From an uncultured Pseudomonadota bacterium (lineage in GTDB: Bacteria; Oederibacteriota; Muellerivitia; Muellerivitales; Muellerivitaceae), in contig CAWIIP010000002.1 in assembly GCA_963836235.1 (NCBI GenBank), forward strand, positions 1-64,000: a stretch of DNA of 64,000 nucleotides. Direction: 5' to 3'. Of this stretch, positions 1-64,000 are shown piece after piece. Positions within the stretch are counted from its first letter, which is position 1, and every line of letters starts with the position of its first letter. Under the pieces are notes generated by a model. That model made no database searches and had not been told where the DNA came from. It saw only the letters and a list, made by a program, of their open reading frames with translations. Made by a program: the position numbers and the translations under genes.

Positions 1-1406
1 ATCAGCACGCCCGGATGTTGGGCATAAACCACTTCATTGAGTTTTTTGAGAAAGCTGATGGCTTCCATGTTCTCGTTGCCCCCAAACTGGTTTGGTACCC
101 ACTCCCCTTCCTTACGGCTATAGTCCAGGTAAAGCATGGAAGCAACCGCGTCCAACCGCAGCCCGTCCACGTGGTACTCGGAAAGCCAAAAGAGAGCGTT
201 GGACAGGAGAAAGTTCCTTACTTCATTGCGGCCGAAGTTGAAAACATAAGTACCCCAGTCCGGATGCTCCCCCTGCCGGGGATCAAGATGTTCATAAAGG
301 GCCGTTCCGTCGAATCGTCCCAGGGCGAATTCATCCTTCGGAAAATGGGCGGGGACCCAGTCCAGGATGACGCCAATTCCATTTCGATGGAGGGTATCCA
401 CCAGGTATTTGAAGTCGTCCGGCGTGCCAAACCGGGAAGTTGGGGCGAAGTAGGAAGACACTTGATAACCCCAAGATCCCCCAAAGGGATGCTCCATCAC
501 CGGCATAAATTCCACATGGGTAAATCCCATTTCCAAAACGTAATCCGTCAATTGAACCGCCATTTCCCGGTAGGTCAAGGGACGGTTACCCTCTTCTGGA
601 ACCTTACGCCAGGATTCCAGGTGTATCTCATATATGGAAAGGGGTTTACGAAGAGCATCGACTTTTTCCCGACTCTCTATCCAGTCCAAGTCGTTGAATT
701 GGTATCTCGATTTGAAAACAACCGAGGCGGTCAAGGGCGGTTTTTCCGTCGCGAAAGCGTAAGGATCGGCTTTTAAAAGCCGCCGGCCATCGTGAGTTCG
801 TATCTCGAATTTGTAATTCATACCTTCCATGATTTCAGGAATGAAAATTTCCCAAATACCGGAAGCGCCCATGCATCGCATAGGATGCAGCCGCCCATCC
901 CATCCATTGAAGTCTCCCACCACGCTGATACCCTTGGCGCCCGGGGCCCAGACCGCGAAAGAAACACCCTCAACCCCTTGATGGCGGATAAAGTGGGCTC
1001 CCATTTTTTCATGAAGTTTCTCATGGTTTCCCTCGCCTAAAAGGTAGACATCCACTTCCCCCAAAGTCGGCCAAAAGGCATAAGGGTCCCAGTAGCTGAA
1101 TTCCTTTTTGCCCGGATATTCAACCTTGACCCGATAGGGGTTTGCCGCTTTTTCCCCTTCCAACAAGACTTCGAAAAAGCCCGATGGCTGACAGACCACC
1201 AAGGGGACTTCCTCACCCTTGCCTTCCAGTAAGACAGAAACTCCAAGGGCGTCGGGCCGATAAACCCGAATCCTTACCCCTTTTTTCTCGGAACGGATTC
1301 CCAGAATCGAATGGGGGTCCCCGTGGCAAAGGGAAAGTAAATTTTCAAGTTCTTGTTCGGAAATAGAAACTTTCGGGTGGGCGCTTTTTTTCTTCTTCGG
1401 CGGCAT
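1..1406 (-). CDS. glgB: 1,4-alpha-glucan branching enzyme, 5' portion (continues past the left edge)
   Basis: Manual minus-strand translation from ATG 1406: [36 protein letters not shown]...; near 80-180 it reads [27 protein letters not shown], the GH13 GlgB catalytic region. Missing from the ORF track because there is no stop in the window; + ORFs 15..776 and 792..1040 are its antisense shadow. Confidence 0.93.
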   Translation of the reverse strand, partial: [468 protein letters not shown]

Positions 1407-1461
1407 GGTTTTTATCCTAACTAAGGGTTTGAGGTAACACCACCGGATGTAAATGACTTAT

Positions 1462-3931
1462 TTAAGCGACTTCAATATCGTCCGTGTGAAGCGATTTCCG
1501 TAGCTTATCGTTCTCGTCCAACAGAAGGTCCGTTTTCAGGTCCAACATCTCCGAAAGCTCGACCATCTTATCGAACTGCAGTGACTTCCCAGCCGCCTCG
1601 AATACCGCCTCCTGGGACAGGTAAAGGTTATATTCCAACCCCAATTTTTTGGTGAGCTGAACAACCGCGATGGCCGAACGGATGTTTTCGTCGGTTGGTT
1701 TTGCCACGGCGATCTCAACGATCTCGGTGATCAAGTTCCGGAAGGTATGCTCGGCCACGAAGCGGTCGATGCGGTATCCATGCTTGGTAACTTCGTCGGC
1801 GAGGGAAATCAGGTTCCGGTAGGCGTCCGGATCCTTGAACCATTCCCTCTTTTGGATTTCTTCCTCGAAAAGCTTGCCAAAGGTGAATTCCGCAGCGGCA
1901 CGGATTTCCCGCGGCAACTCGAAACCAACGGATTGGAGCATTTCCAGGTTACGACGGTTGTCCTCATAAAGGCGCACATACTGTTCTGAAAAGCGTTCGA
2001 CGAGTGTCCCAAAGACTTCCTTGAAAATTTTCTGGCGGCTTTCGGGAAGCAGTTGCTCGACTCCGAATTCTTCGGGCCCGAATTCTTCCTGCATCAGGCG
2101 AAGAAGCTTAGGAAGCGAAACCAGGTAAAATTGGCCCCAAAGATGCTTGGCGGATTTTTCAAAATTTTCCTGCCGCAAATAGGGGCGAATAGCCCCATAG
2201 AAGTCGATTCCGCCTAGATGCAATCCCGCGAAAGCAAATTGGAAATGCTGGCGGGTCATGGCTTCGCGGAGGGAGACGTGGCCCGTCATGAGGGTAAAAC
2301 GCCCATGCTCCTCTTTGCGTTCATTCTTCATTTCATACAGGAATCCTCCGGCCTCACCCTTTTCGCTTACATGATTGACGAGAGAAGCAATGGCCAAATG
2401 GGCTACGACGCCTTGGGGCGTCACCCGGGTGGGCTCGGCGAAACGGCGGTAAACATCGGCGCCATTGCCATACTCGGGAATATTGCTTTTTGCCTCGGAA
2501 AGAATTTCTAAAAAAGCCGTTTCGGAGGATGCGTGCCCTAACGTTTCCATTAAATCAAAGATGCGGGCAGCGTATTTCAATACCTGGACGGTCTCAATGC
2601 CGGAAATTTCCGTAAAAAACCATCCGCAACTTGTGTACATCAGCATGGCGTTACGCTGGATTTCCAGGAGCGTGAGAGCCTTTACTTGTTCTGGTTCAGA
2701 CAGTTCCCTTCCGGCTTGCTTGTCGAGAAACCTCTTCCTGGGACGCCGCCGGGTCCAGCACCAGTTCAATATATTCATTTCGGGCCGCCCAGGGGTCGAT
2801 GAAAAGTTTTCCCCTTTCCTGCTCAAAATAACCCTGCACCTGGTCCCTCAGGAAATCAAAAGCCTTCCGCAAGGGCCCGCGCCAGGCCTGGTTCCAGCCT
2901 TCTTTTCCGCCGGTTTGGCAGCCGCAATCCCGGTACCAACGGCCCACCCCGTGGGCGCAGCTCCAGGAAGTGCCGTTCCCGTCCGGCCCCGCCTTGATCT
3001 CCGCTTCCCAAGTCGGCGGGATGTTTCTCCAGAAAAGCCGCGTAGTTGGTGACCCAATAGCCGCCTTGGGCCGCTTCGACCTTCAGGGCATAGGCCAGGC
3101 TCCGGTCCCCAAATTTGGTGTGGTGTCCATAACTTTCTCCGTCCGTGGCGGTTTGAACAATCCGTGCCTTCGCCCTTACCCGACCCGCCCGATGCGGTCA
3201 ATGATGGCCTGGCTTGAAATCAGGGCGCCCTCAAAGGCAATCCCCCGGGCGATGCCCATATCATAGAAAAAAACATCGATGAACCTCTTAGAACCGTCCC
3301 GATGGAAATAACGGTAAGCCATGCCCGGATCGATCCGATTATCCGAAACATTCGTCCAGTCCCCCCCGTCCAAGGGCCGAACCCTTTCGGCCTGTTCAGG
3401 TGAAAGGATGACATACCGAAGCTCCTCATCGATCAAAACGGACATGGTCGCGTCATTACAGGCGGTTTCAGGCAGCCATAAGGACTCAGGTTGCCTTTTG
3501 AAGCGATACTTGAAATCGGCGATGCCCCATTTGACCTGGGTCACTCGATCCGCGTCATTGCAAAGCGGAAGAATAGTATGGTTATAGCCTTGCGCGATGG
3601 CGTTTCCATGGCCGCTGTTCTTCTTCATGCTTTTTTTGTCGGCTTCAAGAACTTTCTCGTAGGTCCCCGGATGGTACTTTTCCATCCAGGAAAGAAGGGT
3701 GGCCCCAAAATTAAAACTCATGGATTCGTAATTATTGATAATGCTTTCGATACGGCCGCTTTTCAGGTCAAAAACCCGGGCAAAGGCGTTGGGGCGGTAG
3801 GATTCGTAATAAACTCGGTCGTTCCAATTGGGAAAGGGCTGGGCGCTGGGCTGGTCGTCAATAACCCCGGTCCAGGGATTTTCCCGGGGAGGTTGATAGA
3901 AATGTCCATGGATAACAAGTGCGGTTGACAT
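1462..3931 (-). pseudogene. GH57-family / DUF3536 glycoside hydrolase, split by several +1 frameshifts (likely sequence errors)
   Basis: Motifs IHGHFYQPPRENPW, YNHTILPL, WLPETA (3176..3949 ORF), ATDGESYGHH (a third frame near 3120-3150), WSCAHGVGRW..DCGC, WNQAWRGPLR and MYTSCGWFF (1462..2826 ORF) are collinear but lie in different frames; shifts near 3180-3165, 3015 and 2731. Confidence 0.85.
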
Positions 3932-4003
3932 AAAACCTCGGCGTTTCAACGACTTCTTGAAAAGGCAGCTAGATTTTAATGTAAAAAGGCCGTCGAAGGT
4001 AAC

Positions 4004-5518
4004 TTAACTTTGAGCCCTGTTCGGAACCAGCCATAGGCGTCCAAATCTTCGGATACTGACGTGGTAGTTCTTCAATATTTCCTCTACGACTAAATCCGGT
4101 AAAAGATATTGGCGTGGGATATCGTATAGTTCGATAGTGGAGTATTTTTTCGCCCTGATTTCTTCCAAAAGCGGTTCGGCGCTCCAAAGTCCTTTGGCCA
4201 CCATCGCTGTATATTCCCCAGGTTGGACCCAAATCCGTTTCCCAGCCATGAGGGGCAAATCCAAATCGAGGGCTAAATGTTCCCCGGGTTTAGCGTAAAT
4301 TTCAACGGCGGCGTCATATTTCATATTAATTTCGGGGCCCGAAGGAAGATTAGGCCATCTCATATGGGACAAAGAAGCGTAAAGAGCCCCTAAAAGTAAA
4401 TAACAAAACAATGTTATCGGGATGGATGTCCTGAAACTCCTAAACCCTTTCGAATCTTCCCGGGCAGGAGCGACAAGCCCCTCGCCAATGAAAAAAATGC
4501 CGTAAAGCAGGAACTCCATGAAATAGTTTTCTGCGCTCATGGCCCGGGCCAGGAGCAAAAGGGACAAAAACGAAAAAAACACCTGCAATAGGAGCAACCG
4601 GACGGGACGCTTAAAGCACAAAAGCAGGGCCGCAATCGCCAAAAGCACACCCCCCTCCTTCAAAAAAAGATGAAAAAGGTAATAACCCAAGTTTTCCCCG
4701 TTGATCCCTGTGTCAAGCCAAAGGAATATGTGCTTTAAAAAGGCTCCCCCACTTTTCCAATCCTCGAAATAAAACACGGCCCCCGTGGGCAGAAGGCTAA
4801 AAAAAAGGAATATGAAAATTTTTTTCCATTGCCGCTTTGATAGGCAATAAATCCCATAAACCAAAGGTAAGGTGAGAGCGTTTTGTTTTGTCAAAATGGC
4901 AAAAGCCGCCAAAATTCCCGCCAGTGGGATAAGCCATGCCCTCCGATAATTCCCTGACCCATCCTTGGCATCCTGAAGATCATCCCCATAAAGCAATAAG
5001 AAGGCGGAGAAATGTAGCAGAAGGTAAAAAGCATCGCACCTGTCCATGGTTCCCCAAAGGGCCCATGTGGGAAAAAGGCCAAAGAGGCTTGATAGAAGCA
5101 GGGCCAAAGGCCAGCCCCAACGCCCTTTACCCCAAAAGAAAATCAACGACCCGCATCCTAAATAGCCCGTGAAAGCCAAAAGCCTTCCTGGTAGCCAGAT
5201 GTTTTGGGTGAACTTCATCAATAAGGATTGAAGCCAGGGGTAAAGGGGAGGATAAGCGGAATAAAGGTAGGGGGCTTGGGAAGGGTCGTGGTAAAGACTT
5301 TGGCCTCGCAGTAACGTCAACGCGAATTCGACATTGATCGCTTCGCCCTGGCCGACTTGGAGTGGAAATTTCACCCTCATCAGGAGAAGCGGAAGTCCCA
5401 GAAGAAAGGAAGCAAAGGCGAAACCGGCCAGAATTTTGAAGGAGATCCCGTTCAAATTAAAAAACTTGTCCAAGCCTGAGAATCGACTGGGAAGGGTATT
5501 TGGCTGGTTAGCCAACAA
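4004..5518 (-). CDS. Multi-pass membrane protein, GT-C (ArnT/PMT-like) glycosyltransferase family
   Basis: About 11-12 hydrophobic segments; G-E near TM1, G..LY..P...PY..S.YPPLY, GRLL, and LTKQ motifs typical of GT-C proteins; TTG start overlaps the cysN stop. Confidence 0.6.
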   Translation of the reverse strand: MLANQPNTLPSRFSGLDKFFNLNGISFKILAGFAFASFLLGLPLLLMRVKFPLQVGQGEAINVEFALTLLRGQSLYHDPSQAPYLYSAYPPLYPWLQSLLMKFTQNIWLPGRLLAFTGYLGCGSLIFFWGKGRWGWPLALLLSSLFGLFPTWALWGTMDRCDAFYLLLHFSAFLLLYGDDLQDAKDGSGNYRRAWLIPLAGILAAFAILTKQNALTLPLVYGIYCLSKRQWKKIFIFLFFSLLPTGAVFYFEDWKSGGAFLKHIFLWLDTGINGENLGYYLFHLFLKEGGVLLAIAALLLCFKRPVRLLLLQVFFSFLSLLLLARAMSAENYFMEFLLYGIFFIGEGLVAPAREDSKGFRSFRTSIPITLFCYLLLGALYASLSHMRWPNLPSGPEINMKYDAAVEIYAKPGEHLALDLDLPLMAGKRIWVQPGEYTAMVAKGLWSAEPLLEEIRAKKYSTIELYDIPRQYLLPDLVVEEILKNYHVSIRRFGRLWLVPNRAQS

Positions 5519-6800
5519 TCATTCCCGCGGCGACCGTATTGTTGTTGAGTTCGTCGATCAGAATAAAGCTTCCAGTCGTCCGATTTTGCGCGTAGAAATC
5601 GAAACAAATAGGCTTGAGCGTTTGGATTTCCACCCGCGCGATATCGTTCAAATTCAATTGCTGGGCGGAATTTTTATCCAGCGTCTTCATGTCCCTAACC
5701 CACAGAATATTGGACACCACGGCTTTGACTTCCCCCGTTGCCAGTTTCAGGACGTATTTCTTCTTCAAAACCAATGGCTCCTTTACCATCCAGCAAAGAT
5801 GGGCATGAAACTGCTTATCGCATTTAGGTTCGTTATCAGGAATCGCTAGCATATCGCCCCGGGAAATGTCGATTTCATCGTTGAGCCGCAGGGTAACGCT
5901 CATGGGCGGATAGGCTTCATCCAATTCGCCTTCAAAAGAATCAATAGACCTAATCGTGGAAGTGGCCCCCGAAGGCAATGAGATTACCTTTTGGCCCTTC
6001 CGAACGATGCCCGAGGCGATTTTCCCTGAAAATCCTCGGTAATCCAGATTAGGCCGCAGTACCAATTGGACGGGAAACCTAAAATCATCGAAGTTCCTGT
6101 CTTTGGCGATTTCGACCGTTTCCAGGTGTTCTAATAACGAAGGTCCCTTGTACCAGGGCATAGCCGGGCTTTTCACGGTGACGTTGTCGCCCTTGAGGGC
6201 CGACATGGGAATAAAAACGACGTCCTTTAAGACAGGCCGCGAGGGATGCTCATCCGAAAGCTTTTGGAAGAAAGCCTCGTAATCCTTTTTTATTTTTTCA
6301 TAAACGTCTTCTTTAAAATCCATCAGGTCCATTTTATTGACGGCTACGACGATGTGGGGAATGCCCAATAGCTTCGCGATATAGCCATGCCGCTTGGACT
6401 GGACCATAACCCCATTGCGGGCGTCGATAAGAATGATGGCTAGGTCCGCCGTGGAAGCCCCGGTGACCATATTTCGGGTGTACTGTTCGTGACCCGGCGT
6501 GTCGGCGATGATGAACTTGCGCTTGGAGGTGGCGAAGTAGCGATAGGCAACGTCAATGGTGATGCCCTGTTCCCGTTCGGCGGATAGCCCGTCAGTGATC
6601 AGGGCGAAATCAATGTCTTCCCCACCCTTCTTTTGGGTGGTTTTGCGGATGGCTTCCAACTGGTCTTCAAAGACGCCCTTAGAGTCGAAAAGAAGGCGGC
6701 CGATCAGGGTGGACTTACCGTCATCCACGCTCCCAGCGGTCGAAAAGCGGAGCATGTCCATTTTTTCGTAATTGAGAAGGGTTTTGGCGTCCAGGCTCAA
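5508..6800 (-). CDS. cysN: Sulfate adenylyltransferase subunit 1 (GTPase), no fused APS kinase
   Basis: TAGSVDDGKSTLIGRLL, AEREQGITIDVAYRYF, DTPGHEQYTRNM, NKMD; ends TVAAGMI. Confidence 0.97.
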   Translation of the reverse strand: MSLDAKTLLNYEKMDMLRFSTAGSVDDGKSTLIGRLLFDSKGVFEDQLEAIRKTTQKKGGEDIDFALITDGLSAEREQGITIDVAYRYFATSKRKFIIADTPGHEQYTRNMVTGASTADLAIILIDARNGVMVQSKRHGYIAKLLGIPHIVVAVNKMDLMDFKEDVYEKIKKDYEAFFQKLSDEHPSRPVLKDVVFIPMSALKGDNVTVKSPAMPWYKGPSLLEHLETVEIAKDRNFDDFRFPVQLVLRPNLDYRGFSGKIASGIVRKGQKVISLPSGATSTIRSIDSFEGELDEAYPPMSVTLRLNDEIDISRGDMLAIPDNEPKCDKQFHAHLCWMVKEPLVLKKKYVLKLATGEVKAVVSNILWVRDMKTLDKNSAQQLNLNDIARVEIQTLKPICFDFYAQNRTTGSFILIDELNNNTVAAGMIVG

Positions 6801-7721
6801 AAGTAGCCTTCCTTCTTTTTTTGTTCCATTGAGCTGTCCGACCCGTGGTCGATGATGCGGTTTTCCCTCTCGCTTTTGCGGGTGGTGATCAAGTCTTCGA
6901 TGATGCCCCTCAAGTCATGCACCTCTTTCGTCGACTCGATAGCGCCCGTACAGGACATACAGCCTAGTGAACGGAACCGGACCCTCATATCCTTTACCTC
7001 GTCCTCGGGCAAAACGGGGATATGGGAAACCCAGGGGATAAGAAGGTTCTTGCGCTTGATGATCTTGCGGGTATGGGTGAAATAAATAGGAACAACTGGG
7101 ATTTTTTCCATTTCGATGTAAAGCCAGATATCCAATTCCGTCCAGTTGGAAAGGGGAAAAACCCGGATGGATTCGCCCTCGTTCACTTTGGAGTTATAGA
7201 GGTCCCACAACTCAGGCCGCTGGTTCTTGGGGTCCCACTGCCCGAAGGAATCCCGGAAGGAATAAACCCTCTCCTTCGCCCGGGATTTCTCCTCCTCCCG
7301 CCGCGCTCCGCCGAAGGCCGCGTCATAGCCGTATTTGTTAAGTGCGTCCAAGAGCCCCTGGGTCTTCAGCAAACCACAGCATTTCTGTACCCCATACTTG
7401 AAGGGGCTGGAACCATCCGCGATGGCCGCTTCATTGCGCTCGACCAAAAGCTTAGCTCCGATATCCTGGATAAACTTGTCCCGGAACTCGTACATTTCAG
7501 GGAATTTATAGCCGGTATCCACATGCAAGAGGGGGAAAGGGAATTTTGCCGGGGTGAAAGGCCTTTTGGGCTAGGCGGACCATACAGCTGGAATCCTTGC
7601 CCACGGAATAAAGCATCACCGGGTTTTTAAACTCCGCCGCCACTTCCCGGATAATAAAGATACTTTCGGCTTCAAGTTGCTTGAGGTGGGATAGGGTTTT
7701 AGGTTCGGTTGTGGTCGCCAT
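6797..7721 (-). CDS. cysD: Sulfate adenylyltransferase subunit 2, with a single +1 frameshift in a homopolymer near 7531-7535
   Basis: N-part [29 protein letters not shown] (7506..7721) and C-part HVDTGYKF...[15 protein letters not shown]...KKKEGYF (6797..7528); removing one base from the G5 run restores [12 protein letters not shown]. Confidence 0.93.
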
Positions 7722-7838
7722 GGGTTCTCGCTTTTTACATTCAGGGCATTATTCGGGCTTTAAGCGGCCAAAATCCAGGCTGGCGCGCGAAAGCTAAACA
7801 AAATTACACTTTTTCGGGTTTTTACTCAATCCAAAAGG

Positions 7839-8879
7839 CTAAAGCGGAAACACGTGGAAAGCCGTGATGGCCGCGTAAACATCCTGCCCTTCCTTGAACC
7901 CGCTGGCCAATGCGACCCCCTTAGGAACTTGGGCGGATATTTTTTTGTCTTCACCAATATCAAGCTGATATTCAAGCACCGTCCCCTTGAACCGGGTTTT
8001 AGCGATCTTAGCCCTTACCTGCAGAGTCTCGAACTGGGCGGTCATGTAGACATCGTTGGGACGGAAGTAGATCCTGATCTTTTGCTTCACCGCCAGGGCG
8101 GGACTAACGGGAAAGCGGAAAGGCCCCCATATGGCCAAGCCCTTTTCGGCCACTTCGGTATCGATAAAATTAGTCTCCCCCACAAACTGGGCGATGAAAT
8201 GGGTCGCGGGCTTGTCGAATATCTCAATCGGCGTCCCGTCCTGCTCGATTTCTCCGTGGTTCATGATAAGGATCCGGCTGGCGACTTCCATGGCTTCCTG
8301 CTGGTCATGGGTCACGAAGAGGGTGGTCACGTTGGTTTCTTCGTGAAGCTTCAATATCCATTCCCTTAATTCTTCCCTAACCTTGGCGTCCAAGGCCCCG
8401 AAAGGCTCGTCTAATAAAAGAACTTCGGGCCGGGGTGCCAGGGACCGGGCCACCGCCACCCGCTGGCGTTGCCCTCCCGAAAGCTGGGAGGGATAGCGCT
8501 TTTCATAACCGTTCAACTGGATCAAGCTCAAAAGCTCATAAACCCGGTCTTTGATTTCTTTCTCGCCCTGTTTTCTCACCCTAAGTCCGAAGGCGATATT
8601 CTCGAAAACCGTCATGTGCTTGAAAAGGGCGTAATGTTGGAAAACAAACCCGACATTGCGTTCTTTGGCAGAGGCGTAGGTGGCTTCCCTCCCGGTCAGG
8701 TGAATCTCGCCCGAGTCCGGGATTTCCAACCCGGCGATCATCCGAAGCAGGGTGCTCTTGCCTGAGCCCGATGGGCCCAGAAGCGCCGTCAGCGAACCTG
8801 TTTCCAACTTGGCATTCACCTTCTGGACGGCCTTGAATCCGTTGAAGGTCTTACTGAGGTCGCGGACTTCGATACTCAT
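7839..8879 (-). CDS. cysA: Sulfate ABC transporter ATP-binding protein
   Basis: GPSGSGKST, FVFQHYALFKHMTV, LSGGQRQR, LLLDEPFGALDAKVR; operon context. Confidence 0.95.
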   Translation of the reverse strand: MSIEVRDLSKTFNGFKAVQKVNAKLETGSLTALLGPSGSGKSTLLRMIAGLEIPDSGEIHLTGREATYASAKERNVGFVFQHYALFKHMTVFENIAFGLRVRKQGEKEIKDRVYELLSLIQLNGYEKRYPSQLSGGQRQRVAVARSLAPRPEVLLLDEPFGALDAKVREELREWILKLHEETNVTTLFVTHDQQEAMEVASRILIMNHGEIEQDGTPIEIFDKPATHFIAQFVGETNFIDTEVAEKGLAIWGPFRFPVSPALAVKQKIRIYFRPNDVYMTAQFETLQVRAKIAKTRFKGTVLEYQLDIGEDKKISAQVPKGVALASGFKEGQDVYAAITAFHVFPL

Positions 8880-9784
8880 GCGGGCTCGCTTTCCAAGGTG
8901 GTGTGCACCACATCCTTCTCCCGTTCATACCTGGCGCTTATGATGCTTTTGGCGATCAAGGTCAATATCGCCAGGAAAGTCAAAAGGGACGCCACGGCAA
9001 AAGCGGCGGTGAAATTATAGTCGTTGTAGAGAATCTCCACATGAAGGGGCAGGGTGTTGGTCAGGCCCCGGATATGCCCCGAAACCACGGATACGGCCCC
9101 GAATTCCCCCATCGCCCGGGCGTTGCAAAGGATGATCCCGTAAAGAAGCCCCCACTGGATGTTCGGCAGGGTGACCCGCCAGAACATCTGCGTGGCCGAT
9201 GCTCCCAGCACCATGGCCGCCTCCTCTTCCTCCGAACCCTGTTCCTGCATGAGGGGAATCAGCTCCCGTGAGACAAAAGGAAAGGTCACAAAAAGCGTGG
9301 CTAAGATGATGCCCGGAGTGGCGAAAATAATTTGGAGGTTGTGGTCCCTCAGCCAATGGCCCCAAAGCCCCTGAAGCCCGAACAGAAGGACGTAAATCAA
9401 ACCCGACACCACGGGTGAAACCGTAAAGGGCAGATCAATGAGGGTAATGAGAAGGTTCTTCCCAGGAAAACGGAATTTGGTGATGGCCCAGGCCGAAGCT
9501 AGTCCGAAGATGGAATTGAAAAGCACCGAAAAGAAAGCGGTCAGAAGCGTAAGCCGGATGGCCGATAAGGCCTCGGGATCCCGGATAGCATCGAAATAAT
9601 AAGCGGTTCCCTTATCCAGAGCCGAAGTGAATACCTCGGCCAGAGGTATTAATAAGAACAAGGCAATGAAAAGAAGGGCAATGGCCATAAGGCCCCAGCG
9701 GACCCAACGGGGCTCGGTCAGATTGCGCGCCTGCCCTCCCAAGTCGGCGGCTTTCAGGCTGATAATAAGGGTTTCTTTGGCCAT
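8876..9784 (-). CDS. cysW: Sulfate ABC transporter permease CysW
   Basis: LIDLPFTVSPVVSGL, EEEEAAMVLGA, LCNARAMGEFGAVSVVSGHIRGLTNTLPLHVEILYN. Confidence 0.96.
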   Translation of the reverse strand: MAKETLIISLKAADLGGQARNLTEPRWVRWGLMAIALLFIALFLLIPLAEVFTSALDKGTAYYFDAIRDPEALSAIRLTLLTAFFSVLFNSIFGLASAWAITKFRFPGKNLLITLIDLPFTVSPVVSGLIYVLLFGLQGLWGHWLRDHNLQIIFATPGIILATLFVTFPFVSRELIPLMQEQGSEEEEAAMVLGASATQMFWRVTLPNIQWGLLYGIILCNARAMGEFGAVSVVSGHIRGLTNTLPLHVEILYNDYNFTAAFAVASLLTFLAILTLIAKSIISARYEREKDVVHTTLESEPA

Positions 9785-9791
9785 TATTTCC

Positions 9792-10619
9792 TCAATGAAT
9801 CCGGTGCATTCCCGTGCGGGACTGCAGCCAGTTAATGGTTAAAAGAAGGACGAAGGAAATCACCAGCATCACCACCCCCAGGGAAGTGGCACCGGGGTAA
9901 TCATATTGTTCCAATTTGGTGATGATGAGCAGGGGCGTAATTTCGGTATGCATCGGCATATTGCCGGCGATAAAAACAACCGACCCGTATTCGCCGACCG
10001 CCCGGGCAAAAGCCAGCGAAAAGCCCGTGATCCAAGCGGGTATTAGGGTAGGAAGAACAACCCGGGTGACGGTATACCAGCGGCCCGCGCCGAGGCTCAC
10101 CGCCGCCTTTTCCAATTCAGGATCAAGCGATTCTAAGACCGGCTGAAGAGTCCGCACCACAAAAGGCAATCCGATGAAGGTCAGGGCCACCACGATACCC
10201 AGGGGCGTATAGGCCACCTTGATCCCTAGGGGCTCTAACCGGCTCCCAATCCATCCGTTTGGCGCATAGAGGGCCGTCAGGGTAATGCCCGCCACGGCCG
10301 TCGGCAGGGCAAAAGGAAGGTCCACCATGGCATCAATTATTTTTTTTCCGGGAAACTCGTAACGTACCAAAACCCAAGCCACAATGACCCCGAAAACGGA
10401 ATTGATAGCCGCCGCAATCAAGGAAGCACCAAAGGTCAGCTTATAGGAAGCAACAACCCTCGGTTGGGTCACGCCTTGGATAAATTCAGCCCAGGTAAGC
10501 GAAGTCGTCTTGAGAATGAGGGCCGCTAGGGGAATCAGGACGATCAGGCTCAAATAGGTCAGGGTGAAGCCCATGGTCAGGCCAAAGCCCGGCAAGACGC
10601 CTACCGACTTAATCCTCAT
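9792..10619 (-). CDS. cysT: Sulfate ABC transporter permease CysT
   Basis: VLPGFGLTMGFT, DLPFALPTAVAGI, ARAVGEYGSVVFIAGNMP, KLEQYDY. Confidence 0.96.
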   Translation of the reverse strand: MRIKSVGVLPGFGLTMGFTLTYLSLIVLIPLAALILKTTSLTWAEFIQGVTQPRVVASYKLTFGASLIAAAINSVFGVIVAWVLVRYEFPGKKIIDAMVDLPFALPTAVAGITLTALYAPNGWIGSRLEPLGIKVAYTPLGIVVALTFIGLPFVVRTLQPVLESLDPELEKAAVSLGAGRWYTVTRVVLPTLIPAWITGFSLAFARAVGEYGSVVFIAGNMPMHTEITPLLIITKLEQYDYPGATSLGVVMLVISFVLLLTINWLQSRTGMHRIH

Positions 10620-10649
10620 ACCCTTCCCCCTGTTTTTGGTGGCAACAGT

Positions 10650-11681
10650 TTACTGCCCGGGTTGGTAAATCTGGTCAAAAATTCCACCGTCCCCAAAAAA
10701 TTCAGGCTGAACTTTTTTCCAACCGCCGAAAGACTTACCAATGGTTAAAAATTTAATCTTCGGAAATTGCTTGGCGTACTTAGCCGCTACCTTCTTGTCC
10801 CGCGGCCGGTAATAATTGCGGGCCACGACTTCCTGGCCTTCTTTCGTATAGAGATACTTCAAGTAAGCGATGGCCAAATCCGTTGTTCCGTGTCTCTCGG
10901 TGTTTTTGTCCACCCAGGCCACCGGCGGCTCGGCCAGGATGCTAACCGAAGGATTCACGATCTCGAACTGGCCCTTGCCCAGTTCATTGACCGCCAAATA
11001 GGCCTCATTTTCCCAGGCGATCAGGACATCCCCGATTCCCCGCTCCACGAAGGTCGTGGTCGAGCCCCGGGCGCCCGAATCCAAAACCGCCACGTTCTTG
11101 TAGAGCTTGCCCACGAATTCCCGGGCCTTATCCTCGGTGCCGTATTTTTTAAGGGCATAACCCCAGGCCGCCAGGAAATTCCAACGGGCCCCGCCCGAAG
11201 TCTTGGGATTTGGCGTGATCACCGATACGTCCGGCCTCACCAAGTCGTCCCAATCCTTGATGTTCTTGGGGTTTCCCGCCCTCACCAAAAGCACGATGGT
11301 GGAGGTATAGGGGGCGCTATTATCCGGCAACCGGGTCTGCCAATCCGCCGGCAGAAGTTGTGCCTTGGAAGCGATGGCGTCGATATCCCCGCCCAGCCCC
11401 AAGGTGGCCACATCGGCCTCCAGCCCGTCGATGATGGCTCGGGCCTGCTTGCCCGAACCGCCGTTGGAGACATTGACCGTCAAATCCTGTCCCGTCTCTT
11501 TTTTCCAATGTTCCGCGAAGACTTTATCGTAATCCTCGTAAAGCTCCCGGGTAGGGTCATAGGACACGTTCAAAAGCTGTACCGCCCCCCCCGCCTTGGC
11601 CGCCGGGGCATCCTGGGCGTGAACCCAGGAGCCGGCTAAGAGGCCGATCAACAAACTCAGGATAAAATTATTTTTTTTCAT
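10650..11681 (-). CDS. sbp: Periplasmic sulfate-binding protein (Sbp/CysP)
   Basis: Signal peptide; [51 protein letters not shown]. Confidence 0.96.
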
Positions 11682-11696
11682 GGCATTCTCCTTGGA

Positions 11697-13238
11697 TTAA
11701 AAGTTGGCTTGCGCGCGAACCGTGAAGACATCTTCCGGATGAAGGGTGGTGACCGTTCCCGCCACAACCGGCGTCACCTGAGTTCCTTCGACGAACGTCG
11801 TTTGTTCCCAATCGAAGACCAGCTTGAAGTGCGGGTCAAAAATCCAGTTGAGGCCCGCGCCGAAGGCGGTGGCCTGCTGGGCCGAATTCGTGGCCGCCAA
11901 ATTCTTCGTCCCGGTCGCGTTAAAAGCGTTCGGATCGATGGTCAACTGGTGGGTCCGAACCGCCACTTCCAGGGCGCCCCAATGCCCCTTACGCAAGTCC
12001 AGGGGGGTATCGGCGGTCGCGCCCAAAAAAGAAGCCTTACCACCGATAACCCAGGAAGCCTCCAAAAGGTAGGCCTGGTTGTCCAGGTTCACCGCTGTCG
12101 CGGTGCCGGTTCCCACGTCCTGGGTCGACTTGACATACTCACCCAGGAACCCGAAGGGCCCGTTGTAGTAATAGGCCTGCGGGGACAGATGGTAGAAATT
12201 GCCCTGGGGCCCCACGCCCGAGCGGTAGGCGAAGAACTGCTGTTGTCCCAGCGAGGTGATGAAATAATTGGGTTCGGCGTTGCTGTTCCAATTGACGTTC
12301 CAGGCCAGGCCGCCCGAAATGCCCACTCCCAAACCCTTGAGGAAAGAATCCGTGGTCGTCAAAGGCGTGAGGAAAAGCCGGCCCGTCAATTCCCTTCCGT
12401 CGGTCAGGCTCGAGTCGTCGGTGTTGTTGGGCGTGAAATTGTCCGGCGTGCCGTTGGTCAAGGCGACGGCATAATTGACGCCAGTCAAAGGGGTTCCGTT
12501 CAATTCGGCTCCCAGGTCCCGGTTCGGCGCCAGGTCGGTCGCCAGGGAACGCTCCACGAACAGGTTATCCGTGTCGTTTTGCAGCCTTTCCAGGCCGATG
12601 GGCACCTTGAATTTACCCAACTGGAATTGAAGCGCCGGGTCCGCCTTCACAAAGGCGTAGGCGTCTTGGATGGCATAACCCGTGGACCCGAATTCCGCCT
12701 GATAGCGCAACCCCACCAAATGGTCGAAAATCGCGATCACATCCAACCGAACCTTCCGATCCAGGAAGGTGCTGGTGGACTTGTTGACCGCTGCGCCCGT
12801 GGCGCCTTCTTCCGGGTAAGTCCCGCTTCCGATGGGCAAATAGTCGTCATAACTGGTGGCCGGGGTAAAATAAGTCCGGTAATCCCCCTGAACGACTCCG
12901 CCGAACTTAAGAATTACGTCCCCATCCGGGTCGGACAGGTCCAAATAATTGTGTTCGACCGTGATTAACACGGTTTTCTTTTCCAATAGGTTCAGCCGGT
13001 TGTTGAGCCCTTCCAACCCCGTCACACCCGTCACACCCGTCAAAGCAGGAACATGCGTCGCGTCCCCAACCGTCGCGGCGGCGTCTTTCTCATTGCCGGT
13101 CGAATCCTGGGTAGTGGCGGCTACCGGTGTAGCGTCCGTCCCCTTGTCCGTCTTATCCTGGGCATAGGACCGGCCCACTCCCAAAACCCCCGCTGAAATC
13201 AAAGCTAATACCGCGAATAACCTCTTTCGACTTTTCAT
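11697..13238 (-). CDS. OprO/OprP-family anion-selective porin, probably a sulfate porin
   Basis: Signal peptide, short coiled coil, QDAY, GKFKVPIGLERLQ, FVERSL...LAPNRDLG, WGALEVAVR, GLNW and C-terminal F; directly upstream of sbp. Start chosen at ATG 13238 (RBS AAGGGG); ORF extends to 13265. Confidence 0.85.
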   Translation of the reverse strand: MKSRKRLFAVLALISAGVLGVGRSYAQDKTDKGTDATPVAATTQDSTGNEKDAAATVGDATHVPALTGVTGVTGLEGLNNRLNLLEKKTVLITVEHNYLDLSDPDGDVILKFGGVVQGDYRTYFTPATSYDDYLPIGSGTYPEEGATGAAVNKSTSTFLDRKVRLDVIAIFDHLVGLRYQAEFGSTGYAIQDAYAFVKADPALQFQLGKFKVPIGLERLQNDTDNLFVERSLATDLAPNRDLGAELNGTPLTGVNYAVALTNGTPDNFTPNNTDDSSLTDGRELTGRLFLTPLTTTDSFLKGLGVGISGGLAWNVNWNSNAEPNYFITSLGQQQFFAYRSGVGPQGNFYHLSPQAYYYNGPFGFLGEYVKSTQDVGTGTATAVNLDNQAYLLEASWVIGGKASFLGATADTPLDLRKGHWGALEVAVRTHQLTIDPNAFNATGTKNLAATNSAQQATAFGAGLNWIFDPHFKLVFDWEQTTFVEGTQVTPVVAGTVTTLHPEDVFTVRAQANF

Positions 13239-13355
13239 GACTAACCCCTTTTTATTTTTTCCCATTTTGTATCGCGGCGGGTACCGCTCGGGGTCTTCGA
13301 AAACTTCCCTGACCCCGCTTGAATCAGCGGGTCGGGATACGAACTATCTCGAAGA

Positions 13356-13424
13356 CCGCTTTAGCGCCCTGTTTGGTCTCTTGCGAAACACCGGTCGGGG
13401 CAAGTTGGCATTAAATCCCACCGT
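13356..13424 (-). ncRNA. SAM-II-like riboswitch aptamer (copy 3), upstream of the porin
   Basis: RNA: CGGUGG-GAUUUAA-UG-CCAAC-UUGC-CCCGACCG-[hairpin]-GGGC-GCUAAAGCGG; it has the SAM-II core UUU loop, UUGC and GCUAAA with CC/GG spacing as in the canonical SAM-II aptamer. Followed by a hairpin at 13307-13336 whose 5' arm contains CCGCU. Confidence 0.72.
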
Positions 13425-13471
13425 AAAACTCTTAAACTTCGAACCTTTTAATCACCTCCTTAAAACAAATT

Positions 13472-13578
13472 TTGAACCACGAAAGCACAAAGGGCACCAA
13501 GAACGGCTTTAATCTCTTTTTGTTTAACCAAAAACTCATTTCGACTTTCTTTGTGCCCTTCGTGTCTTCGTGGTTCAA
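13472..13578. repeat. 32-bp inverted repeat element (REP/MITE-like)
   Basis: Left arm ttgaaccacgaaagcacaaagggcaccaagaa (13472-13503) versus reverse complement of the right arm (13547-13578) ttgaaccacgaagacacgaagggcacaaagaa: 28/32 identical, 43-bp AT-rich spacer, 9-nt internal periodicity. Confidence 0.75.
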
Positions 13579-13591
13579 CAGCCCTTCGCCC

Positions 13592-14233
13592 TTACTTCTT
13601 GTTCGGCTGGGGCGTTAGCCTCAGGTAAGGCTTCACCACCCGGTAACCCTTCGGGAAACGCTCTTTCAGTTCCTTCTCATCTTGCAAGGACGGAACGATC
13701 ACCACATCTTCTCCGTCTTTCCAATTCACCGGGGTGGCCACCTTGTAGTTGTCGGTCAACTGCAAGGAATCGATCACCCGCAAAATCTCGTTGAAATTGC
13801 GGCCCGTGCTGGCCGGGTAAGTGATGGTAGCGCGGACTTTTTTGTCCCCGTCGATGATGAAAACCGACCGCACCGTCAAATTCGCCAGCGAGTTCGGGTG
13901 GATCATGTCGTAAAGCGTCGCGACTTCCCGGTCTTTATCAGCCAAAATGGGAAAATTGACCTTGGTGTTCTGGGTTTCGTTGATATCCGGAATCCACTTG
14001 GTGTGGGATTCGTTGGTATCAACGGATAGTGCCAATACTTTCACGCCCCTCTTCTCGAATTCCGATTTCAGGTTGGCGGTCGCCCCTAATTCGGTGGTGC
14101 AAACGGGCGTAAAATCAGCCGGATGGGAAAACAGCACTACCCAGGACTTACCGGCCCATTCGTAAAAATGAATCTTCCCTTCGCTGGAATCCTGCGTGAA
14201 ATCCGGCGCTAAATCTCCTAGTCTTAAAGCCAT
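13592..14233 (-). CDS. 1-Cys peroxiredoxin (Prx6/LsfA-like)
   Basis: FSHPADFTPVCTTELG, YPASTGRNFNEILRVIDSLQLT, VATPVNWK; RBS AGGAGG. Confidence 0.95.
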   Translation of the reverse strand: MALRLGDLAPDFTQDSSEGKIHFYEWAGKSWVVLFSHPADFTPVCTTELGATANLKSEFEKRGVKVLALSVDTNESHTKWIPDINETQNTKVNFPILADKDREVATLYDMIHPNSLANLTVRSVFIIDGDKKVRATITYPASTGRNFNEILRVIDSLQLTDNYKVATPVNWKDGEDVVIVPSLQDEKELKERFPKGYRVVKPYLRLTPQPNKK

Positions 14234-14266
14234 GACATTCCTCCTAAATTTAATTTTGGCGGTCCG

Positions 14267-14309
14267 AAAAACAAAAAACCCGAGACCGCTTTTCGGGCGG
14301 CTCGGGTTT
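14267..14309 (-). terminator. Intrinsic terminator (expression platform of riboswitch copy 2)
   Basis: RNA AAACCCGAGCCGCCCGAAAAGCGGUCUCGGGUUUUUUGUUUUU: GC stem plus U tract. Confidence 0.85.
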
Positions 14310-14327
14310 CCGGATGGAAATCAGGTG

Positions 14328-14456
14328 CCGCTTTAGCCCCCAGTTCTTCCTTCCCCGATGACGGGAAAAAAACGGTCGGGGCAAGTTGGTCAATCCCCTC
14401 TCGGGGATCGCCGAAAGCGCCTTGTTCAGGTCTTTCGCCAATTAAAGCCACACCGC
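14328..14456 (-). ncRNA. SAM-II-like riboswitch aptamer (copy 2, long inserted loops)
   Basis: RNA: GCGGUGUG-GCUUUAA-[~55-nt two-hairpin insert]-CCAAC-UUGC-CCCGACCGU-[hairpin]-GGGG-GCUAAAGCGG. Confidence 0.72.
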
Positions 14457-14496
14457 GTTACTGTAAAAAAACCTATAAATTATGGGTTTTTTGCCC

Positions 14497-14538
14497 AAAA
14501 ACAAAAAACCCGGTCCGCTTTTGGAGCGGATCGGGTTT
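14497..14538 (-). terminator. Intrinsic terminator (expression platform of riboswitch copy 1)
   Basis: RNA AAACCCGAUCCGCUCCAAAAGCGGACCGGGUUUUUUGUUUUU. Confidence 0.85.
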
Positions 14539-14560
14539 GGAGAAGTCTCTCAACCTTTCA

Positions 14561-14653
14561 CCGCTTTAGCTCACTGTTCATGCAGAATCCCAGAAACGAC
14601 TTCCGAGTTTGCTGCAAACGCCGGAGCAAGTTGGAAACTTAAAGCCCGCGTTT
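14561..14653 (-). ncRNA. SAM-II-like riboswitch aptamer (copy 1)
   Basis: RNA: AAACGCGG-GCUUUAA-GUUU-CCAAC-UUGC-UCCGGCGUUU-[hairpin]-GUGA-GCUAAAGCGG; P1 AAACGC/GCGUUU differs in sequence from the other copies but still pairs. Confidence 0.75.
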
Positions 14654-14662
14654 AATGTTCGA

Positions 14663-14691
14663 AGGTTATCCATGTCCGAAAAAAATGTCAA
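14663..14691 (-). promoter_or_regulatory. Sigma70-type promoter of the sulfate operon
   Basis: TTGACA-N17-TAACCT on the minus strand, ending about 10 nt before riboswitch copy 1. Confidence 0.7.
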
Positions 14692-14729
14692 GTCCGATTT
14701 GGAAATATTAATCTTATTAAAAAATCCGT

Positions 14730-16115
14730 TTATTTCCTTTTCCGTTTTCCCTGTCTGTTTAACCGGCTTGAACTCTTTGAATGTGTGGTCTGCTTCCGGG
14801 CAGCCCGGACCGCTTGGGCGGCTTGTGTCCTGCCCAGGTCGGGGGCGGTGTATTGGGTAAGGGTGCGCTTTTGGAGGTCCACCGTCACCGAATCGTCCGG
14901 GGTCTTGGCGGCTCCCCCGTCGCTGGCGGGATGGTACTCGATGCGCAATTGGCTGTCCGTCACGATGACCCGCAGATAGCCGTAATCGCCGTCGTCGTAA
15001 TTCTCGAAAACTACCTGGTCGCTCGAGCCGGAGGCGGTTTGGATGATTTGCGGGGTGCGGAGGGGGTTTCCCGCCTTGGACAGGCGCTGAAGGCCGTGCC
15101 CGCCGTTACCGCAGACGATATAGGGAATTTGAGTGTTATTGGACCGGGTGCGGGTGAAGCGCTGGTAATTATGGGCGTGGCCGGCCAAGAAGGCGTGGGG
15201 CCAGAAGCCCACCTTGTTGCAGATGGCGTCGATCTGTGAGGTCATGAGGGTGCTCCATCCGTGTTTGGAAATGGTGTAAGCCGGATGGTGGGAAGCAATC
15301 AAGAGCGCCCCCTGGTACTTTTCGCTCTTCGCCCGGCTGAACGCGGCGGTCAGGAAATCCAACTGAGAAGTTCCCAGGTCGCTATAGGGCCCGCCGTCCG
15401 CGATGACGCCTGGGTCCTCCAGGGTGTTGCTATAAAGCGCCAGGATGCGGACGAAAGGGGCGTCGAAGGTAAAGAAAACCCCGGGCTGGATTTGAGCCGT
15501 GCGGGAAAGGCCACCCGCCTCGGGCGTAATGGCGAAGTTCTCGGAACAGAAATTTCTCAAGAAAGCGTCCAGGGTGTCCGCCCCGGTCTGGGGGGCTACC
15601 ATGCCATCGTGGTTCCCCGCCGCCGCGAGAATGGGGGCCGGATATTCCCGGTAGGGTTCGTAAAATTGGTCGTAATAATATTGGGCTTCCCCGAAGCTAT
15701 AGACCACGTCCCCCAGCAGGAAATTAAATTGCGGCACTTGCGCGGGATCAGTTTCTTGGAAATCCGCCACCATCTTGTCCGCGACCTCGCTTTCGGTCTT
15801 CGGCCCCAGCGTGCTTCCGCAATCGCCCGTGGCATGGAACACAATTTGGTCTTGGGCGGTGATCTTGTTGATCATCGCGATGTTGCCGCCCAGCACGTCC
15901 GCCAGAGTGAGGGCGGGTTCGTCGGGGCTGTCGGCGCTGGTCCGTGGAGCGGGAAAGGGCAGGGGGTTGATCTTGTGTTCGGCGTTCAACTGATCAATGG
16001 TCTTATAGGCCGCCGCGTCGGACGCGTGTTTGACCCGAAAGGTCGTCGGGTCCTCGGTGGGTTCGGGCTGGGCGAATACCGGCTGGTCGAGCTGTCGGCT
16101 GTCTTGGTTCCCCAT
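14730..16115 (-). CDS. Calcineurin-like metallophosphoesterase (purple acid phosphatase-like)
   Basis: GDCG, LGDVVY, GNHDG, SHHP, GHAHNYQR motifs; RBS GAGGAGGA before ATG 16115. Confidence 0.88.
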   Translation of the reverse strand: MGNQDSRQLDQPVFAQPEPTEDPTTFRVKHASDAAAYKTIDQLNAEHKINPLPFPAPRTSADSPDEPALTLADVLGGNIAMINKITAQDQIVFHATGDCGSTLGPKTESEVADKMVADFQETDPAQVPQFNFLLGDVVYSFGEAQYYYDQFYEPYREYPAPILAAAGNHDGMVAPQTGADTLDAFLRNFCSENFAITPEAGGLSRTAQIQPGVFFTFDAPFVRILALYSNTLEDPGVIADGGPYSDLGTSQLDFLTAAFSRAKSEKYQGALLIASHHPAYTISKHGWSTLMTSQIDAICNKVGFWPHAFLAGHAHNYQRFTRTRSNNTQIPYIVCGNGGHGLQRLSKAGNPLRTPQIIQTASGSSDQVVFENYDDGDYGYLRVIVTDSQLRIEYHPASDGGAAKTPDDSVTVDLQKRTLTQYTAPDLGRTQAAQAVRAARKQTTHSKSSSRLNRQGKRKRK

Positions 16116-16261
16116 GGTCTTCCTCCTCGATATTCCTGAAATGAGGATTCGGCCCCGAAATGAGGCCTGAGCCAAATCTTGGGGATAACATGCTTCTGCA
16201 CATTAAATAGGGCAAGTTAATTTCTTGTCACTTTTATGGGATTAAAGATCAATACCTGCCC

Positions 16262-17080
16262 TTAGCGATTGGCCACGGCCACCAGGGCCCTGGCGGGCGC
16301 GTAGATCGCCTGGCCTTTGGTCCATGGGGCCAAATTCTCGGACAGCTTTTTTTCAAACCGGGCCCGTTCTTCGGCGTTCATGGCCCGAACGGCGGACCCT
16401 CCGACGGTACCCACCACTATTTCCATCGCCTGGGGCAAACCCCGCTCCAGCGACACCGTCAGGGTTTCCTCGGAAACGACGGACTTGGTGAACTCCGCGC
16501 CGGCCAGTAAACCCATCAAACGGGAACTATCTAGCCATCCCAAAGCCGCCCTTTGAGGAGATTGGGTCAAGGTCAACTCGAGTGCGTTTCCATAGGCCCT
16601 GAACAAGGTCATGGCCCTTTCGTCGCTCCACAAGGACAAAGCCACACGACCGCCGGGTTTGAGGACCCTTCTCATCTCCTTCAGGGCACCCTGTTGGTCC
16701 GAAAAAAATTGGATTCCTTGCTGGCAGAGTACCGCGTCGAACTGGGCTTCGGGAAAAGGCAGAGCCTCGGCTGGCGCTTCCAGGAAAGTTATCCCGGCGC
16801 CATTTTCGACGGGTGGCGCAGCTTTCGCCTGGGCCAACATCTGGGAACTGCAGTCCACTCCCATGACCCGGCTTTCGGGCCCGAGAGTTTCGGCCACTAA
16901 CCGCGCCAAGGTGCCCGGGCCCGTCGCCACGTCCAGCACATGGTCACCCGGCTTGAGGCCAGCTTTGCCGATAAGCAAGCGTCCCCAAGGGTCGAAGATC
17001 AAGGGAAGCAGGAGTTCCCGGTAAGCCTTGGCGGTGATGTCGTCATTAAACCTAGGTTGAATTATTTCGTTCTTGCCCAA
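16262..17080 (-). CDS. Class I SAM-dependent methyltransferase (UbiE-like)
   Basis: VLDVATGPG, AEALPFPEAQFDAV, EMRRVLKPGG. Confidence 0.9.
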   Translation of the reverse strand: MGKNEIIQPRFNDDITAKAYRELLLPLIFDPWGRLLIGKAGLKPGDHVLDVATGPGTLARLVAETLGPESRVMGVDCSSQMLAQAKAAPPVENGAGITFLEAPAEALPFPEAQFDAVLCQQGIQFFSDQQGALKEMRRVLKPGGRVALSLWSDERAMTLFRAYGNALELTLTQSPQRAALGWLDSSRLMGLLAGAEFTKSVVSEETLTVSLERGLPQAMEIVVGTVGGSAVRAMNAEERARFEKKLSENLAPWTKGQAIYAPARALVAVANR

Positions 17081-17081
17081 T

Positions 17082-17489
17082 TTAATGGTTCACCATGAGA
17101 TAAACGGCCATGACGAGTCCGATGAGGCCCAGGCCCAAGGCCACCACAATACCCAGGTAGGAGGGCTTCAGCTGTGGCGTTTCCCCCCGCTGGAAGATAG
17201 AGATGAACTGAGCATAATCGATAACCACCAGGACTTGGACCAGGACCCCCAATAAAACCAGAAGGGTCCCAAACCACATGGACCAGCCGGTATGGACGGG
17301 AGCCGGAGCGTCCGCCCGGGCTTGGACCATGCGAAGAAACAGGCTGAAGCGGGCCACAACAAAACCCAAACCCATCAGGGCCAAGCCAGTCCTGATCCAG
17401 GCGAGGAATGTGCGTTCCTTCGCCCAAAAAATCCGGGGATCGGGCGGGTTTGATAGCTTTTTTCGATCAAAGGGATTCATATCCGACAT
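17082..17489 (-). CDS. YidH/DUF202 inner membrane protein
   Basis: DPRIFWAKERTFLAWIRTGLALMGLGFVVARF; three TM segments. Confidence 0.88.
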   Translation of the reverse strand: MSDMNPFDRKKLSNPPDPRIFWAKERTFLAWIRTGLALMGLGFVVARFSLFLRMVQARADAPAPVHTGWSMWFGTLLVLLGVLVQVLVVIDYAQFISIFQRGETPQLKPSYLGIVVALGLGLIGLVMAVYLMVNH

Positions 17490-17543
17490 ATTGACCGAAT
17501 CTTTTCCAAAAGGCCACCCCACCCACAAAAAGGGAGTAAGCCA

Positions 17544-19202
17544 TTACTCATGTGGGAAAATCGCAAGGTACGAAAGATAACCCCCGGGAAGATTGCGGGC
17601 CTTGAAGCCCTTCTGCGAAAGCACTCGATTGGCGTAATAGGACCTCTGCCCTACCCGGCAATAGACCCAGATTTCCTTGTCTTTGGGAAGTTCGGTAAGC
17701 CGCCCCCGCAATTCATTAAGGGGCAAGTTAATGGCTCCAGGGATGTGGCCCGATTGGTATTCTGCCGGATCGCGGACGTCCAAAATAACTTTATTTGGGT
17801 CTTTCGTCAAGTCAGTCCATTCGGCCAGTTCCAGGTCGCCCCGCATGATGTTTGAGGCGATCATTCCGGCCACGTTCACGGGATCTTTGGCGGCCCCGAA
17901 TTGGGGAGCGTAACAAAGCTCGGCCTCTTCCAAATCGAATACTGTCCCACCCATTTGAAGCGCCATGGCCACCACGTCCACTCGTTTTTCCACGCCTTCC
18001 TCCCCCACCGCTTGGAACCCCAGCACCTTCCCGTTTCGACGGTCAAAGAGGAGCTTGATGAAAATGGGCTTGGCGTTAGGGTAATAGGCCACATGATGCC
18101 CCGGATGAAGGTAGACCTTGGCATAGTCCCGGTAACCCGCCGCCTTAAGGTATTTTTCACTCTCGCCCGTCACCGCCGCGGTCAGGCCGAATAGGCCACA
18201 GACCGCCGTGCCCTGTACGCCCCGGAAAGGGCGGGGCTTACCCGCGATCACGTCCGCAGCAATGCGGCCCTGCCGGTTGGCGGGACCCGCCAAGGGAATC
18301 AACATCGTGCGGCCCAGGGGAACGGTTTTTATTTCCACCGCGTCCCCTACGGCGAAGATGGCGGAGTCATTCGTGCGCATCTCCTCATCCACATGGATGC
18401 CGCCCGTGGTCCCCAGTTCCAAACCGGCGGCTTTGGCCAAGGCAGTTTCGGGCCTAACCCCGATGGCTAAAATGACGACGCCCACTGTAATGGCCTGCCC
18501 CGATTTGGTTTTGACCGTGATGCCGTCCGCACTGGCCTCAAAGGAAGCGGCTCCGTCGTTCAAGCGCAGGTCCAGGCCCTGGGAGCGCAAGTACACATGG
18601 ATGGGTTCGGCCATTTCGGGGTCCAGGGGAGGCATGACTTGCGGGCTCATTTCGAGAATAGTCACTGAGAGGCCTTTATGGACGAGGTTCTCGGCCATCT
18701 CTAGCCCTACGAAACCACCGCCCACCACCAGGGCGCTGGCGACTTTCTTCTCCTTGATCCATTCGCGGATGCGGCGGGAATCGGGAATGCTTCGAAGTGT
18801 AAATACCCCGGGCAGGTCGATGCCCGGAAGCGGGGGTTTGATAGGATTTGCCCCCGGCGATAGGACCAGAGTGTCATAGGATTCGATATAAGTCCGTCCT
18901 GTGGGTAGGTCTTTCAGGGAAAGTTCTTTCTTGGCCCGGTCGATGGAAAGCACTTCGGCTTCCACCTTCACTTGGATATTGAAGCGCTCTTGGAAAAGGG
19001 CCGGAGTGGCGACTAGTAGTTTCGTTTCGTCCGTGATCACTTCTCCTACGTAATAGGGCAGGCCGCAATTGGCAAAGGAAACATATTTCCCCCGGTCGAT
19101 GAGGAGGATTTCCAAATCCTCCCGCTGGCGACGCAACCGGGCCGCGCAGGAAGCCCCTCCCGCCACACCCCCGACAATCACGACTTTTTTCAGGTTATTC
19201 AT
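17544..19202 (-). CDS. CoA-disulfide reductase-rhodanese fusion (CoA-persulfide/polysulfide reductase)
   Basis: GGVAGGAS, SFANCGLPYY, YAPQFGAAKDPVN, C-terminal rhodanese LDVR...YCRVGQRSY. Confidence 0.92.
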   Translation of the reverse strand: MNNLKKVVIVGGVAGGASCAARLRRQREDLEILLIDRGKYVSFANCGLPYYVGEVITDETKLLVATPALFQERFNIQVKVEAEVLSIDRAKKELSLKDLPTGRTYIESYDTLVLSPGANPIKPPLPGIDLPGVFTLRSIPDSRRIREWIKEKKVASALVVGGGFVGLEMAENLVHKGLSVTILEMSPQVMPPLDPEMAEPIHVYLRSQGLDLRLNDGAASFEASADGITVKTKSGQAITVGVVILAIGVRPETALAKAAGLELGTTGGIHVDEEMRTNDSAIFAVGDAVEIKTVPLGRTMLIPLAGPANRQGRIAADVIAGKPRPFRGVQGTAVCGLFGLTAAVTGESEKYLKAAGYRDYAKVYLHPGHHVAYYPNAKPIFIKLLFDRRNGKVLGFQAVGEEGVEKRVDVVAMALQMGGTVFDLEEAELCYAPQFGAAKDPVNVAGMIASNIMRGDLELAEWTDLTKDPNKVILDVRDPAEYQSGHIPGAINLPLNELRGRLTELPKDKEIWVYCRVGQRSYYANRVLSQKGFKARNLPGGYLSYLAIFPHE

Positions 19203-19217
19203 GACGCCCGCGCTTTC

Positions 19218-19592
19218 TCATTTTTTATTTTTTTCCACTGGCAGGCCGTTGTGGAGCCAGCCCATCATTCCTCCTTGGATATGGGACACGTCCGTAAAAC
19301 CCTTACTCTTCAACAACCTCAAAGCCATGCCGCTACGGTGGCCGCTTCGGCAATAAACGATTATGGGTTTGGTTTTATCCAGCTTTCCCAGTTGGTTTTC
19401 CAAATCATGCAGGGGGATCAAACGGGATTTGTCTATAAAACCGCTCTGCCTTTCCCCCTCGGTCCGAACATCAATGAGCTGGGGGGCTTTGGCCCCTTGC
19501 ATCCTTTGATAGGCTTCCCGTGGGGTGATTTGGCTGGAGACAGTTTCCCCGGGGCTGAATAAATGCTTCACGAAAGACATCAGGCTTCCCAT
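19218..19592 (-). CDS. Single-domain rhodanese sulfurtransferase
   Basis: LIDVRT..E, VYCRSGHRS, GGMMGW; RBS AAGGAG. Confidence 0.92.
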   Translation of the reverse strand: MGSLMSFVKHLFSPGETVSSQITPREAYQRMQGAKAPQLIDVRTEGERQSGFIDKSRLIPLHDLENQLGKLDKTKPIIVYCRSGHRSGMALRLLKSKGFTDVSHIQGGMMGWLHNGLPVEKNKK

Positions 19593-19678
19593 AAGAACTC
19601 CTTTTATGATTTCAATGTTAACCCCCACGCTTGGCGAACCCTATGACAGGCGTCATCCCAGTTGGTTCGGCTTTTATT

Positions 19679-19834
19679 TCACGAATGGCTCATCAAAAAA
19701 CCCATGGCGGCCCCGTAAAAGGTGCTGATCCAGGGGTTAGAGGTGATCGGACAGGTACCCGTCGAACAACCGACCAGCCGGTACCAGCCGTAGCCCAGCA
19801 GACCTCCGATGGCGATTCCCACGAATTGATGCAT
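19679..19834 (-). CDS. Small membrane protein, DUF6132-like (not in the ORF track)
   Basis: Manual translation MHQFVGIAIGGLLGYGWYRLVGCSTGTCPITSNPWISTFYGAAMGFLMSHS*; GCxxGxCPITSNP motif; RBS GGAGG. Confidence 0.85.
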   Translation of the reverse strand: MHQFVGIAIGGLLGYGWYRLVGCSTGTCPITSNPWISTFYGAAMGFLMSHS

Positions 19835-19851
19835 AACAGCCTCCGCTCTAA

Positions 19852-19875
19852 CAGTATTAACGTTTACTAATATAG
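19852..19875. promoter_or_regulatory. Putative ArsR operator (degenerate copy)
   Basis: cagtattaa-N6-CTAATATAG; the right half is identical to the perfect palindrome at 20190-20213. Confidence 0.55.
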
Positions 19876-19892
19876 ATTTCCAAAAAAAGGGA

Positions 19893-20177
19893 TTACTCCC
19901 CGCAGAAAACCTCTTTCATCAGGGCCATCAATTTCAGCATCTTGGGATTGGTTATGGAGTAATAGATCATGTTCCCTTCCCGGCGGGTGGCGACCAGGTT
20001 GCGGGAGCGCATCTGGAGAAGGTGTTGGGAGACGTTGGATTGGCTGGTGCCCAGGGCCTCGGTGAGTTCCTGCACGTTCTTTTCACCCTCCGCCAGGAGG
20101 GCCAAGACGGTCAACCGGAAGGGATGGGCGATGGCCTTGATGCAATCGGCTGATTTTTCGATGTGGGCTGTTTTCAT
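19893..20177 (-). CDS. ArsR/SmtB repressor, BigR/SqrR-like persulfide sensor
   Basis: KAIAHPFRL, SQSNVSQHL, RREGNMIYYS; Cys in helix 1 (ADC) and C-terminal FC. Confidence 0.88.
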   Translation of the reverse strand: MKTAHIEKSADCIKAIAHPFRLTVLALLAEGEKNVQELTEALGTSQSNVSQHLLQMRSRNLVATRREGNMIYYSITNPKMLKLMALMKEVFCGE

Positions 20178-20189
20178 TTCCCGGCCTTT

Positions 20190-20213
20190 CTATATTAGAT
20201 AATACTAATATAG
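20190..20213. promoter_or_regulatory. Putative ArsR operator, perfect 9-6-9 palindrome
   Basis: CTATATTAG-ATAATA-CTAATATAG, 12 bp upstream of the arsR start. Confidence 0.72.
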
Positions 20214-20268
20214 TAAATTATTTCAAGTCTTTTCTTCAGGACGTAATATGAAGCCGTTGGAGGAATAG

Positions 20269-20889
20269 GTGAAAAATTATTTATTCATTTGGGGGCTGGC
20301 CCTAGGACTGGTCACCGGCCTGTCCCTGGGGGCCACTGTGGGCGAAAAAGCCCCGCTCTTCACCGGCAAGGACACCTTCGGGAAAATCCACAAACTTTCG
20401 GACCTCAAAGGAAAATTCGTGGTACTGGAATGGCACAACCACGACTGCCCCTTCACGATGAGCCAATACAAGGGCAAGATACAAAAACTGCAACAGGAAT
20501 GGACGGCCAGGGGCGTGGTTTGGCTGAGGGTGATCTCCTCGGCCCCCGGCAAGGAAGGCTGTGTGACCACTAAGCGGGCCAATGAGGACGCCGAAAGCAA
20601 CGGGGCCCTTCCCACCGCCACCCTATTGGACCCCACCGGGAGCATTGGCCACTCTTATGGAGCCAAAACCACTCCCCATATGTTCATCATCAACCCCCGG
20701 GGAATCCTCATTTATGACGGCGCCATCGACAACGCGCCCTTGCAGGATGATTTTTCCAACATGACCCCGGACGGCAAACCCTACGTGAATTACGTGGAAC
20801 AGGCCCTCAGCCAGGCCATGGCCGGGCAGGAAGTTACTATCAAGTCGACGGTGCCTTACGGATGCGCCGTCAAATACAAGGAGCCTTAG
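20269..20889 (+). CDS. Exported thioredoxin-fold redoxin (AhpC/TSA family)
   Basis: Signal peptide, VVLEWHNHDCPF, YGAKTTPHMFII, YDGAIDN, PYGCAVKY. Confidence 0.88.
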   Translation: MKNYLFIWGLALGLVTGLSLGATVGEKAPLFTGKDTFGKIHKLSDLKGKFVVLEWHNHDCPFTMSQYKGKIQKLQQEWTARGVVWLRVISSAPGKEGCVTTKRANEDAESNGALPTATLLDPTGSIGHSYGAKTTPHMFIINPRGILIYDGAIDNAPLQDDFSNMTPDGKPYVNYVEQALSQAMAGQEVTIKSTVPYGCAVKYKEP

Positions 20890-20972
20890 CTGATTTTCCT
20901 TTAATCATTATTACGCTGTTTACCCCCCATTCAGTCGGGCTACTTCAGGCCGGACCATGCCTTGGAATCCTT

Positions 20973-21725
20973 TTAATGTTCTATGCCGCGTTTCAAGCTT
21001 TGGAGATAGTCCATTTGAGTTCCCGGAATGGCGAGATTTTTCTTATCCTCCAACCAGTCGCTATAGGCGTTATCCCGCTGAAGGTAACTTTTCGAAATAT
21101 GGATCACAAAAACCTTCATCAACTCGCCCATGCTCGAGGCGATCGTGTCGTAACTCCGGTCGTAATAGAGCTGGTTTTCGTAATAGCCGGTGAGCCGGAC
21201 CAGTTCAACGAGGGTGGAGGAGCTTTCGTTGTAAGCCTCGAAATGATAGAAGCCCCGGATCATTCCATAGGAATCGCTGAAATCGTCCCCGATGCAATGG
21301 TATTCTTTTTTCGGCGGCCCATACTTCGACCGCAGGTCCCGCCGGGCGCCTTCCAATTCCTTCAACGTGAGTTCGGTCGCTTCCAGGCATAAATTCCCGC
21401 GATAAAAAACGTATGTCTTAGGATCACCTTCCGCGATTTGCGCCGAAAAACCAGGAAAGCGCGCCGGATCGTCCTTGTTCACCTCGTGGCAATCCATTAA
21501 AAGATAATCCAATAGCCGGGCTTCCATTGGATCGACATAAAAGGTCACTTTGGAATGTTTCAAGGCGCGAAATTGCGGCAATGTCGTGTTCCATTCCGTA
21601 TCCGGGGAGCCTGCAGGGACATTCAGGCCCTTGCTATCGGGTGTGTCACAATACCCCAGTCGGGCCAAGGCAACGAGAACAGTAGCCACGGCCCACAGCC
21701 GCCACTTTTTTATTTTTTTATCCAT
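20973..21725 (-). CDS. Exported hypothetical protein
   Basis: 251-codon ORF with RBS AAGGAGG and an N-terminal signal-like segment; no family recognised. Confidence 0.7.
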   Translation of the reverse strand: MDKKIKKWRLWAVATVLVALARLGYCDTPDSKGLNVPAGSPDTEWNTTLPQFRALKHSKVTFYVDPMEARLLDYLLMDCHEVNKDDPARFPGFSAQIAEGDPKTYVFYRGNLCLEATELTLKELEGARRDLRSKYGPPKKEYHCIGDDFSDSYGMIRGFYHFEAYNESSSTLVELVRLTGYYENQLYYDRSYDTIASSMGELMKVFVIHISKSYLQRDNAYSDWLEDKKNLAIPGTQMDYLQSLKRGIEH

Positions 21726-21769
21726 CCATGCCTCCTTTGAAAGGCTTTTAACAATTAAGTGATCAACCT

Positions 21770-22444
21770 TTAAAGGTCCCCGGAAATCGCGTCCTTGGCC
21801 GCTCCCCATAGCATTTGCGGATCGGCCAAGAACCGATAATCCCGGTTAAAGAAAACGAACTGGACGATCCCCTTACGGTCGATTCCATAGACCGCAGGCA
21901 CTGGAAGCGTTTCATCGGAATTACCCGTATATTCCCTTAAGTGAACTCCCATTTTTTTCAGGACATCCTCGTCCGCACGATAGGCTAAGCCAAACCGCCG
22001 GGCGATATCCATGTTCTTATCGGTAAAGAGGGTAAAATCGACGTTATCTTTTTTATAAGTTTCTAAAATTTTTGACGGCTGATCCGGCGTGACCGCCGCC
22101 ACTTGGTACCCCAATTCCGCCAAACGGGGCTCCAGTTTGGCTAAATCGCCCAATTGGGAATTCGAGTAGGGGGACCATCCTCCTTGGTAAAAAACAAGGA
22201 TGGTCGGCTTTTGGTGGATGAAAGTTTCAAAATCGACGGTTTTTCCATCCATCGTCACGAGCGCGCCATAAGCCGCTTCATCGCCCGCCGAACGGGGCTG
22301 GGTGCGTCCAGCCTTCTCCGCTACCCTTTCTTGATCCTCCCGCCACCACCACCCATCACCGTCCCGGGCGAAAGCCGTAAAGCCCGCTCCCTCCAAAATA
22401 AACAGCAATAAAAAATGGAATAAAAAAAAATTTTTCCGAATCAT
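21770..22444 (-). CDS. Exported peroxiredoxin-like (AhpC/TSA) protein with CxxC replaced by SxxS
   Basis: LVFYQGGWSPYSN in place of FYRGGWCPYCN; also A..FGLAY, LPVPAVY.ID..G.V, DYR. ATG overlaps the upstream TGA. Confidence 0.8.
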   Translation of the reverse strand: MIRKNFFLFHFLLLFILEGAGFTAFARDGDGWWWREDQERVAEKAGRTQPRSAGDEAAYGALVTMDGKTVDFETFIHQKPTILVFYQGGWSPYSNSQLGDLAKLEPRLAELGYQVAAVTPDQPSKILETYKKDNVDFTLFTDKNMDIARRFGLAYRADEDVLKKMGVHLREYTGNSDETLPVPAVYGIDRKGIVQFVFFNRDYRFLADPQMLWGAAKDAISGDL

Positions 22445-22680
22445 CGACGCCCCCGCTTCAACTTCCTTTTTCCTCTCCATTTCATGGGTCCGCAGGCCAC
22501 GGGCTTGGCCTCCAAACCTTTCATCCCCTCTTCCCGGTAGGCAGCTTTCCACCGCCGGACACTTCTTCTTTTCGCGCCAACCTCAAGGGCGACTTGGGTC
22601 AGGTTGAAGCCCTCCAACACCATCTCGATGGCCCGATGGCGGCGGCGTTCCAATTCCTTTTGACTGCCGAAAGGCCTCAT
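22441..22680 (-). mobile_element. IS630-type transposase N-terminal HTH only (remnant or domesticated)
   Basis: MRPFGSQKELERRRHRAIEMV.EG..LTQVA..VG..RRSVRRWK.AY.E.G..GL.AKP matches IS630 N-termini; no DDE domain follows. Confidence 0.7.
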
Positions 22681-22713
22681 GCCGCGACTCCAAACCGGTG
22701 AATTTAACCATCC

Positions 22714-22980
22714 CTATACACCCGAACTCCTTTGAAAAAACCCCCGGACTTCCAGGCAAGCTTCCTCGGCATCGTCGCCCTGGAAGTTGAACAGTAATTC
22801 CATTCCCCTGGCCGCCCCCAGCGAGATCAAGCCGATGATGCTCTTGGCGTTCGCGCTTCGGGGCCCGTTGTGGACAGTGACCTCGCACTTGTACCGGCTG
22901 ACTAATAGGACCAACTGGGCGGCGGACCTCAGGTGAAGGCCCAACGCGTCGGGTACAATAACCTTTTCGGCGATGATCAT
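22714..22980 (-). CDS. ptsH: HPr-family phosphocarrier protein (canonical)
   Basis: GLHLRSAA (His15/Arg17), ANAKSIIGLISLGAARG (Ser46), GDDAEEA; RBS GAGGAG. Confidence 0.88.
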   Translation of the reverse strand: MIIAEKVIVPDALGLHLRSAAQLVLLVSRYKCEVTVHNGPRSANAKSIIGLISLGAARGMELLFNFQGDDAEEACLEVRGFFQRSSGV

Positions 22981-23051
22981 TCGGCTCCTCTCTCTTCGCG
23001 CGTGGTGCGACATGATTTCAACCCGTCCCTTTTTCAGCCCACCGAGGAATG

Positions 23052-23705
23052 TTACGTTTTGGCCTCGTCCAACTTGCGGACGATAAAGAGACTAGCCGTC
23101 CCTTCCACCGCCAGTTTCACCAGCAGCCGCTTCACGTTTTTCCTTGATTCCAGCAAAGCCTTGCGCATAAACACCAATTGGTCGGTCAATTCCCTTTCCT
23201 CGCCGAAAACCTCAATAGCCCTTTCGATCAGTTTTAGCATTTCTTCCTGGAACGCGGCCTCATTTTGGAGGGTTTCCCCGAAACCGCGATCCGGGTTTTC
23301 CCCAGGCAATTCAAGGGCAACCGGGACGCCCATTCTTTCGCCTAAACCAACCCGCAGGTCCCGGTAATCCTTTTTGGCCAGGCACAAAAGACCCCAAAGG
23401 TCATCCACGGAACTTTCGTCGTCAGGCACAGCCGCCCCCGCCAGGTGCAGGACACGCTGATGCGCTATTTCCAGCATCTGGAAAAGAATAGCCGTCCGGC
23501 GAAGCTGGACTTTGCTGATGTGGGCCTTGGTGTTCAGCAATTCCTTGACCACACCGAGCATTTCCCCGCACTGTTCCAAGAGGGCGCGGTTGGTTTGCCC
23601 GTCCCGCGGGCTGGCGCTCAGCGCGTGGGCGGCCAAATCCTTCATGCCCCCCTCAAGGCGTTCGGAAGTTTCGATCATTTGGTAAATTGTGAAATAAAAA
23701 TTCAT
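23052..23705 (-). CDS. Hypothetical all-helical cytoplasmic protein
   Basis: 217 aa from ATG 23705 with RBS GGAGG; amphipathic helices; no family recognised. Confidence 0.7.
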   Translation of the reverse strand: MNFYFTIYQMIETSERLEGGMKDLAAHALSASPRDGQTNRALLEQCGEMLGVVKELLNTKAHISKVQLRRTAILFQMLEIAHQRVLHLAGAAVPDDESSVDDLWGLLCLAKKDYRDLRVGLGERMGVPVALELPGENPDRGFGETLQNEAAFQEEMLKLIERAIEVFGEERELTDQLVFMRKALLESRKNVKRLLVKLAVEGTASLFIVRKLDEAKT

Positions 23706-23757
23706 TTTTTCCTCCAATAGTTTTTTCGAGCAAACACAAAAACGGACCGGGACGGCC

Positions 23758-23940
23758 TTAATTTCGCAGATGCCCTTTGCCACCCGAATGCCGCTCAAGA
23801 CGTAGTCCGTTTTCCTTTTGATCCATTTGGAAACAATCGAAACAGTCCACAATGTGATCGGTGATTCTTTCCCAATCCTCCTCCGGCAATTTCCCGAGCA
23901 TATAATCTTTGTATTTCTTGTTCACTTCATCGCAATTCAT
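23758..23940 (-). CDS. Stand-alone zf-HC2 (ZAS anti-sigma-type zinc finger) protein
   Basis: MNC.E......DY..G.L......I.DHIVDCFDC (HxxxCxxC); RBS AAGGAGG; only 60 aa and no TM. Confidence 0.8.
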   Translation of the reverse strand: MNCDEVNKKYKDYMLGKLPEEDWERITDHIVDCFDCFQMDQKENGLRLERHSGGKGHLRN

Positions 23941-23986
23941 GGAAATCCTCCTTTTGGTGCCGACGGTTTAAAAAATCTTCCGCCCT

Positions 23987-24256
23987 TTAGTTCCCCCGGG
24001 TGATAAACCGGCCCATACTGGAATTCCGGATGGATTCTAAGGCCGCCTTTTCGTCGCTTCCCTTCAGGCTGACGACTACCCTAGATAAATCAGGACGAAT
24101 TAAAGAAACGACCTCCAGCAGTTTTTTCCCGTCGATCGTTATTTCATCGTCACGGATCTTGATATGGCAGTGAAACTTCCGGGCGATGCGCAACAAGTCG
24201 GTCAACGCCCAGGGCGGAAGCCCCGGATTTTTTTGAAGCGTAATTTTTTTGGACAT
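23987..24256 (-). CDS. Divergent HPr-like protein lacking His15 and Ser46
   Basis: MSKKITLQKNPGLPPWALTDLLRIARKFHCHIKI...IDGKKLLEVVSL...LKGSDEKAALESI: HPr pattern with GLH->GLP and KS->KK; RBS AAGGAG. Confidence 0.72.
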   Translation of the reverse strand: MSKKITLQKNPGLPPWALTDLLRIARKFHCHIKIRDDEITIDGKKLLEVVSLIRPDLSRVVVSLKGSDEKAALESIRNSSMGRFITRGN

Positions 24257-24359
24257 TTCGTCTCCTTCTCCATCGGGAATAAATAAAAAAATGGAATTTC
24301 TGGGTTTGGGCGTGCAGAAACAATCATCCAAGGGGATGATCAAAATTTCGGAGAAAATG

Positions 24360-24716
24360 TCAGATGCGTAAGGGAATTGGACCGGCGGAAGAAATATCTG
24401 CTTTCCCGAAAGCGGCAGGGACCGCCATCGCCGTCGTCCTTGAAAAGGAAACGGTTTTTGGGAAATTCGAGGACTTGCAAATATCGGACTTGGGCTTCGA
24501 GGTTTTTTCCTTGGCGTCCTGAGTCAGGCAATTAAACCCACGCAAAACCTTTCCGAACGACAGGTGGCTGTTGCGGTCAATGGACCCGTTTGAATCCGAG
24601 AAAAAAGGATTGGCATGGCCCATCAAATAGACAAACTGCCGACCCACCAAGGGAATCAGCATGGCCACCACTAAAAAAGCCATTAGGTTTTGGCGGAAGC
24701 GATTAATCCGAAACAT
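24360..24716 (-). CDS. Signal-anchored small protein ending in LRI (leader A)
   Basis: 118 aa, basic N-terminus plus hydrophobic segment, ends SSAGPIPLRI*; paralog of 27231..27593. Confidence 0.7.
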   Translation of the reverse strand: MFRINRFRQNLMAFLVVAMLIPLVGRQFVYLMGHANPFFSDSNGSIDRNSHLSFGKVLRGFNCLTQDAKEKTSKPKSDICKSSNFPKTVSFSRTTAMAVPAAFGKADISSAGPIPLRI

Positions 24717-24722
24717 ATTTTT

Positions 24723-24751
24723 AAATTACTCTCCTCATAGGTAAAGTTCAA
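24723..24751 (-). promoter_or_regulatory. Sigma70-type promoter, predicted leaderless transcript
   Basis: TTGAAC-N17-TAATTT-N6-ATG(24716). Confidence 0.55.
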
Positions 24752-24865
24752 GCCTTCCTTTCAGCGTGGGAAAATGCAAAGTAAATAAGCCCAAGAAATG
24801 GGTGGATTAATTCAATTCCAACCCTGCCTTTAATTCACTGGAAGGCCGCAATCGGCGGATCCCGG

Positions 24866-26206
24866 TCAACCCTTCGGCATATCCCTTAGCGGTTTTCCAT
24901 CCGCTTTGAAGGTTTCAACCGATCCATCCCGGAGCGTCAATTGGATTTTTAATCCCTGTCCCGATCCGGTGAACCGCACCCCTTGTACTTCGGTATCGAG
25001 GAAAATGGGCTTGGCCGACTTTTTTTCCCTATCCACTAAAAAGGCGTCACCGCTGTCCCCCACCAGCTTCACGGTGTGGCGGTTGTCATCGTTCTGGAAG
25101 ACAATCGCCCTGTCCATATCCGCTTGGGCCTGGTGATCAGGAGATTCTTGGAAGCCATTGGGCTCTTCTGGTCGACCAGTGGAGACCGACGAAAAGTTGT
25201 CCCCGGTTTGGCCGCTATCCTGGTCTTCGGACAGCCCATTATCGTAATTGGCTTGTGGGTCAGTGCCATTATCCGTTGACTGACTATTGTTGTAACCGCC
25301 GTCTCCATTAGAGGAGACATATTGCTCGTTCTCGTAAATATAGACCATGTTCGTTGCTGGATTGGGCCAATTCCAACATCCATTGTCCCAATAGTCCCAA
25401 CAGCCGTACCAGGGGTCATTCCACCAAAACAAACCGCCATAGTACTGGGTCCAAAAACAACTTCCACCGCCGTACCATCCATACCAATTGCAGCCAAAAC
25501 GGTCGCAGTAATTGCAATAGTTCCATCCACCGTAGTTATGCCAATAATAATGGCCCGGGTTGTTCTGCGCCGCACGGTTGAAACCATTGATCTGGGAACG
25601 GAAATTCCCGTTCCCGGTGATGGAGTTCATTTGGTTCCGCACAAAACCTGAATTCATCTGGTGGGGTGAGAGCGTCGAGGCGGAAAGATGCTGCCCATTG
25701 GCCCCCCGAGTAGGCATCTGCGCCGTGGAATGCCTCATACTTCCGGGAAGTGAGGACGAGCCGTTTAACCGGCCGGAAGAAAAACCCCGGCTGTTGGATG
25801 AAGTGGTGGGATGAACCGAGTCATTGAAATGATGAAGGCCCGTAGAACGGTTCCCATTAGAACGATACCCACCGTTGTTTTGGCGAAAACCGTTGTAGTT
25901 TCCATAAGCTCTGTTAAAAGAATGGTTTTGCCTGTTCCAATACCCGCCGTTGCCTTGGCGGTAATAGCCATAGGCTCGGTTGCCGCCATAATAACGGTTT
26001 CCCCCAAAACTGCGGTTGTTAGACTGGAAAGAAAAATTCCCACGTCCCCCTCCAAAGTTTCCACCCCATCCACCGCCACTACGGTCGCCGCCGCCGAAAC
26101 CGCCCCCTCCTCCGCCACGGGCACCACCGCCTCCGCCACCGTGTGAAGGTAAAGCCGAGGCTGGGAACAACAAAGCCATCGCGAAAACCGCTATTATCTT
26201 TTTCAT
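24866..26206 (-). CDS. Secreted Gly/Asn/Ser/Arg low-complexity protein with Trp/Tyr/Cys-rich domain (paralog 1)
   Basis: Signal peptide, poly-Gly, LHHFN, YYWH.YGGWNYC.Y.DRFGCNWYGW...FWTQYYG..WW, VYIYEN, and a C-terminal VKLVGDSGDAFL..KPIFL domain. Confidence 0.8.
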   Translation of the reverse strand: MKKIIAVFAMALLFPASALPSHGGGGGGARGGGGGGFGGGDRSGGGWGGNFGGGRGNFSFQSNNRSFGGNRYYGGNRAYGYYRQGNGGYWNRQNHSFNRAYGNYNGFRQNNGGYRSNGNRSTGLHHFNDSVHPTTSSNSRGFSSGRLNGSSSLPGSMRHSTAQMPTRGANGQHLSASTLSPHQMNSGFVRNQMNSITGNGNFRSQINGFNRAAQNNPGHYYWHNYGGWNYCNYCDRFGCNWYGWYGGGSCFWTQYYGGLFWWNDPWYGCWDYWDNGCWNWPNPATNMVYIYENEQYVSSNGDGGYNNSQSTDNGTDPQANYDNGLSEDQDSGQTGDNFSSVSTGRPEEPNGFQESPDHQAQADMDRAIVFQNDDNRHTVKLVGDSGDAFLVDREKKSAKPIFLDTEVQGVRFTGSGQGLKIQLTLRDGSVETFKADGKPLRDMPKG

Positions 26207-26261
26207 GTGGCACCACCTTTAAGGATTGGGCCACTCGTACCTTACGGTCTCAATCCCCCTG

Positions 26262-26297
26262 CTATTATTTAGACGTTTCCACCAGTTAAAAAAGGAC
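26262..26297 (-). promoter_or_regulatory. Putative ECF-sigma promoter (copy 1)
   Basis: Minus strand GGTCCTTTTTT...AACGTCTAAATAATAG; shared with 34489-34524. Confidence 0.45.
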
Positions 26298-26427
26298 CGT
26301 TTAAAACCTAACCAAAACTTGCCGGCATTCCAAAAAAATTTCAAACCCCTTGGCAAAGTGGGGGCGCCTAAATACGCCCCCGATTTCGCCCCAGGGACCC
26401 AGGCCCCCGGAAGAACAAATGAAATAA

Positions 26428-26649
26428 TTACTTGGTACCCGAGGCAGTAGGCGTCGCTTCGGTCGATTTATTCATTTTCTTTGTCGACTTTTTCTTTGCG
26501 TGCTTTTTGACCTTTTTGTGCCCCATCTTCTTGGTCGGCGTCGAACTGGCGCTGGCCGGGGTCAAAGAGGCTGCCGTTCCTTGAGCCATCGCCAAACTGG
26601 CGGTGGTCAAGAAAGACAAAGCCATCAATATGGCAAATAACCTTTTCAT
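26428..26649 (-). CDS. Small secreted Lys/His-rich disordered protein (Asr-like composition)
   Basis: Signal peptide with AMA cleavage site, then TPTKKMGHKKVKKHAKKKSTKK; RBS AAGGAG. Confidence 0.8.
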   Translation of the reverse strand: MKRLFAILMALSFLTTASLAMAQGTAASLTPASASSTPTKKMGHKKVKKHAKKKSTKKMNKSTEATPTASGTK

Positions 26650-26800
26650 AACTTTCTCCTTTTTCTTTTTAATATAATTAACGGCGGAGGCCCGCCCTGG
26701 GATCGGGCGGGTTCAACCTTCCTTTTTCAATTCGCCGCTTCCATTTACCCGCTTCATCAACGGGTTTGGATAAGTCTCCAAACCTGCCTTGGTGGGACCT

Positions 26801-27094
26801 TTACGCCCCGGAAACAACTCTGTCTTCCGTCGCTTCGCATTCGAAAACACCTTTGGCGAAATAACGAATAACCATCATGGCTTCATCCTCGTCCCTCCCC
26901 TTGGCGGTTATTTCCAAACGCGCTCCCTTCACCTCGTTTAAAGCAATCAATTCCAAGAATATCTTTGCGTTGGCCACCAACCTTTTCTTTCGAATGCCGA
27001 TTTGACAAACGAATTGGTTGGCGATCCTTGAAAGTTCGGCCATTTCCCACATATGCAATCCAGCCTTGATCGAGATAACAATTTTTTTGGACAT
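26801..27094 (-). CDS. Divergent HPr-like protein (His15 kept, Arg17->Trp, Ser46->Ile)
   Basis: MSKKIVISIKAGLHMWEMAELSRIANQFVCQI...ANAKIFLELIAL...LEITAKGRDEDEAM; RBS GGAGG. Confidence 0.8.
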   Translation of the reverse strand: MSKKIVISIKAGLHMWEMAELSRIANQFVCQIGIRKKRLVANAKIFLELIALNEVKGARLEITAKGRDEDEAMMVIRYFAKGVFECEATEDRVVSGA

Positions 27095-27230
27095 TGGGCT
27101 TCCTCCGGCGCTTAGTTGTTTTCATAAAATGGTTTAATCCATGGATTGAAACGACGAAAATTCTTTGGGGAAAACCCCCAAAAATATAACCGACCCCAAG
27201 GGGATGGTTACGGATGATTTGGATTAAATT

Positions 27231-27593
27231 TTAAATTCTGAGTGAAAGGGGCCAAATGGAAGATGAATCTTTCAAGAACCAGCGCGCAAAAGCATCCAAT
27301 CTCGGGGTTCGCTCCGCGATAACCGATGTTTTTAATTTCGAGATTTGGAAGAAGTTGGAATTGAATTTTCCACCTTTATTGGATATTTCCTGGGCTTGGA
27401 CATTGATTTGATGCATCAGGGTTCTACTGCCGTTGTGATGGGAACCCGAATTATTCGAAATTCCTGATTCGGGATAAAAGGGTAACGCCGCCAGTTTGAC
27501 CGCAAGCAATTGCTTTCCGGCAAAGGAAAAGAGCGTGGCCGCGATCAAACCGATGAACAAGGAGCGGTGAATCGATCTCAATAGTTTTAACAT
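27231..27593 (-). CDS. Signal-anchored small protein ending in LRI (leader B)
   Basis: 120 aa; aligns with leader A (G[RK]Q, A.PF[FY].[DE]S, SH, D.SS..P..LRI*). Confidence 0.7.
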   Translation of the reverse strand: MLKLLRSIHRSLFIGLIAATLFSFAGKQLLAVKLAALPFYPESGISNNSGSHHNGSRTLMHQINVQAQEISNKGGKFNSNFFQISKLKTSVIAERTPRLDAFARWFLKDSSSIWPLSLRI

Positions 27594-27599
27594 GCCTTT

Positions 27600-27628
27600 A
27601 CGCTAGCCCTTTCATCAAGCAACGTCAA
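27600..27628 (-). promoter_or_regulatory. Sigma70-type promoter, predicted leaderless transcript
   Basis: TTGACG-N17-TAGCGT-N6-ATG(27593), the same geometry as at leader A. Confidence 0.6.
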
Positions 27629-27847
27629 GGTCCCTTGAATGAGTACGAAGCCTGGAATTTAATGGAATTTCGTCATAACCCCCGGTTAAAAAAGATGGCT
27701 GTTTTAATTAAACCATAGCCATTCAAAACCCTTTTGGAAATATTCGCAAAAACGAAAAATATCTCCCGTTTTTCTTTTGGGCCCGGAACTCCAATAGGCG
27801 CATCAAGTACCAACCGATATCGGGCCATACCGGGATGGAGTCATATC

Positions 27848-29236
27848 CTAGGGCATAGCCTCCACTGTGCCGCCGTTTAACAAATATTGGCTTCCGGCGG
27901 CTCTCAATAAGCGGGTCTTGGCCTCGGCCGATTGGATATCCAAGTTGACCATATCCTTCAAGGCCTGCTGAAGGTCTGAAAGCGGCCCAAGAAAGGACAA
28001 ATACCTTTGTTTGGCCAGGAGCGCCGCTTTCGCGGTCTTCTCCTGTTCTTCCACCAGCACTTTCAGTTCCTCCGTGGAGGCTTCCACTTCTTCCCCGTAT
28101 TTGATGTTCAAATCATCCACCGTTAATTGGTCCTGCGCGGCTTCCGACGTGCGGGCCAGGGCTTCGGCCCGGGCGCCCTTTTCCTCCGCGTCAATCCGAA
28201 ATCCCTCAAAAAGCGGGAAACTGACGCCGACAAAAACCGAATAATCCTGGGCTTGTTCCAGCCGGGTGTCGCTCAAATAGCCGGCGCTTCCCGCCACTTC
28301 CAAAACCGGCAGGTTTTCAGCTGAGTACGCAGCCGCGGTTTCATTGGCGGATTTGGTTTCGAATTCCGCCTGGGTGACCAGGGGGCTTTTCCCCGGCGCC
28401 GTCAGGCCCAGGCTGGTTTCAGGCAAGTCGGATGGGGCAGTACAGGAAAAGGACCGGGGGTCCATTCCCGTCAAAAGGGCCAATCGTTGAAGGCCCGCCT
28501 GGTATTGGCGGGCGAAGTCATCCGCCCGCAGTGAGGCGTCCGCCAGTTGGTCCTCGATCAAAAGGCCCTGCACTTCCGAATACTGTCCGTTTCTCACGAA
28601 CCGTTTGACGGTGTCCCGGATGCCCGTCAATTCGTCTTCCAATTTTTTCCAGGCGTCCCGGTCACCCCGCAGGCGAGAAGTCTCCAGGTAGGCGTTCAGG
28701 ACCTGCTGGTCCGCCAGTTCGGTCTCGAATTTGGTCCTTTCCCGACTGGCGTCATAAGCGTAATGGGCCGATGAGGATTGATGCCAAACCGACAAATCCA
28801 CCAAATCCCACTTGGCGTAGGCGCCCGCCGCCGGTCCCTTGCGGTAGGGAGAAGCCACCATTCCGGGAAAACTGTCCAAACCGGAAGTCCCAAACCCGGA
28901 GGAAGAGCCCGGAAACCCGCTGCTTTCCACCGCGTCCAAACCCAAGGAGGGATAAAATCCAGAATCCGCCTGCCGGGAAAATTCGCGTGATTCTTCCTCG
29001 CGGGAAGCCGCAGCCTTGACCAGGGGACTGTGTTTTTCCCCTAAACGCAAAGCCTCGCTCAGGGATAGCTCTTTCGGTGGCGTATCCTGGGCGTAAACCG
29101 GCCCCAAGAGGGTGACTAAAAACAAAAACCCCATGAGAAAAATTGTTTTTTTCGGCTTGAAAGGCAGGTTCCCCAGCCCCCACTCGCCATACCGGCCTTT
29201 TTCCGTCCCGAATAATGCCTTTGGAATATTTTTCAT
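27848..29236 (-). CDS. TolC-family outer membrane efflux protein
   Basis: LSLSEALRLG..HSPLVKAA, A.SGFYPSL, VGVSFPLFEGFR, A..RY; translationally coupled to the RND gene. Confidence 0.88.
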   Translation of the reverse strand: MKNIPKALFGTEKGRYGEWGLGNLPFKPKKTIFLMGFLFLVTLLGPVYAQDTPPKELSLSEALRLGEKHSPLVKAAASREEESREFSRQADSGFYPSLGLDAVESSGFPGSSSGFGTSGLDSFPGMVASPYRKGPAAGAYAKWDLVDLSVWHQSSSAHYAYDASRERTKFETELADQQVLNAYLETSRLRGDRDAWKKLEDELTGIRDTVKRFVRNGQYSEVQGLLIEDQLADASLRADDFARQYQAGLQRLALLTGMDPRSFSCTAPSDLPETSLGLTAPGKSPLVTQAEFETKSANETAAAYSAENLPVLEVAGSAGYLSDTRLEQAQDYSVFVGVSFPLFEGFRIDAEEKGARAEALARTSEAAQDQLTVDDLNIKYGEEVEASTEELKVLVEEQEKTAKAALLAKQRYLSFLGPLSDLQQALKDMVNLDIQSAEAKTRLLRAAGSQYLLNGGTVEAMP

Positions 29237-32200
29237 TTTCCCTCCTCCCGATAATAGGCGCTTTGGGGATCCAGTGGATCCAGTGAAGCCGTATAGGTCG
29301 GCTTGTTCCGGTGAACCAGGGCGTAAATGATCGGCATGATCAGCAGGGTTGTCACCGTGGACCCAAAGAGCCCCCCGATCACCGCCCGGGCCAAAGGCGC
29401 CGTCTGCTGGCCGCTATCGCTTAAACCCAAAGCCATGGGGATCATGCCGACGATCATCGCAATGGCCGTCATCAACACGGGCCGCAAACGGCTTTGCGCC
29501 CCGTACACCGCCGATTCCCAGGAATGTTTCCCTGACCGTCTCGTTAAATCCGCAAAGGTCACTAAGAGGATCGAGTTTGCCACCGATACCCCGACCGACA
29601 TGATGGTGCCCATGAAGGATTCAATATTGATGGTGGATCCGCTGAAATAGAGGGCGATCAAGGCCCCCGAAAGAACCGCGGGCACGTTGGAAATAACGAT
29701 CAAGGCGATGGGAAACGACTCGAAGCTTCCCGCCAAAAGCAGCAGGATGACCACGACGGCGAAGCCCAGCCCCGCGGAAAGGCCTGTTGTCATTTCCTGG
29801 AGGGTCGCGATTTGGCCGCGCACCCAAACCCGGACCCCCTTGGGAAGCGTCGCCTGGATGGGCTCCAATATTTTGTCGATTCGTTCCGCGGCGTGGCCCA
29901 GGTCCAGGCCATATAAGTTGGCGGTGACGGTCGCCATGCGGGCCAGGTTGTAACGGTCATACTCGGCCACCTCGGTACCCGGCTGCACTTGGGCGAAAGC
30001 CGAGAGTGGAATGGCCCCCGTATTGACGGGAATCGGCACCTTTTTCAAATCCTCGATGGATTTGATGTCATTGGAGGGAACTTCCACTTGAACCTGGTAA
30101 TTCACGCCGTCCTTGGGGTCTTCCCAATAATTGGGAAGGGTGAAGCGGCTGGAAGAAGTGACCGGAACAAGGGCCCTTCCGACATCGGTGACATGCACGC
30201 CCCTTAACCCGGCTTTTTCCCGGTCGACGTTCACGTTAAGGGTCGGGTAATCCCATGGCTGTCCGTATTGCAGGTCCCGGATGGCCGGTAGTTTCGAGAG
30301 GGCCTCTTTGATTTCTTCCGCCACGGCGCGGTCCTTATTCAGGTTCTGGCCGTTGACGTCCACGTCGATAAGCGTCGGGGACCCGGCGCTCATGACCTTG
30401 TCAATGAGGCCGCTGGCCTCGAAGGAGACCGACACATCGGGCAGTTCTTTTTGAAAAACGGACCTTAGCTTTTCCTTCAACGCGGCCGTCGAAACCTTGG
30501 AATCCTTCTTGAAAGCCACGTCCAAAACGGCTTCCTGCGGCCCGGAACTCCAGAGGAAGATAGTATTGATGGCATATTGGGTGGGCTGGGTACCGACATA
30601 ACCCAGGGTCGTATCCACGCTGTCCGGTCCCGCCGTTTGCTTGATCAGGTCGATCACTTTCAGGAGAATTTGTTCGGTTTTGTCGACATAGGTTCCGGTT
30701 GGGGCGCGGACCCGAAGCTGAAGCTCGTGGCTTTCAACCCTCGGGAAGATTTCCCGCCCGATATGGGTCCCCAGGAACCCGATGATCAGGATCGTTCCTA
30801 AAGCGTAGGCCGAGAGGAAAAACGGACGATGGTTGTAAATGAACTCAAGCATTTTACCGTGGACCTTTTTCATGATATCTAGGGCCGTTTCCCGGCCATG
30901 AACCTGGGGATGTTCCTTTTTCAGCAGCCATGTGGCGAGGATCGGAACCAGGGTCATGGAGAGAAAAAAGGCCCAAATGATGGAGAAGCCAACCGAAAGG
31001 GTGAGGGGCACGAACAGGGCCTTGGACATTCCTCCCATGAAAAAGGCCGGAATGAACACGGCCAAGATACAAAGCATGGTGAGGAAGGCCGGGTTGAATA
31101 TTTCGCTGGTCCCGTTAATGGCCGCGGTGGCAAGCGGTTCCCCCTTGCCCAAGCGCACATGGATGTTCTCGATGGTGATGGTGCTTTCGTCCACCAAAAT
31201 GCCGATGGCCAGGGCCAAACCGCCCAGGGTCATGATGTTAATGGTCTGCCCAGCGACCTTCAAGCTGAGGATGGCGCCCATCAAGGCCAGGGGTATGTTG
31301 ATCACGACGATCAGGGCGCTTCGCCAATCTTGGAGGAACAGAAGCACCATGAGCCCCGTCAAGAGGGCGCCCATGACCCCCTCGAAGGAAAGGGACTTGA
31401 TGGAATCCTTGACCACGCCCGATTGGTCGAATTCAAAACTGACCTTGATGTCGTCCGGCAGGACGTCCTGGAAAAGCTTCATGTTATTTTTGATCTCGTT
31501 GACGACGGTGAGGGTGGAGGAGTCGGAACGCTTGATCACCGGAAGATAAATGGTTCGATGGCCGTTGACGAGGGCGTAGCCCACCTGGATGTCGGTGGAA
31601 TCCTTTACGACACCGATGTCGCCGACAAAAACCGTGGGATAGGTCCCCAGACGGATGGGCACCTTCAATAAATCGTCGATATTTTCGACAATGGAATTTA
31701 GGGGAACCGCGGGATATTGGTCCCCAATCCGAATCTTCCCCGATGGCTCGATCTGGTTGGCCTTGGCCAGGGCTTCCACTACATCCTCGGGCGATAGGTT
31801 GTACTGTTGAAGTTTTTTCGGATCAACTTCGATGACAATGGCCCGTGGACTGGAACCGAAGGAGTCCGAAACCAGGAGCCCAGGCAGGGTGGCCACGAGG
31901 GGGCGCACATAGTTAAGGGCATAATCCTCGATATCCCCCAGGCTCCGGGCGGGGCTGGAAAAAACCAGGTCTCCCACCGGAAGGTTGCCGCTATCAAAGC
32001 GGAGGATGAGGGGCGGAAGGGTTCCCGGCGGCATGTTTTTCAACGCCCGGGTCGAACGAGATACGACTTCCCCCATCGCTGCGGACATGTCCGTGTCCGG
32101 GTGGAACAGAAGCTTCAAAAGGGTGACTTCACCGATACTCTTGGACTCAATATGCTCGATTCCGTTGACGTAGGAAAACTGTTTTTCAAAGTTGTAGGCG

Positions 32201-32460
32201 ATAAAGCTTTCCATTTGTTTCGGATCCATCCCACCATAAGGTTCCACCACAAAAATACTGGGTGTTCCCAGGCTTGGAAAAATATCGAACTGCATATGAA
32301 ACAAAGAGGTGACAGCCCCCAACGCGATGGCGATCGAGAGCACCACCATCGTGATAGGCCTGCGCATGGCTAATTGGACCATTCCCACCCGAAATATCTG
32401 TTGGAGAACGGGGCTTTGAGTTTTAATTTTTTTACTAGTTTTCAGTCGCGGGTAAGTCAT
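29233..32460 (-). CDS. RND efflux permease (AcrB/CusA superfamily)
   Basis: 1075 aa; RRPITMVV, DIFP, LGGLALAIGILVDES, GVSVANSILLV, RLRPVLMT, APLARAVIGGL. Confidence 0.95.
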   Translation of the reverse strand: MTYPRLKTSKKIKTQSPVLQQIFRVGMVQLAMRRPITMVVLSIAIALGAVTSLFHMQFDIFPSLGTPSIFVVEPYGGMDPKQMESFIAYNFEKQFSYVNGIEHIESKSIGEVTLLKLLFHPDTDMSAAMGEVVSRSTRALKNMPPGTLPPLILRFDSGNLPVGDLVFSSPARSLGDIEDYALNYVRPLVATLPGLLVSDSFGSSPRAIVIEVDPKKLQQYNLSPEDVVEALAKANQIEPSGKIRIGDQYPAVPLNSIVENIDDLLKVPIRLGTYPTVFVGDIGVVKDSTDIQVGYALVNGHRTIYLPVIKRSDSSTLTVVNEIKNNMKLFQDVLPDDIKVSFEFDQSGVVKDSIKSLSFEGVMGALLTGLMVLLFLQDWRSALIVVINIPLALMGAILSLKVAGQTINIMTLGGLALAIGILVDESTITIENIHVRLGKGEPLATAAINGTSEIFNPAFLTMLCILAVFIPAFFMGGMSKALFVPLTLSVGFSIIWAFFLSMTLVPILATWLLKKEHPQVHGRETALDIMKKVHGKMLEFIYNHRPFFLSAYALGTILIIGFLGTHIGREIFPRVESHELQLRVRAPTGTYVDKTEQILLKVIDLIKQTAGPDSVDTTLGYVGTQPTQYAINTIFLWSSGPQEAVLDVAFKKDSKVSTAALKEKLRSVFQKELPDVSVSFEASGLIDKVMSAGSPTLIDVDVNGQNLNKDRAVAEEIKEALSKLPAIRDLQYGQPWDYPTLNVNVDREKAGLRGVHVTDVGRALVPVTSSSRFTLPNYWEDPKDGVNYQVQVEVPSNDIKSIEDLKKVPIPVNTGAIPLSAFAQVQPGTEVAEYDRYNLARMATVTANLYGLDLGHAAERIDKILEPIQATLPKGVRVWVRGQIATLQEMTTGLSAGLGFAVVVILLLLAGSFESFPIALIVISNVPAVLSGALIALYFSGSTINIESFMGTIMSVGVSVANSILLVTFADLTRRSGKHSWESAVYGAQSRLRPVLMTAIAMIVGMIPMALGLSDSGQQTAPLARAVIGGLFGSTVTTLLIMPIIYALVHRNKPTYTASLDPLDPQSAYYREEGK

Positions 32461-32606
32461 TGGGATCCTCCGAAATCTCGGCCGCGCCTTGACCGGTCAA
32501 TAGGCGTGATGGCGCACTTTTCCCCATCCGGATGGGTTGGAACCGGTGGCGAAAGGCCAGCGGCACCCCCAACCTTATCAGGGAGAACTATTTTCACGAG
32601 ATTCCT

Positions 32607-32954
32607 TTAAATGCGAAGGACGACCGTACGGAGGGAAGGCACGGCGTAAACAGCTTTGGGGGTTTGGCCCCAAGCCCCAAAAAAGGGCGTTAATTCAGCC
32701 AGATCAATATAAGAACGCAAGGCCATCACCGGCACGGCCTGTTGTTTGTCTTCCCGATTAAAGGAACAGCGAAGGGTAGCGTGGGTGACCGCGAAAGGTG
32801 ACTTTTCTTCCAAGCGGTTAGTGGAAGAGGAGCTGCTTTGGACGGGTTCCCAAGAAGTCGGTACCAGCCGGTTGACCAAGCTGGGCCTCAAGGAAAAAAG
32901 AAGGACGCTCAAAACCAGTAACAGCCTGGTGGATATTTTAAGGACTTCCCGCAT
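32607..32954 (-). CDS. Signal-anchored small protein ending in LRI (leader C)
   Basis: 115 aa, hydrophobic N-terminus, ends PSLRTVVLRI*; directly upstream of the RND gene. Confidence 0.68.
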   Translation of the reverse strand: MREVLKISTRLLLVLSVLLFSLRPSLVNRLVPTSWEPVQSSSSSTNRLEEKSPFAVTHATLRCSFNREDKQQAVPVMALRSYIDLAELTPFFGAWGQTPKAVYAVPSLRTVVLRI

Positions 32955-33089
32955 GTTCTACTTCCCGCATGAGTGGACTTCTAAAATCGAGCGAAATTAT
33001 GGAACCGTCCCGGCCCCTTTTCAACCCCTATCCGAAATATCCCATCCCATTAGAGCGAAAGTGGCCAAAAAGGCTTGCGCCGGGCGCTT

Positions 33090-34433
33090 TTAAGTCTGGT
33101 CCCCTTCCACGTCCACTGATTGCCCGGTTTTCGCGGGGGCCTTTTCATTGAGTTGTTTGCCCTGAGCGTCGAATTTCTCATAGGACCCGTCGTTCAGGAT
33201 TAATTTAATTTCCATGGCCCCTTTGCTGTTCTTAGAAAACTTCACGTCCTTGACGTCGCTTTCCAGGAAAAGAGGCTTAAAGGAGTTTTTCGCCGAATCA
33301 TAAAGAAAGGCGTCGCCCTCTCCCCCGACAATCTTCACCATACGCGTTTTGTCTTGGCTGGGGAATTCGACGATGTCCTTGGACAGGTTTGAATTCTCTT
33401 CCATGTTGGATGACCCGGCCACATTGCCGTTCGTCGGAGGTTGGTTATAACTATTCCCGCCCGCGTTCGCGTCGGCCTGGTCGGTAGGCGCATAGTTGCC
33501 ATTTTCATAAATGTAAACCGTGTTCGTTCCCGGATCCTGCCAATACCACTCGTTACCCCACCAATAGCACCAACGGGCTCCCCAGGAATCGTACCACCAC
33601 CAATTATCTCCATAATATTGGGTCCAAAAGAAAGAATCACCCCAGCACCAGCCAAACCAGTTACAACCCCAGCGATCGAAATAGTGGCAATAGTTCCAGC
33701 CACCCCAAGAATGCCAATAGTAATTGTTCCGGAGGACATCGGAGCGGTTAAGGGATGCGATCCTACCTGAGAAAGCAGTGCCGCGGGAAATGGAGGCCAT
33801 ATGACTTGTCACCAGGGATGAATTCATCCGGCTGGGAGAAACCAGGGAAGCTGAAAAAGCCTTGCCCGACGGTCCCGTGCTTGGAAGCTTTACTACTGAG
33901 TGTTGAAGAGAATGCGGAAGCAAGGAACTATGGCTCAGCGGACGAGGAGAACCAGAAACATAGGAATGGGTAAAAGCTCCCGTTGAAGTGTTGAAGTGAT
34001 GAAGATTTGTTGAATTGGAATGGAAGTTAGCGCCGTTCGAGCCATGCGCGCCATAGGAACGGTTGAAATGACGGACTTGGCCGTATCCGTACGATCCATA
34101 AGTACCCCGTTGGTAATAGCCGTTGCCCCCCGAACGGAAATTTCCCCCGTTGGAACGGGAAGAATTGGAATAAGCGTGGTTATTGTTGTTGGACGAATGA
34201 TCCGAAGAATCGAAAGAACCGGCGTTTGACCCGGAAGAACTGTCGCCCCCACCGCGATCACTCCCGCCACTGCCACCTCGGTCATCACCACCGCTCCAAC
34301 CACCGCCTCCACCTCCACGGTCTCCCCCGCCGCTCCAGCCGCCTCCCCCGCCGCCAGCCCCCGCATCGCGAGCCAAAATTGCTCCGGCCGGAAGGGATAA
34401 TAGGATTGCCAATAACCAGGTTATTTTCTTCAT
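33090..34433 (-). CDS. Secreted Gly/Ser/Asn low-complexity protein with Trp/Tyr/Cys-rich domain (paralog 2)
   Basis: Same architecture and motifs as 24866..26206 (LHHFN, YYWHSWGGWNYCHYFDRWGCNWFGW, FWTQYYG, VYIYEN, VKIVGGEGDAFL..KPLFL). Confidence 0.8.
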   Translation of the reverse strand: MKKITWLLAILLSLPAGAILARDAGAGGGGGGWSGGGDRGGGGGGWSGGDDRGGSGGSDRGGGDSSSGSNAGSFDSSDHSSNNNNHAYSNSSRSNGGNFRSGGNGYYQRGTYGSYGYGQVRHFNRSYGAHGSNGANFHSNSTNLHHFNTSTGAFTHSYVSGSPRPLSHSSLLPHSLQHSVVKLPSTGPSGKAFSASLVSPSRMNSSLVTSHMASISRGTAFSGRIASLNRSDVLRNNYYWHSWGGWNYCHYFDRWGCNWFGWCWGDSFFWTQYYGDNWWWYDSWGARWCYWWGNEWYWQDPGTNTVYIYENGNYAPTDQADANAGGNSYNQPPTNGNVAGSSNMEENSNLSKDIVEFPSQDKTRMVKIVGGEGDAFLYDSAKNSFKPLFLESDVKDVKFSKNSKGAMEIKLILNDGSYEKFDAQGKQLNEKAPAKTGQSVDVEGDQT

Positions 34434-34488
34434 TTCGCACCATCCTTGGGTTTAAACCCATCCGTTTGAAAATGATATTGAAGTGCTT

Positions 34489-34524
34489 CTATTGTTTAGA
34501 CGTTCTAGCCCATTAAAAGGATAC
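34489..34524 (-). promoter_or_regulatory. Putative ECF-sigma promoter (copy 2)
   Basis: Minus strand GTATCCTTTT...AACGTCTAAACAATAG. Confidence 0.45.
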
Positions 34525-34681
34525 TCTCTTTTTCAAACCATATTTGACGCTGATTTCCGGTGGTTTTTTCGTTCAAATTTGAAAAAGATTCGGGATGGCG
34601 GGAGTGAACAGCAGATTCCAGACTTCTTCGACCTATTTCACAACATGTTTCGTGTTATGGACAAAGAGTATCAGAGTATGC

Positions 34682-35287
34682 TTATTCTGAATTTTTAAAA
34701 CAAAGCAAACGCCAATAACCGAAAGGTTGGATAGGAATATCCACCGCTCCCCTCATCCCCGCTCGGTCCAAAAACTCGTCCAAGTAAAAGAGCGGTTCAA
34801 AACCCAATAGGGGGGCGAAGGGACGCAAAGCCCCTTCAATAAGGCTCATGAAGGAGCCCTTTTGGCTGAAATGATTCAGGATGTAAATGTCTCCGCCCCG
34901 GCGGGTCACTCTTTTCATCTCTCGGATCATCGCGACCGGATCGGGCGTGACTGAAGCCACGAACATGGCGATGCTTTTGTCGAAACAATGGTCCGGGAAA
35001 TCCAGCTTTTGGGCGTCCATCAAATGGAGTTGGACGTTGTTCAGTCTCAAAAGATCAACGCGTTGTTGGGCCTGTTCCAGCATTTCAGCGGTTAGGTCGA
35101 TACCGGTGACATCGACATTCGAGGGATAAAGCGGCAAAGACAACCCGGTTCCAATCCCAATTTCCAATACCTGGTGTCCGTCTTTAAGCTCCATTTGCCA
35201 CACGGCCCTGGAACGTCCCGGATTCAGCGCAAAAACATAAACACGCGCAAAACGTTTATAGCTTGATAAAACCGAAGTGTTATCCAT
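34682..35287 (-). CDS. Class I SAM methyltransferase, PmtA-like (phospholipid N-methyltransferase)
   Basis: VLEIGIGTGLSLPLYP, GIDL..EML, MDAQKLDFPD, SVTPDP, ILNHF. Confidence 0.8.
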   Translation of the reverse strand: MDNTSVLSSYKRFARVYVFALNPGRSRAVWQMELKDGHQVLEIGIGTGLSLPLYPSNVDVTGIDLTAEMLEQAQQRVDLLRLNNVQLHLMDAQKLDFPDHCFDKSIAMFVASVTPDPVAMIREMKRVTRRGGDIYILNHFSQKGSFMSLIEGALRPFAPLLGFEPLFYLDEFLDRAGMRGAVDIPIQPFGYWRLLCFKNSE

Positions 35288-35467
35288 CTTTGTCCAGTCT
35301 CTAAGACTTTCAGGATTTAGAATCGCATGTATTTTACAACCAGCCCGTTCAGAAAGCGAAGCCAGAAACAACCCTTTTTGATCTTTCAATTTTACGAATC
35401 TGTAACGCGAATCACTCTCACATTTTAGGACAATTCAACCCATCAGCCCGACGCATTTACTTGTTTT

Positions 35468-35983
35468 TCAACCCATATGCTCCCGAAGCCATTGGATTTG
35501 CCCCGTATGATGCCGTCCGTGCCAGGCATAAATGCAAAGCGCCCGAGAAAGGGGAATAGTACGCCCATCCGGATGGATGAAGGTCCGGGTATATTGTTCA
35601 TCCGTCATTGATCGAAGAAGGCGAACCCATCTTTGATGGACGCCTTCCAGCAAGAGAAGCGATGGTTCTACCGAACCTGTTTTAGCCTCAGTTAAATCCG
35701 ACCAAAGGTTTTCGTCGTAAGCCTTGATCGTGGGCTTTTCCTCGGTCAAAGTCCATTTGAACCGGATATAACTGTGCACATGGCTGTCGGCAAGGTGGTT
35801 GACGATTTGCCGCATATTCCAGTTCTTATAAAGTGTTCCCATTTGCTCGTCGGATAATTCCGAGACCGCCTGCCGCATCAGGGAGGGGGCCCGCTCGATT
35901 TGCGCAATAAGTTCCTCCCTGCGCCGGGCATCGACATCTTCCCCGACTTGAACCGGACCAACTGGAAATTTGGGCGCTTCCAT
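35468..35983 (-). CDS. YfiT/BstA (DinB superfamily) thiol S-transferase
   Basis: WNMRQIVNHLADSH, RFKWTLTEEKPTIKAYDE, YAWHGRHH. Confidence 0.9.
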   Translation of the reverse strand: MEAPKFPVGPVQVGEDVDARRREELIAQIERAPSLMRQAVSELSDEQMGTLYKNWNMRQIVNHLADSHVHSYIRFKWTLTEEKPTIKAYDENLWSDLTEAKTGSVEPSLLLLEGVHQRWVRLLRSMTDEQYTRTFIHPDGRTIPLSRALCIYAWHGRHHTGQIQWLREHMG

Positions 35984-36006
35984 ACTTTTCCTTAATTTCA
36001 GAATGG

Positions 36007-36699
36007 CTAAACCTTGCAACTAGCCTCGGCGACTTGATTTTCAACCCGGCCTTTTGAACATGCCTCACATTGGCTATTTCTTTCGGGAATAATGGAGCGC
36101 ACTTCCCTTTTTTGGATATCCACCTTCCAAAGCCGGTAAGGCCCTTCTTTCCGCGCCAACCGCAGGGCCTCGTGGGCCTGAAGATAACCAATGGCTTGTG
36201 AAAAAGAGCCCAAGACCCCCGCTTCTTGGCAAGTGGGCATGGCAAAAGGAGGAGGGATTTTAGGAATAAGACATCGAAGGCAAGCCGTCACGCCCGGAAG
36301 AACAGGCAAAACCTGGCCCTCAAACTTTACGACCCCCGCGTGGACAAAGGGCTTTCCCAATTTCACGCACCAGTCATTCAGCAAAAACTTTTTTTCTAGC
36401 CGGTCCAAACCATCAATGACCAAATCATAGGGTTCCAGTATCTTTTCCGCGTTCGAGGAGCCAAAAGCTTCGGGCATAAGCAATGTTTTGGTTTGGGGAC
36501 ACTGCTTCTTTAGGTATTCCTCGGCGGTTTCCACTTTGGGGCGTCCCAAGTCCTTTTCGGAATAAAGGATCTGGCGGTGAAGATTCGATAGTTCCACCTT
36601 GTCCGGGTCCATTAGGCCCAGTGTTCCAACACCCGCCTCGGCCAATAAGATGGACGCAGGACAGCCCAATCCCCCCACACCCACAATTAATATTTTCAT
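36007..36699 (-). CDS. moeB: MoeB/ThiF-family adenylyltransferase lacking the N-terminal RYSRQ segment
   Basis: GVGGLG, DPDKVELSNLHRQ, DGLD, CLRC, TCQEAGVLG, CEAC; an in-frame TGA 15 nt upstream excludes an N-terminal extension. Confidence 0.88.
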   Translation of the reverse strand: MKILIVGVGGLGCPASILLAEAGVGTLGLMDPDKVELSNLHRQILYSEKDLGRPKVETAEEYLKKQCPQTKTLLMPEAFGSSNAEKILEPYDLVIDGLDRLEKKFLLNDWCVKLGKPFVHAGVVKFEGQVLPVLPGVTACLRCLIPKIPPPFAMPTCQEAGVLGSFSQAIGYLQAHEALRLARKEGPYRLWKVDIQKREVRSIIPERNSQCEACSKGRVENQVAEASCKV

Positions 36700-36714
36700 T
36701 TTTTTACCGCACCC

Positions 36715-36909
36715 TCAAAAGAAGCCAAAAGCCAAAATGACGGCCCCCGATCCGATCAAGGAATAGCCAAGCGTGAGTAAAAGGAAATAATTCCAGGGGA
36801 TTCCGTTTTCTTTTTTGGCGTTGGCCGAGTAAATGGAAAACATGCCGGATAGTTGAAGCACAATAAATCCCAATATTCCCAAAGCCAACCCACCCATAAA
36901 ATAACCCAA
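36715..36909 (-). CDS. Small two-TM hypothetical protein
   Basis: 64 aa with two hydrophobic segments; fills the gap between the AKR and moeB genes. Confidence 0.55.
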   Translation of the reverse strand: MGYFMGGLALGILGFIVLQLSGMFSIYSANAKKENGIPWNYFLLLTLGYSLIGSGAVILAFGFF

Positions 36910-36928
36910 TATTCACCGCCTCAGAATA

Positions 36929-37912
36929 TCAATAGGGGCCCCGAATATGGGCCGCTACTTCTGTTTGATAAAATTCTTTTAGCTTCCGGTGTAGTTCCCC
37001 GGAAAGAGGCGGCAAGTCGCTGGCTTTCGCGTTTTCAACCGCCTGTTCCGGGTTTTTGGCGCCGGGAATAATCGTGGTCACTGCGTCGAAATCCAGGCAC
37101 CAGCGGTTTGCCATTTGGCTCAAGCTCATTCCCGACGGTACCATGGATTTCAATTTATCCGCCAGTTCAACACCCTTCTCAAAAGGGAGGCCCGCGAAAG
37201 TCTCCCCGACATTAAAAGCCTGACCGTCCCGGTTATAAGTCCGGTGATCCTGGGGAGAGAACTTCGTGTCCTTCTTGTATTTTCCCGCTAAAAGCCCACT
37301 GGCGAGGGATAAACGGATGATGAGGGATACCTTTTTCGCCTTGGCTTTCTCAAAAAGAACATCGATAGGTTTTTGGCGGAAGAGATTGAAAATGATTTGG
37401 AGGGACGCCAAACATTCTTGTTCCATGCAAAAAAGGCCTTCCTCCATGGATTCCACGCTGGCGCCAAAATTTTTGATCTTGCCTTCTTTTTTCAAAAGCC
37501 TCAGCCACTCGAACACTTCCCCGCGCTTCAAAACATCGAAAGGCGCGCAATGGAGTTGGGTCAAATCCAATGCTTCTAGACCCAACCTTTGGAGCGAATT
37601 TTCGGTGTGCTGGCGGAAAGCGTCCCAAGTAAAATTTTGAGGCCATCCGGGCTTTGAAAAACGGATGAGCTTGGTGGCGATAAAGACCTTGGACTTGGAT
37701 TGCTTCAGGAACTTCCCGATGATGCTTTCACTGCGGCCCATCCCATAAACATCCGCCGTATCAAAAAAATGTACCCCGGCCTCGACCGAAGCTTGAAGGG
37801 TCTTTAAAGCCGTGTCTTCCGACACTTCGCCCCAATCTCCCCCAAATTGCCAGGTTCCGACACCTACTTCCGAAACCTTGCTTCCCGTATCAGCGAATAG
37901 CCTTTGTTTCAT
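36929..37912 (-). CDS. Aldo/keto reductase
   Basis: GVGTWQFGGDWG, FFDTADVYGMGRSE, ATK, SLQRL, LQIIFNLFRQ, IIPGAK. Confidence 0.93.
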   Translation of the reverse strand: MKQRLFADTGSKVSEVGVGTWQFGGDWGEVSEDTALKTLQASVEAGVHFFDTADVYGMGRSESIIGKFLKQSKSKVFIATKLIRFSKPGWPQNFTWDAFRQHTENSLQRLGLEALDLTQLHCAPFDVLKRGEVFEWLRLLKKEGKIKNFGASVESMEEGLFCMEQECLASLQIIFNLFRQKPIDVLFEKAKAKKVSLIIRLSLASGLLAGKYKKDTKFSPQDHRTYNRDGQAFNVGETFAGLPFEKGVELADKLKSMVPSGMSLSQMANRWCLDFDAVTTIIPGAKNPEQAVENAKASDLPPLSGELHRKLKEFYQTEVAAHIRGPY

Positions 37913-37954
37913 GTTGATAAGCCTTCTTCCATTCCCCTTCAAGGGAACAGCCTT

Positions 37955-39283
37955 TCATTGGTTTGCGGACCTGACCACTATAATTTTATTTAACTCCCGC
38001 CCATCCTTCGAGTAAATCGCGAAATAAGAGCCCAAGGGTACATCATGCCCTTGGTCATCTTTTCCATCCCACTCGACCCAGGCATCGGCTTGGGCCACGA
38101 CTTTCTTTTCGAACAAGTTCCGCAAGGGATGTAGCGCGCCATCAAAAACCTCCAACCGATAAATCCCTGGCCCATCGGCGAAACTGATGTAAATATTAGC
38201 AGGCGGTTCCCCGAAGACAATGGTTTCGGCCTGTTGGCCCGTTGCTTCCTGGGTAAAAGAAGAGGTCGGAGTGGGTAAAAAGAGGTTTTCTTGCACTGCG
38301 GGAGCATTGACCACAACGGGCTCGGCGACGTCCCTGGGCGCGAATTCAAATGTGGGCGTCGGCTTTGGCCTGGCTTTTTTCCGGCGCGTTGGGGGCTTGG
38401 GTATGGCTGGCCTTGGAAACACCGGTGTCGAAGTGACGATCGGCCAGCTGGGCGGCAACTGGGTCGGCAAGGGTGATGGCCGCCACTGCGGGACGACTTC
38501 GGGTATCTTTGTCGGAACCGGCATCGGAGCCAACCAGGACGAAACCGTCGCGGTCGGTAGGGGTTCCTCCCTTACCACCTTTCGGGCCAGTGGGACCGGA
38601 GCCATCTCGGCCACTGTTTGCGGAGCGCAATAAGGATTAGGCCCGATATCCAAATAAATCTTTCTACGGTAGAGATGTCTCTCTCCGGGATATTGAGACC
38701 TTGAGCTAGTACCCGTGGCCGAAAGAAATTGGGCCGCCAAATTTGTTTCGGGGTCGGTCAATAGGGCCAGATTCGGTATAGATGTTCCAGTGCTTTGCGC
38801 TTCGAGCCAGCCACTGTCGTCAAAAGCCAGCTTCCGCCAGCCCCGTGGCTCGGCCTCCATCCGGTTCGGGATATAGGCCGATCTATGGTCGGCCAGGTCG
38901 TTGCTGGAAAGGGTTAATTCCGCGCCATTCGAAAAACGAAGCCGAAGGATATAGGCAAGTCCAACCCGGTCGTCGACAGGTTGCGGAACCTTGTAGGCGT
39001 CCTGATTCTCTATGGCTAATATGTTTTCCCTTTGGAAATAACATAAGTGTTGGGGGGTACATATAATTTTTTGGAGTCCCGTGGAGTCGGGAGTTCTGCG
39101 GAGGCTATCCACGATTTGAATGTCGTTTAGCCAAATATCGGCCCAATCATCGACGGAAATATATATCGTGGCTCCGGTTAGGTATGGGCGCTGATCTTGC
39201 GAATAGGCCGGTAAGGCAAGGAATATCCCGACAAGTACCCGTGCAAATACGGCATAACTCCGAAGCTTTCTCATCCTCATCAA
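37955..39283 (-). CDS. Exported protein: beta-sandwich/lectin-like domain, Pro/Thr-rich linker, C-terminal FlgD-Ig-like domain
   Basis: Signal peptide; ISVDDWADIWLN, W....FDDSGW; PTPT linkers; EVFDG...RNL...WDGKDDQGHDVPLGSY. Confidence 0.65.
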   Translation of the reverse strand: MMRMRKLRSYAVFARVLVGIFLALPAYSQDQRPYLTGATIYISVDDWADIWLNDIQIVDSLRRTPDSTGLQKIICTPQHLCYFQRENILAIENQDAYKVPQPVDDRVGLAYILRLRFSNGAELTLSSNDLADHRSAYIPNRMEAEPRGWRKLAFDDSGWLEAQSTGTSIPNLALLTDPETNLAAQFLSATGTSSRSQYPGERHLYRRKIYLDIGPNPYCAPQTVAEMAPVPLARKVVREEPLPTATVSSWLAPMPVPTKIPEVVPQWRPSPLPTQLPPSWPIVTSTPVFPRPAIPKPPTRRKKARPKPTPTFEFAPRDVAEPVVVNAPAVQENLFLPTPTSSFTQEATGQQAETIVFGEPPANIYISFADGPGIYRLEVFDGALHPLRNLFEKKVVAQADAWVEWDGKDDQGHDVPLGSYFAIYSKDGRELNKIIVVRSANQ

Positions 39284-40221
39284 GTCAATTCATTGCGGTG
39301 TCTTTGGACGTAAAAAGCCACCTCTGCCCCGAATAAGATGACAGTCCAGGAAAGAAAAAACCAAATCAGGATCACCGGGACCATCCAGAGGGCTCCGTAA
39401 ACGTGGGAACGCTCCAACACTTTCAAGGTATACCAATTCATCGCCCATCGGGCCGTTTGCAAAAGGGCCGCCACCAGCAAGCCTGTCAAGATGGCGGATT
39501 TATGCTCCACTTCGGTATTGGGTATCCAGATATACATCCAAGCGCAGGCCGACCAAAGAAGGACAAAGGGTATCACCGTTGAGAAAAGCCAATGGTGGAC
39601 GGAAGGGTGGAGGATATTCCAACTTCCCACCCATCCTTTCAAGGTCAAAAGAAGAAGGGCCAATAGCGGCATTCCAACGAAAAAAGTGGCGTGACGAATC
39701 ATTTGGTCGATTACAGGCCTTCCTTTTTCAACGCCCCAAAGCAAATTGAAAGAATTTTCAACATCTCTCATCAGGAAAAACACAATGGCCAGGAAGCCCA
39801 TGAAGCCAATAATCCCGGCCTTTTGGGAATAGAGCGCGAATTTTTTGACTGACAGGCGGATCTGCTGCTTCCCCACCTGGTTCAATTCCTCGAGGTTTTT
39901 CGGTTCGTCGGGGTCCAGGAAGGAATTGGTGGTTTCGGTCTGGACGGGATAAATGGCGTCTACAATCTGGTCAAGAAGCTGTTCCCTCTTTTGGCTGAAG
40001 GCGTCGCTGGAGAGGACCGCCATGATAATGGCCAACGCCGGTACCAAGGCCAAGAGAGTCTGAAAGGCAAGCGACCTGGCGTAAAGGCGCTTGTGTCCTC
40101 GGGTGCGATCATTATTTTTCCGCAATACCTGCCCGGTGGCCCAAAGGACGGCTTTAAAGTCCCCCCATATACCCTTAGAGGGTTGTTGCCGAAGCCGGTG
40201 ATGTCCGTAAAAATGGGCCAA
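39280..40221 (-). CDS. YihY/BrkB-family membrane protein
   Basis: SLAFQTLLALVP.LA, E.SFN.LWGV, Y.WIPN, YGAL..VPVIL.W.FLSW..ILFGAE. Confidence 0.9.
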   Translation of the reverse strand: MAHFYGHHRLRQQPSKGIWGDFKAVLWATGQVLRKNNDRTRGHKRLYARSLAFQTLLALVPALAIIMAVLSSDAFSQKREQLLDQIVDAIYPVQTETTNSFLDPDEPKNLEELNQVGKQQIRLSVKKFALYSQKAGIIGFMGFLAIVFFLMRDVENSFNLLWGVEKGRPVIDQMIRHATFFVGMPLLALLLLTLKGWVGSWNILHPSVHHWLFSTVIPFVLLWSACAWMYIWIPNTEVEHKSAILTGLLVAALLQTARWAMNWYTLKVLERSHVYGALWMVPVILIWFFLSWTVILFGAEVAFYVQRHRNELT

Positions 40222-40275
40222 AATCTCTCCCTAGAGATTAGAATATGGCCCATTGTAAGCAAAAAAAGGCGGTCC

Positions 40276-40920
40276 ATGAAGAATATCCCCCATCTCGATT
40301 CACGTCCTCCAAAGACCCTTCCTTTGCGTTATTCGACTCCGCCCAAATGGGCAGACCAAGTCCTGAAGGAACCCCTCGCCCTTCTTTCAGATCAAGCCTA
40401 CCTGGAAAAGAAGGCCGCCAATAATGCCTTGGAGTTCATGAACCTCTGGCCCACAGCCGAAGCCCCTCTCAATTGGCTTTCTTCGATTGCCACCATTGCT
40501 CAGGATGAAACCTCTCATTTAAGAATGGTTTTGAGACTCTTGGAAAAACGGGGCGGAAAGCTGGAACGATCCCACAAAAACCAATATGCCCTGGACTTGC
40601 GGCAATGCATCCGCAAAGGCAAGGGCCAGCAAGACTTGGCCGACCGCCTGCTGGTTTCGGCTTTGATCGAGGCACGATCTTGTGAAAGGTTTGAACGGCT
40701 AGTGGAGGCAGGAACCGACGCTGAATTGTCGAAGTTCTACGCAGGTTTAATCGAATCCGAAAACGGCCACTATCAGTTATTCGTGGATATGGCGAAGAAG
40801 GTCTTGCCCGCCAAGGAAGTTAAAAATCGTTGGGATAAGTTGCTGGATATCGAAGCCGAAATCATCCAGGCCCAACCACCCGGACATCGGATTCACAGCG
40901 GGGTTTCTGGAGCTTGGTAG
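40276..40920 (+). CDS. miaE: tRNA ms2i6A37 hydroxylase (ferritin-like)
   Basis: L.Y.TP..W, LEKKAANNAL, DE..H, DRLLVSALIEARSCERF, FY..L..SE.GH, RIHS. Confidence 0.85.
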   Translation: MKNIPHLDSRPPKTLPLRYSTPPKWADQVLKEPLALLSDQAYLEKKAANNALEFMNLWPTAEAPLNWLSSIATIAQDETSHLRMVLRLLEKRGGKLERSHKNQYALDLRQCIRKGKGQQDLADRLLVSALIEARSCERFERLVEAGTDAELSKFYAGLIESENGHYQLFVDMAKKVLPAKEVKNRWDKLLDIEAEIIQAQPPGHRIHSGVSGAW

Positions 40921-41059
40921 AATAATATACCAATATCAGATACTTACTTAGTTGATCCACATCAGAAATGGAAAAAGACAGGATAAAAATAATTAAAGAT
41001 GATTTCTTAAAAAGGACACTAAGCAGCTCAATCTAAAATTTAGAAAACCAAAGGCACTT

Positions 41060-42262
41060 ATGATTATCAGAAAAGTAATGTTATTGCTTACTGTTTACTT
41101 TTTTTCATCGCTTACATTCGCCGATAACAACGGCTTCAATTTCTTGAGCATTTCTAATAATCCATACACTTATGATGGCGGCACATTGGCTGTCACAATC
41201 AAGGTAAGCAGATTAAAAGAGGACTACGAAGGTTTAGACTTGAACCTAGAGTCTATTTTTGATTTCCAATATTTTGATGTGGTTTCGGATGATTCTTCTA
41301 GCTCCGTTCTAAAAATAGCAGCTCACAACTTTAAAATTCATTTCAACCTAAAAAATAATATAAAAATTATCCAAAACGGGAGCAACGATTCTTCACATTC
41401 AAAAGAAGTTAAATTCACATTTAAAATTCTCCCTCATGCTGGGTTTAGTTATTCGATCAATTGCACCGCAGCTTTATTGGGAAGCAACAAAAAAACCGAA
41501 ACCGTCATTTACGGTCCTTCTCGATTTTCCTTTTACAACCTCGATCCTTCTTTCAAAGGTTTTTTCGAAAAAGCTCTTGTAGATGCCCGTGAAGAAGTTT
41601 GGAACAATATTTTAAAAACCATGTGGTTAGATAAAAAAAACTTAAATCTGGCCTTTATTAAAGAAAACTATCCTCTCAAAAACTTCGATGTTCTTGTTGG
41701 GAACTTAAAAGGAAAGGGCAATGATCAACTCATACTTAACCTCGGTAGTTATTTAGGAATGGGTGGTTCCAAATACGGCGTTTTCGTTTTCGATTTTGAT
41801 AAAACCGGATATAAAAAAATATTTTCAAAACTCGGTTACGAAGTTTCCACACAGGTAATAACGTGGAGCGGTAAAACGGGCTTATTAGTTTGGGATAGTG
41901 AATATGACGGTAAAGATTCTAATGCCCAATTACTTTTATACAAAGATGGCCAAATTGTTCCGGTTCTCGATTACGCTTTTTCGAATTGTATTGTTCACGT
42001 TGGTTGTAGTTTCAGAACATTTCTTGACGACAGAAACAATAAGTTGTACTTGTACAAGATGAACGGCCAGAACGATGGGGATGGCCACATTGGTTGTTAT
42101 TCAATTAAAAAACAACCTCTTCTTTGGGACGAAAAAAATTTCAAATTTGATCCGGGCGCAGAAACAATCGTAAGTAAAGAGGATTTAGATTCGCTTAAGA
42201 AGTCCTATGCTAATTCAGCTAACGATTTGGCCTGGATAGAAATTTGTCCCAATGGCAAATGA
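41060..42262 (+). CDS. AT-rich exported hypothetical protein
   Basis: 400-aa ORF with signal peptide; DNA visibly more AT-rich than the flanks; no family recognised. Confidence 0.75.
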   Translation: MIIRKVMLLLTVYFFSSLTFADNNGFNFLSISNNPYTYDGGTLAVTIKVSRLKEDYEGLDLNLESIFDFQYFDVVSDDSSSSVLKIAAHNFKIHFNLKNNIKIIQNGSNDSSHSKEVKFTFKILPHAGFSYSINCTAALLGSNKKTETVIYGPSRFSFYNLDPSFKGFFEKALVDAREEVWNNILKTMWLDKKNLNLAFIKENYPLKNFDVLVGNLKGKGNDQLILNLGSYLGMGGSKYGVFVFDFDKTGYKKIFSKLGYEVSTQVITWSGKTGLLVWDSEYDGKDSNAQLLLYKDGQIVPVLDYAFSNCIVHVGCSFRTFLDDRNNKLYLYKMNGQNDGDGHIGCYSIKKQPLLWDEKNFKFDPGAETIVSKEDLDSLKKSYANSANDLAWIEICPNGK

Positions 42263-42318
42263 GGAAGTTATCTGTTTTTCCAAATGTAACCCGGATCACT
42301 TGCCAAAAAGACTGGCCC

Positions 42319-42951
42319 TCAGTGATAAGCTTTTTCCAAAGCGTTCACAAAAGTTTTCACATCCTGTGCGCCCGATATTACGAACTTGTCGTTAAAAACA
42401 AAAAATGGGACCCCATTGACACCAATATCATAGGCCTTTTCCTCCGCCCCTCTCACCTCTTCCTCAAATTCATTCCCTTTTAAAAGTTTCTCTACCTTGG
42501 CCTTGTCCAACCCAGCGGAAACAGCCACTTCCACCAGAGTCTTGGTATCCCCCAGGTCCCTACCCTCGGTGAAATAGGCCTTAAAGAAAGCGTTATGGGC
42601 CGCATTACCCTTCCCTTCCTTTTCCGCCAACCAAAGAATCCGGTGGGCGTTAAAGGTGTTGGGGGTTCTTTCAATATCATCAAACCGATAATCAATTCCC
42701 GATTCTTTGCCAAGAGCCGTCAACCGGGCATGGGCTTGGTCCAGCACATGGGTTCCCCCAAACTTTTCGGCCAGGTGCTTTTTGTGGTCCAATCCTTCGG
42801 CTGGAGTAGCCGGATTCAATTCATAGGGTAAAAAGTGGACTTCGGCCTCGGCTTTCTTCCCTGAAGCTTCCAAGGCCTCTTCCAGCCGCTTCTTCCCCAA
42901 ATAGCACCAGGGGCAAATCACATCTGAATAAACGTCGATCTTTAAGCTCAT
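42319..42951 (-). CDS. DsbA-family (FrnE-like) oxidoreductase
   Basis: SDVICPWCYLGK, PYELNP, NTFNAHR, GVPFFVF, ISGAQ. Confidence 0.93.
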   Translation of the reverse strand: MSLKIDVYSDVICPWCYLGKKRLEEALEASGKKAEAEVHFLPYELNPATPAEGLDHKKHLAEKFGGTHVLDQAHARLTALGKESGIDYRFDDIERTPNTFNAHRILWLAEKEGKGNAAHNAFFKAYFTEGRDLGDTKTLVEVAVSAGLDKAKVEKLLKGNEFEEEVRGAEEKAYDIGVNGVPFFVFNDKFVISGAQDVKTFVNALEKAYH

Positions 42952-43044
42952 GGCTTTCTCCTTGCTTGACCCAAGATATGGTTTTTCCCTTGGGGAAATA
43001 AGCCCTTCTCTGATTTTTTGAGTTACCCCGGATATACTGGGGCC

Positions 43045-43449
43045 ATGAAAACATTAAAAATTCAAACCTCCGAGCGGGAACACATTCGGGATATTACTTC
43101 CCACATCCGTGAATGGGTGGCTAAAGGGGGTTACGAATCCGGTCTTTTGGCGGTCTATTGCCCCCATACCACCGCCGCCATAACCATCAATGAAAATGCC
43201 GATCCTGACGTGAAACGGGACATTCTATTTCACCTCAAAAAAACAATTCCTCAATCGCCGGAATTCAAGCATTTCGAGGATAACGCAGATGCCCATATCA
43301 AATCGGTTCTAATCGGATTCTCTTTGGCCCTTATCGTGGAAAAAGGAGAGATTTTACTGGGCCGCTGGCAGGGAATTTACTTTTGTGAGTTCGACGGACC
43401 GAAAGAGCGAGAAGTTTGGCTCAAGTTTATCGGCGGCAAAGACCCCTAA
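43045..43449 (+). CDS. yjbQ: YjbQ/UPF0047 protein (secondary thiamine-phosphate synthase family)
   Basis: PHTTAAITINENADPDV, H.EDNADAHIK, LGRWQGIYFCEFDGP. Confidence 0.93.
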   Translation: MKTLKIQTSEREHIRDITSHIREWVAKGGYESGLLAVYCPHTTAAITINENADPDVKRDILFHLKKTIPQSPEFKHFEDNADAHIKSVLIGFSLALIVEKGEILLGRWQGIYFCEFDGPKEREVWLKFIGGKDP

Positions 43450-44393
43450 CCGCCCTCTTTCTCGAATTCCTCTTCGAGACTGAAGTAGCGCTCGCCCATA
43501 TCACAGCAAATAGTTACGATTCGGGCTTCCGGGCCTAATGTCTTGGAAAGTTTCAAGGCCGCGGCCACATTGGCGCCGGAGGAAATCCCCAAAAGCAAGC
43601 CTTCTTCACGAGCCAAGCGCTTCGTCATTCGGTAGGCTTCCAAGTCTTCAATTTGAATGAGTTCATCTATTACTGACCGGTTCAAAACAGATGGTACAAA
43701 CCCGGCGCCGATGCCTTGGATGCGATGGACCCCCGCTTTTCCACCCGAAAGCACCGCCGAGGAAGCAGGCTCCACCCCGACGATTTTGATTTTCGGGTTC
43801 TTGGCCTTGAAATATTCCCCTACCCCGGTGATGGTCCCGCCGGTACCGATACCCGCCACGAAAGCGTCCAATTTTCCTTCGGTATCCTTTTCGATTTCCG
43901 GCGCCGTAGTCCTTTTGTGGGCTTCAGGGTTAGCCCGGTTGGCGAACTGTTCGGGCATAAAATATTCGGGATGCTGTTTCTTGATTTCCTGGGCCTTGCG
44001 GACCGCTTCCGCCATCAATCCCTTGGCCGGGGTTAAAACCAGTTCCGCCCCATAGGCCTTCAAAAGAACTCGCCGCTCCTGGCTCATATCCTCAGGCATC
44101 ACGAGAATCAGCTTATATCCTCTTTGAGCGCAAACCAGGGCCAAGCCGATTCCAGTATTGCCGCTGGTGGGTTCCACCAAGGTTCCACCGGGCTTCAATA
44201 AACCCCGGTGCTCCGCGTCGTCGATCATGGCCAGGGCGATACGGTCTTTCACACTACCGCCCGGATTATAAAATTCCAATTTGCAAAGGATTTGGGCCCG
44301 GCCCTTTTCCGGAATGGCTTGAAGTTTTAAAAGAGGCGTGTTTCCAATGATTTCGGTAATGTTGGAAGCCAGGGGATACCGGTTATAGGTCAT
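43446..44393 (-). CDS. cysK: Cysteine synthase A
   Basis: IGNTPL, KLEFYNPGGSVKDR, EPTSGNTGIGLA, GIGTGGTITG, HRIQGIGAGF, GISSGAN, D.GERY.S. Confidence 0.95.
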   Translation of the reverse strand: MTYNRYPLASNITEIIGNTPLLKLQAIPEKGRAQILCKLEFYNPGGSVKDRIALAMIDDAEHRGLLKPGGTLVEPTSGNTGIGLALVCAQRGYKLILVMPEDMSQERRVLLKAYGAELVLTPAKGLMAEAVRKAQEIKKQHPEYFMPEQFANRANPEAHKRTTAPEIEKDTEGKLDAFVAGIGTGGTITGVGEYFKAKNPKIKIVGVEPASSAVLSGGKAGVHRIQGIGAGFVPSVLNRSVIDELIQIEDLEAYRMTKRLAREEGLLLGISSGANVAAALKLSKTLGPEARIVTICCDMGERYFSLEEEFEKEGG

Positions 44394-45058
44394 GGAGTGA
44401 CGACCGCACCCTCTTCCAATAGCCGGGCGGGGCATTTATAAGTCGGCTGGACTTCATGATGATAAGACACGCCCGAATCCAAGGAAGTAATCCAAACCTT
44501 GCCTTCCAAAGGCGACTGCCCCTTCAATATCCATTGAAGGGCTTCGGAAGCGGCCATCGCCCCCATCAGGCGTTGCACGGATGGCTGTCCCTTCGTGAAA
44601 GCTTTTGGATTCATGATTTCAAAACATTCCAAACAAGGACATTGGCCGCCTTGATGGCGAATAGCCAAGAGAGCGAATCCGCTTCCGGCCGGCCAAGCAT
44701 ATAGGGCGGGTTTAGCTTGGTGTCTCAGCCAACGGCTCAGACGCCGTCGGGCTTCTTTATTCTCAGTGGAAACCACCGTAAGGGACGCATTTGGTAGATA
44801 CTCAAACTCCTCGGGCAGAACGTCCACTTGCAGGTTTGGAAATTGGGATGTCAGCGCAAAGGATTCGAAATTTCCATAAGAAAGGACAAAAAGTTTGGAG
44901 ATGCCTACCGAGGCCAAGGCGGTGGCGGCAGACTGGAGGGCAATGCCTTCTCCTACCAACAACACGGAAGATTCCAACCATTTTTTCTGGCCTTCCGGCC
45001 CAACCGAGGAAAGGATAACCTGCCGGGAAAACCGGTCTTGGCTATTCGATGTCGGCAT
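44390..45058 (-). CDS. Degenerate ThiF/MoeB-like protein (keeps RFSRQ, lacks the ATP-binding motifs)
   Basis: DRFSRQVIL..VG.EGQKK, then VGEGIA instead of GxGGLG, no DxDxVxxSNLxRQ segment; CLEC and MGAMAASEAL retained. Confidence 0.75.
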   Translation of the reverse strand: MPTSNSQDRFSRQVILSSVGPEGQKKWLESSVLLVGEGIALQSAATALASVGISKLFVLSYGNFESFALTSQFPNLQVDVLPEEFEYLPNASLTVVSTENKEARRRLSRWLRHQAKPALYAWPAGSGFALLAIRHQGGQCPCLECFEIMNPKAFTKGQPSVQRLMGAMAASEALQWILKGQSPLEGKVWITSLDSGVSYHHEVQPTYKCPARLLEEGAVVTP

Positions 45059-45063
45059 CCAGC

Positions 45064-45309
45064 TTACTCGACGATATCTTTGACGATTGGATTGACGTCG
45101 ATACCCTGTTTGGTGAGATCGTCCAATGCTTTTTTGACTTCCGGCTCTTCGCCCTCGATTTCCATTTGAACATAGCCAAAGCCCTTGGTAATGGAGGCCC
45201 GGCGGATGTTCACCGTAATTCCATATTTTTTTATGGTATTGGAAAGAACCGGTTGGGTGACAAGCTCGGTAGGATAATCCAGTTCAACAAGTTTCTTGAT
45301 GGCCGCCAT
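45064..45309 (-). CDS. NIL-domain protein
   Basis: L.YP..LV.QPV...I.K.Y.ITVNIRRASI....G...EIEG, G..V.PI..DIVE. Confidence 0.85.
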   Translation of the reverse strand: MAAIKKLVELDYPTELVTQPVLSNTIKKYGITVNIRRASITKGFGYVQMEIEGEEPEVKKALDDLTKQGIDVNPIVKDIVE

Positions 45310-45346
45310 GAAAATAATCTCCCAAGGAATTTAAAAATAAGACAAA

Positions 45347-45637
45347 TTAAGAATTCGGATGAATCCCACCGGCGATGGCTGGCACAATGGAAACTTGGTC
45401 ACCCGCCTTGACCATCGTGGCTTCCCCTTGCAGGAAACGGATGTCTTCTTCGTTGAGATAGATATTCACGAACCGGCGGATTTTTCCGTTTTCGTCGCAG
45501 AGGCGGTCTTTTAAACCGTTGTAGTTCTTTCCCAAATCGTTGATAAGGTCCGCAATCGTTGCGCCATCGGCGTTAACTTCAGCCTGGTTGTTGGTCAGAT
45601 TCCGTAAGGGAGTCGGGATCAATACTTTCGCTGCCAT
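45347..45637 (-). CDS. MoaD/ThiS/CysO-type ubiquitin-like sulfur carrier with a C-terminal extension
   Basis: VLIPTPLR.LT, RRFVNIYLNEEDIRFL, IVPAIAGG followed by IHPNS*; RBS AGGAGG. Confidence 0.92.
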   Translation of the reverse strand: MAAKVLIPTPLRNLTNNQAEVNADGATIADLINDLGKNYNGLKDRLCDENGKIRRFVNIYLNEEDIRFLQGEATMVKAGDQVSIVPAIAGGIHPNS

Positions 45638-45800
45638 AAAAATTCCTCCTGAAACGAATGGGTAAGCTGGATTATGACTGAAATGACCGTCGGATTTCCA
45701 GCCATTTTTCATTTAACCGGGTGCGGACTCAGCCACCGGTTCTAAGTAAACTCTCTATCGCCTTATCAGCCATGGTTTGAAATCATCGAAAATTTGTTGG

Positions 45801-47843
45801 TCACTTTTGAAGGGGAAATTCGGTCACTCTTAGCCGGGTCGACCCATAAGGAACCAAGGTCAGTTCTTCCATCGGAGCCGAACTCTCTACCGGACTTTGG
45901 GGTGGAGGTTCCGCCGCTCCTTGGACAAAAGACCAGGATTCCAACCGCCGTCCTTGGACCGACACTTTCACCGGGGCACCTTCCAAAGTAAAGGGATCAC
46001 CTTTGAGAACGCCATCTTGGAAAGTCAGGCTCTTTTCGGGTGATTGGGGATCGAGAACCAGGGCATAATTCCAGGGACTCCGGGGCAAAAGCATGTAATC
46101 GCTTTTGCCTCCTCCCTTCGGCTCAAATTGGAAAGGCCGGAACCCCTTCCATAATTCTTTAAGGCCCAAGCTGAAAACAAGGGGTCCCCGTTCAACGCTA
46201 ACGGCGTCCTGGTAACCCCGCCTCACCTTAAAGGCCATGGGTAAATTAAGCTGAAGGGTCTCGTTCCCACTCCACTCGCGAAGTACTTGATGAAAACTTC
46301 CGGATTTCAGGTTTTCTTTGGTTCCATCTGGCAAGGTCAATATGGCCCCTTCCGTCCATTCAGGCACCCGGAAATAAATTGGGAACTTAGCCGGTTGGGC
46401 GGTCGTCACCTTGAATGTTAGATTTTCATTGAAGGGATAATTCGTCACCAATTCCACGCTCACTGGAACACCGGAAACCATGGTCTCAACCCTTGAAGGC
46501 GCGTAAACCACCGCGGCCAATCCCCCGTCCGGAGTTCCCATCCAAAGATGCGAAACAAACTTGGGCCAGCCTTGGTGAAAATTGGCCGTACAACAGCCAA
46601 ACTGGGGTTCCAATCCAAATAAATTGGCGACCCCGCTATTCGTGGAGTAAACCGGATTGGGATCAAAAACACAGGCGATTTGGTTCGCCTGTTCCACATA
46701 TTGGTGGGTCCAATAGTCCGGGGCGATGGCCGCGGGCAGGGCGTTGAAGGCAATCTTTTCCAACCGGTCCGCGAGGGCAACGTCCCCCAGCACCGAAAGC
46801 GAGTTTTCAAGGGAAAACATGGTTTCAACGATGGCGCATAGTTCGGTGCCTTGCGAAGGGCTTTTGCCTGCCAGGCACTCGTCGCCACTGAAAAGGCCAT
46901 TGGCCTCACCATGGTAGCGGTCCAATTCTGGAAGCGCCTTGAGGGCTATTTTTTTGAACCGGTCATCCCCCGTCAACCTGTAAAGCATCGCGGGGGTTTT
47001 GATACCCATAGCGTTGTTCACCACATGTCCCGCCCAATTCCATTGTGGGGACTTCTCCTTGACGGGTAAGTCGGAAAAATGCTTGGGCCAGTTATATCCC
47101 TGGCTAGCCGCTTTATAAGCCAGGTCCAACAGCCAGCTCTCTTTTGTGCGGTCATAAAGCCAATAAAGGCTCACCAATAGGTCGCCCCAACGAAAAAAAT
47201 TCCAGGCGAATAGGGGCCGTGAATCTAATTGGGAATTCAAGGACCCCAGATCCTTGAGCATGGCCGGGATAATCCGCTTATCCCCCGTGGCTTCCTGGTA
47301 CTGGGCCAAACCCTTCAGGATAACGAACTGCGGCCAGGGGTCCCTTGCGGCATTTGGGGGACCCTTAGTGCCAAAAGGCCCCTTCCCCTGCTCCGGACCC
47401 AACCACCCGTCTGATTGCTGATGGGAAAGGATATAGTCGACCCAACGCTTGGCTTTGCCTTCAAGCCTTTCGTCGCCAGTAAGGAAGGCCAGGGGGATCA
47501 TGCCATCCAGCCAATAGGGCGCCCGCTCCCAGCCTTCGGCCTTTCCTCCTATCCACCCACTGTCTTTAATATCCGGCCAAAACTCGTCCAAATGGCCCGA
47601 CTGCCCGCCCGCTTGGAGTTTCAATTGGTCCAACAGCCAGCCTTCGGGTTTGACCGTTCCCAAGGGTAATGGCTGAAAAGCCAGCGGTTCCAAACCCAAA
47701 GGCCTGTTGGCGATCTTTTCCTGTTGATGGCGGTTATAAAGAACCCAAGTCAACAAGGCCAATCCCATGAAAATAAAAATCAAAAGTAGTCTCGTTAAGG
47801 AAAAAAAATTTTTGGGGGGTGCTGGGGGAATCAGTTCTTCCAT
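45801..47843 (-). CDS. Membrane-anchored GH127/GH146-type beta-L-arabinofuranosidase-like hydrolase
   Basis: LPLG.VKPEGWL..QL, WERAPYWLDG, HVVN, TELCAIVE.M, DRLE.IAFNALP, CCTANFHQGWPK, T.YPF, ERGPLVF, LVPYG.T.LR. Confidence 0.88.
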   Translation of the reverse strand: MEELIPPAPPKNFFSLTRLLLIFIFMGLALLTWVLYNRHQQEKIANRPLGLEPLAFQPLPLGTVKPEGWLLDQLKLQAGGQSGHLDEFWPDIKDSGWIGGKAEGWERAPYWLDGMIPLAFLTGDERLEGKAKRWVDYILSHQQSDGWLGPEQGKGPFGTKGPPNAARDPWPQFVILKGLAQYQEATGDKRIIPAMLKDLGSLNSQLDSRPLFAWNFFRWGDLLVSLYWLYDRTKESWLLDLAYKAASQGYNWPKHFSDLPVKEKSPQWNWAGHVVNNAMGIKTPAMLYRLTGDDRFKKIALKALPELDRYHGEANGLFSGDECLAGKSPSQGTELCAIVETMFSLENSLSVLGDVALADRLEKIAFNALPAAIAPDYWTHQYVEQANQIACVFDPNPVYSTNSGVANLFGLEPQFGCCTANFHQGWPKFVSHLWMGTPDGGLAAVVYAPSRVETMVSGVPVSVELVTNYPFNENLTFKVTTAQPAKFPIYFRVPEWTEGAILTLPDGTKENLKSGSFHQVLREWSGNETLQLNLPMAFKVRRGYQDAVSVERGPLVFSLGLKELWKGFRPFQFEPKGGGKSDYMLLPRSPWNYALVLDPQSPEKSLTFQDGVLKGDPFTLEGAPVKVSVQGRRLESWSFVQGAAEPPPQSPVESSAPMEELTLVPYGSTRLRVTEFPLQK

Positions 47844-47868
47844 GAGGTTCTCCTTGGAAGAGAATACA

Positions 47869-48624
47869 TCAGGAAGGCTTGGCCAACAGCCGAGAAAGTG
47901 GCCTCCAAACCTTATCATGCGGTAGTTTTTCTTGAAAATATTTCCTGTCGGACCAATAGACCTTGTAAACGCCGGCTTTGGGCTTGGAAATAGCAACCCG
48001 ATATTTCTCTCCCATCACTTCCAAAGCCGCGCAATTGTCGATGGCGATGGCCACACCGGGGGGTTTTAGCATCATTTCTTTGAGTTCGGGTCTACGGTCT
48101 TTTTCAACATCGTAATGGGGACAGGCTAAGGCATCGATCAATCCTAACCCAGTGACCTTAATGAGTTTAGCCTTGGGATTGTGGAACTTGCGGGAATCCG
48201 AGTTCCCCTGGCGGAACCAACAAATGGCCCCAGCGCTGGGCCCGCAAAGCACTTTCCCCTTTTTTTCGGCTTGTTTTAAGAGTCCCACAACCCCAAGCTT
48301 TTTCCAACGGTTGATCATCAAGAGGGTATTACCACCTCCGACATAAATAATGTCAGCAATCCTTATTTTTTTAGCGATTTCTGAATATTTCGGGGGTTGT
48401 TTCAGGAGAAAAAGCGAGTCCACCCGGCATCCCAATTTGTTTCCAAAATGATTTTGGACCGCTCGGACATAAGCTTTGTCGTCCGAACTGGCAGTAGGAA
48501 TAAAAAGAAGACGGGGGACCTTCTTGCCTGAAAGCCGGATGATTTCCCGGCTAATCGACATCACTTCAGGCTTGGCCGCGCCGAACCCGATGCTTCCCCC
48601 GCCAATGGCAACGATTTTCCGCAT
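47869..48624 (-). CDS. Peptidase E / S51-family (GATase1-like) protein
   Basis: IVAIGGG, FIPTASSD, IYVGGGNT, G.SAGAICWF, CPHYD. Confidence 0.9.
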   Translation of the reverse strand: MRKIVAIGGGSIGFGAAKPEVMSISREIIRLSGKKVPRLLFIPTASSDDKAYVRAVQNHFGNKLGCRVDSLFLLKQPPKYSEIAKKIRIADIIYVGGGNTLLMINRWKKLGVVGLLKQAEKKGKVLCGPSAGAICWFRQGNSDSRKFHNPKAKLIKVTGLGLIDALACPHYDVEKDRRPELKEMMLKPPGVAIAIDNCAALEVMGEKYRVAISKPKAGVYKVYWSDRKYFQEKLPHDKVWRPLSRLLAKPS

Positions 48625-48631
48625 TGGCTTC

Positions 48632-49078
48632 TTAAGTCGGTGTGGATGGTTTTTTCGACTTGGGTAGGTACCGGTAACTCCAATAAGCCATCCAGCCTAA
48701 GGTGATGAGCGAGAGAAGAATGGCGATCATTGAGAGGACATCCGAAAATCTGCCCCGGGAAGCCCATGGGCTTCCGGCCCGAATTCGGGCGATGAACTTA
48801 CGCAGATCCGGGTTGTCCGGGTGCAAGCGAAGGCTTTCCTCCATAGCGACGAGCGCTTCAGTACGATTGGCCGACTGGTAATAAGCCTCCCCCAAAAACT
48901 GGTAGGCCTGCCAGTAATCGGGCCGCTGGTCCACTGCGGCGTGGAAATATTGGACGGCCTTGTCGTAATCGTGGTTTTTAAACAGATCCATGCCGGCGGC
49001 GTAATAGTCTTCCGGAGCGATCGCCCAAACCCACATTGGCACCAGGGCAAAGACCAAGATCAAAAAAACTTTCTTCAT
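48632..49078 (-). CDS. TPR-repeat membrane protein
   Basis: Signal peptide, two TPR-like helix pairs (YYAAGM..F...DY.KA; AY..LG.AYY), C-terminal TM. Confidence 0.8.
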   Translation of the reverse strand: MKKVFLILVFALVPMWVWAIAPEDYYAAGMDLFKNHDYDKAVQYFHAAVDQRPDYWQAYQFLGEAYYQSANRTEALVAMEESLRLHPDNPDLRKFIARIRAGSPWASRGRFSDVLSMIAILLSLITLGWMAYWSYRYLPKSKKPSTPT

Positions 49079-49082
49079 TGTT

Positions 49083-50315
49083 TCAAGCCGGAACCAAATG
49101 CGTCGCCTCGAAAGCGGCTAGGTTGGGTTGGATGATATTCAATGCTTTCAAGTGATCCGTCACCGCCTCCTGGGTTTTCAACCCCGTCCCAGTGATATAG
49201 GCCACCGTAACCGCGTCCGGGTTCAAAGCGCCAGCCTCGGTCAGTTTTTTCAGACAGCCGATAGTAACTCCCCCTGCCGTTTCGGCGAATATTCCTTCGG
49301 TACGAGCCAAGAGTTTTATCCCTTCCACAATTTCCTCATCCGTCACCATTTCGGCTCCGCCGTTGGACTCCGCGATGGTTCTTAAAGCGTAGAACCCATC
49401 CGCCGGATTGCCGATGGCCAGGGATTTGGCGATAGTATTGGGCTTGACAGGTCGGAAAGTATCGGTCTTGGCTTTGTAGGCCGTCGTCACCGGCGAACAA
49501 CCCGTGGCTTGCGCCCCGAAAACCCTCATGTCTTTCTTCTCAATCAAGCCGACCTTGATGAACTCCTGCGTGCCTTTCCAAATCTTAGTCAACAGAGACC
49601 CCGAAGCCACCGGAACCACCACTTGGTCGGGCGCTTTCCATCCTAATTGCTCCGCCACCTCAAAAGCCAAGGTCTTGGATCCTTCGGCATAATAGGGTCG
49701 CATATTGATATTCACGAAGGCCCATTTGTATTTCCCGGCAATTTCGCTGCAAAGCCGGTTAACGTCGTCATAATTGCCGTTCACCCCGATTAAGTTCGGA
49801 TCATAAATAAGGGAAGCCGTGACCTTGCTGGATTCAAGATTTGAAGGAATGAAAACAAACCGTTTCATGCGGCCCCTGGCACCATAGGCCGAAACCGCGT
49901 TGGCCAGGTTGCCCGTGGAGGCGCAGGCTAATGTGTCAAAGCCCAGTTCCAAAGCTCTGGTAGAAGCAACGGCCACAACTCGGTCTTTGAAGGAATGGGT
50001 GGGATTGGCACAATCGTTTTTGATATAAAGATTGGAAAGTCCCAGCTCTTCGCCCAGTCGTTCAGCGCGAATAAGAGGGGTATAACCTTCCTCCAGGGTG
50101 TTATAACGATCCCCTTCGATCGGCAGAAACTCCCTGTAACGCCAAATGTTCAAGGCCCGTGAGGCGATCTTTTCCCGGGAAACATCCTTTTTAATTTTGT
50201 CGTAATCGTAAGCCGCTTCCAAGGGTCCGAAGCAAAACTCACAGACGTATTTGGCCACCTTTTCATACTCTTGGCCACACTCACGGCATTTCAGCGCTTT
50301 CACATAACTCATCAT
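49083..50315 (-). CDS. Threonine-synthase paralog under SAM-I control (candidate sulfur-carrier-dependent homocysteine synthase)
   Basis: CRECG..Y...CEFCFGPLE, NPTHSFKDRVV, ASTGNLA, N.RPYYAEGSKT, SGSLLTKI, KSLAIGNPADG, ETAGGVT. Confidence 0.85.
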   Translation of the reverse strand: MMSYVKALKCRECGQEYEKVAKYVCEFCFGPLEAAYDYDKIKKDVSREKIASRALNIWRYREFLPIEGDRYNTLEEGYTPLIRAERLGEELGLSNLYIKNDCANPTHSFKDRVVAVASTRALELGFDTLACASTGNLANAVSAYGARGRMKRFVFIPSNLESSKVTASLIYDPNLIGVNGNYDDVNRLCSEIAGKYKWAFVNINMRPYYAEGSKTLAFEVAEQLGWKAPDQVVVPVASGSLLTKIWKGTQEFIKVGLIEKKDMRVFGAQATGCSPVTTAYKAKTDTFRPVKPNTIAKSLAIGNPADGFYALRTIAESNGGAEMVTDEEIVEGIKLLARTEGIFAETAGGVTIGCLKKLTEAGALNPDAVTVAYITGTGLKTQEAVTDHLKALNIIQPNLAAFEATHLVPA

Positions 50316-50345
50316 TTTCTCCTGGCTGCTCCCGAAAGGGCCTTC

Positions 50346-50381
50346 AAAACAAAAAGGCCTCCATCTCGAGATGGAAGCCTT
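50346..50381 (-). terminator. Intrinsic terminator of the SAM-I expression platform
   Basis: RNA AAGGCUUCCAUCUCGAGAUGGAGGCCUUUUUGUUUU; its 5' arm (UUCCAUCUC) is complementary to the aptamer 3' end (GAGAUGGAA). Confidence 0.88.
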
Positions 50382-50400
50382 TGGTCATTGGGTTTTCCAT

Positions 50401-50521
50401 CTCTCATCTCACCCCGGTTTTTTTGATTCAACCGAAGCAGGAATTGGCACCTAACAGTTCCTTACGGAACCTGGTTGCCGTGGCATCGCAGGGCCTGTCC
50501 CTCCGCCACTCTGGATAAGAG
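50401..50521 (-). ncRNA. SAM-I (S-box) riboswitch
   Basis: RNA CUCUUAUCCAGAGUGGCGGAGGGACAGGCCCUGCGAUGCCACGGCAACC...GGUGCCAAUUCCUGC...GAGAUGAGAG, matching the S-box consensus. Confidence 0.95.
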
Positions 50522-50538
50522 CGTTAAATTGTTCTGTG

Positions 50539-50568
50539 ATGTTACTAACAGCCGGCGTTCCATGTCAA
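50539..50568 (-). promoter_or_regulatory. Sigma70-type promoter upstream of SAM-I
   Basis: TTGACA-N18-TAACAT on the minus strand. Confidence 0.6.
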
Positions 50569-50574
50569 GCCGCT

Positions 50575-51054
50575 TTAGTCCGCCGCCACCTCGATCTTGA
50601 GTATCTGGTACTGCAAAAGTCCCGCGGGAATTTGGATGTCCACTTTGTCTCCTATCTTTTTACCCATCATTCCCCTGGCGATGGGCGTCCCTAGGGATAT
50701 CTTGTTCTGCGCGAAGTTGGCTTCTTCTTCCCCAACAATCCGGTAAATTTCTTCCTGTTTGGTCTTCAGGTCTTTGACCGTCACCACGCAACCAATGGAA
50801 ACATGCTCCCCGGTGATGTTTTCATCCTCCAATATGCGGGCCCGGGCCAGCTTGTCCTCCAACTCACGGATGCGGGCTTCCAATAAGGCTTGTTCTTGTT
50901 TGGCCGCGTCATATTCTGCGTTTTCCTTCAAATCGCCATGGGCACGAGCCTCTTCCAGCGCCTTGGCCACCTGGGGCCGCCGAACCACCTTTAATTTATT
51001 GAGCTCGTCCTGGAGTTTATCCCGGGTTGCCCTTGAGACTAGGAAGTCCGACAT
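50575..51054 (-). CDS. greA: Transcription elongation factor GreA
   Basis: EARAHGDLKENAEYDAAK, YRIVGEEEA, IS..TPIAR. Confidence 0.96.
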   Translation of the reverse strand: MSDFLVSRATRDKLQDELNKLKVVRRPQVAKALEEARAHGDLKENAEYDAAKQEQALLEARIRELEDKLARARILEDENITGEHVSIGCVVTVKDLKTKQEEIYRIVGEEEANFAQNKISLGTPIARGMMGKKIGDKVDIQIPAGLLQYQILKIEVAAD

Positions 51055-51076
51055 ATTCTTCTCCTCAACTAAAATA

Positions 51077-51535
51077 TTACTTACCGTTCTTCTGACACTT
51101 TTGACACAGCCCATAGAGCTGCATACGATGGGATGTGATCTTAAACCCATGTTTCCGGCTGACTTGTTCCTGAAGCTCCTCAATTTGCGGGTTCAAAAAC
51201 TCAATGTAAGCTCCGCACTGGTTGCAAATCATATGGTCATGATGTTGGTGGTTATATTCAGGTTCATATTTGATTCTTCCGTCCCCGAAATCTAGTTCAC
51301 GGGCCAAACCGCACCGGGTCATATGTTTTAAAGTGCGGTAAACCGTGGCAAAACCCACGTGGGATTGTTTTTCACGGGCCTTTCCGAATAACTCCTCAGC
51401 TGAAATATGGCCCCGATGGTTCAAAAAGACCTCTAAAATCAACTCCCGCTGGGCCGTCAGCTTCAGGTCCTTTTCTTTGAGGTATAGCCTAAAAACTTCA
51501 TACTCATCCCTTTTTGTTTTTAAAACACCCTTCAT
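51077..51535 (-). CDS. fur: Fur-family transcriptional regulator
   Basis: LK.T.QR..IL, H.SAEEL, ATVYRTL, HHDHMICNQCG, YGLCQKC. Confidence 0.93.
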   Translation of the reverse strand: MKGVLKTKRDEYEVFRLYLKEKDLKLTAQRELILEVFLNHRGHISAEELFGKAREKQSHVGFATVYRTLKHMTRCGLARELDFGDGRIKYEPEYNHQHHDHMICNQCGAYIEFLNPQIEELQEQVSRKHGFKITSHRMQLYGLCQKCQKNGK

Positions 51536-51587
51536 AAAAATATCCTTAATTCATTAGCCCACGGGGAAATAAAGTTGTATTGGAAAC

Positions 51588-52022
51588 TCAGTTAAGCATG
51601 ACCGGCATTAAAACATTAGAACGGACGACATGTTGAAAAGCTCCGGCAATATTGTCGGTGACATCGTTTAAGGTTTGCAAGTAATCTTCTTCCACTTCCC
51701 TGCTCTCAATCAAAAAAGAGGTTTTCAAAAGAACGGACAATTGCCCTTTAATCACTTTGGACACTCGAAGCATTTCATTGCGAAAATAGTCTGGATGATC
51801 CTTCCGAAGTCTTTTAAGTATCCTTGGCCGCGTGTATTTTTTTTGGCCAACCGCTATCGAGGCGATCATCTGGGCCAGGTGATTTTCAAGCATAGGCCTG
51901 TCCACATGTTGCCCATGGACTAGGCGTTCAATAATTACTTCAAGGTAAGAAACGTGGGAAAAAAGTTCCCGGTAAAGCTCGAGGAAACTTTCCCGCACAT
52001 CCGAGTCTTGTGATTGACCCAT
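51588..52022 (-). CDS. Hypothetical helical protein
   Basis: 144-aa ORF co-oriented with its neighbours and filling the gap; no family recognised. Confidence 0.6.
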   Translation of the reverse strand: MGQSQDSDVRESFLELYRELFSHVSYLEVIIERLVHGQHVDRPMLENHLAQMIASIAVGQKKYTRPRILKRLRKDHPDYFRNEMLRVSKVIKGQLSVLLKTSFLIESREVEEDYLQTLNDVTDNIAGAFQHVVRSNVLMPVMLN

Positions 52023-52108
52023 GGTATCCCCCGACCGGCTGTTTTAAAAATTATACCCTTTTTAACCTTTTAATCAAAGGGTGGTTCATCATTACCCATG
52101 GGGTTTGT

Positions 52109-52639
52109 TTATTCCGCCAAAAGTTTTTCAATAGCGCCGACAAAATCACCTTCCGGATGAACCCCAACAAAGGACAAAGCGATTTTCCCCGACTTGTCGA
52201 TGAAAAACGTCGTGGGAATAGGATTAATGCCATAGGCTTTCAAGGTCTCCATGCTGGCAAGTCCGATAGGGTATTGGATTTGAAAATCAGAAATAAACTT
52301 GAGGAAATACCCATTGGGTTTGCCATCATTGCCCTCGACTGAAAGACCCCACAACTCCAAACCTTTGGAATGATAGGCATCGTACATTTTCACCAATGTG
52401 GGAATCTCCATTCGACAGGGTCCACACCATGTCGCCCAATAGTCCACCACTAATAATTTTCCCTTCATTTGTGCCAAATTCAGACCATTAGGTGCGTTCA
52501 AAAAAGAAGCTTGGATTTCGGTGGCCGGTTCCCGGTTTCCGGGGGAAATCAACTCAACATTGTTCCCGGAGGTCTCATTTGTTCCACAACCAGAAAGGCT
52601 CGCCATCATTAAAAGAATGGGAATAAAAAAAAATTTCAT
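52109..52639 (-). CDS. TlpA/ResA-family thiol-disulfide oxidoreductase lipoprotein
   Basis: Lipobox LSGC, DYWATWCGPCRMEIP, IPTTFFIDKSG. Confidence 0.92.
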   Translation of the reverse strand: MKFFFIPILLMMASLSGCGTNETSGNNVELISPGNREPATEIQASFLNAPNGLNLAQMKGKLLVVDYWATWCGPCRMEIPTLVKMYDAYHSKGLELWGLSVEGNDGKPNGYFLKFISDFQIQYPIGLASMETLKAYGINPIPTTFFIDKSGKIALSFVGVHPEGDFVGAIEKLLAE

Positions 52640-52686
52640 TTAAGCCTCTCAATCAAAATTTGAGTTATCAAATTTTCATCAACAAA

Positions 52687-53457
52687 TTAGAAAAAGCTGA
52701 TGTATTGAACCCGCAAAATTCGCGAGAATAAATCACTCCGGTTAATATCCCTAAAATCGACGCCTATTCGCAAGGGCGTGTCCACATTGAAGACAACATT
52801 GGCGTTGAATTGCCAATAAGCGCTTAAAAGCTGGTTAAGTTCCAAGTTAAACATCAATGAATGGGCGACCGCAAAGGACGTTCCGAGAAAACCTCCCAAA
52901 TCCTGGCTTGAATCAAAGTTATCAAATTTCACCACGTTCATGCCACCATGGAGCTGAAGCCATCCCAGTTCCTGAAACTCATGGCTCCCGACGACGTAAA
53001 ACCCCTCTTGTGTCCCCGGAAAGAACCGGCCATCTTGTACCGTTCCATAGCCCCGATCGTCCCAGGCAACCGCCAAAGCAAGTGGTGAACTTTTTTGGTC
53101 CAAAATTTTAAACTTTAGGAACAAGCGCGGAGTCTGTATCTGAATGGTTCCCTGTCCAACGACGTTGGTAGCGTTTGCGGAAAAACCGAACATGAAAAAT
53201 TCCTTAAAACCAACATCGGCCCGAACGAACAATCCGCCATTTTCATACAGTTCCGTAACCATGTCATATCCGCCATGCATGAGGATGTAAGCTGTGGGGG
53301 CTTCCACCATTTCATAGTTCGTGGGCGAAGAGGCCACATCCGCCTTGGGCCAAGCACAGGAGAAGCAGAGGAGAAAAAAAGAGGTAAGGAAAAGTTTTAA
53401 AGGTCTGACGAACGGCCTCCATTTTTTCAATTTTACGGCCTGAAACTCCGATGTCAA
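52687..53457 (-). CDS. Putative outer-membrane beta-barrel protein (YjbH-like)
   Basis: Signal-like segment, PTAYIL.HG.Y, alternating amphipathic strands, C-terminal F. Confidence 0.55.
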   Translation of the reverse strand: MTSEFQAVKLKKWRPFVRPLKLFLTSFFLLCFSCAWPKADVASSPTNYEMVEAPTAYILMHGGYDMVTELYENGGLFVRADVGFKEFFMFGFSANATNVVGQGTIQIQTPRLFLKFKILDQKSSPLALAVAWDDRGYGTVQDGRFFPGTQEGFYVVGSHEFQELGWLQLHGGMNVVKFDNFDSSQDLGGFLGTSFAVAHSLMFNLELNQLLSAYWQFNANVVFNVDTPLRIGVDFRDINRSDLFSRILRVQYISFF

Positions 53458-53469
53458 TCAATCGAATTT

Positions 53470-54273
53470 TCAGTATTTTTCAATGAAAATCTTTTCAACC
53501 TTGGGAATATGGCGCCCCAAAAAACGCTGGGCTTGTTCCTTAAATTTACGAGAAAGGTCACTGACGAAATACTTTCCGCCCCCGTGACCGTTCATTTCGA
53601 CCCCGTGCATCTCAAGGTTGCGGTGGAGGCTGCGAGCCGTTTCTTCCGCCGAATCCACGATCTTAACCTTAGGGCCGGCGACTTTGGAAAGGGTTCGTTT
53701 TAAAAGCGGATAATGAGTACAACCCAATACCAGGGTATCGATCTTCGCTTTTAAAAGAGGACTTAGGTACTCACGGGCTACTGCTTCAGTCAAAGGCCCC
53801 GTTAGCTTTCCTTCCTCGACCAATGGAACAAAAAGTGGACAAGCCTTGGAAAAAACTTTTGCATTGGGCATCAAATGATGAATGGCCTTCAAATATGCTC
53901 CGGAAGCGATGGTTCCCTCGGTTCCAATGACGCCGATGCGCCTATTTCGGGTCACCTCTACCGCTGCGTAAGCTCCCGGCTCGATCACTCCCAGGATGGG
54001 AATGGGAAATTCTTTTCGGACGGTCTCCAAGGCCCAGGCCGAGGAAGTATTGCAGGCCACCACCACGCATTTTACTTTTTGCGCCTTGCGGAAAAAACGA
54101 ATAATCTGGCGGGCATAACGGATGATGGTGTCCGGGCTTTTGGTGCCATAAGGAATACGGGCCGTATCCCCAAAATAAACTAGTTTCTCCCTCGGCAGCT
54201 CTTTTTGGATGGCCTTGACGACAGTCAAGCCGCCCAAACCCGAATCGAAAATGCCGATGGGATAACGCTTCAA
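53470..54273 (-). CDS. murI: Glutamate racemase
   Basis: IFDSGLGGLTV, DTARIPYG, ACNT, LGCTHYP. Confidence 0.97.
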   Translation of the reverse strand: MKRYPIGIFDSGLGGLTVVKAIQKELPREKLVYFGDTARIPYGTKSPDTIIRYARQIIRFFRKAQKVKCVVVACNTSSAWALETVRKEFPIPILGVIEPGAYAAVEVTRNRRIGVIGTEGTIASGAYLKAIHHLMPNAKVFSKACPLFVPLVEEGKLTGPLTEAVAREYLSPLLKAKIDTLVLGCTHYPLLKRTLSKVAGPKVKIVDSAEETARSLHRNLEMHGVEMNGHGGGKYFVSDLSRKFKEQAQRFLGRHIPKVEKIFIEKY

Positions 54274-55868
54274 CGAGAAGCTCGTTTGGCACTTTTTTCC
54301 CTGCCGCTGTCCTTTAGAAGTTTATAGTCGATAGAATCGACTAACGCTTCCCAAGAAGCTTCAATGATGTTTTCAGAGACACCGACCGTTCCCCAGCTGT
54401 CCTTTTGGTCCCGGCTTTCGATTAAAACCCGCACCTTGGCCGCCGTACCTTCCTTGGCGTCCAGGACACGCACCTTGAAATCGGTCAAATGGACGTCCTG
54501 AAGGCTGGGATAAAACTTAGTGAGCGCTTTCCGTAACGCCTGGTCCAAGGCATTAATGGGGCCATCTCCTTCGCCCACCGTGTTTTCTAAAACGCCGTTG
54601 ACCCTCAATTTAATGGTCGCTTCACTGACCAATTTCCCGTCACCCCGATTTTCCACGATGACACGGAATCCCACGAGATCGAAAAAGTTGCGGTGTTGGC
54701 CGAGGGCCTTTTTCATGAGAATTTCAAAAGAGGCCTTGGCCCCCTCGAATTGGTACCCTTCGTTTTCCATTTGTTTGACTTTATCGACAACCGACTTGGC
54801 CTCATCCTTGTCTTTCAAATGGATATGGCTGTCCCCCGCCTTGTGGAGAACCACCGCGAGCCCCGCCTGGTCGGACATTAGAAGATTCCGGACATTTCCC
54901 ACCAGTTCGGGATTGATATGCTCATAGGACTTGGAGGCCTTTTTAACCGCCGCGATATGAACCCCCGCCTTATGGGCAAAGGCGCTCTTGCTGACATAAG
55001 GGGCATTTTCCCTCGGATGCATATTGCAGATTTCATCCACCAGCCGGGAAGTCTCCGTCAATTTATCCAGATGAATGGGCTTGATGAAACCATAGCCATA
55101 TTTCAATACGAGGTTGGGGATCAGGGATGTCAGGTTAACATTGCCCGTTCGTTCGCCATACCCGTTGACGCAACCCTGGATTTGGGTGGCTCCAGCCGCA
55201 ACCGCGGCCAGGCTATTGGCAACCGCAAGGTCGCTGTCATTGTGGCAATGGATTCCCAATATCGCTTGAGGAAACCGTTGGCTGACACGAGTGACAACCG
55301 CCTCAATGTCCTCGGGAAGTCCTCCCCCATTGGTATCGCAAAGCACCAGGCAATCCGTGCCACCCGCAATGGCCGCTTCCAGGCATTTCAAGGCATACTC
55401 GGGATTGGATTTATAGCCGTCAAAAAAATGCTCAGCGTCGTAAAACATTTCCTTAAATTTGGATTTGAGAAATTTCACCGAGTCATAAATGAGTTCCAGG
55501 TTCTCCTCGCGAGAAATTTTTAAGGTGTGGTCAACATGAAAATCCCAACTTTTCCCAAAAATCGTCACCGTAGAGGTGCCCGCTTTGACTAGATTCAGGA
55601 GCACCGGGTCTTTCGAAGCCTTGTTTTTAGCGCGGCGGGTCATCCCAAAAACCGACAGCTTGGCGTTTTTCAGTTTGAGCTTTTTGGCTTCCTTGAAGAA
55701 AGCGTCATCCTTGGGGTTGGCCCCGGGCCACCCGCCTTCAATATAGTGTAATCCCAGTTCATCCAGTACCTGGGCCAGGCGCAGCTTGTCCTTGACCGAT
55801 AGGTTGATCCCTTGGGTCTGAGAACCTTCCCGCAAGAGGGCGTCATAAAGAACTAACTTTTTATCCAC
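54270..55868 (-). CDS. cimA: Citramalate synthase
   Basis: IEGGWPGANPKD, FGKSWDFHV, YDAEHFFDGY, LCDTNGG, HCHND, AFAHKAGVH, regulatory domain GDGPINALD. Confidence 0.92.
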   Translation of the reverse strand: MDKKLVLYDALLREGSQTQGINLSVKDKLRLAQVLDELGLHYIEGGWPGANPKDDAFFKEAKKLKLKNAKLSVFGMTRRAKNKASKDPVLLNLVKAGTSTVTIFGKSWDFHVDHTLKISREENLELIYDSVKFLKSKFKEMFYDAEHFFDGYKSNPEYALKCLEAAIAGGTDCLVLCDTNGGGLPEDIEAVVTRVSQRFPQAILGIHCHNDSDLAVANSLAAVAAGATQIQGCVNGYGERTGNVNLTSLIPNLVLKYGYGFIKPIHLDKLTETSRLVDEICNMHPRENAPYVSKSAFAHKAGVHIAAVKKASKSYEHINPELVGNVRNLLMSDQAGLAVVLHKAGDSHIHLKDKDEAKSVVDKVKQMENEGYQFEGAKASFEILMKKALGQHRNFFDLVGFRVIVENRGDGKLVSEATIKLRVNGVLENTVGEGDGPINALDQALRKALTKFYPSLQDVHLTDFKVRVLDAKEGTAAKVRVLIESRDQKDSWGTVGVSENIIEASWEALVDSIDYKLLKDSGREKSAKRASR

Positions 55869-57096
55869 GGACTCCCGCCACTTTCTTTCCTAAGTTAAAT
55901 TTTTGATGAATGGCTGAAACCGCCTTCGCCACATCCTTCTCATTGATGACGACGGATATTCTGATTTCCGATGTGGAAATCATTTGGATATTCACTTCTT
56001 TCTCAGCTAGGGCTTTGAACATTTTTGCCGCAACACCGGAATGAGACCGCATTCCCACACCCACCACCGACACCTTGGCGATATGCTCGTCGGAAATAAT
56101 GCCTGCGGGCTTGAGTATCTTCGATGCCTCATTGACCACTTTCATGGTCTTTTTGAGTTCCGACCGCTCCACGGTGAAGGACACGTCCGAATGGCCTTTC
56201 TCTCCAATGTTTTGGATGATCATGTCAACATTGACGCCGGCAGCTCCCAGCTTTGAAAAAAGGATGGAGGCGACTCCGGGCCGATCCGGCACACCTCTCA
56301 CGGTAACTTTAGCCTCGCTCTTATTATAGGTCACCCCGCTGATGACCACCTTTTCCATAGCTTTTGTTTCCTGCATGACGATCGTCCCTTCTTTTTCATT
56401 GAATGTCGGCCTCACATGAATCTTAATGCCGAAGTTTTTCGCGAATTCCACAGACCTGGCATTCAGCACCTGCGCTCCCGCACTGGCCATTTCCAACATC
56501 TCATCATAACTGACCAAAGAAAGCTTCTTGGCGTCCTTCACGATATGGGGATTGGCCGTGAAAACACCATCGACATCTTTATAAAACTCACAGACATCGG
56601 CTTTCAAGGCCGCAGCAATCGCAACTGCCGTCAAATCGCTCCCGCCCCGGCCCAAAGTGGTAATTTCATTGTCTTTGTTCATCCCCTGGAAACCAGCCAC
56701 CACGACGACTTTGCCCTGAGAAAGGGCCTTCCGGATGGTGGTATCGCCCACCTTCACGATGCGCGCCTTGGTATGGGCATTATCCGTCACGATGCCCACC
56801 TGGTGGCCCGTAAAGGAAATGGCATCACATCCGCAAGACTGTATAGCCAGTGCCAAAAGGGCGATGGCTTGTTGTTCCCCCGTGGCCAAAAGAACGTCCA
56901 TTTCTCTTTCATCAGGACTCTCGGTGATCTTGTGAGCCAGGGTAATCAGGTCGTCCGTGGTGTCCCCAGGCGCCGATACGACGACGACTACCTGGTGTCC
57001 GCTTTTCCGGGCTTTGGCAATACGCCGGGCTACTTCCAACATTTTGGAAGCGTCGGCTACCGACGACCCGCCAAATTTTTGGACAATCAATGCCAT
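55861..57096 (-). CDS. lysC: Aspartate kinase
   Basis: VQKFGGSSV, REMDVLLATGEQ, TTLGRGGSD, two ACT domains, ISTSEI. Confidence 0.96.
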   Translation of the reverse strand: MALIVQKFGGSSVADASKMLEVARRIAKARKSGHQVVVVVSAPGDTTDDLITLAHKITESPDEREMDVLLATGEQQAIALLALAIQSCGCDAISFTGHQVGIVTDNAHTKARIVKVGDTTIRKALSQGKVVVVAGFQGMNKDNEITTLGRGGSDLTAVAIAAALKADVCEFYKDVDGVFTANPHIVKDAKKLSLVSYDEMLEMASAGAQVLNARSVEFAKNFGIKIHVRPTFNEKEGTIVMQETKAMEKVVISGVTYNKSEAKVTVRGVPDRPGVASILFSKLGAAGVNVDMIIQNIGEKGHSDVSFTVERSELKKTMKVVNEASKILKPAGIISDEHIAKVSVVGVGMRSHSGVAAKMFKALAEKEVNIQMISTSEIRISVVINEKDVAKAVSAIHQKFNLGKKVAGVRG

Positions 57097-57146
57097 TCTT
57101 CACCTTTATAAATTTTTAATTCACAATCAAAACTAAAATCCTCAAT

Positions 57147-58208
57147 TTACAACTTGAGGGCCCTGAGGATTTCTCCCATATCAGGCTTGATGACCGTGGG
57201 TTTATTGCTTCTCAAAATCGCCGTATCGGGATCTTTTAAGCCGTGGCCCGTCAAGGTACAAACAATTCTTCTTTTGCCGTCGATGAAATACCCTTCTTTG
57301 TTTTTCTTAATGACTCCGGCTAACGAGGCGGCCGAAGCCGGTTCGCAAAAGATACCTTCCATGGCCGCCAACATCTCGTAAGCCAAAAGAATTTCCTCGT
57401 CTGTTACAGCCTCGATCAAACCGCGGGACTCGTTCCGGGCCGCCTCGGCGGCCTTCCAAGAAAAAGGATTCCCAATTTTAATGGCGGTGGCAATGGTATG
57501 GGGATTCTCAATGACCCTCTGTTCGACGATAGGAGCCGACCCCGCCGCCTGGAACCCACACATGCGGGGCAGTTGGGTGGAAAGGCCCTTCAGTTTATAT
57601 TCCTTATACCCTTTCCAGTAAGCGGTGATATTCCCGGCGTTACCCACGGGGATAGCGTGATATTCGGGAGCGTCCCCGATGGTGTCGACAATCTCGAAAG
57701 CCGCTGTTTTTTGACCTTCCAAACGGTAGGGGTTGTTGGAATTGACCATGGTAATGGGATGTTCCTCCGCCAATTCGCGGGTCAATTTCAGGGCCTGGTC
57801 GAAGCTTCCCTCGACCGCCAAAACCTTCGCCCCGTAAATCATGGACTGGGCCAGTTTGCCCAAGGCGATGGAACCGTGGGGCAAGAGAACCGCACAGGAA
57901 ATGCCCGCGTGGGCCGAATAGGCCGCAGCGGCCGCGGAAGTATTTCCGGTGGAAGCGCAAATGACGGCCTTGGCACCCTCCTCGACCGCTTTGGACATGG
58001 CCATGGTCATGCCCCGGTCCTTAAAGGAACCGGTGGGATTAAGGCCCTCGAACTTCAAATAGATATTAAGGCCATTCCCGAGTTTCTTGGAAATGTTTTT
58101 GGCGTGGATGAGCGGGGTGTCGCCCTCTTTCAAGGTGATGACGGGCGTTTTTTCCGTAACCGGCAAATAGGCCCGGTATTCCTCAATAACACCCTTCCAA
58201 TAAGGCAT
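57147..58208 (-). CDS. thrC: Threonine synthase (housekeeping)
   Basis: NPTGSFKDRGM, CASTGNTS, PVGNAGNI, TIATAIKIGNP, EPASAA, TGHGLKD; adjacent to hom. Confidence 0.95.
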   Translation of the reverse strand: MPYWKGVIEEYRAYLPVTEKTPVITLKEGDTPLIHAKNISKKLGNGLNIYLKFEGLNPTGSFKDRGMTMAMSKAVEEGAKAVICASTGNTSAAAAAYSAHAGISCAVLLPHGSIALGKLAQSMIYGAKVLAVEGSFDQALKLTRELAEEHPITMVNSNNPYRLEGQKTAAFEIVDTIGDAPEYHAIPVGNAGNITAYWKGYKEYKLKGLSTQLPRMCGFQAAGSAPIVEQRVIENPHTIATAIKIGNPFSWKAAEAARNESRGLIEAVTDEEILLAYEMLAAMEGIFCEPASAASLAGVIKKNKEGYFIDGKRRIVCTLTGHGLKDPDTAILRSNKPTVIKPDMGEILRALKL

Positions 58209-58209
58209 A

Positions 58210-59532
58210 TTATTCTCCCCGGTCCATGCGGATAAGGAGGGTCTCTTCCTGGATGAAGGGTAGACCGTTGATCTTCTTCAGTGCGTCTTGCACGTTTTTC
58301 TCAACCGCCTCGTAAGTAACGATGACGACCGGTACTTTATCGCCCTTCTTTTGTTCTTTTTGGATGACGGAAGCGATGGAAATTTGGTGCTCGCCCAGGA
58401 TACGGGAAATCGCCGACAGCACGCCCGCCTGGTCCAAGACGGAAAACTTCAGATAATAACGGGACTTGATATCACCCATTTTCTTGATGCGCTTGATTTG
58501 GGGGTTGTCCGATAGGAACCAGCAATTGGAAATCTCGCCCGCCACGTTGTCATGGACGCTCCGGCAGACGTAAATCAGGTCGCTCATCACCGCCGAGGCC
58601 GTGGGTTTGTTTCCCGCGCCCAGGCCGTAATACATAGTGGACCCCACGAAATCGCCCGTGACGAGGACGCCGTTATACTCGCCGTCGACCTTGGCTAAAA
58701 GATGGTCTTCCGGGATCAGGGTTGGGTTGACCCGGACTTCCAATTCATCTCCATCCACTTCAGCGATGGCGAAAAGTTTTACCACCCGTCCGAACTCCTC
58801 CTTGGCAAACTCAATATCCTGAAGAGTGATCCGTTCGATGCCTTCGACGTAAATGTCCTCCACTTTGACCCTTTTGGAAAAAGCCAAGGAAGCCAAGATC
58901 GCCAGCTTGTGGGCCGCGTCCATGCCGTTGATGTCCAGCGTCGGATCGGCCTCGGCCAAACCCTTCTTTTGGGCCATCTGCAGGGCCTCTTTAAAAGATT
59001 TCTTTTCCTCGGTCATTTTCTGGAGGATGAAGTTAGTGGTTCCGTTCACGATACCGTAAATAGAAGTGATGTTGTTCGGCGCCAATCCATCGTTGATGGC
59101 CTGGATGACGGGGATACCCCCGCAAACCGCCGCCTCAAAGTAAATATCCACTTTATGTTGGCGGGCGGTCTGGATGATCTCATCCCAATGCACGGACAGG
59201 ACCGCCTTGTTCGCGGTTACGATATGCTTGCCCCTGCCCATGGCCTCCAAAAGATAGGACCGTGCGGGTTCATAGCCCCCCATCAGTTCCAGAACCACGT
59301 CGATTTCGGGGTCGTTCAGGATGTCTTCGTAATTGGTCGTCAGCATGCCCTCGGGCACGGTAACTTCCCGCTGCTTCGTCAGGTCCTTGACCATCATCCT
59401 TTTGATGCGGATTTGAGCCCCGATTTTGGCCTCAATGAGTGTTCGGTTTTTCTCCAGCAGGCGGTAAACCCCCTGCCCGACGTTGCCGAAACCGATCATG
59501 CCGATTTGAATGATAGATTTTCCGTCCGCCAT
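58210..59532 (-). CDS. hom: Homoserine dehydrogenase with ACT domain
   Basis: GFGNVG, TANKA, FEAAVCGGIP, NGTTNFIL, AEADPT.D, GAG..PTASAV. Confidence 0.96.
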   Translation of the reverse strand: MADGKSIIQIGMIGFGNVGQGVYRLLEKNRTLIEAKIGAQIRIKRMMVKDLTKQREVTVPEGMLTTNYEDILNDPEIDVVLELMGGYEPARSYLLEAMGRGKHIVTANKAVLSVHWDEIIQTARQHKVDIYFEAAVCGGIPVIQAINDGLAPNNITSIYGIVNGTTNFILQKMTEEKKSFKEALQMAQKKGLAEADPTLDINGMDAAHKLAILASLAFSKRVKVEDIYVEGIERITLQDIEFAKEEFGRVVKLFAIAEVDGDELEVRVNPTLIPEDHLLAKVDGEYNGVLVTGDFVGSTMYYGLGAGNKPTASAVMSDLIYVCRSVHDNVAGEISNCWFLSDNPQIKRIKKMGDIKSRYYLKFSVLDQAGVLSAISRILGEHQISIASVIQKEQKKGDKVPVVIVTYEAVEKNVQDALKKINGLPFIQEETLLIRMDRGE

Positions 59533-59633
59533 AAACTCTCTCTCCATGCTTTTATAAAAAACTTCATCCCCTACGCAAAGGCTTCGGGGATTAGGCAACC
59601 TCTTCACAAAAATATGGACTGTTGCCTAAATAG

Positions 59634-59670
59634 CAAAACGCCCCGTGCTTGCGAAAAGCCGGGGCGTTTG
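59634..59670 (-). terminator. GC-rich hairpin with U-rich tail between aspC and hom
   Basis: RNA CAAACGCCCCGGCUUUUCGCAAGCACGGGGCGUUUUG followed by CUAUUU. Confidence 0.6.
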
Positions 59671-59738
59671 TTGAAAAAGGAGCCTTAGATTATAAGAAAA
59701 CAGGGGTCAATTCAAGGAAAAGCCCGGTAAAGAGGCCT

Positions 59739-60902
59739 TTAAACCGCCTCTTTGATTCGCTTCAACCCTTCCAGGATGACCTTCTCGCTTGTGGCGTAGG
59801 ACATCCGCATGTAACCCTCTGCGCCAAAGGCGATGCCGGGGGTCAGGGCCACCTTAGCCTTGTCCAACAAATACTCGGAAAGCTCCAGGGAATTGGAACG
59901 GCCCGCCTTGAAGAGCCCCTTCATATTTGGAAACACGTAAAAAGCTCCCGCCGGTTTCAGGCACTTCACGCCCAGGATAGCGTTCAGGCCTTCCACGATC
60001 ATGTCCCGCCTTTTGCGGAAAACCTCGACCATTTTTTGAATCTCCGAATCAGGCATGGCCAAGGCCGCAACTCCGGCCTTTTGGACAATGGCGGTGGCAT
60101 TGGAGGTCGATTGGCCTTGTAGATCAGCGATAGCTTTCATCACATTGGCGGGCCCCGCTGCGTAACCCAGGCGCCAACCCGTCATGGCATAGGCCTTGGA
60201 CATGCCATTGACCAAGAGCGTTTGAGCCGCAACTTCTTTAGACAAAGACGGGAAGCAAACATGCTCTTCCCCATAAACCAACTTGGCATAGATTTCATCC
60301 GAAACAACTATGAATTTATGCTTCAAGGCCAACTCGGCGATACCTTCCATGGCCTTACGGCCCACTACTGCGCCGGTAGGATTACTCGGAGAATTAAGGA
60401 TAAGGGCTTTGGTCTTGGGGGTGATCTTGGCTTTGAGAGCTTCCGGCGTCAGTTTGAACTCTTCGACTTCGGAACATTCCACGAAAATGGGGACTCCACC
60501 CGCGAGTTTGATTTGTTCGGGATAGCTGACCCAATAAGGCGATGGAATAAGAACCTCGTCGCCCGGATTGATGATCGCCATGAAAATGTTATAGAGGGAA
60601 TGCTTGGCCCCACAGGAAACCACGATTTCACCGGGCTCGTATTTGACCTTATATTCCCGATCCAGATATTGGCCGATGGCCTTGCGCAGTTCCAACGTGC
60701 CCGGTACAGGAGTGTATTTATGATGGCCTTCGTCAATGGCTTTCTTGGCCGCGTCGCAAATGACTTGGGGTGTGTTGAAGTCCGGTTCCCCTGCCCCAAA
60801 GTTAAGGACGTCCACTCCTTCTTCCTTCAATTTTTTGGCCTTCGCGTCGATAGCCAGTGTCATCGACGGGGCGATTTGTTTCATGCGTTCCGAGATATCC
60901 AT
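59739..60902 (-). CDS. aspC: Aspartate aminotransferase (class I)
   Basis: GAGEPDFNTP, GAKHSLYN, PYWVSY, NSPSNPTG, SDEIY, SKAYAMTGWRLGY. Confidence 0.9.
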   Translation of the reverse strand: MDISERMKQIAPSMTLAIDAKAKKLKEEGVDVLNFGAGEPDFNTPQVICDAAKKAIDEGHHKYTPVPGTLELRKAIGQYLDREYKVKYEPGEIVVSCGAKHSLYNIFMAIINPGDEVLIPSPYWVSYPEQIKLAGGVPIFVECSEVEEFKLTPEALKAKITPKTKALILNSPSNPTGAVVGRKAMEGIAELALKHKFIVVSDEIYAKLVYGEEHVCFPSLSKEVAAQTLLVNGMSKAYAMTGWRLGYAAGPANVMKAIADLQGQSTSNATAIVQKAGVAALAMPDSEIQKMVEVFRKRRDMIVEGLNAILGVKCLKPAGAFYVFPNMKGLFKAGRSNSLELSEYLLDKAKVALTPGIAFGAEGYMRMSYATSEKVILEGLKRIKEAV

Positions 60903-60921
60903 TCTTTTCCTCGCTTAGATT

Positions 60922-62103
60922 TTAAGAAAACAACTTTTTCATGTTTCTCAAAGCCTGACGAATACGGTCCTTGTTCTCCACCAGGGCCATTCGAACGTAT
61001 CCTTCACCCAACTTACCAAAACCCGACCCGGGGGAGATGGCCACGGCGGCCTCTTTCAATAACATCATGGAGAAATCAAGGGAACTCATTTTGGCGTAGC
61101 GTTGGGGTATCTTGGCCCAAAGGTACATGGCGGCCCTGGGTTTTTCAACGGGCCATCCTATCTTGTTCATTCCATCGGCCATGATGTCGCGTCGTTCCTG
61201 ATAAACCGCCGCTAATTTTCTCAAGTTTTCTTCCGGGCTGTCCAAGGCCGTAATCGCCGCCACTTGGATAGGCGTGAAGATGCCATAATCCATATAGCTC
61301 TTAATTTTCGCTAACGAGGCGATGACTTTCGGATTTCCCGCGATAAACCCCACCCGCCATCCCGCCATGTTATAAGACTTGGAAAGGGTAAAGGCTTCTA
61401 CGCCAATATCCTTGGCCCCAGGCGTGGCCAGGAAACTTGGGGATTTGTAACCATCAAACACGATGTCGGCGTAGGCCAGGTCATGCACCACCAGTACCTG
61501 GTTTTTCTTCGCCCACTTGACTATTTCCTTAAAGAACTCGGCCTCGACGCTCACCGTGGTGGGATTATGGGGAAAATTGATGATGAGTAGCTTGGGCTTG
61601 GGCCGGGATTTGGAATAGGCTTTAGCCAAGTTCTTCAAGAATTTTTCTGGGCCCTCCAGAATAGAGATGGGCACCAAATCACCCCCCGCAATAATGACAC
61701 TATAGTGGTGGATAGGGTAGGTAGGGGTAGGGGTTAAAACCTTATCACCCCGATTGATGACGGCTAAACCTAAATGGGCCAAACCTTCCTTGGAACCGAT
61801 GACCGAAACGGCCTCAGTATAGGGATTAATGGAAACCCCATATTTACGGTCATACCACCGGGAAACTGCCTTTAAAAAAGCCGGTATTCCTTTGGAAGTC
61901 GAATAGCGGTGGGATTTCTTGTCTCGCACCACCTCGATCAATTTGTCCACGACCGGTTGAGGTGTGGGATTGTCCGGATTCCCCATTCCGAAATCAATGA
62001 CGTCCTCTCCCTTGTGGCGTGCCGCCAGCTTTTCGGCGTTCAGCCGGGCAAAAAGATAGGGAGGAAATTTTTTAATGAGATTGGCTTCGGTTTGTAGGGG
62101 CAT
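60922..62103 (-). CDS. alaC: Class I aminotransferase, AlaC-like
   Basis: PPYLF, IDFGMGNPD, HRYS.SKGI, IGSKEGLAH, P.YPIH, HDLAYAD, SKSYNMAGWR, KSYMDYG.FTPIQ. Confidence 0.82.
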   Translation of the reverse strand: MPLQTEANLIKKFPPYLFARLNAEKLAARHKGEDVIDFGMGNPDNPTPQPVVDKLIEVVRDKKSHRYSTSKGIPAFLKAVSRWYDRKYGVSINPYTEAVSVIGSKEGLAHLGLAVINRGDKVLTPTPTYPIHHYSVIIAGGDLVPISILEGPEKFLKNLAKAYSKSRPKPKLLIINFPHNPTTVSVEAEFFKEIVKWAKKNQVLVVHDLAYADIVFDGYKSPSFLATPGAKDIGVEAFTLSKSYNMAGWRVGFIAGNPKVIASLAKIKSYMDYGIFTPIQVAAITALDSPEENLRKLAAVYQERRDIMADGMNKIGWPVEKPRAAMYLWAKIPQRYAKMSSLDFSMMLLKEAAVAISPGSGFGKLGEGYVRMALVENKDRIRQALRNMKKLFS

Positions 62104-62118
62104 TTTTAGGCCTTCAAT

Positions 62119-63036
62119 CTAGATTTTCACTTTCGGAATACTAGCGAACCGATGGTATTCCATCGATCGCTTCCTCAACTTGGACTTGTTCAAACCGGCA
62201 ATGGTTTTTGTCCCGAATCCCTGGACCGTAAAAGAAGCCACTAAATTACCGGCAATGACGGCTTGCTTCAGGATGTCCGGGGTCAGTTTACCCGACCTCG
62301 CGACGTAACCGATGAAAGCCCCGGCAAAAGTATCCCCCGCGCCCGTCGGGTCCACCACATAATCCAGGGGCACCGCTGGCGAAAGGAAGGTCCAATCCTG
62401 CCCAAAAAGCATGGCGCCATGTTCTCCTTTTTTCACGATGACCGTCTTGGGTCCCATCTTTTGCAGGGCCCGAGCGCCTTTCATCAAGTGCATTTCACCG
62501 GTCAGCAAACGAATTTCCTGGTCATTGACGACGACCAAGTCCGTTTTCCTTAAAACTTTCAGCAGGGCTGGTTTGGTGATATTGATCCAGAGGTCGCGCG
62601 TATCCAACACCACAAACTTCGGCTTAATCATTTGTTGCAATACCTTCATCTGCAAATCTGGATGAATCGCGGCCAGAAATACGAACGGGATATTGCGGGC
62701 TTGGCCCGTTATATGCGGGTCAAACCGTTCGAAGACGCCCAAGTCAATCTTCACCGTATGGGCCACTGCCATATCATTCTCGTAATAACCCTTCCAATAA
62801 AAGGTTTTTCCCTTTTCCCGGGTGACGAGATCGGTATTAACCCCGTGGCGTTTCAACATTGTCAACTCAGAATCCTTAAAGTCATCTCCTACCACGCCCA
62901 CCATCTTCACAGGGGCGAAAAGCGAGGCCGCGAGGCTGGAGTAGGTGGCTGCCCCACCCAGAACCCTTTCAGCTGAACCATAGGGAGTCTTGAGGCCGTC
63001 ATAAGCGACAGAACCAACAATAAGGACTTCGGACAT
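62119..63036 (-). CDS. PfkB-family carbohydrate/nucleoside kinase
   Basis: VGSVAYD, LGGAATY, KKGEHGA, DPTGAGDTFAG. Confidence 0.92.
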   Translation of the reverse strand: MSEVLIVGSVAYDGLKTPYGSAERVLGGAATYSSLAASLFAPVKMVGVVGDDFKDSELTMLKRHGVNTDLVTREKGKTFYWKGYYENDMAVAHTVKIDLGVFERFDPHITGQARNIPFVFLAAIHPDLQMKVLQQMIKPKFVVLDTRDLWINITKPALLKVLRKTDLVVVNDQEIRLLTGEMHLMKGARALQKMGPKTVIVKKGEHGAMLFGQDWTFLSPAVPLDYVVDPTGAGDTFAGAFIGYVARSGKLTPDILKQAVIAGNLVASFTVQGFGTKTIAGLNKSKLRKRSMEYHRFASIPKVKI

Positions 63037-63070
63037 TTCTTTACTCCTGAAAATTAAATGAACAGGATTT

Positions 63071-63505
63071 TCAGCTCGGATCAAACAAAACGTATTTTCT
63101 CGTCGAACAATAGACAAAAAACACCAACACCGCTAGAAGAGTGTCGCCCGTCAGTTTTAAAACCATGGGGTTATCTTCATGCTTATTGCACTTCACTTTT
63201 AAACCGTGGGCCGTTTCCCCAACGAAGTAATAATGTTTCTCATGATCGTAGGTAAGGGGTTGGAGGAAGCCCGCCTGAACCAAAGCGTTCTCATCAATGT
63301 CTTCGGTGACAGGCTTATCCAGATGGGCTTGATTCCACTGGTTGACAGCCTTTTGGAGGGTGATGACGCGGGAATAGCAATCCAATTCGTCCCGGGGAAT
63401 CAAAAGCTGCCGGAGAGCGTAAACGGCCACAAAGGTAAATAGCCATGATATGCCGAATATGATAAGCCCGGTCTTCCATGTCAATTTTTTGGTCGTGGAT
63501 TCCAT
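63071..63505 (-). CDS. Two-TM hypothetical protein with a pilin-like periplasmic segment
   Basis: TM, then C....I.LQKAV.QW...LVQAGFL...C..H, then a second TM. Confidence 0.6.
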   Translation of the reverse strand: MESTTKKLTWKTGLIIFGISWLFTFVAVYALRQLLIPRDELDCYSRVITLQKAVNQWNQAHLDKPVTEDIDENALVQAGFLQPLTYDHEKHYYFVGETAHGLKVKCNKHEDNPMVLKLTGDTLLAVLVFFVYCSTRKYVLFDPS

Positions 63506-63605
63506 CAAAGCTCCCCGAAAATTTGGACGAGTATAGCAAAAGAGGGCCTTTTTTATTGAAAAATTAGGAAAAAGCCATTGTGTTAGCTGAGGCTTGTTGA
63601 ACCTT

Positions 63606-64000
63606 TCATCCTCTCCCACTCACCAACACTGGCCTTCGAGTAGCGTAGGAAACATTCAAAAGCATTCCCACCGCCGCATAACTGAATACTAGGGAAGATC
63701 CCCCGTAACTGATGAAAGGAAGGGTGAGGCCGGTCACGGGCAAAAGCCCCACAGTCATGCCCACGTTGATAACGATCTGCACGGCGAACATGCTGGCGAT
63801 CCCCAGTGCCAAAAGGGATCCTTCACGGTCCCTGGCTTTGCGGGCGATCTCAAACGATTTCTGAATCAACAGGTAATAAAGGCCCAAAACTATCGCGCAT
63901 CCTACGAAACCCCATTCCTCACCCACCACCGAAAAGATAAAGTCCGTATGATGCTCTGGGATAAAAGAAAGCTGGGTCTGGGTGCCCTGCATATAACCCT
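63606..64000 (-). CDS. rodA: SEDS peptidoglycan polymerase RodA, 3' portion (starts beyond the right edge)
   Basis: GTQTQLSFIPEHHTDFIFSVVGEEWGF, INVGMTVGLLPVTGLTLPFISYGGSS. Confidence 0.92.
   Translation of the reverse strand, partial: GYMQGTQTQLSFIPEHHTDFIFSVVGEEWGFVGCAIVLGLYYLLIQKSFEIARKARDREGSLLALGIASMFAVQIVINVGMTVGLLPVTGLTLPFISYGGSSLVFSYAAVGMLLNVSYATRRPVLVSGRG

Follow-up and report, generated by a model that had tools for sequence, protein, structure and literature searches.

Tandem copies of a probable SAM-II/V-type riboswitch ahead of peroxiredoxin and sulfate-transport genes in an uncultured bacterium

S-box (SAM-I) riboswitches of Firmicutes also control sulfate-assimilation operons, and their regulon is a case in which a SAM-type riboswitch with terminators serves as a global regulator of sulfur genes. 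Nearer in architecture to the elements described here are SAM-II and SAM-V. An earlier note on this DNA took both classes to be mostly translational, a statement partly at odds with the open text of PMC6061858, where most SAM-II riboswitches are transcriptional. Tandem arrangements are known as well: the open text of PMC9481103 lists 44 tandem SAM-II riboswitches, some with a terminator for each aptamer, together with 164 double SAM-I and one triple SAM-I, so that a serial-terminator design is not new in itself. In the main text of open papers we found no description of the motif reported below, of a riboswitch in candidate division FCPU426, or of any variant of SAM-II/V that precedes genes for sulfate uptake.

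Here we analyse the leader of a peroxiredoxin and sulfate-transport locus that carries three copies of this motif. We consider it likely that each copy is a riboswitch aptamer built on the SAM-II/SAM-V plan, that is, an H-type pseudoknot, and that it acts as a SAM-sensing transcriptional OFF switch.

Promoter, aptamer copies and terminators of the leader

All leader features (promoter, three aptamer copies and terminators) were read from the minus strand of the window, the whole 64,000-nucleotide stretch under analysis, and the coordinates in this section refer to that strand. The promoter (14663-14691) consists of TTGACA at 14691-14686, a 17-nt spacer and TAACCT at 14668-14663, with an A/T-rich stretch upstream. 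A generic promoter scan of the window does not call it, because TAACCT fits just three of six positions. The TTGACA-N17-TAACCT promoter proposed in the earlier note is nevertheless present, and relatives keep a TTGAC plus TAnnnT box at a similar position, shortly before P1, in 24/24 first elements examined.

In the 3.97-Mb genome, an exact two-block pattern taken from the motif has three occurrences, all on the reverse strand; the forward strand and a backwards-read control have none. The three homologous elements that had been claimed are borne out, and they share the decamer GCUAAAGCGG (14570-14561, 14337-14328 and 13365-13356 in copies 1, 2 and 3). Copy 1 (14560-14653) has P1 ACGC/GCGU, third strand GGGCUUUAAG, the block CCAACUUGCUCC, the tail AACAGUGAGCUAAAGCGG and a P3 with a long insert, and scores 64.7 bits with R1, the covariance model that we built for the motif. 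Copy 2 (14327-14456) has P1 CGGU/ACCG and a P3 hairpin; its tail is AACUGGGGGCUAAAGCGG, and its UUUAA is separated from CCAAC by a 52-nt insert that bears hairpins. R1 gives it 42.9 bits over 14405-14327 only, the 5' half being placed by motif; the same architecture is present in a genome of the same genus (L023). P1 is again CGGU/ACCG in copy 3, so that, as the earlier note had seen, this stem varies between copies and still pairs.

Each of the first two copies is followed by an intrinsic terminator. Terminator 1 (14497-14538) is formed by the stem AAACCCGAUCCGC / GCGGACCGGGUUU followed by UUUUUUGUUUUU; its 5' arm has CCGCU, complementary to AGCGG of aptamer copy 1, its fold reaches -22.8 kcal/mol (z -3.1), and its inner hairpin (14530-14514) is reported by a terminator scan. 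Terminator 2 (14267-14309; stem AAACCCGAGCCGC / GCGGUCUCGGGUUU, then UUUUUUGUUUUU) folds at -24.7 kcal/mol (z -3.2). Both 5' arms contain CCGC, and the tail GGGUUUUUUGUUUUU follows both hairpins identically, as the earlier note had observed. Copies 1 and 2 are therefore two complete aptamer-plus-terminator units in one leader, the arrangement (at least two such units per leader) that defines a separate-platform tandem.

The first gene after the tandem pair (13592-14233) encodes a 1-Cys peroxiredoxin of 213 aa (Pfam AhpC-TSA, 1.2e-33, plus 1-cysPrx_C). Between this gene and copy 3 lies a long inverted repeat with arms of ~30 bp (13467-13583), which surfaced in the Rfam search only as spurious, below-threshold matches to miRNA-like hairpins.

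Copy 3 (13355-13425; R1 70.5 bits) has third strand GGGAUUUAAUG and the tail AACAGGGCGCUAAAGCGG, and its P3 is short. Its expression platform (13268-13355; -34.7 kcal/mol, z -2.8) comprises a 9-bp outer helix of UCUUCGAGA with UUUUCGAAGA, an inner hairpin (13336-13307) and a GCGGU/GCCGC hairpin (13287-13274). The inner hairpin has CCGC inside and is followed by AAGUUUUCG, which is no canonical U-tract. A CCGC-bearing hairpin after every copy, as originally proposed, is thus found for all three, but copy 3 lacks a canonical terminator here. Its type of platform is kept in six other porin leaders, and other relatives have a normal U-tract at this place. Downstream, ORFs with Pfam support encode porin O/P (13265-11697), a sulfate-binding protein (11681-10650), two permeases (10619-9792 and 9784-8876) and an ABC ATPase (8879-7839).

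Fold, distribution and relation to SAM-II/V models

The proposed fold begins with a P1 of 4-5 bp, followed by the third strand G(A)GGCUUUAAG, which would lie in the major groove of P2. P2 would be formed by CCAACUUGCCCC(G) with the 3' tail C-A-GGG-N-GC-U-AAAG-C-GG, and the loop crossing P1 would hold the variable P3 hairpin and two conserved A's. Consensus and covariation were counted over 149 distinct sequences. The UUU of the third strand, CUUGC, AA, GCUAAAG and CC..GG form invariant blocks. All five pairs of P1 show compensatory changes, among them pair 4-35 (GC 92, CG 50), pair 3-36 (CG 75, AU 48) and pair 6-33 (CG 114, UA 22), and P3 covaries too (pair 38-52: UA 46, CG 30, GC 11, AU 9). 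P2 is 93-98% paired and mostly invariant, its upper part being paired in 98.2% of cells. Clear covariation is seen there at G32-C57 only, which becomes A-U in four sequences, U-A in one, C-G in one and G-U in two. Most pairs of P2 show no variation at all, and these speak neither for nor against the pseudoknot. A rival Watson-Crick pairing of GCUUUA with UAAAGC is 93% paired; we rejected it, as its C-to-A and U-to-G changes are never compensated and the proposed triplex would account for the same complementarity. RNAalifold lengthens P1 by pairing G9-G10 with C30-C31, a modelled extension that may represent the ligand-free state.

R1 finds four copies in the window's own genome and matches in 29/31 genomes of its family. 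Across its phylum there are ~139 copies in 35/99 genomes, with a maximum of 12 per genome, a count that includes two probably false matches (G011:C56 and G041:C34, E about 3-4e-4, before unrelated genes). A second phylum has an R1 match in 8/151 sampled genomes, and R1 gives 57-81 bits to 17 of the 18 loci tested whose records are titled Elusimicrobia, Acidobacteria or Desantisbacteria. A Clostridia-titled record (L153) with a pattern match but no R1 match was treated as chance. The 79 searched loci hold ~160 elements from at least two phyla. Seeds for these searches were exact pattern matches only, a search of 41 genomes with up to two mismatches having been no cleaner than its control, and the wider collection scan covered elements with up to ~63 nt between CCAAC and GCGG. 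The fourth copy in the genome (contig C4, 210069-210147; R1 36.4 bits) ends in the tail ACUAAAAAGGAG, which holds within P2a a Shine-Dalgarno sequence 9 nt before an ATG.

The guess that standard models would miss these elements proved right: the Rfam models for SAM-II, SAM-II long loops and SAM-V give no match to the three loci (13200-14760) even at E<=10. SAM-II (RF00521) does not reach its gathering threshold of 36 bits in the window, and its 12 sub-threshold matches across the genome, the best of 25.3 bits, lie elsewhere. SAM-II long loops (RF01726, gathering 44 bits) has eight matches genome-wide, all <=18.1 bits and none at these loci. SAM-V (RF01826, gathering 41 bits) finds nothing at the three loci, its best match in the genome being the fourth copy at 23.1 bits. 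A natural 53-nt variant without P3 is likewise unmatched by the Rfam SAM families. In the reverse direction, R1 searched against 20 marine loci (21 SAM-V and 2 SAM-II passing gathering) gave no significant match on the same strand. Its best overlaps with these SAM-V/SAM-II elements reach 6.6 and 4.1 bits, and its best matches on the marine loci fall on the opposite strand, where on our reading of L215 they probably arise from CUAAAGCGGU, which is reverse-complementary to the terminator arm lying upstream. As covariance-model searches fail in both directions, the motif is not a member of these families by Rfam criteria. Some 160 elements are in this way invisible to Rfam 15, and a new or widened SAM-II/V model would annotate them.

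As regards core motifs and architecture, the assignment to SAM-II/SAM-V made in the earlier note is upheld. The Rfam SAM_alpha consensus shares with the motif a UUU-containing L1, a (C/A)UUGC block and GCUAAAG(CG), and the core blocks are matched by GAUUUGA, AUUGC and GCUAAAGCG in a marine SAM-II verified at 38.1 bits (gathering threshold 36). We also took the SAM-contacting nucleotides of SAM-V from the crystal structure as given in the open text of PMC6061858 and placed them on our consensus in a manual block alignment, from which we infer the following correspondences. SAM-V U47 falls on U65 (148/149), A48, A49 and A50 on A66-A68 (148/149 each), U19, U20 and G21 on U25, U26 and G27 (140/140 ungapped), and U8, U9 and U10 on U12, U13 and U14 (136, 145 and 140 of 149). 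The A-minor pair A41/A42 falls on A55 (146/149) and A56 (147/149). Conservation of the mapped contacts, among them the bulged U, the U:A.U triple and the A binding the amino-acid end, is thus 91-100%.

Terminators, regulon and proposed switching

A terminator-like hairpin follows 129 of the 149 elements. CCGC precedes the U-tract in 113 of these 129, compared with 15-46 of 129 for six other GC four-mers outside the conserved stem, and it lies wholly within the 5' arm in 90. Both features that had been described for the window, terminators in tandem and complementarity of CCGC to GCGG, are real, and conserved in relatives. Minimum-free-energy folds always contain the terminator and never the 5-bp anti-terminator, and the duplex between tail and arm gains little over a control with the tail reversed (-8.1 vs -6.8 kcal/mol).

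We propose the following mechanism for the switch. SAM would be bound in the P2 triplex, as in SAM-II and SAM-V, where its sulfonium would be next to the U:A.U triple and its adenine paired to the U that bulges from GC-U-AAA. The bound ligand would lock the tail, including the terminal GCGG, onto the CC of CCAAC, leaving the 5' arm of the downstream hairpin to pair with its own 3' arm, and transcription would stop at the resulting terminator. With no ligand, the tail would be free and AGCGG could pair with CCGC(U) of that 5' arm as an anti-terminator. The triplex, SAM as ligand and this direction of switching are the most likely form of the mechanism. In the window, the peroxiredoxin gene would be gated by two complete switches in series, and the porin and sulfate ABC transporter by the third element, with its platform devoid of a canonical U-tract.

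The many invariant nucleotides would also be compatible with a protein-recognition site, and the leader could be recognised by a protein or another RNA, for example as the attenuator of a sulfur-responsive RNA-binding protein. We regard this as improbable: the compact putative pseudoknot repeats the SAM-II/V binding core block for block, the occurrence in several phyla of one aptamer on different platforms (terminator and Shine-Dalgarno sequestration) is the usual signature of a riboswitch, and we noticed no conserved candidate regulator gene beside the arrays. Copy number (up to 12 per genome, often clustered) could likewise point to a dispersed repeat or the remnant of a mobile element with no regulatory role. 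Such an origin is hardly credible for elements that invariably point the same way as the gene after them, lie between its start codon and a conserved promoter, are restricted to sulfur-related operons, keep their stems by compensatory changes and their loops invariant, and are so largely coupled to terminators.

Among 85 arrays in relatives, 34 are double and 10 triple (44/85 multiple), the triple ones standing mainly ahead of porin and sulfate-binding-protein operons. The genes that follow the elements include those for the sulfate ABC transporter and porin, 1-Cys peroxiredoxin (at least 13 arrays), MetY/CysK, CysE, CysDNH and sulfite reductase, as well as TonB systems, organosulfur uptake, sulfate-starvation-type genes and an SrpI-type encapsulin with cysteine desulfurase. 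One of the most frequent is MetY (at least nine arrays), which is followed by a 372-aa protein of alpha/beta-hydrolase fold, which we read as MetX-like. From these predicted functions, the theme of the regulon is sulfur acquisition and Cys/Met synthesis.

This regulon bears on the ligand. Its centre is sulfate uptake, activation and reduction with CysK/CysE, and downstream of the 85 arrays we saw no metK, metE or metH. A SAM-I riboswitch, usually in one copy, is also found in 27/31 genomes of the family, before a ThrC-like PLP enzyme in the window's own genome, so that a second SAM sensor is not strictly needed. The SAM-II/V fold could thus have been kept and its ligand changed to another adenosyl-sulfur compound or an intermediate of the cysteine pathway, with the single SAM-I reporting SAM. 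Close variants of other riboswitch aptamers are known to have changed ligand (PMC10853860, PMC6298564 and PMC9295807), and the motif has extras absent from the SAM-II/V consensus: the GAGG segment, the CCC/GGG-N extension and the G32-C57 pair. We find a change of ligand unlikely, because all mapped SAM-V contacts are conserved, including the U:A.U triple and the amino-acid-end A, and because MetY, with the putative MetX-like protein, is a recurrent target. The association of Firmicutes S-box riboswitches with sulfate assimilation also speaks against it. We give similarly little credence to the idea that the GAGG strand, the CCC/GGG-N helix and G32-C57 retune a SAM-II/V-derived aptamer to another metabolite of sulfur status, or to a very different range of SAM concentration. 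Were it true, uncultured phyla would have in this element an RNA counterpart of the CysB-type master regulator for sulfur starvation, with a regulon spanning TonB-dependent uptake, the cysteine-desulfurase encapsulin and several uncharacterised proteins.

Under the favoured SAM-sensing reading, the same element would control the whole sulfur-acquisition regulon across the family. One RNA element appears, from its positions in the genomes, to govern in these uncultured bacteria a programme of sulfate uptake and reduction, cysteine/homocysteine synthesis, 1-Cys peroxiredoxin, TonB systems and the SrpI-type encapsulin with cysteine desulfurase. Membership in this regulon also offers functional leads for several uncharacterised genes, DUF3034 and small ORFs (109-182 aa) among them.

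Comparison with known riboswitches

SAM-II (RF00521) has the H-type pseudoknot layout that we propose for the motif, and shares with it a descending strand ending in CUUGC and the same GCUAAAG in the tail, after which come G-rich partners for P2a; its U-rich L1 is GAUUUG, that of the motif G(C/A)UUUAA. Control is mostly transcriptional in SAM-II and probably so in the motif, the 5' arm of the intrinsic terminator being complementary to the tail. Unlike SAM-II, which according to the open text of PMC6061858 has no P3, the motif contains a P3 hairpin. The P2a of SAM-II is long and G-C-rich (GGCC/GGCC), whereas that of the motif is just CC/GG. The motif further adds three C's and a G between UUGC and the return strand of P1, matched by GGG-N and the tail C, and an extra GAGG ahead of the U-run. 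It also occurs in other phyla, and its regulon is sulfur acquisition, while SAM-II mainly regulates met genes.

With SAM-V (RF01826) the motif has in common the order of P1, the P3 stem-loop, stacked A's and the ascending P2 strand, a P2a of 2 bp and, by the block mapping, the same ligand-contact positions. The lower part of P2 differs (GUGC/GCAC in SAM-V, GCCCC/GGGNGC here). SAM-V is described as translational in the open text of PMC6061858, whereas the motif mostly precedes terminators; the Shine-Dalgarno sequestration in P2a that would be SAM-V-like is seen in minor variants only (L047, L049, L089 and L116), the fourth copy of the window's genome having a SAM-V tail with a Shine-Dalgarno sequence in P2a. 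The presence in one genome of a terminator form and a Shine-Dalgarno-sequestering form should help to understand how these aptamers diversify.

The S-box (SAM-I) system of Firmicutes is alike as a terminator-coupled SAM-type switch over sulfur genes, and unlike in its unrelated aptamer fold, SAM-I being present here mostly in one copy per genome. Tandem, or "pseudo-cooperative", riboswitches resemble our arrays in that one leader holds two or three complete switches that presumably share a ligand; for this motif, however, tandem arrays are the norm, and such frequent doubles and triples provide a natural system to study steep, "digital" riboswitch responses. Judged by its sequence, the motif is a new, divergent subclass of the SAM-II/V kind, which joins the core and terminators of SAM-II with the P3 and short P2a of SAM-V.

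The locus of the three elements

The locus lies on the minus strand and opens with a promoter (TTGACA at 14691-14686, a 17-nt spacer and TAACCT at 14668-14663), about 10 nt past which element 1 begins (14653-14560). A hairpin with a U-tract (14538-14497), element 2 (14456-14327), a second hairpin with a U-tract (14309-14267) and a gene identified by Pfam as a 1-Cys peroxiredoxin (14233-13592) follow in that order. Element 3 (13425-13355) has a structured 88-nt platform downstream and precedes genes that open reading frames and Pfam identify as porin O/P, sulfate-binding protein, two permeases and an ABC ATPase (13265-7839). A near-perfect inverted repeat with arms of about 30 bp (13583-13467) separates the peroxiredoxin stop codon from copy 3; Rfam gave only spurious, miRNA-like matches to it, and possible readings are a processing site, a terminator and a repeat element.

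The three elements have in common the blocks UUUAA, CCAACUUGC(C/U)CCG and AAC(A/U)G(G/U)G-N-GCUAAAGCGG, and copies 1 and 2 end in the same GGGUUUUUUGUUUUU. In the 3.97-Mb genome the exact two-block pattern has three matches, all at this locus, and a backwards-read control of that genome has none. Because of these shared blocks, the uniqueness of the pattern with its empty control and the identical tails, an earlier note that had recognized three elements here proves right in coordinates and content. The promoter it proposed is also supported, despite having been passed over by a generic promoter scan: all 24 of the first elements examined have TTGAC and then a TAnnnT box at a short, roughly constant distance ahead of P1, usually with an A/T-rich stretch before it.

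Distribution and regulon of the motif

Exact-pattern matches in relatives provided 30 seeds (alignment A2), in which RNAalifold found a stem with compensatory changes in 4 of 6 pairs and from which we built the covariance model R1. R1 scores the three copies at 70.5, 64.7 and 42.9 bits and finds a fourth on another contig of the same genome (36.4 bits). It detects the motif in 29 of the 31 genomes of the window's family, with up to 12 per genome, and in 35 of 99 genomes of the phylum, distributed as 28 of 30 in family f1 plus the window's own genome, 1 of 1 in f2, 3 of 5 in f3, 1 of 5 in f5 and 1 of 2 in f14; no match was found in the other 18 families. A pattern scan with one genome per species returned 58 stretches, whose record titles include candidate division FCPU426, Elusimicrobia/Elusimicrobiota, Acidobacteria, Desantisbacteria and Firestonebacteria, among others. 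R1 confirmed 17 of 18 tested loci with titles outside FCPU426, at 57-81 bits. One locus titled Clostridia matched the pattern yet failed R1. Five of the genomes outside FCPU426 carry one or two copies apiece, and one of them belongs to a phylum larger than the window's, in which R1 matched 8 of 151 sampled genomes. It follows that the strong expansion is peculiar to the window's family.

The 139 R1 matches (137 from the phylum search and two weaker ones from the family search) form 85 arrays, 41 of them single, 34 double and 10 triple. Pfam was run on 148 + 47 downstream ORFs, and the counts are of the labelled genes that come first downstream of an array. Sixteen arrays are followed by porin O/P with sulfate-binding protein (a further four have a porin-sized ORF with no Pfam match), 13 by 1-Cys peroxiredoxin, nine by a MetY-type sulfhydrylase (seven MetY with CysK, one MetY alone and one after DUF3034), four by ExbB-ExbD-TonB with a TonB-dependent receptor, and three by ABC ATPases. 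One array each precedes CysH with CysD, CysD with CysN, sulfite reductase, CysK-like protein with CysE, SrpI-type encapsulin with cysteine desulfurase, DsrE-like protein, NMT1-type binding protein with rhodanese, nitroreductase, methyltransferase and DUF3034, and several arrays precede small ORFs without a Pfam match. Eleven of the 85 have no labelled ORF, some being at a contig end and some reflecting a mismatch of ORF labels; at least three of these do contain an ORF for a peroxiredoxin or one of porin size. Loci in other phyla carry the same genes: sulfate transporter, porin, MetY with CysK, MetY followed by an alpha/beta-hydrolase-fold protein that we read as MetX-like, an ABC ATPase with APS kinase, DsrE and DUF3034. 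None of metK, metE and metH was seen downstream of the 85 arrays.

At the fetched loci L054 (G003:C1), L051, L055, L064, L091 and L098 the motif stands before SrpI-type encapsulin/cysteine desulfurase or ExbB-ExbD-TonB-receptor operons; the latter, when led by the motif, are sometimes preceded by small ORFs (109-182 aa) with no Pfam match. Its position before these receptor operons points to sulfur-regulated TonB-dependent uptake. The only SAM-I riboswitch of the genome (50401-50521, minus strand, 80.9 bits) lies ahead of the gene for a 410-aa ThrC-like PLP enzyme (ORF 50315-49083) whose N-terminus has a zinc-ribbon-like motif, and SAM-I is present in 27 of the 31 genomes of the family, as one copy in 25 and two in 2.

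Aptamer fold and expression platforms

An alignment of 149 distinct sequences to R1 (A3) supplied the consensus and the per-column counts. P1 covaries at each pair (4-35, GC in 92 and CG in 50; 3-36, CG in 75 and AU in 48; 6-33, CG in 114 and UA in 22), and so does the variable hairpin P3. At long range, G32, which lies just ahead of the P1 return strand, pairs with C57 in the AAC-A block; this pair is exchanged for A-U in four sequences, U-A in one, C-G in one and G-U in two, and fits a putative pseudoknot helix P2. The proposed P2 pairs are C20 and C21 with G72 and G71; C24, U25 and U26 with G69, A68 and A67; G27 and C28 with C64 and G63; and C29, C30 and C31 with G61, G60 and G59. These positions hardly vary, with 98.2% of cells paired in the upper part of P2 and 93.0% in the lower. 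All five whole-structure measures beat shuffles (the observed value was reached in at most 1 of 500) and slid controls, comparisons that, as the tool warns, are biased toward a consensus-derived structure. We consider P1, P3 and the 32-57 pair shown, and the remainder of P2 consistent with the alignment but unproven. That such a motif is a functionless repeat seems extremely improbable. A subtype of 23 sequences in A3, copy 1 among them, lacks A8 and has U29 for C, C/U60 for G and A62; its changes (positions 7-8, 29, 60 and 62) are coordinated, but not by simple Watson-Crick compensation.

The platform survey covered 149 elements whose downstream sequence extends for 80 nt or more. A stable hairpin with a U-tract follows 129 of them, at a median of 50 nt from aptamer end to U-tract. 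The CCGC/GCGG complementarity noticed at the window's locus extends to the family, CCGC occurring within 45 nt upstream of the U-tract in 113 of the 129, above the 15-46 obtained for six other GC four-mers outside the conserved stem (CCCG, which is part of that stem, reaches 103). CCGC lies entirely inside the 5' arm in 90 cases and its partner GCGG in the 3' arm in only 63, so that complementarity of the 5' arm is more strictly conserved toward the invariant terminal GCGG of the aptamer than toward the 3' arm of the hairpin, as an anti-terminator design predicts. Evidence for such a possible anti-terminator, a pairing of only about 5 bp between the terminal GCGG and the CCGC arm, is indirect; the pairing is absent from minimum-free-energy folds, and the tail-to-arm duplex is barely better than a reversed-tail control (-8.1 vs -6.8 kcal/mol).

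Copies 1 and 2 have hairpins with a U-tract downstream, but the survey called no terminator-like hairpin after 20 of the 149 elements, copy 3 among them. A 9-bp helix that begins directly after GCGG encloses the CCGC hairpin of copy 3, and AAGUUUUCG comes after this hairpin; a small hairpin with conserved CCCCGAGCGG..CCGCG comes next in this platform (13268-13355). Six other porin leaders (including loci L057, L058, L059, L083 and L105) have the same platform, and porin leaders of other relatives have a normal U-tract in its place.

A leader recognised by a protein or another RNA is an unlikely explanation of the motif. The elements are probably SAM-sensing OFF switches of SAM-II/V architecture that would terminate transcription, two of them arranged serially upstream of the peroxiredoxin gene, with a third element ahead of the transporter genes. 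The sequencing runs listed as containing the locus included none of RNA.

The fourth copy, a divergent one (G000:C4:210069-210147, plus strand; L169:1501-1579 in the fetched locus) is matched by R1 and is also the best SAM-V match of the genome (23.1 bits, threshold 41). Its SAM-V-like tail ends in ACUAAAAAGGAG and contains a Shine-Dalgarno sequence with an ATG 9 nt downstream, and because of this tail it is a Shine-Dalgarno-sequestering form bridging to SAM-V. Genes for a 387-aa TPR protein and a 5'-nucleotidase (NT5C) follow; two relatives have similar Shine-Dalgarno forms before a 163-aa ORF without a Pfam match and NT5C.

Relation to SAM-II and SAM-V

Rfam 15 at gathering thresholds reported only the SAM-I at 50401-50521 (minus) in the whole window, and at E<=10 the region 13200-14760 gave nine weak, spurious matches, none to a SAM family. 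Genome-wide, the models that the earlier note had named (SAM_alpha, SAM-II long loops and SAM-V) missed all three loci, as it had guessed of standard models: RF00521 gave 12 sub-threshold matches (best 25.3 bits), RF01726 eight (at most 18.1 bits) and RF01826 two. A natural 53-nt relative without the variable hairpin has no Rfam match either. The best RF00521 match (G000:C2:820782-820901, plus strand; L033:1501-1620) has a 41-nt insert and no relation to the R1 matches, and could be chance, or a SAM-II that is degenerate or divergent.

For the reciprocal search, marine loci were fetched with two blocks of the printed SAM-V consensus, and the 20 scanned of 80 listed contain 21 SAM-V and 2 SAM-II elements above gathering. 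R1 with filters off gave no significant same-strand match to these 23 verified elements, its overlap scores on the two SAM-II being 6.6 and 4.1 bits. Since the searches fail in both directions, what the motif shares with SAM-II/V is a set of short invariant blocks and the architecture, rather than sequence similarity at a statistically detectable level. The best R1 matches there are weak (13-15 bits) and lie on the strand opposite genuine SAM-V elements, at L223:1196-1275 (-), L197:2134-2213 (+) and similar marine loci; from our reading of marine locus L215, they stem from an upstream terminator arm that is the reverse complement of CUAAAGCGGU, and terminator arms can thus mimic the aptamer tail.

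In the SAM_alpha consensus, taken from the cmscan printout, P1 is followed by GAUUUG..CCGGCUUGC, the P1 return strand, an A-rich loop and GCUAAAgAGGCC. The verified SAM-II at L215:1508-1583 (38.1 bits) reads GAUUUGA..AUUGC..GCUAAAGCG, and the terminator after it has a 5' arm complementary to this tail. These three blocks of the verified SAM-II recur in unchanged order in our motif. The SAM-V crystal structure is an H-type pseudoknot with a 4-bp P1, a P3 stem-loop past P1 and stacked A's making A-minor contacts to P1; the SAM adenine pairs with bulged U47, a U20:A48.U9 triple adjoins the sulfonium and A50 binds the amino-acid end (PMC6061858). When these contacts are mapped onto A3 by blocks, which is our inference, U65, A66, A67 and A68 are each present in 148 of 149 sequences, U25, U26 and G27 in 140 of 140 ungapped, U12 in 136 (G in 11), U13 in 145, U14 in 140, and the A-minor positions A55 and A56 in 146 and 147. 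At the partner of the A50 equivalent, 129 sequences have C, as in the SAM-II consensus, and 11 have A, as in SAM-V.

A regulon centred on sulfate, the presence of SAM-I in the same genomes and the extra structural elements would also suit a SAM-II/V fold whose ligand or tuning has changed, an explanation that we hold to be a minor possibility, as the mapped SAM-contact positions are fully conserved. The assignment to SAM-II/V stands on the core blocks, their order and the mapped contacts, but lacks a covariance-model match in either direction. In four respects the motif departs from SAM-II and SAM-V: UUGC is followed by three additional C's and a G, a matching GGG-N stands ahead of GCUAAAG, the U-run is preceded by an additional GAGG, and P2a is cut down to CC/GG. 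Given the failed searches and these four differences, we file it as a variant of the SAM-II/V kind, outside RF00521 and RF01826.

The two aptamer-terminator units in series are indeed present, but their design is not in itself a novelty, since 44 tandem SAM-II arrangements, some with a terminator for each aptamer, are already published (PMC9481103). SAM-II control is described as mainly transcriptional (PMC6061858), in partial disagreement with the earlier view of it as mostly translational. The design principle is therefore known. Searches of the main text of open-access articles found no description of the motif, and what appears to be new is the subclass itself, unseen by Rfam 15, its mixture of SAM-II and SAM-V features, its hosts and the breadth of its regulon, and how often its arrays are double or triple.

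Follow-up and report, generated by a model that had tools for sequence, protein, structure and literature searches.

What do small exported proteins that end in the same three residues do at the head of different genes? The question is raised by a block of 16 minus-strand open reading frames (ORFs), all co-oriented, at positions 20973..34433 of the window, a 64,000-nucleotide stretch from the genome of a soil bacterium of an uncultured phylum. The existence, order and orientation of the ORFs are as an earlier note on this DNA had given them; its interpretation, an undescribed regulon that couples leader-peptide translation to HPr-fold signalling and export, is partly supported by the present analysis. 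In order of transcription, the parts are:

33090..34433, minus strand: Gly-rich secreted protein 2, 447 aa; ORF with a signal peptide
32607..32954, minus strand: LRI-C, 115 aa, putative exported leader protein; ends VVLRI-TAA, RND-TolC downstream
32461..32606, minus strand: structured leader C, 146 nt; 9-bp helix in the MFE structure
29233..32460, minus strand: RND inner-membrane permease, 1075 aa; PF00873 ACR_tran, E 2e-190
27848..29236, minus strand: TolC-like outer-membrane factor, 462 aa; PF02321 OEP, E 2e-18
27231..27593, minus strand: LRI-B, 120 aa, putative exported leader protein; ends LSLRI-TAA
27095..27230, minus strand: leader B, 136 nt; two hairpins, one terminator-like
26801..27094, minus strand: HPr-like B, 97 aa; PF00381, E 7e-14
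26428..26649, minus strand: Lys-rich secreted peptide, 73 aa; ORF
24866..26206, minus strand: Gly-rich secreted protein 1, 446 aa; ORF, paralogous to Gly-rich 2
24360..24716, minus strand: LRI-A, 118 aa, putative exported leader protein; ends PIPLRI-TGA
24257..24359, minus strand: leader A, 103 nt; post-stop:SD pairing, two enclosed hairpins
23987..24256, minus strand: HPr-like A, 89 aa; PF00381, E 5e-8
23758..23940, minus strand: stand-alone ZAS-type zinc-finger protein, 60 aa; weak zf-HC2, Cys3, His29, Cys33, Cys36
23052..23705, minus strand: conserved helical protein, 217 aa; homologues, AF2 model
22714..23013, minus strand: canonical-looking HPr; PF00381, E 2e-21
22441..22680, minus strand: stand-alone IS630-type HTH protein, 79 aa; HTH_23, E 3e-10
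21770..22444, minus strand: exported AhpC/TSA-fold protein; PF00578 AhpC-TSA, E 2e-19
20973..21725, minus strand: exported protein of the '278-aa family'; neighbourhood in relatives

Family assignment of the 16 block proteins against Pfam and NCBIfam left both Gly-rich proteins, all three LRI proteins, the helical protein and the 278-aa protein without a match. Gly-rich 1 and Gly-rich 2 share 40% identity (E 2e-74). The earlier note had described a Gly-rich/LRI/cargo unit repeated three times; the complete order occurs twice, and the LRI-B unit is without a Gly-rich gene. Of the paralogous promoters suggested there, what was recovered is a ~30-nt motif common to the upstream regions of Gly-rich 1, Gly-rich 2 and LRI-B, with two strict matches genome-wide; a scan for the sigma-70 consensus was at chance level (8 observed vs 9.1 expected). 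The equivalent hairpins are found as similar structures 3' of LRI-A and LRI-B. PTS EI and HPr kinase are missing from the block, as had been said, and lie, as does a housekeeping HPr, on contig C5 of the same genome. Two further absences were borne out, with no Sigma70 domain among the 16 block proteins and no HlyD-family gene (RND adaptor) in the block.

LRI-A, LRI-B and LRI-C share just 14–19% mutual identity, with the LRI C-terminus in all three. This divergence, together with the block's HTH fragment of transposase type and its seemingly inactive enzymes, would suit a junkyard of duplicated fragments, or chance ORFs lying over an RNA element. Against such a view, open frames of constant length (104–123 aa, interquartile range 108–119) recur in one family, probably candidate division FCPU426, where 26 of 30 other genomes have them, as against 0 of 68 other genomes from the same phylum. 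Of the 561 pairs compared, nine reach 50% identity or more, and dN/dS was 0.17–0.40, i.e., below 0.41, in all nine; the same-genus orthologue of LRI-A is 74% identical, with a dN/dS of 0.22. Synteny is conserved across genera, the order LRI, HPr-like, zf-HC2 as well as Gly-rich, RND-TolC and 278-aa-family genes recurring around LRI genes, and an Rfam search gave no match. Both the neighbourhood comparison and the dN/dS analysis that the earlier note had proposed thus came out in favor of genuine genes, and the neutral evolution it had named as refuting its view was not seen. The dN/dS values and the presence in 26 of 30 related genomes refute the junkyard or chance-ORF reading, which we consider vanishingly improbable.

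The LRI proteins are a new family of ~116 residues, in which a hydrophobic export segment at the N-terminus is followed by a variable middle part and a C-terminal Leu-Arg-Ile, with TGA or TAA as the stop. The most hydrophobic 13-mer starts at a median of residue 10 (90 of 90 clusters), with a median Kyte-Doolittle value of 2.44 and a minimum of 1.85 across the 90 clusters, and the spacer from signal to tail has a median of 93 residues (interquartile range 88–96, minimum 54). The LRI tail is found in 89 of 90 family clusters: Leu at −3 in 90, Arg at −2 in 89 and Ile at −1 in 90. The tail consensus is roughly S-[PS]-P-[RK]-x-x-[LI]-[VIP]-L-R-I, with S-[PS]-P at −11 to −9; Pro is frequent at −9 and −10 alone and does not occur in the last three positions. 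Among 37,283 stop-to-stop frames of at least 50 aa in the genome, only 24 end in LRI, and five of these 24 belong to the LRI family, which is more than chance would give.

The nucleotides that encode this end are also biased. In a tally of 34 LRI ends, the stop codon was TGA in 26, TAA in 8 and TAG in none, compared with 36%, 49% and 15% genome-wide, and all of these stops are readable by RF2. The Arg codon is AGA in 21/34 (7% genome-wide), and Leu is never encoded by CTG or TTG, which together make up 48% of Leu codons genome-wide. Synonymous codons do vary at LRI, four being used for Leu and six for Arg, and selection therefore acts on the peptide. The codon and stop biases point to selection on termination and decoding, and they could partly stem from an unrecognised RNA or DNA constraint.

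A further feature lies immediately downstream. In 25 of 33 leaders, the post-stop stretch pairs with the Shine-Dalgarno (SD) core of the next gene at P ≥ 0.5, in a helix that begins 1–5 nt past the LRI stop. Between the 20 nt after the stop and the 20 nt that lead up to the next start, the mean duplex energy in the 33 leaders was −12.3 kcal/mol vs −6.5 kcal/mol in shuffles (p ≤ 0.05 in 24/33), with the energy minimum at offset −5 to 0. Duplexes of −12 kcal/mol or lower occur in 21/33 LRI leaders and in 85/1129 ordinary gene junctions of the same genome. The helix is also found by RNAalifold. In a covariance-model alignment, 92% of helix cells pair (40–58% in slid controls) and 12 of 15 helix pairs show two-sided changes, with 0 of 500 shuffles as good, although the alignment was fitted to the structure and its copies are related, such that the shuffle figures are not probabilities. 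A covarying anti-SD:SD helix at this position is the anatomy that the leader-peptide idea of the earlier note calls for. The pairing is absent in 8/33 leaders, among them that of LRI-B, strictly also that of LRI-C, and those of most copies of the subtype preceding HPr-like genes (L015, L017, L026, L027, L034).

Within the window, LRI-A alone has the canonical switch. In leader A (MFE −24.5 kcal/mol, z −2.9), the post-stop stretch CAUUUUCUCC pairs with GGAGAAGGAG, the SD region of HPr-like A, at a probability of 0.80; the duplex alone (−10.1 kcal/mol) is not significant vs shuffles of this CU-rich stretch. Leader C has a 9-bp helix between positions +2 to +10 after the LRI-C stop, GGAAUCUCG, and CGAGAUUUC, whose end lies 3 nt 5' of the RND Shine-Dalgarno site. 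Its duplex energy of −12.0 kcal/mol is equalled in 17 of 1000 shuffles, and for pairing between the SD core and the post-stop stretch the probability is just 0.04. Leader B has no post-stop anti-SD (P = 0.25 for SD with post-stop), its SD being paired elsewhere with P = 0.82.

The explanation we favor, at a rough probability of 0.55, is that the products of the LRI genes are exported and act as regulatory leader (sensor) peptides. We infer that the ribosome would pause once the LRI stop codon is in the A site, covering ~10 post-stop bases, which in most family members are the anti-SD strand of the long-range helix. A paused ribosome would leave the SD of the next gene free and the cargo would be translated; fast termination would allow the helix to re-form and turn the cargo off. 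The length of the pause would be set by the exported, variable part, which we take to be the sensor.

A possible but clearly less probable explanation is plain translational coupling, with LRI proteins as ordinary accessory proteins of the periplasm or membrane, e.g., CzcI-like metal binders, and without a programmed pause. The helix would merely tie cargo translation to LRI translation, and the tail would serve the mature protein as a functional or sorting motif. A helix that starts at the stop is like classic coupling, and purifying selection over the whole ORF suggests a possible separate function for the mature LRI protein. At least five Cys are found in 26 of the 90 clusters, and in 24 of these 26 a CxxC near the signal fits a metal-binding mature protein. 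CzcI, a CutF-like protein that lacks the Pro motif, is regarded in the cited source as a regulator that senses metal (PMC9973294). Coupling leaves unexplained, however, the invariance of the last three residues in 89/90 clusters amid a mean column identity of just 28%, the lack of TAG, the use of the rare AGA in 21/34 and the avoidance of G-ending Leu codons; moreover, the LRI-to-cargo gaps, 80–150 nt with enclosed hairpins, exceed typical coupling junctions. A stop-adjacent helix equally serves plain translational coupling, which we counted against pausing, as we did the leaders without the post-stop pairing and the fact that Ile, Arg and Leu are not known to cause stalling.

The tail could instead be read by a protein. 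Recognition of such tails by PDZ domains is known from the biology of DegS and Prc, and if L-R-I-COOH were the ligand of a PDZ domain or tail-specific protease, LRI proteins would report envelope stress by signalling to the ZAS/HPr-like module once exposed or cleaved. The tail does lie at the extreme C-terminus of an exported protein, and a ZAS-type zinc finger is clustered with LRI in at least 8 loci. We nevertheless consider this unlikely: (i) the Pfam/NCBIfam scan found no PDZ protease gene in the block; (ii) the ZAS protein lacks a membrane segment; (iii) most LRI subtypes are without a nearby ZAS gene; and (iv) neither the codon and stop biases nor the position of the anti-SD at the stop is accounted for.

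Leader (sensor) peptides of the kind we favor have precedents in CutF/CruR (DUF2946) and in Sec/YidC monitoring substrates, which corrects the earlier note, where the block was not recognised as a described system. CutF of Rhodobacter capsulatus and CruR of Bordetella pertussis are placed in the DUF2946/CutF-like family, which includes CzcI (bioRxiv 10.1101/2025.02.05.636593; PMC9973294). As far as these accounts describe them, they are like LRI proteins in size (~100–120 aa), Sec signal and conserved C-terminal stalling-type motif; the exported part has a Cys/His metal site, the gene lies directly before metal-homeostasis genes, mostly OEP/RND, and an mRNA stem-loop covers the next gene's ribosome-binding site, with a counterpart in the 25/33 LRI leaders described above. 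For CutF, translation in cis is needed, whereas the mature protein is undetectable or dispensable in trans. The Cys-rich LRI subtype shares this metal-gene context, and its preferred neighbors are those given for CutF-like DUF2946 leaders in the source cited (PMC9973294). Neither PF11162 nor hhalign revealed a sequence relation to DUF2946/CutF: none of five LRI proteins was matched by PF11162 at E ≤ 10, its matches in 41 genomes fell at other loci and at no LRI locus, and when LRI was aligned by hhalign with DUF2946-like proteins from the same lineage, the probability was 3.6%. CutF-like proteins end in a Pro repeat or RAPP, whereas the LRI tail is [VIP]-L-R-I-stop; a separate DUF2946-like gene in the same genome ends in GRAPPSILL. 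Also unlike CutF, 64/90 LRI clusters have fewer than five Cys and head non-metal cargo.

The search for Sec/YidC monitoring substrates by Fujiwara et al. used, as outlined in that report, four criteria: a uORF of secA, secDF or yidC, an N-terminal signal or TM segment, a conserved C-terminus and a spacer of >30 aa (bioRxiv 10.1101/2023.09.02.556018). The LRI family has the last three. From the same outline, monitoring substrates are like LRI in that RNA structure masks the downstream SD and some motifs abut the stop, and NSP-stop, NAP-stop and DGMK-stop are known arrest motifs that require the stop codon (bioRxiv 10.1101/2023.09.02.556018). In contrast, the genes next to LRI are HPr-like, RND, OEP, YtkA-like or membrane/LysM genes and not secA, secDF or yidC; the LRI family was thus out of reach of the published screen. 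The LRI motif is also unrelated to the monitoring-substrate motifs, and there are up to six LRI paralogues per genome, each with different cargo. TnaC is a short, cytoplasmic, ligand-dependent leader that stalls at termination and acts through Rho; the proposed pause with the stop codon in the A site and the use of RF2-readable stops only are TnaC-like, whereas LRI proteins are exported and ~116 aa long. By analogy, the LRI system appears to resemble CutF/CruR and the monitoring substrates; homology was not detected.

All three PTS-HPr proteins of the block exceed the Pfam cut-off. In the alignment, HPr-like A has Pro for His15 and Lys for Ser46 and so is not a phosphocarrier; HPr-like B keeps His15, with Trp for Arg17 and Ile for Ser46, in line with the non-catalytic versions noted earlier. 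The HPr at 22714..23013 has a GLHLR motif and keeps His15 and Ser46. E. coli HPr binds the regulators Rsd and MtlR, according to the sources cited (PMC8509676, PMC5320558), and by analogy an HPr-fold protein beside an anti-sigma-type protein is a candidate binding regulator. Unlike in E. coli HPr, His15 is missing in 8/9 aligned HPr-like proteins directly downstream of LRI, and no block protein matches the Rsd or MtlR family. The 60-aa protein shares the zinc motif of ZAS anti-sigma factors (HxxxCxxC plus an upstream Cys), with C3, H29, C33 and C36 invariant in 9/9 homologues and no sigma factor encoded alongside; zf-HC2 (Pfam) is below cut-off for the window protein and above it in L015, L019, L027 and L038. 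The helical protein has 44 homologues, none of which bears a name, and its residues 60–210 are modeled as a ferritin/Dps-like four-helix bundle (AF2 pLDDT 79; VIA Z 16.3 over 133 residues; no Foldseek match at E ≤ 1e-3).

Gly-rich 2 consists of a signal peptide, a Gly-rich region, a Trp/Cys-rich region and a C-terminal domain, and its homologues adjoin LRI genes in relatives; Gly-rich 1 has a 59% identical relative in L042. Homologues of the IS630-type HTH protein adjoin LRI genes in L015 and L026. The Lys-rich peptide matches Asr weakly (E 7e-4, below cut-off) and has weak homologues in L019, L020 and L034. The AhpC/TSA-fold protein, with a homologue in L042/L046, contains WSPYS, presumably at the position of the expected Cys pair, with Ser instead. 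Relatives of the RND permease in candidate division FCPU426 records are 76–86% identical, and the TolC-like gene start overlaps the RND stop by 4 nt. Compared with tripartite RND efflux, the block has permease and OEP; in relatives the 278-aa family lies between LRI and RND, the place expected for the membrane-fusion protein (window protein: AF2 pLDDT 73, no Foldseek match).

Across the family, LRI subtype matches cargo, which comprises metal-efflux operons (Cys-rich LRI), RND-TolC pumps, HPr-like plus zinc-finger genes, and membrane/LysM genes. Of eight Cys-rich LRIs among 34, five head OEP + HMBD-MFP (+RND) operons and two head YtkA/FixH-like genes; none of the three window proteins is Cys-rich. 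Copies of the LRI-C subtype stand before RND, or before the 278-aa family plus RND, in L019, L037, L043 and L045–L048. If the regulatory reading is right, LRI-A would gate HPr-like A, probably along with the ZAS and helical genes that follow, LRI-C would gate the RND-TolC pump, and LRI-B, without a post-stop anti-SD, may work through its terminator-like hairpin. The cue for the Cys/Met/His-rich subtype that heads metal-efflux operons would be metal binding, and for the other subtypes it could be export status or another periplasmic signal.

All 16 co-oriented minus-strand ORFs described in the earlier note are present between positions 20973 and 34433. Searches against Pfam and NCBIfam identified an RND permease (PF00873, E = 2e-190), a TolC-like factor, an IS630-type HTH protein, an AhpC/TSA-fold protein, a weakly matching zf-HC2 protein, and three HPr-family proteins, each above the cut-off. 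The Gly-rich proteins, the helical protein, the last exported protein, and the three LRI proteins (exported proteins of about 116 residues ending in Leu-Arg-Ile; LRI-A, LRI-B and LRI-C) had no match in these collections. The Gly-rich pair shares 40% identity, and the three LRI proteins, with mutual identities of only 14–19%, have the LRI end in common. The block had been read as three repeats of a Gly-rich gene, an LRI gene and cargo; two full units are present, but the third has no Gly-rich gene. Several members recur in relatives, in which loci carry L-numbers:

20973–21725, minus strand: exported protein of the 278-aa family, found between LRI and RND in relatives (L019:5084–5836; L037:6972–7688; L034:14902–15615)
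21770–22444, minus strand: exported AhpC/TSA-fold protein with both active-site Cys replaced by Ser (WSPYS); also L042:1397–2071
22441–22680, minus strand: stand-alone IS630-type HTH protein (79–126 aa) beside LRI genes, with no transposase body; also L015:3979–4236 and L026:6913–7293
23052–23705, minus strand: helical protein
23758–23940, minus strand: ZAS protein (zf-HC2)

The claimed absence of PTS enzyme I (EI) and HPr kinase is true of the block but not of the genome, which encodes both on another contig. Together with a housekeeping HPr they make up a PTS regulatory set at G000:C5:112554–121593. Genome-wide there are seven HPr-family matches, including the three in the block. The proposed paralogous promoters were borne out in part: a motif of ~30 nt, TTTTAAyNGG...ACGTCTAAA on the coding strand, is located ~60–70 nt upstream of the start codons of Gly-rich 1 and Gly-rich 2, with a looser version ahead of LRI-B (26259–26294, 34486–34518 and 27667–27694), but generic scans for sigma-70 promoters and for terminators were at the level of shuffles. 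In its strict form the motif occurs in the whole genome at the two Gly-rich sites only; it may serve them as a dedicated promoter or operator.

The LRI proteins are a real, conserved, lineage-specific family with five paralogues in this genome. With a profile of these five, open frames of 113–121 aa turned up in 15 of 24 genomes belonging to the same taxonomic family, whereas 16 genomes from outside it had none. A second profile, built from the 34 copies examined with flanking DNA, gave 76 matches in total: it was positive in 26 of 30 same-family genomes (1–6 matches each) and negative in all 68 genomes tested from the phylum's 22 other families. All nine pairs with at least 50% identity gave dN/dS values of 0.17–0.40, indicating purifying selection; the LRI ORFs are therefore translated and constrained. 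Both the occurrence across same-family genomes and these ratios refute the reading of the block as a junkyard of fragments, or of the LRI genes as chance ORFs, to which we give almost no credence. Non-neutral evolution of the small ORFs and co-occurrence of the members in other genomes had been named beforehand as checks, and both held. In a relative, the locus L019 (G012:C7:168000–187999) packs four LRI units into 20 kb, together with two zf-HC2 genes, two HPr+AHSA1 pairs, and genes for Gly-rich, Lys-rich, 278-aa-family, RND and TolC proteins; the block is therefore conserved across genera. The L019 locus is a larger version of the block in the window.

Searching 1.84 billion cluster representatives with the LRI profile returned 93 proteins, comprising 90 family members and 3 long unrelated proteins; the few named members are annotated 'hypothetical protein'. 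The 90 clusters have a median length of 116.5 aa. All 90 carry a strongly hydrophobic segment that begins near residue 10, and its distance to the C-terminus is tightly held (median 93 residues, interquartile range 88–96). The tail follows the consensus S-[PS]-P-[RKAQ]-[SG]-[PFS]-[LI]-[VIP]-L-R-I, and the C-terminal LRI is present in 89 of the 90 clusters, with LKI in the remaining one.

Codon choice at this end is biased. Among the 34 copies, which are related and hence not independent trials, Leu is encoded by TTA, CTC, CTA or CTT, whereas CTG and TTG, together 48% of the Leu codons in the genome, are never used; six codons occur for Arg, with AGA in 21/34 (7% genome-wide); and Ile is ATC or ATT. 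The stops in these related copies are TGA in 26, TAA in 8 and TAG in 0, compared with 36%, 49% and 15% genome-wide for TGA, TAA and TAG. Given the synonymous variation, the conserved entity is the peptide. The rare-Arg-codon bias and the RF2-readable stops point to selection on decoding or termination at the LRI end; in 2002, Hayes, Bose and Sauer reportedly found that E. coli ribosomes stall at rare Arg codons beside stops. The invariant end could instead be a PDZ or protease-recognition tail, but such a tail would leave both the biased codon and stop usage and the position of the RNA helix described next unexplained, and we regard it as improbable.

The LRI stop is followed directly by CU-rich sequence that can pair with the Shine-Dalgarno (SD) region of the next gene, 80–150 nt downstream. 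The flanks vary with compensation between copies, as in CCUUUCG/CGAAAGG, CCCUUUUGAG/CUCAAAAGG, UCACUCCUUU/AAAGGAGUGA, and AUCUCCUGA/UCAGGAGAU. We scored 33 of the 34 leaders, leaving out L017:7664–8017, which has no SD-bearing start within 260 nt. When the 20 nt that follow the stop are paired with the 20 nt that precede the next start, the mean duplex energy is −12.3 kcal/mol, compared with −6.5 kcal/mol for shuffles (p ≤ 0.05 in 24/33). The energy profile has its minimum at an offset of −5 to 0, and the median rank of the cognate SD among all SDs is 4th of 33. Energies of −12 kcal/mol or lower occur in 21/33 LRI leaders versus 85/1129 (7.5%) ordinary junctions of the same genome scored in the same way. 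For 25/33 leaders, pairing between the SD core and the post-stop stretch has P ≥ 0.5 in the thermodynamic ensemble. RNAalifold recovered the helix, enclosing two inner hairpins, from 13 leaders of one subtype. The helix also covaries: in a covariance-model alignment of 17 distinct leaders, which is fitted to the model itself, 92% of cells are paired, and both-sided changes are seen in 12 of the 15 base pairs, including all 8 outer-helix pairs; these values were matched by 0/500 shuffles, with slid controls pairing at 40–58%. Covariance model R1 has a single match in the window's own genome, the leader of its own subtype, and Rfam returned only two chance-level matches in 20000–36000 at E ≤ 5.

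The helices start 1–5 nt past the stop and finish by about +15. By toeprint geometry, this span falls within the footprint of a terminating ribosome. In the window, the LRI-A leader has the switch (P = 0.80); that of LRI-C forms a 9-bp helix between +2 to +10 and bases just 5′ of the RND SD, with the SD core outside; and that of LRI-B has a terminator-like hairpin in place of a post-stop anti-SD. The feature is weakest in the subtype preceding HPr-like genes, being absent in L015, L017, L026, L027 and L034. Plain translational coupling, with the mature LRI protein itself functional, would account for the helix and for constraint along the whole ORF, but it leaves the invariant last three residues and the codon and stop biases unexplained, and we consider it rather unlikely.

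The cargo matches the LRI subtype. Cys-rich copies (8/34) precede OEP plus a heavy-metal-binding MFP (+RND) in 5/8, a YtkA/FixH-like gene in 2/8 and an unknown gene in 1/8. The 'RPVVV' subtype (13/34) is followed by genes for a small membrane protein and a LysM-like protein or, in one genus, by HPr and an AHSA1-like gene. An HPr-family gene is directly downstream in 10/34 copies, usually followed by zf-HC2 and then helical genes. LRI-C-like copies (3/34) lie ahead of RND-TolC, with a 278-aa homologue intervening in two. The closest relatives of the RND gene are 76–86% identical, and 5 of the best 8 are in 'candidate division FCPU426 bacterium' MAG records, which makes this uncultured soil and peat phylum the most likely origin of the window. 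In FCPU426 records, some of which may duplicate genomes of other loci counted, the order LRI, (278-aa family), RND, TolC occurs in 5/8 and LRI, HPr, zf in 2. Among RND loci from other phyla, 0/7 have an LRI gene within 4 kb. In several relatives (L046, L047, L050) the TolC gene is preceded by a tandem pair of RND permease genes; the window has one (29233–32460).

In relatives' operons the 278-aa family occupies the position expected for a membrane-fusion adaptor, and no HlyD-family gene occurs in the RND-TolC operons with this family. Its AF2 model is an α+β fold (pLDDT 73), with weak matches including LpqN and DcrB. Its identification as a divergent adaptor was unsupported, as Foldseek against the PDB returned nothing at E ≤ 1e-3. 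Conservation of the IS630-type HTH in three genomes fits a domesticated regulator better than IS debris. The Ser-type AhpC/TSA protein is conserved beside TolC and Gly-rich genes in another MAG. A relatives search with Gly-rich 1 gave one locus only, and the Gly-rich C-terminal part scored at best 0.85 (no name) in Protein Atlas, with DUF6515 and RcnB leads at ≤0.80.

The HPr-fold proteins differ at their key residues: His15 is Pro in HPr-like A, HPr-like B retains the His and has lost Arg17 and Ser46, and the third HPr appears canonical. The ZAS protein has a full zinc motif (C3, H29, C33 and C36 invariant in 9/9 homologues), with no sigma factor near its gene. The conserved helical protein, with 44 homologues lacking an assigned name, is modelled as a ferritin/Dps-like bundle with a VIA wide-search Z of 16.3, a value that helical bundles can reach from arrangement alone; it has no conserved ExxH di-iron motif, Foldseek against the PDB gave nothing at E ≤ 1e-3, and its best Protein Atlas score was 0.85 (no name), with an MtlR lead at 0.78. 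The predicted complex of the helical, HPr-like A and ZAS proteins scored 0.00, which we count neither for nor against. In E. coli, HPr is reported to bind Rsd, an anti-sigma factor, and MtlR, a repressor (PMC8509676, PMC5320558); by analogy, an HPr-fold partner-switch is no more than a lead. The LRI family itself can be set against described systems.

To our knowledge, known exported arrest peptides target the secretion machinery or copper/metal genes, and nearly all depend on Pro-containing motifs. The nearest described systems are the CutF/CruR (DUF2946) metal leaders, which combine a Sec signal and a Cys/His site with a Pro-rich stalling motif at the C-terminus and a stem-loop shielding the next RBS, with OEP/RND as commonest neighbours (bioRxiv 10.1101/2025.02.05.636593; PMC9973294). 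The LRI family resembles them in overall anatomy, but five or more Cys occur in 26 of the 90 clusters only, and the tail differs. Homology to DUF2946 was rejected: there is no PF11162 match, and when hhalign compared LRI with DUF2946-like proteins from the same lineage, the probability was 3.6%. The genome also has a DUF2946-like gene of its own, whose product ends in GRAPPSILL, and the two families therefore coexist. Leaders of this type, with HHH...CxxC and a C-terminal GRAPP, occur in the window's own genome and at least six relatives and are candidate classic CutF/RAPP-type leaders:

L123:1423–1713 (G000 contig C5, about 215372–215662): DUF2946-like leader, ~96 aa; also L121, L122 and L124–L128

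Like the Sec/YidC monitoring substrates, the LRI proteins have a signal, a conserved C-terminus and a spacer, but they are not located upstream of sec or yidC genes. A 30,000-genome screen, which covered only regions upstream of secA, secDF and yidC (bioRxiv 10.1101/2023.09.02.556018), could thus not have found them; the same study gives precedents for stop-codon-dependent arrest motifs (NSP-stop, NAP-stop, DGMK-stop). A literature search found no LRI-type leader, nor 'LRI' together with 'arrest peptide', although the Fujiwara motif tables and CutF-like cluster lists might include related sequences; in the FCPU426 literature, the system was absent among the matches listed. The LRI family is best filed with the exported regulatory leader peptides; its motif (LRI-stop) and its cargo classes are new, and there are several paralogues per genome.

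We put a probability of roughly 55% on the reading that the LRI proteins act as leader (sensor) peptides that are exported, and that a pause at the LRI stop unmasks translation of the next gene. A ribosome held at this stop would keep the anti-SD strand unpaired, allowing the next gene to be translated, and the helix would re-form upon release. Tuning of the pause would fall to the variable exported part, by way of metal binding in the Cys-rich subtype. We infer such a pause, a cue for it, and a role for the HPr-like/ZAS/helical module. A wider reading is tentative: the paralogues might be diversified trans-envelope nascent-chain sensors, each presenting its own exported domain in the periplasm before its tail has left the ribosome, such that a ligand or stress would tune the pause and turn on the matched response, be it efflux of metals or of drug-type compounds, cell-wall genes, or an HPr-fold/ZAS module relaying to transcription.

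The key claim, a programmed LRI-stop pause tuned from outside the cytoplasm, is what would make the family important. If true, LRI would be the first such system beyond metal homeostasis and Sec/YidC control, and the first with several paralogues per genome. It would add a Pro-free motif at a stop codon and a natural paralogue series whose variable exported parts track cargo, and would tie nascent-chain sensing directly to RND efflux pumps and to HPr-fold and anti-sigma-type regulators. Its invariance (89/90 clusters) makes the motif an easy target for in vitro stalling assays, and the family offers a first functional handle on how genes are regulated in an uncultured soil and peat phylum.

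Follow-up and report, generated by a model that had tools for sequence, protein, structure and literature searches.

A lineage-specific family of leader ORFs with an invariant Leu-Arg-Ile end as candidate translation-pausing leader peptides

In the window (the whole 64,000-nt stretch of DNA that was analysed), three ORFs, A, B and C, were found to belong to a lineage-specific, unannotated family, the members of which end in Leu-Arg-Ile (LRI) flush with the stop codon. Judging from the sequence features described below, we somewhat favour the view that they are cis-acting leader ORFs of this one family, coupled to export and pausing ribosomes at termination. Since the family is unannotated, has a constant LRI + UGA/UAA end and lies just upstream of other genes, it is a strong candidate for a novel class of leader peptides that pause translation.

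All three ORFs are present as claimed in an earlier note, and each of them combines a hydrophobic segment with a terminal L-R-I-stop. ORF A (24360–24716, minus strand) codes for 118 aa with the C-terminus SAGPIPLRI and a TGA stop, ORF B (27231–27593, minus strand) for 120 aa ending in IWPLSLRI with TAA, and ORF C (32607–32954, minus strand) for 115 aa ending in LRTVVLRI with TAA; the E-values to the family profile are 2.2e-26, 4.2e-22 and 5e-14, respectively. The hydrophobic 15-mer begins at residue 11, 12 and 7 (Kyte-Doolittle means of 2.7, 2.1 and 2.1), is preceded by net positive charge in each case, and lies about 93–94 residues from the C-terminus. In A, this segment is LMAFLVVAMLIPLVG (residues 11–25; 24642..24686, minus strand), with a net charge of +3 ahead of it. 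Pairwise identity is 28% between A and B, and 14% between A and C. No matches to A were detected in Pfam and NCBIfam, and an AlphaFold2 model of A based on the family alignment has a mean pLDDT of 61, with a confident helix at residues 3–34 only. A promoter-like site upstream of C (TTGAAA, 17 nt, CATAAT; 32996..33024, minus strand) is a consensus match only (10/12).

Two further copies were found in the genome itself. Within its taxonomic family, 71 distinct members (recovered with DNA) are spread across 28 of 31 genomes, with none in 68 genomes from 22 other families of the phylum. The members are 97–123 aa in length, the C-terminus lying a median of 93 aa past the hydrophobic segment. That the ORFs are not genes, their LRI ends and hydrophobic starts being chance features of non-coding DNA, could be argued from the word-indexed search, which returned 19 proteins only, with "hypothetical protein" as the sole name in the sources, as well as from the Shine-Dalgarno (SD)-like 4-mer found upstream of the leader start in just 44/71 members. 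This possibility deserves next to no credence, being already contradicted by the conservation data: frames are open over the full length, without internal stops, in 28/31 related genomes, profile E-values go down to 1e-33, 89 representative clusters were matched in a 1.8-billion-protein library, and the amino acid end is invariant despite varied codons.

LRI is terminal in 71/71 members, and 99 of the 101 stored proteins obtained in two database searches end in LRI as well, the other two being one protein that ends in LKI and one that is unrelated. In an alignment of 33 sequences (9–74% identity to A), L, R and I are the only invariant positions. The genome has 15,832 ORFs of 60 aa or more, 11 of which are LRI-terminal, and five of these belong to the family; the LRI ending exceeds chance. 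In A, it is encoded, together with the stop, by TTA CGC ATC TGA (24360..24371, minus strand). The final codons of A, B and C differ as previously quoted and, family-wide, the final Leu and Arg are drawn from all six codons each; therefore, the constraint is on the peptide. The middle part, described earlier as poorly conserved, is so between subtypes but not within them, where conserved motifs occur; such conservation is also compatible with a mature protein that has a function of its own, which counts against the pausing-leader reading. The AGP of leader A, which had been likened to RAGP, was rejected as a family trait, the tail consensus being S-S-[PS]-[PS]-x-x-x-L-[VIP]-L-R-I.

The family stops (52 TGA, 19 TAA and no TAG; n = 71) are only the two codons read by RF2, whereas neighbouring control genes (n = 113) have 42 TGA, 56 TAA and 13 TAG (naive binomial p 1.8e-9). 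The compared genomes are kin, so that independence is overstated by counts and p-values. In 39/71 members (55%), AGA encodes the final Arg, compared with an AGA share among Arg codons of 5.5% in control genes and 6.9% within the body of the family ORFs; the final Leu is TTA in 27/71 versus 9–12% in controls, and the final Ile is never encoded by ATA (0/71). These stop and last-codon biases point towards the termination step. They bear on a quite unlikely alternative, in which LRI plays no part in pausing although the ORFs act as regulatory leaders: the spacer RNA would be remodelled by translation or export of the leader, or the Pro tails (S-P-P) would act, and LRI, with the same low probability, would mark the spent peptide for degradation after release. 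The Ser/Pro-rich tail at −11 to −9 (P in 92/153 pooled sequences at −9 and 64/153 at −10) agrees with it, SPP-type motifs being described as EF-P-dependent pause sites (PMC12407103), and faster degradation via non-polar C-termini has been suggested by the CruR authors (PMC9426467). Known C-terminal degradation signals are loose, in contrast to the invariant LRI, the tail Pro content differs among subtypes, and the biases indicate termination itself.

Downstream of A lies an HPr-like gene (23987..24256, minus strand; 89 aa, ATG at 24256, 103 nt past the stop of A; Pfam PTS-HPr, E-value 1.9e-8), and another one follows B (26801..27094, minus strand; 97 aa, 136 nt past the stop; PTS-HPr, E-value 7.3e-14). 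C is followed after 146 nt by an RND efflux permease gene (29233..32460, minus strand; 1075 aa; Pfam ACR_tran, E-value 2e-190) and by that of an outer-membrane efflux protein (27848..29236, minus strand; 462 aa; Pfam OEP, E-value 2.1e-18). The spacing of 100–150 nt given in the earlier note thus holds when measured from the stop to the next start, but not from the hairpin. Family-wide, a co-directional ORF with an SD comes next in 69/71 members, the remaining two being at contig ends, with median spacers of 93–146 nt, and the cargo includes HPr-like genes, CusCBA-type metal pumps, RND pumps and one multicopper oxidase. The CusCBA-type pumps stand behind leaders with a Cys motif: among 18 leaders ahead of an OEP gene (first gene in 15, second in 3), 17 have P-C-x-x-C past the hydrophobic segment and further conserved Cys, and the 18th has P-C-x-C, while another Cys-type leader (L080) precedes the multicopper oxidase. 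OEP genes and multicopper oxidase are also given as the commonest neighbours of CutF-like proteins (PMC9973294). Most members, including A, B and C, are without CxxC and have non-metal cargo, e.g., HPr-like genes or a general RND pump.

The diversity of the cargo has to be weighed against a further, rather unlikely explanation, according to which the ORF products are small proteins, exported or membrane-anchored, that act in trans, LRI-COOH being a recognition tag for a specific partner in the periplasm (e.g., a PDZ-domain protease or sorting factor). A signal-anchor with N-terminal positive charge would put the C-terminus outside the cytoplasm, and the LRI end, which is hydrophobic-x-hydrophobic, presumably resembles class II PDZ ligands. 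Within subtypes, the middles are conserved, and the literature describes CzcI, likewise encoded ahead of czcC, as a periplasmic quencher of the CzcCBA pump (PMC10127602). A single partner function is hard to square with cargo ranging from cytoplasmic HPr-like proteins to metal pumps, RND pumps and a multicopper oxidase; a tag accounts neither for the missing TAG stops nor for the restriction of the rare AGA and TTA codons to the last positions; the confident fold is limited to the N-terminal helix; and no similarity to CzcI was detected (hhalign probability, 2%).

In many members, the first 10 nt or so past the stop are complementary to the next gene's SD and pair with it. For 63 members and, as a background, 952 gene pairs of this genome, a duplex was scored between the 18 nt past the stop and the SD/start window. 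The median is −12.6 kcal/mol versus −6.5 kcal/mol, and −12 kcal/mol or lower was reached by 35/63 members versus 7.9% of the background pairs, but by only 6/17 members of the A/B-type group. Own partners gave −12.5 versus −9.4 ± 0.46 for permuted ones, the observed value being reached in 0/5000 permutations. The flanks co-vary among subtypes (CCTTTCG/CGAAAGG, CCTTTTG/CAAAAGG, CCTTTCC/GGAAAGG and TCTCCTGA/TCAGGAGA), and RNAalifold of 12 E-type spacers retained the closing helix. When a ribosome footprint was masked at the stop, the unpaired probability of the SD rose by at least 0.2 in 25/63 members versus 5.7% of 300 background pairs. Taken alone, this pairing looks the same as ordinary translational coupling, which, for trans-acting proteins, would hold leader and cargo in step; like those proteins themselves, such a role is rather unlikely.

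As the earlier note had it, A and B share a hairpin downstream, the predicted fold starting 19–20 nt past the stop. The 11-mer CATCCCCTTGG, contained in each, has exactly two copies in the window (24328–24338 and 27196–27206, both minus strand), against an expected count of 0.09 from shuffles, 0/100 of which reached two copies. The hairpin after A (24322..24341, minus strand; 19–38 nt past the stop) has 8 pairs and the loop CCTT, and a same-genus relative (L015) retains its stem with an altered loop. The one after B (27187..27211, minus strand) is followed by a second, terminator-like hairpin (27163..27185, minus strand; G5/C4 stem, then a T-rich run), although, across the whole region, sites of this type are about as frequent as chance predicts (24 versus 21 ± 5.4 in shuffles). 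The shared hairpin was rejected as a family hallmark, being confined to the A/B pair and close relatives.

In the minimum-energy fold, the post-stop stretch of A, CATTTTCTCC (24350..24359, minus strand), pairs with the SD/start region of the next gene (SD region GGAGAAGGAG; 24262..24271, minus strand), but the duplex of −10.1 kcal/mol is not separable from shuffles (p about 0.2), and an alternative partner, GATATTTCTTCC, lies within the ORF about 25–36 nt upstream of the stop. No post-stop anti-SD was detected for B in duplex and fold analyses; the SD of its HPr-like gene, GGAGGAAG (27099..27106, minus strand), pairs in folds with an in-ORF TCTTCC instead. The post-stop stretch of C, GGAATCTCG (32597..32605, minus strand), pairs with CGAGATTTC, directly 5′ of the SD GGAGGA of the RND pump gene (arm and SD, 32466..32480, minus strand), the duplex being −12.4 kcal/mol, with 0/200 shuffles as low. 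A modelled ribosome at the stop hardly opens the SD, the accessibility of which changes from 0.26 to 0.27 in A and from 0.57 to 0.65 in C and stays at 0.32 in B. A pyrimidine stretch within ORFs A and B, outside the reach of a ribosome parked at the stop, can mask the SD too. The earlier regulatory-leader reading is consistent with the conserved family, its RF2-type stops, its position, the post-stop:SD duplexes and the Cys subtype ahead of CusCBA-like operons, but less so with the window copies, where the SD is barely freed and B is without the anti-SD. The SD-masking model agrees well with the metal-type and E-type copies, partly with A, only weakly with C and not with B; A, B and C may rely on another read-out.

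Under the favoured pausing-leader reading, each protein, of about 105–123 aa, would consist of an N-terminal signal-anchor, a variable middle, presumably the sensing part outside the cytoplasm, and a common tail, S-S-P-P-x-x-x-L-V-L-R-I, flush with the UGA/UAA stop. A ribosome holding Leu-Arg-Ile-tRNA in the P site would be slow to terminate with RF2 and, while waiting on the stop, would cover about the next 10 nt of the mRNA, which in much of the family would be the anti-SD that otherwise closes the structured intergenic region onto the next SD; therefore, it is proposed that the pause length sets the translation level of the downstream gene. The fate of the exported N-terminal part (pulling, folding or, in the Cys-rich subtype, metal binding) would lengthen or shorten the pause, as has been proposed for CutF, CruR and SecM. 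We infer all of export topology, pause, RF2 involvement and the signal sensed.

In Sec/YidC monitoring substrates, a stem-loop over the SD of the next gene is melted by the stalled ribosome, and the LRI leaders would be alike in this respect. SecM, MifM, VemP and the RAPP class (ApdA) resemble the LRI leaders in having an export signal and a C-terminal arrest element (putative in LRI), and release by pulling force is described for such substrates (10.1101/2023.09.02.556018). They differ in that the LRI cargo is not Sec, YidC or SecDF, and that the LRI motif is a different one, at the very end of the ORF. TnaC and PepNL of E. coli are arrested at UGA with RF2 (PMC11890864, PMC8450073), and the proposed arrest at a stop codon with RF2 blocked would be alike in the LRI family, the stops of which are RF2-read and mostly UGA. 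Nevertheless, TnaC and PepNL are cytoplasmic peptides of 14–24 aa, tuned by free tryptophan or Trp-tRNA, and have no sequence likeness to the LRI ORFs, which are of about 115 aa with an export signal and for which arrest is proposed. LRI is not known to be used by any arrest peptide, and a literature search for an LRI arrest motif gave no relevant match.

The closest parallel is offered by CutF of Rhodobacter capsulatus, CruR of Bordetella pertussis, other DUF2946-type leaders and CzcI, which are likewise encoded by ORFs of <150 aa with an N-terminal export signal, have Cys or His motifs (as the metal-linked LRI members do) and a conserved C-terminal motif, and lie directly upstream of CusC/CzcC-type OEP genes, RND pumps or multicopper oxidase. 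In CutF and CruR systems, a spacer stem-loop shielding the next SD is described as well (PMC9973294, PMC9426467). In a protein language-model search, the named clusters ranking nearest were those of DUF2946/DUF6769 and CzcI (score, 0.93), which is a lead only; no match of PF11162 to the LRI ORFs was obtained by profile search, and hhalign probabilities for the family were 0.2–1.7% with DUF2946-like proteins of the same genome and 2% with CzcI of pMOL30. In the CutF/CruR type, a RAPP or poly-Pro motif lies some residues before the stop, whereas L-R-I is flush with it, and the metal link also sets this type apart from most LRI members. The genome also has three RAPP/RSPPP-type leaders, so both kinds of leader coexist. 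Without detectable homology to CutF and CruR, the LRI leaders are best read as analogous to them.

The three small ORFs A (24360–24716), B (27231–27593) and C (32607–32954), all located on the minus strand, code for proteins of 118, 120 and 115 aa that end in GPIPLRI-TGA, WPLSLRI-TAA and TVVLRI-TAA, respectively, with the codons quoted in the earlier note. That note had proposed, from the sequence alone, that these ORFs are translation-arrest leaders with an N-terminal hydrophobic segment; each of the three indeed has a net positive charge followed by a hydrophobic 15-mer and then by about 93–94 residues. The genes around A–C form one long minus-strand run. From its upstream end, it comprises a gene for a Gly/Asn-rich secreted protein of 447 aa (33090–34433; no Pfam match), leader C, an RND permease gene (29233–32460; ACR_tran, E-value, 2 × 10−190), a gene for an outer-membrane efflux protein (27848–29236; OEP), leader B, an HPr-like gene (26801–27094; PTS-HPr), a Lys-rich ORF of 73 aa (26428–26649), a 446-aa paralog of the Gly/Asn-rich protein (24866–26206), leader A, another HPr-like gene (23987–24256; PTS-HPr), two more ORFs (23052–23940), and the HPr gene with the strongest Pfam match (22714–23013; E-value, 2 × 10−21).

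Several features of this region were recorded in their own right. The 446- and 447-aa paralogs, which lie directly upstream of A and C, look secreted, match nothing in Pfam or NCBIfam, and are marked by long Gly runs, a middle rich in Asn, Ser and Gly, and a block rich in Trp and Cys; a protein of 398–469 aa is also found upstream of several A-type leaders in relatives. The three HPr-family genes lie inside 4.5 kb of the minus strand. As judged by eye, the HPr-like protein after A has Pro (..PGLPPWAL..) at the usual place of the phosphorylated His, and the protein encoded at 22714–23013 keeps G-L-H and K-S. Behind the HPr-like gene after A, a 60-aa ORF (23758–23940, minus strand) contains H-x3-C-x2-C, a motif that resembles the zinc-binding N-terminus of anti-sigma factors, and ORFs of 57–70 aa occupy the same place behind 12 of the other HPr-like first genes. 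Among the Pfam-scanned ORFs of 27848–34433 (minus strand), no membrane-fusion (HlyD-family) gene was found among or directly beside leader C, the RND permease gene and the OEP gene.

Two more paralogs, D (contig C2, 1910656–1911006) and E (contig C2, 518197–518523), are present in the same genome outside the window, D directly ahead of an OEP, CusB-like (HMBD) and CusA/CzcA operon, and E ahead of small ORFs without known function. Within the taxonomic family of the source genome, 22 out of 24 genomes gave matches with a profile of the five paralogs, vs. none of 16 more distant genomes. A 33-sequence profile matched 28 out of 31 family genomes, including all 17 high-quality ones; outside this family, 68 genomes representing 22 further families of the phylum had no match at E ≤ 10−5. 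At the fetched loci, 71 of the 72 distinct ORF matches end in LRI, and the other is an unrelated protein of 476 aa. Searching 1.84 billion representative proteins with the profile resulted in 89 matches, and a word-indexed search in 19; the 101 proteins stored from both searches include 99 ending in LRI, one ending in LKI and one unrelated protein of 706 aa. The only invariant positions in the 33-sequence alignment are L, R and I. Scanning the five paralogs against Pfam and NCBIfam revealed nothing meaningful, a single NCBIfam match (E-value, 0.082; 11.8 bits vs. a cut-off of 314) being attributed to chance. The sole name given to the family proteins by the sources is "hypothetical protein"; the gene family is unnamed or missed by annotation pipelines.

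Two loci of relatives were also noted. At L019 (genome G012, contig C7, 170000–189999), four LRI leaders of three subtypes are found within 12 kb, each heading a small operon of its own; two of the four precede HPr plus AHSA1-like genes, and a near-identical copy of one leader is located on another contig (L021). At L017 (G020), two A-type leaders are separated by 1.9 kb, a stretch that includes a 398-aa ORF, and no SD-linked start follows within 250 nt of the stop of the first leader. In a library match of 706 aa (P0054), the end of which is not LRI, nine separate stretches match leader-profile positions 12–67, that is, the hydrophobic and Cys-rich part; P0054 may consist of repeats of a leader-like module.

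Across the 71 members (97–123 aa in length), the hydrophobic 15-mer lies at about residue 11, with a median KD of 2.33, and is preceded by a net charge of at least +2 in 62 cases. The middle segment differs among subtypes. A, B and C contain neither CXXC nor CxxxC; P-C-x-x-C occurs in the D subtype only, where it is invariant in 32 sequences, the alignment of which has P23, C24, C27 and C49 invariant and C48 and C59 nearly so. By our own reading of the 18 OEP-linked leaders, 17 have P-C-x-x-C and one has P-C-x-C at the end of the hydrophobic segment. AlphaFold2 modelling with the family alignment yielded a single confident helix, at the N-terminus, and no other confident structure (mean pLDDT, 61).

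The last three sense codons of the 71 members include all six Leu and all six Arg codons, and either ATC or ATT for Ile. Thus, it is the amino acids that are kept, which bears out on a far larger set the protein-level constraint proposed in the earlier note for A, B and C. The synonym choice is skewed, and at these three positions only: AGA is the final Arg codon in 39 of the 71 members (55%), compared with 5.5% in neighbouring genes and 6.9% in the body of the same ORFs; TTA is the final Leu codon in 27 (8.6% and 11.9%, respectively); and ATA is never used for the final Ile (8% and 12.5%). The stops are 52 TGA, 19 TAA and no TAG, vs. 42 TGA, 56 TAA and 13 TAG in 113 downstream control genes of the same loci, and 506 TGA, 734 TAA and 214 TAG in the long ORFs of the source genome. 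Every family stop is thus RF2-read, and most are UGA; the p-value of this bias (1.8 × 10−9) is a naive one that overstates independence, since the genomes are kin. The 14-residue tail has the consensus S-S-S-S-[PS]-[PS]-x-x-[PFS]-L-[VIP]-L-R-I (153 pooled sequences), with S-P-P at −11 to −9 in some members. The possibility that the Ser/Pro-rich tail is an RNA-selected, in-ORF anti-SD (a stretch complementary to the Shine–Dalgarno site, SD, of the next gene) was rejected, as AGY accounts for 21% of Ser codons in the tail and 19% in the ORF body; consequently, the Ser/Pro richness also appears to act at the level of the peptide.

Overall, it is somewhat more likely than not that A, B, C and their family are cis-acting, export-coupled leaders that pause at termination. 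A rival reading, small exported proteins that act in trans and carry LRI as a recognition tag, seems rather unlikely. A co-directional ORF with an SD is found behind 69 of the 71 members, and the other two lie at contig ends. Out of 131 ORFs in first or second place downstream, the Pfam scan covered 111; left out of it were 17 ORFs of 57–73 aa, one of 79 aa with an uncertain start, a truncated one of 63 aa, and two genes of the window that were scanned separately. The first downstream ORFs tallied amount to 68 (67 from the scan and the RND pump of C). HPr-like proteins are encoded by 16 of them and OEPs by 15, with OEP as the second gene in three more members; each of the 15 first-gene OEPs is followed by a CusB-like adaptor (HlyD_D23), and 13 out of 14 scanned adaptors have an HMBD domain. 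RND permeases come first in three cases and second in one more, YtkA/FixH-like proteins come first in two, and a multicopper oxidase and YdjC in one each. The remaining 30 first genes have no Pfam match, and several of these are followed by a gene for a LysM protein.

In many members, the first 10 nt or so past the stop show complementarity to the SD region of the following gene, 76–150 nt away, with one or two inner hairpins between the two stretches. In the E type, TGA is followed by AAATTCCTTTCGTG and, further on, by ACGAAAGGAAATTCCATG; in the D type, TGA by TTCATTCCTTTTGA and CAAAAGGAGTGATG; and in one C-type relative, TAA by AAAAATCTCCTGA and TCAGGAGATCACCGATG. Scoring paired the 18 nt past the stop with a 25-nt SD/start window in the members with a 40–200-nt spacer (n = 63). 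The median of the best duplex is −12.6 kcal/mol, vs. −6.5 for 952 background gene pairs of the source genome treated by the same procedure, and a value of −12 or lower is reached by 35 of the 63 members (E, 14/19; D, 13/23; A/B, 6/17; C, 2/4) vs. 7.9% of background pairs. Permuted partners pair more weakly (−9.4 ± 0.46 vs. −12.5 for own partners), and none of 5000 permutations reaches the own value. RNAalifold keeps the closing helix over 12 E-type spacers, and both sides change in one out of nine pairs of this helix. Owing to a nearly invariant SD side, covariation inside the subtype is weak; the case for the closing helix rests on differences between subtypes and on comparison with the background.

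According to established toeprint geometry, a ribosome that holds the stop codon in its A site covers about 10 nt beyond it. When such a footprint at the stop was forced to be unpaired, the D and E types showed a rise in the median unpaired probability of the SD/start from 0.26 to about 0.5, and a gain of at least 0.2 was obtained for 25 of the 63 members, vs. 5.7% of 300 background pairs. The stem-loop shielding the next SD is clear in the D and E subtypes, partial in A, adjacent to the SD in C and absent in B. An alternative, leaders whose LRI end serves only for clearance, is judged distinctly improbable.

For the leaders of the window themselves, the fit is poorer. Past the stop of A, CATTTTCTCC (24350–24359) pairs with the SD/start of the HPr-like gene in the minimum-energy fold, and its duplex (−10.1) is no better than shuffles. 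A second stretch inside the ORF can substitute as the pairing partner when the stop region is masked, so that the modelled accessibility stays at 0.26–0.27. In C, the pairing partner of GGAATCTCG is CGAGATTTC, located just 5' of the SD of the pump gene (−12.4, reached by none of 200 shuffles), and the modelled SD accessibility rises mildly, from 0.57 to 0.65. Duplex and fold analysis revealed no post-stop anti-SD in B, where the SD pairs with TCTTCC inside the ORF, and the stop is followed by a first hairpin and then by a terminator-like one. A, B and C themselves show the geometry of SD masking partly or not at all, which is the weakest link of the interpretation, and these three may use another read-out. 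Attenuation by intrinsic terminators is not claimed, as the terminator-like sites in 22500–35000 are at chance level (24 vs. 21 ± 5.4). The Rfam scan of 21000–36000 at E ≤ 1 gave no matches.

The 11-mer CATCCCCTTGG, which the earlier note had described as a shared hairpin behind A and B, occurs twice in the window (0.09 copies expected), each time within a hairpin that starts 19–20 nt past the stop. This hairpin belongs to the A/B pair and their nearest relative (L015, in which the stem is kept and the loop changed), and it is not family-wide. The proposed 100–150 nt to the cargo gene, counted there from the hairpin, holds as the distance from stop to start (103, 136 and 146 nt for A, B and C, respectively), and this is the sole correction required to an observation that is otherwise confirmed. 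Much strengthened by the comparative data, arrest-leader function is the best available reading of these ORFs and remains an unproven candidate.

A wider and more tentative possibility is that the family consists of modular sensors that act co-translationally across the membrane, with interchangeable extracytoplasmic segments wired to one universal output module, so that envelope signals set the translation of pumps and HPr-like proteins. Of the sensing segments, the Cys cluster would serve for metals; the A type would use an amphipathic motif with a single Cys, and the E type R-E-A-P-D. On the output side, a new arrest sequence (...L-x-L-R-I with UGA or UAA) would block RF2-mediated release, and the block would last until the exported part is pulled or folded. 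Translation of efflux pumps and of cytoplasmic HPr-like signalling proteins would then be set directly by envelope signals. To our knowledge, the arrest motifs described for bacterial nascent peptides number only a handful, very few of them acting at the termination step; a search of the literature consulted for an LRI C-terminal motif found nothing relevant, and the arrest-peptide literature examined describes no such class. If the proposal is true, an invariant three-residue end at an RF2-read stop represents a new and easily testable arrest motif, and its presence on differently built sensing segments ahead of varied cargo points to diversification by sensor swapping. Periplasm sensing via the nascent chain in the style of CutF and CruR would, in that case, no longer be limited to metals and would extend to HPr-like regulators and general efflux pumps.

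According to the literature consulted, CutF and CruR combine an export signal, CxxxC or CXXC, and a C-terminal Pro-rich or RAPP motif, and act in cis; the next gene is controlled by melting of a stem-loop over its SD in the case of CutF and via Rho in the case of CruR (PMC9973294, PMC9426467, 10.1101/2025.02.05.636593). As far as the CutF-like proteins are described (PMC9973294), the OEP-linked, Cys-type LRI leaders have the same context and make-up, and the cutF-cutO pair is mirrored by the LRI leader ahead of a multicopper oxidase. Like the DUF2946/CutF–CruR leaders, which are ORFs of <150 aa with an N-terminal export signal, the LRI ORFs are short and have a putative signal segment. The metal-binding CXXC/CxxxC of that group, in contrast, has a counterpart in the D subtype only, and the LRI tail contains no RAPP. 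CruR is likewise described as poorly structured, in line with the single helix of the LRI model. None of the five paralogs matches PF11162 (DUF2946) in Pfam at E ≤ 0.01, and hhalign of the family against the three DUF2946-like proteins of its own genome gave probabilities of 0.2% and 1.7%. On paper, the LRI family would work like CutF/CruR; by sequence comparison, it has no detectable membership in that group. The three canonical DUF2946/CruR-like leaders of the genome (contig C5, outside the window; L041, 1423–1713; L042, 1423–1713; L044, 1417–1713) are 96–98 aa long; besides a signal peptide, they contain an HHH run and C-S-L-C, and their C-terminal motif is G-R-A-P-P or G-R-S-P-P-P. Their best DUF2946 match scores 23.9 bits (cut-off, 23.7). 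ORFs of 378–404 aa follow two of these leaders, and in the ORF list of L041 no large co-directional ORF lies directly behind the third. Since RAPP/RSPPP leaders coexist with LRI leaders in the same genome, the latter are a second, separate class and not this lineage's version of RAPP.

The nearest named clusters in the language-model neighbour search were DUF2946/DUF6769 and CzcI (0.93, taken as a lead only). Besides its signal peptide, CzcI of pMOL30 contains CGVC and, close to its end, ...RAPD...; its position, that of a small exported ORF ahead of the OEP of a heavy-metal RND operon, is shared by D and 17 other members but not by A, B and C. The D-subtype alignment matched CzcI of pMOL30 with an hhalign probability of 2%, and tblastn of D against 72,556 plasmids gave one match (E = 6) and no relative. 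The cargo of SecM, MifM and VemP is an export or insertion component, whereas Pfam identified no Sec, YidC or SecDF protein among the 68 first downstream ORFs. TnaC and PepNL are short cytoplasmic peptides of 14–24 aa, unlike the LRI ORFs of 97–123 aa with their N-terminal hydrophobic segment; an arrest like theirs, with the stop in the A site and RF2 blocked, is proposed for the LRI family, and the stop and last-codon biases would be indirect signs of it. As far as the sources consulted go, both known bacterial termination-arrest peptides arrest at RF2-read stops, UGA, and the RF2-read, mostly UGA stops of the LRI family match them in this respect (PMC11890864, PMC8450073).
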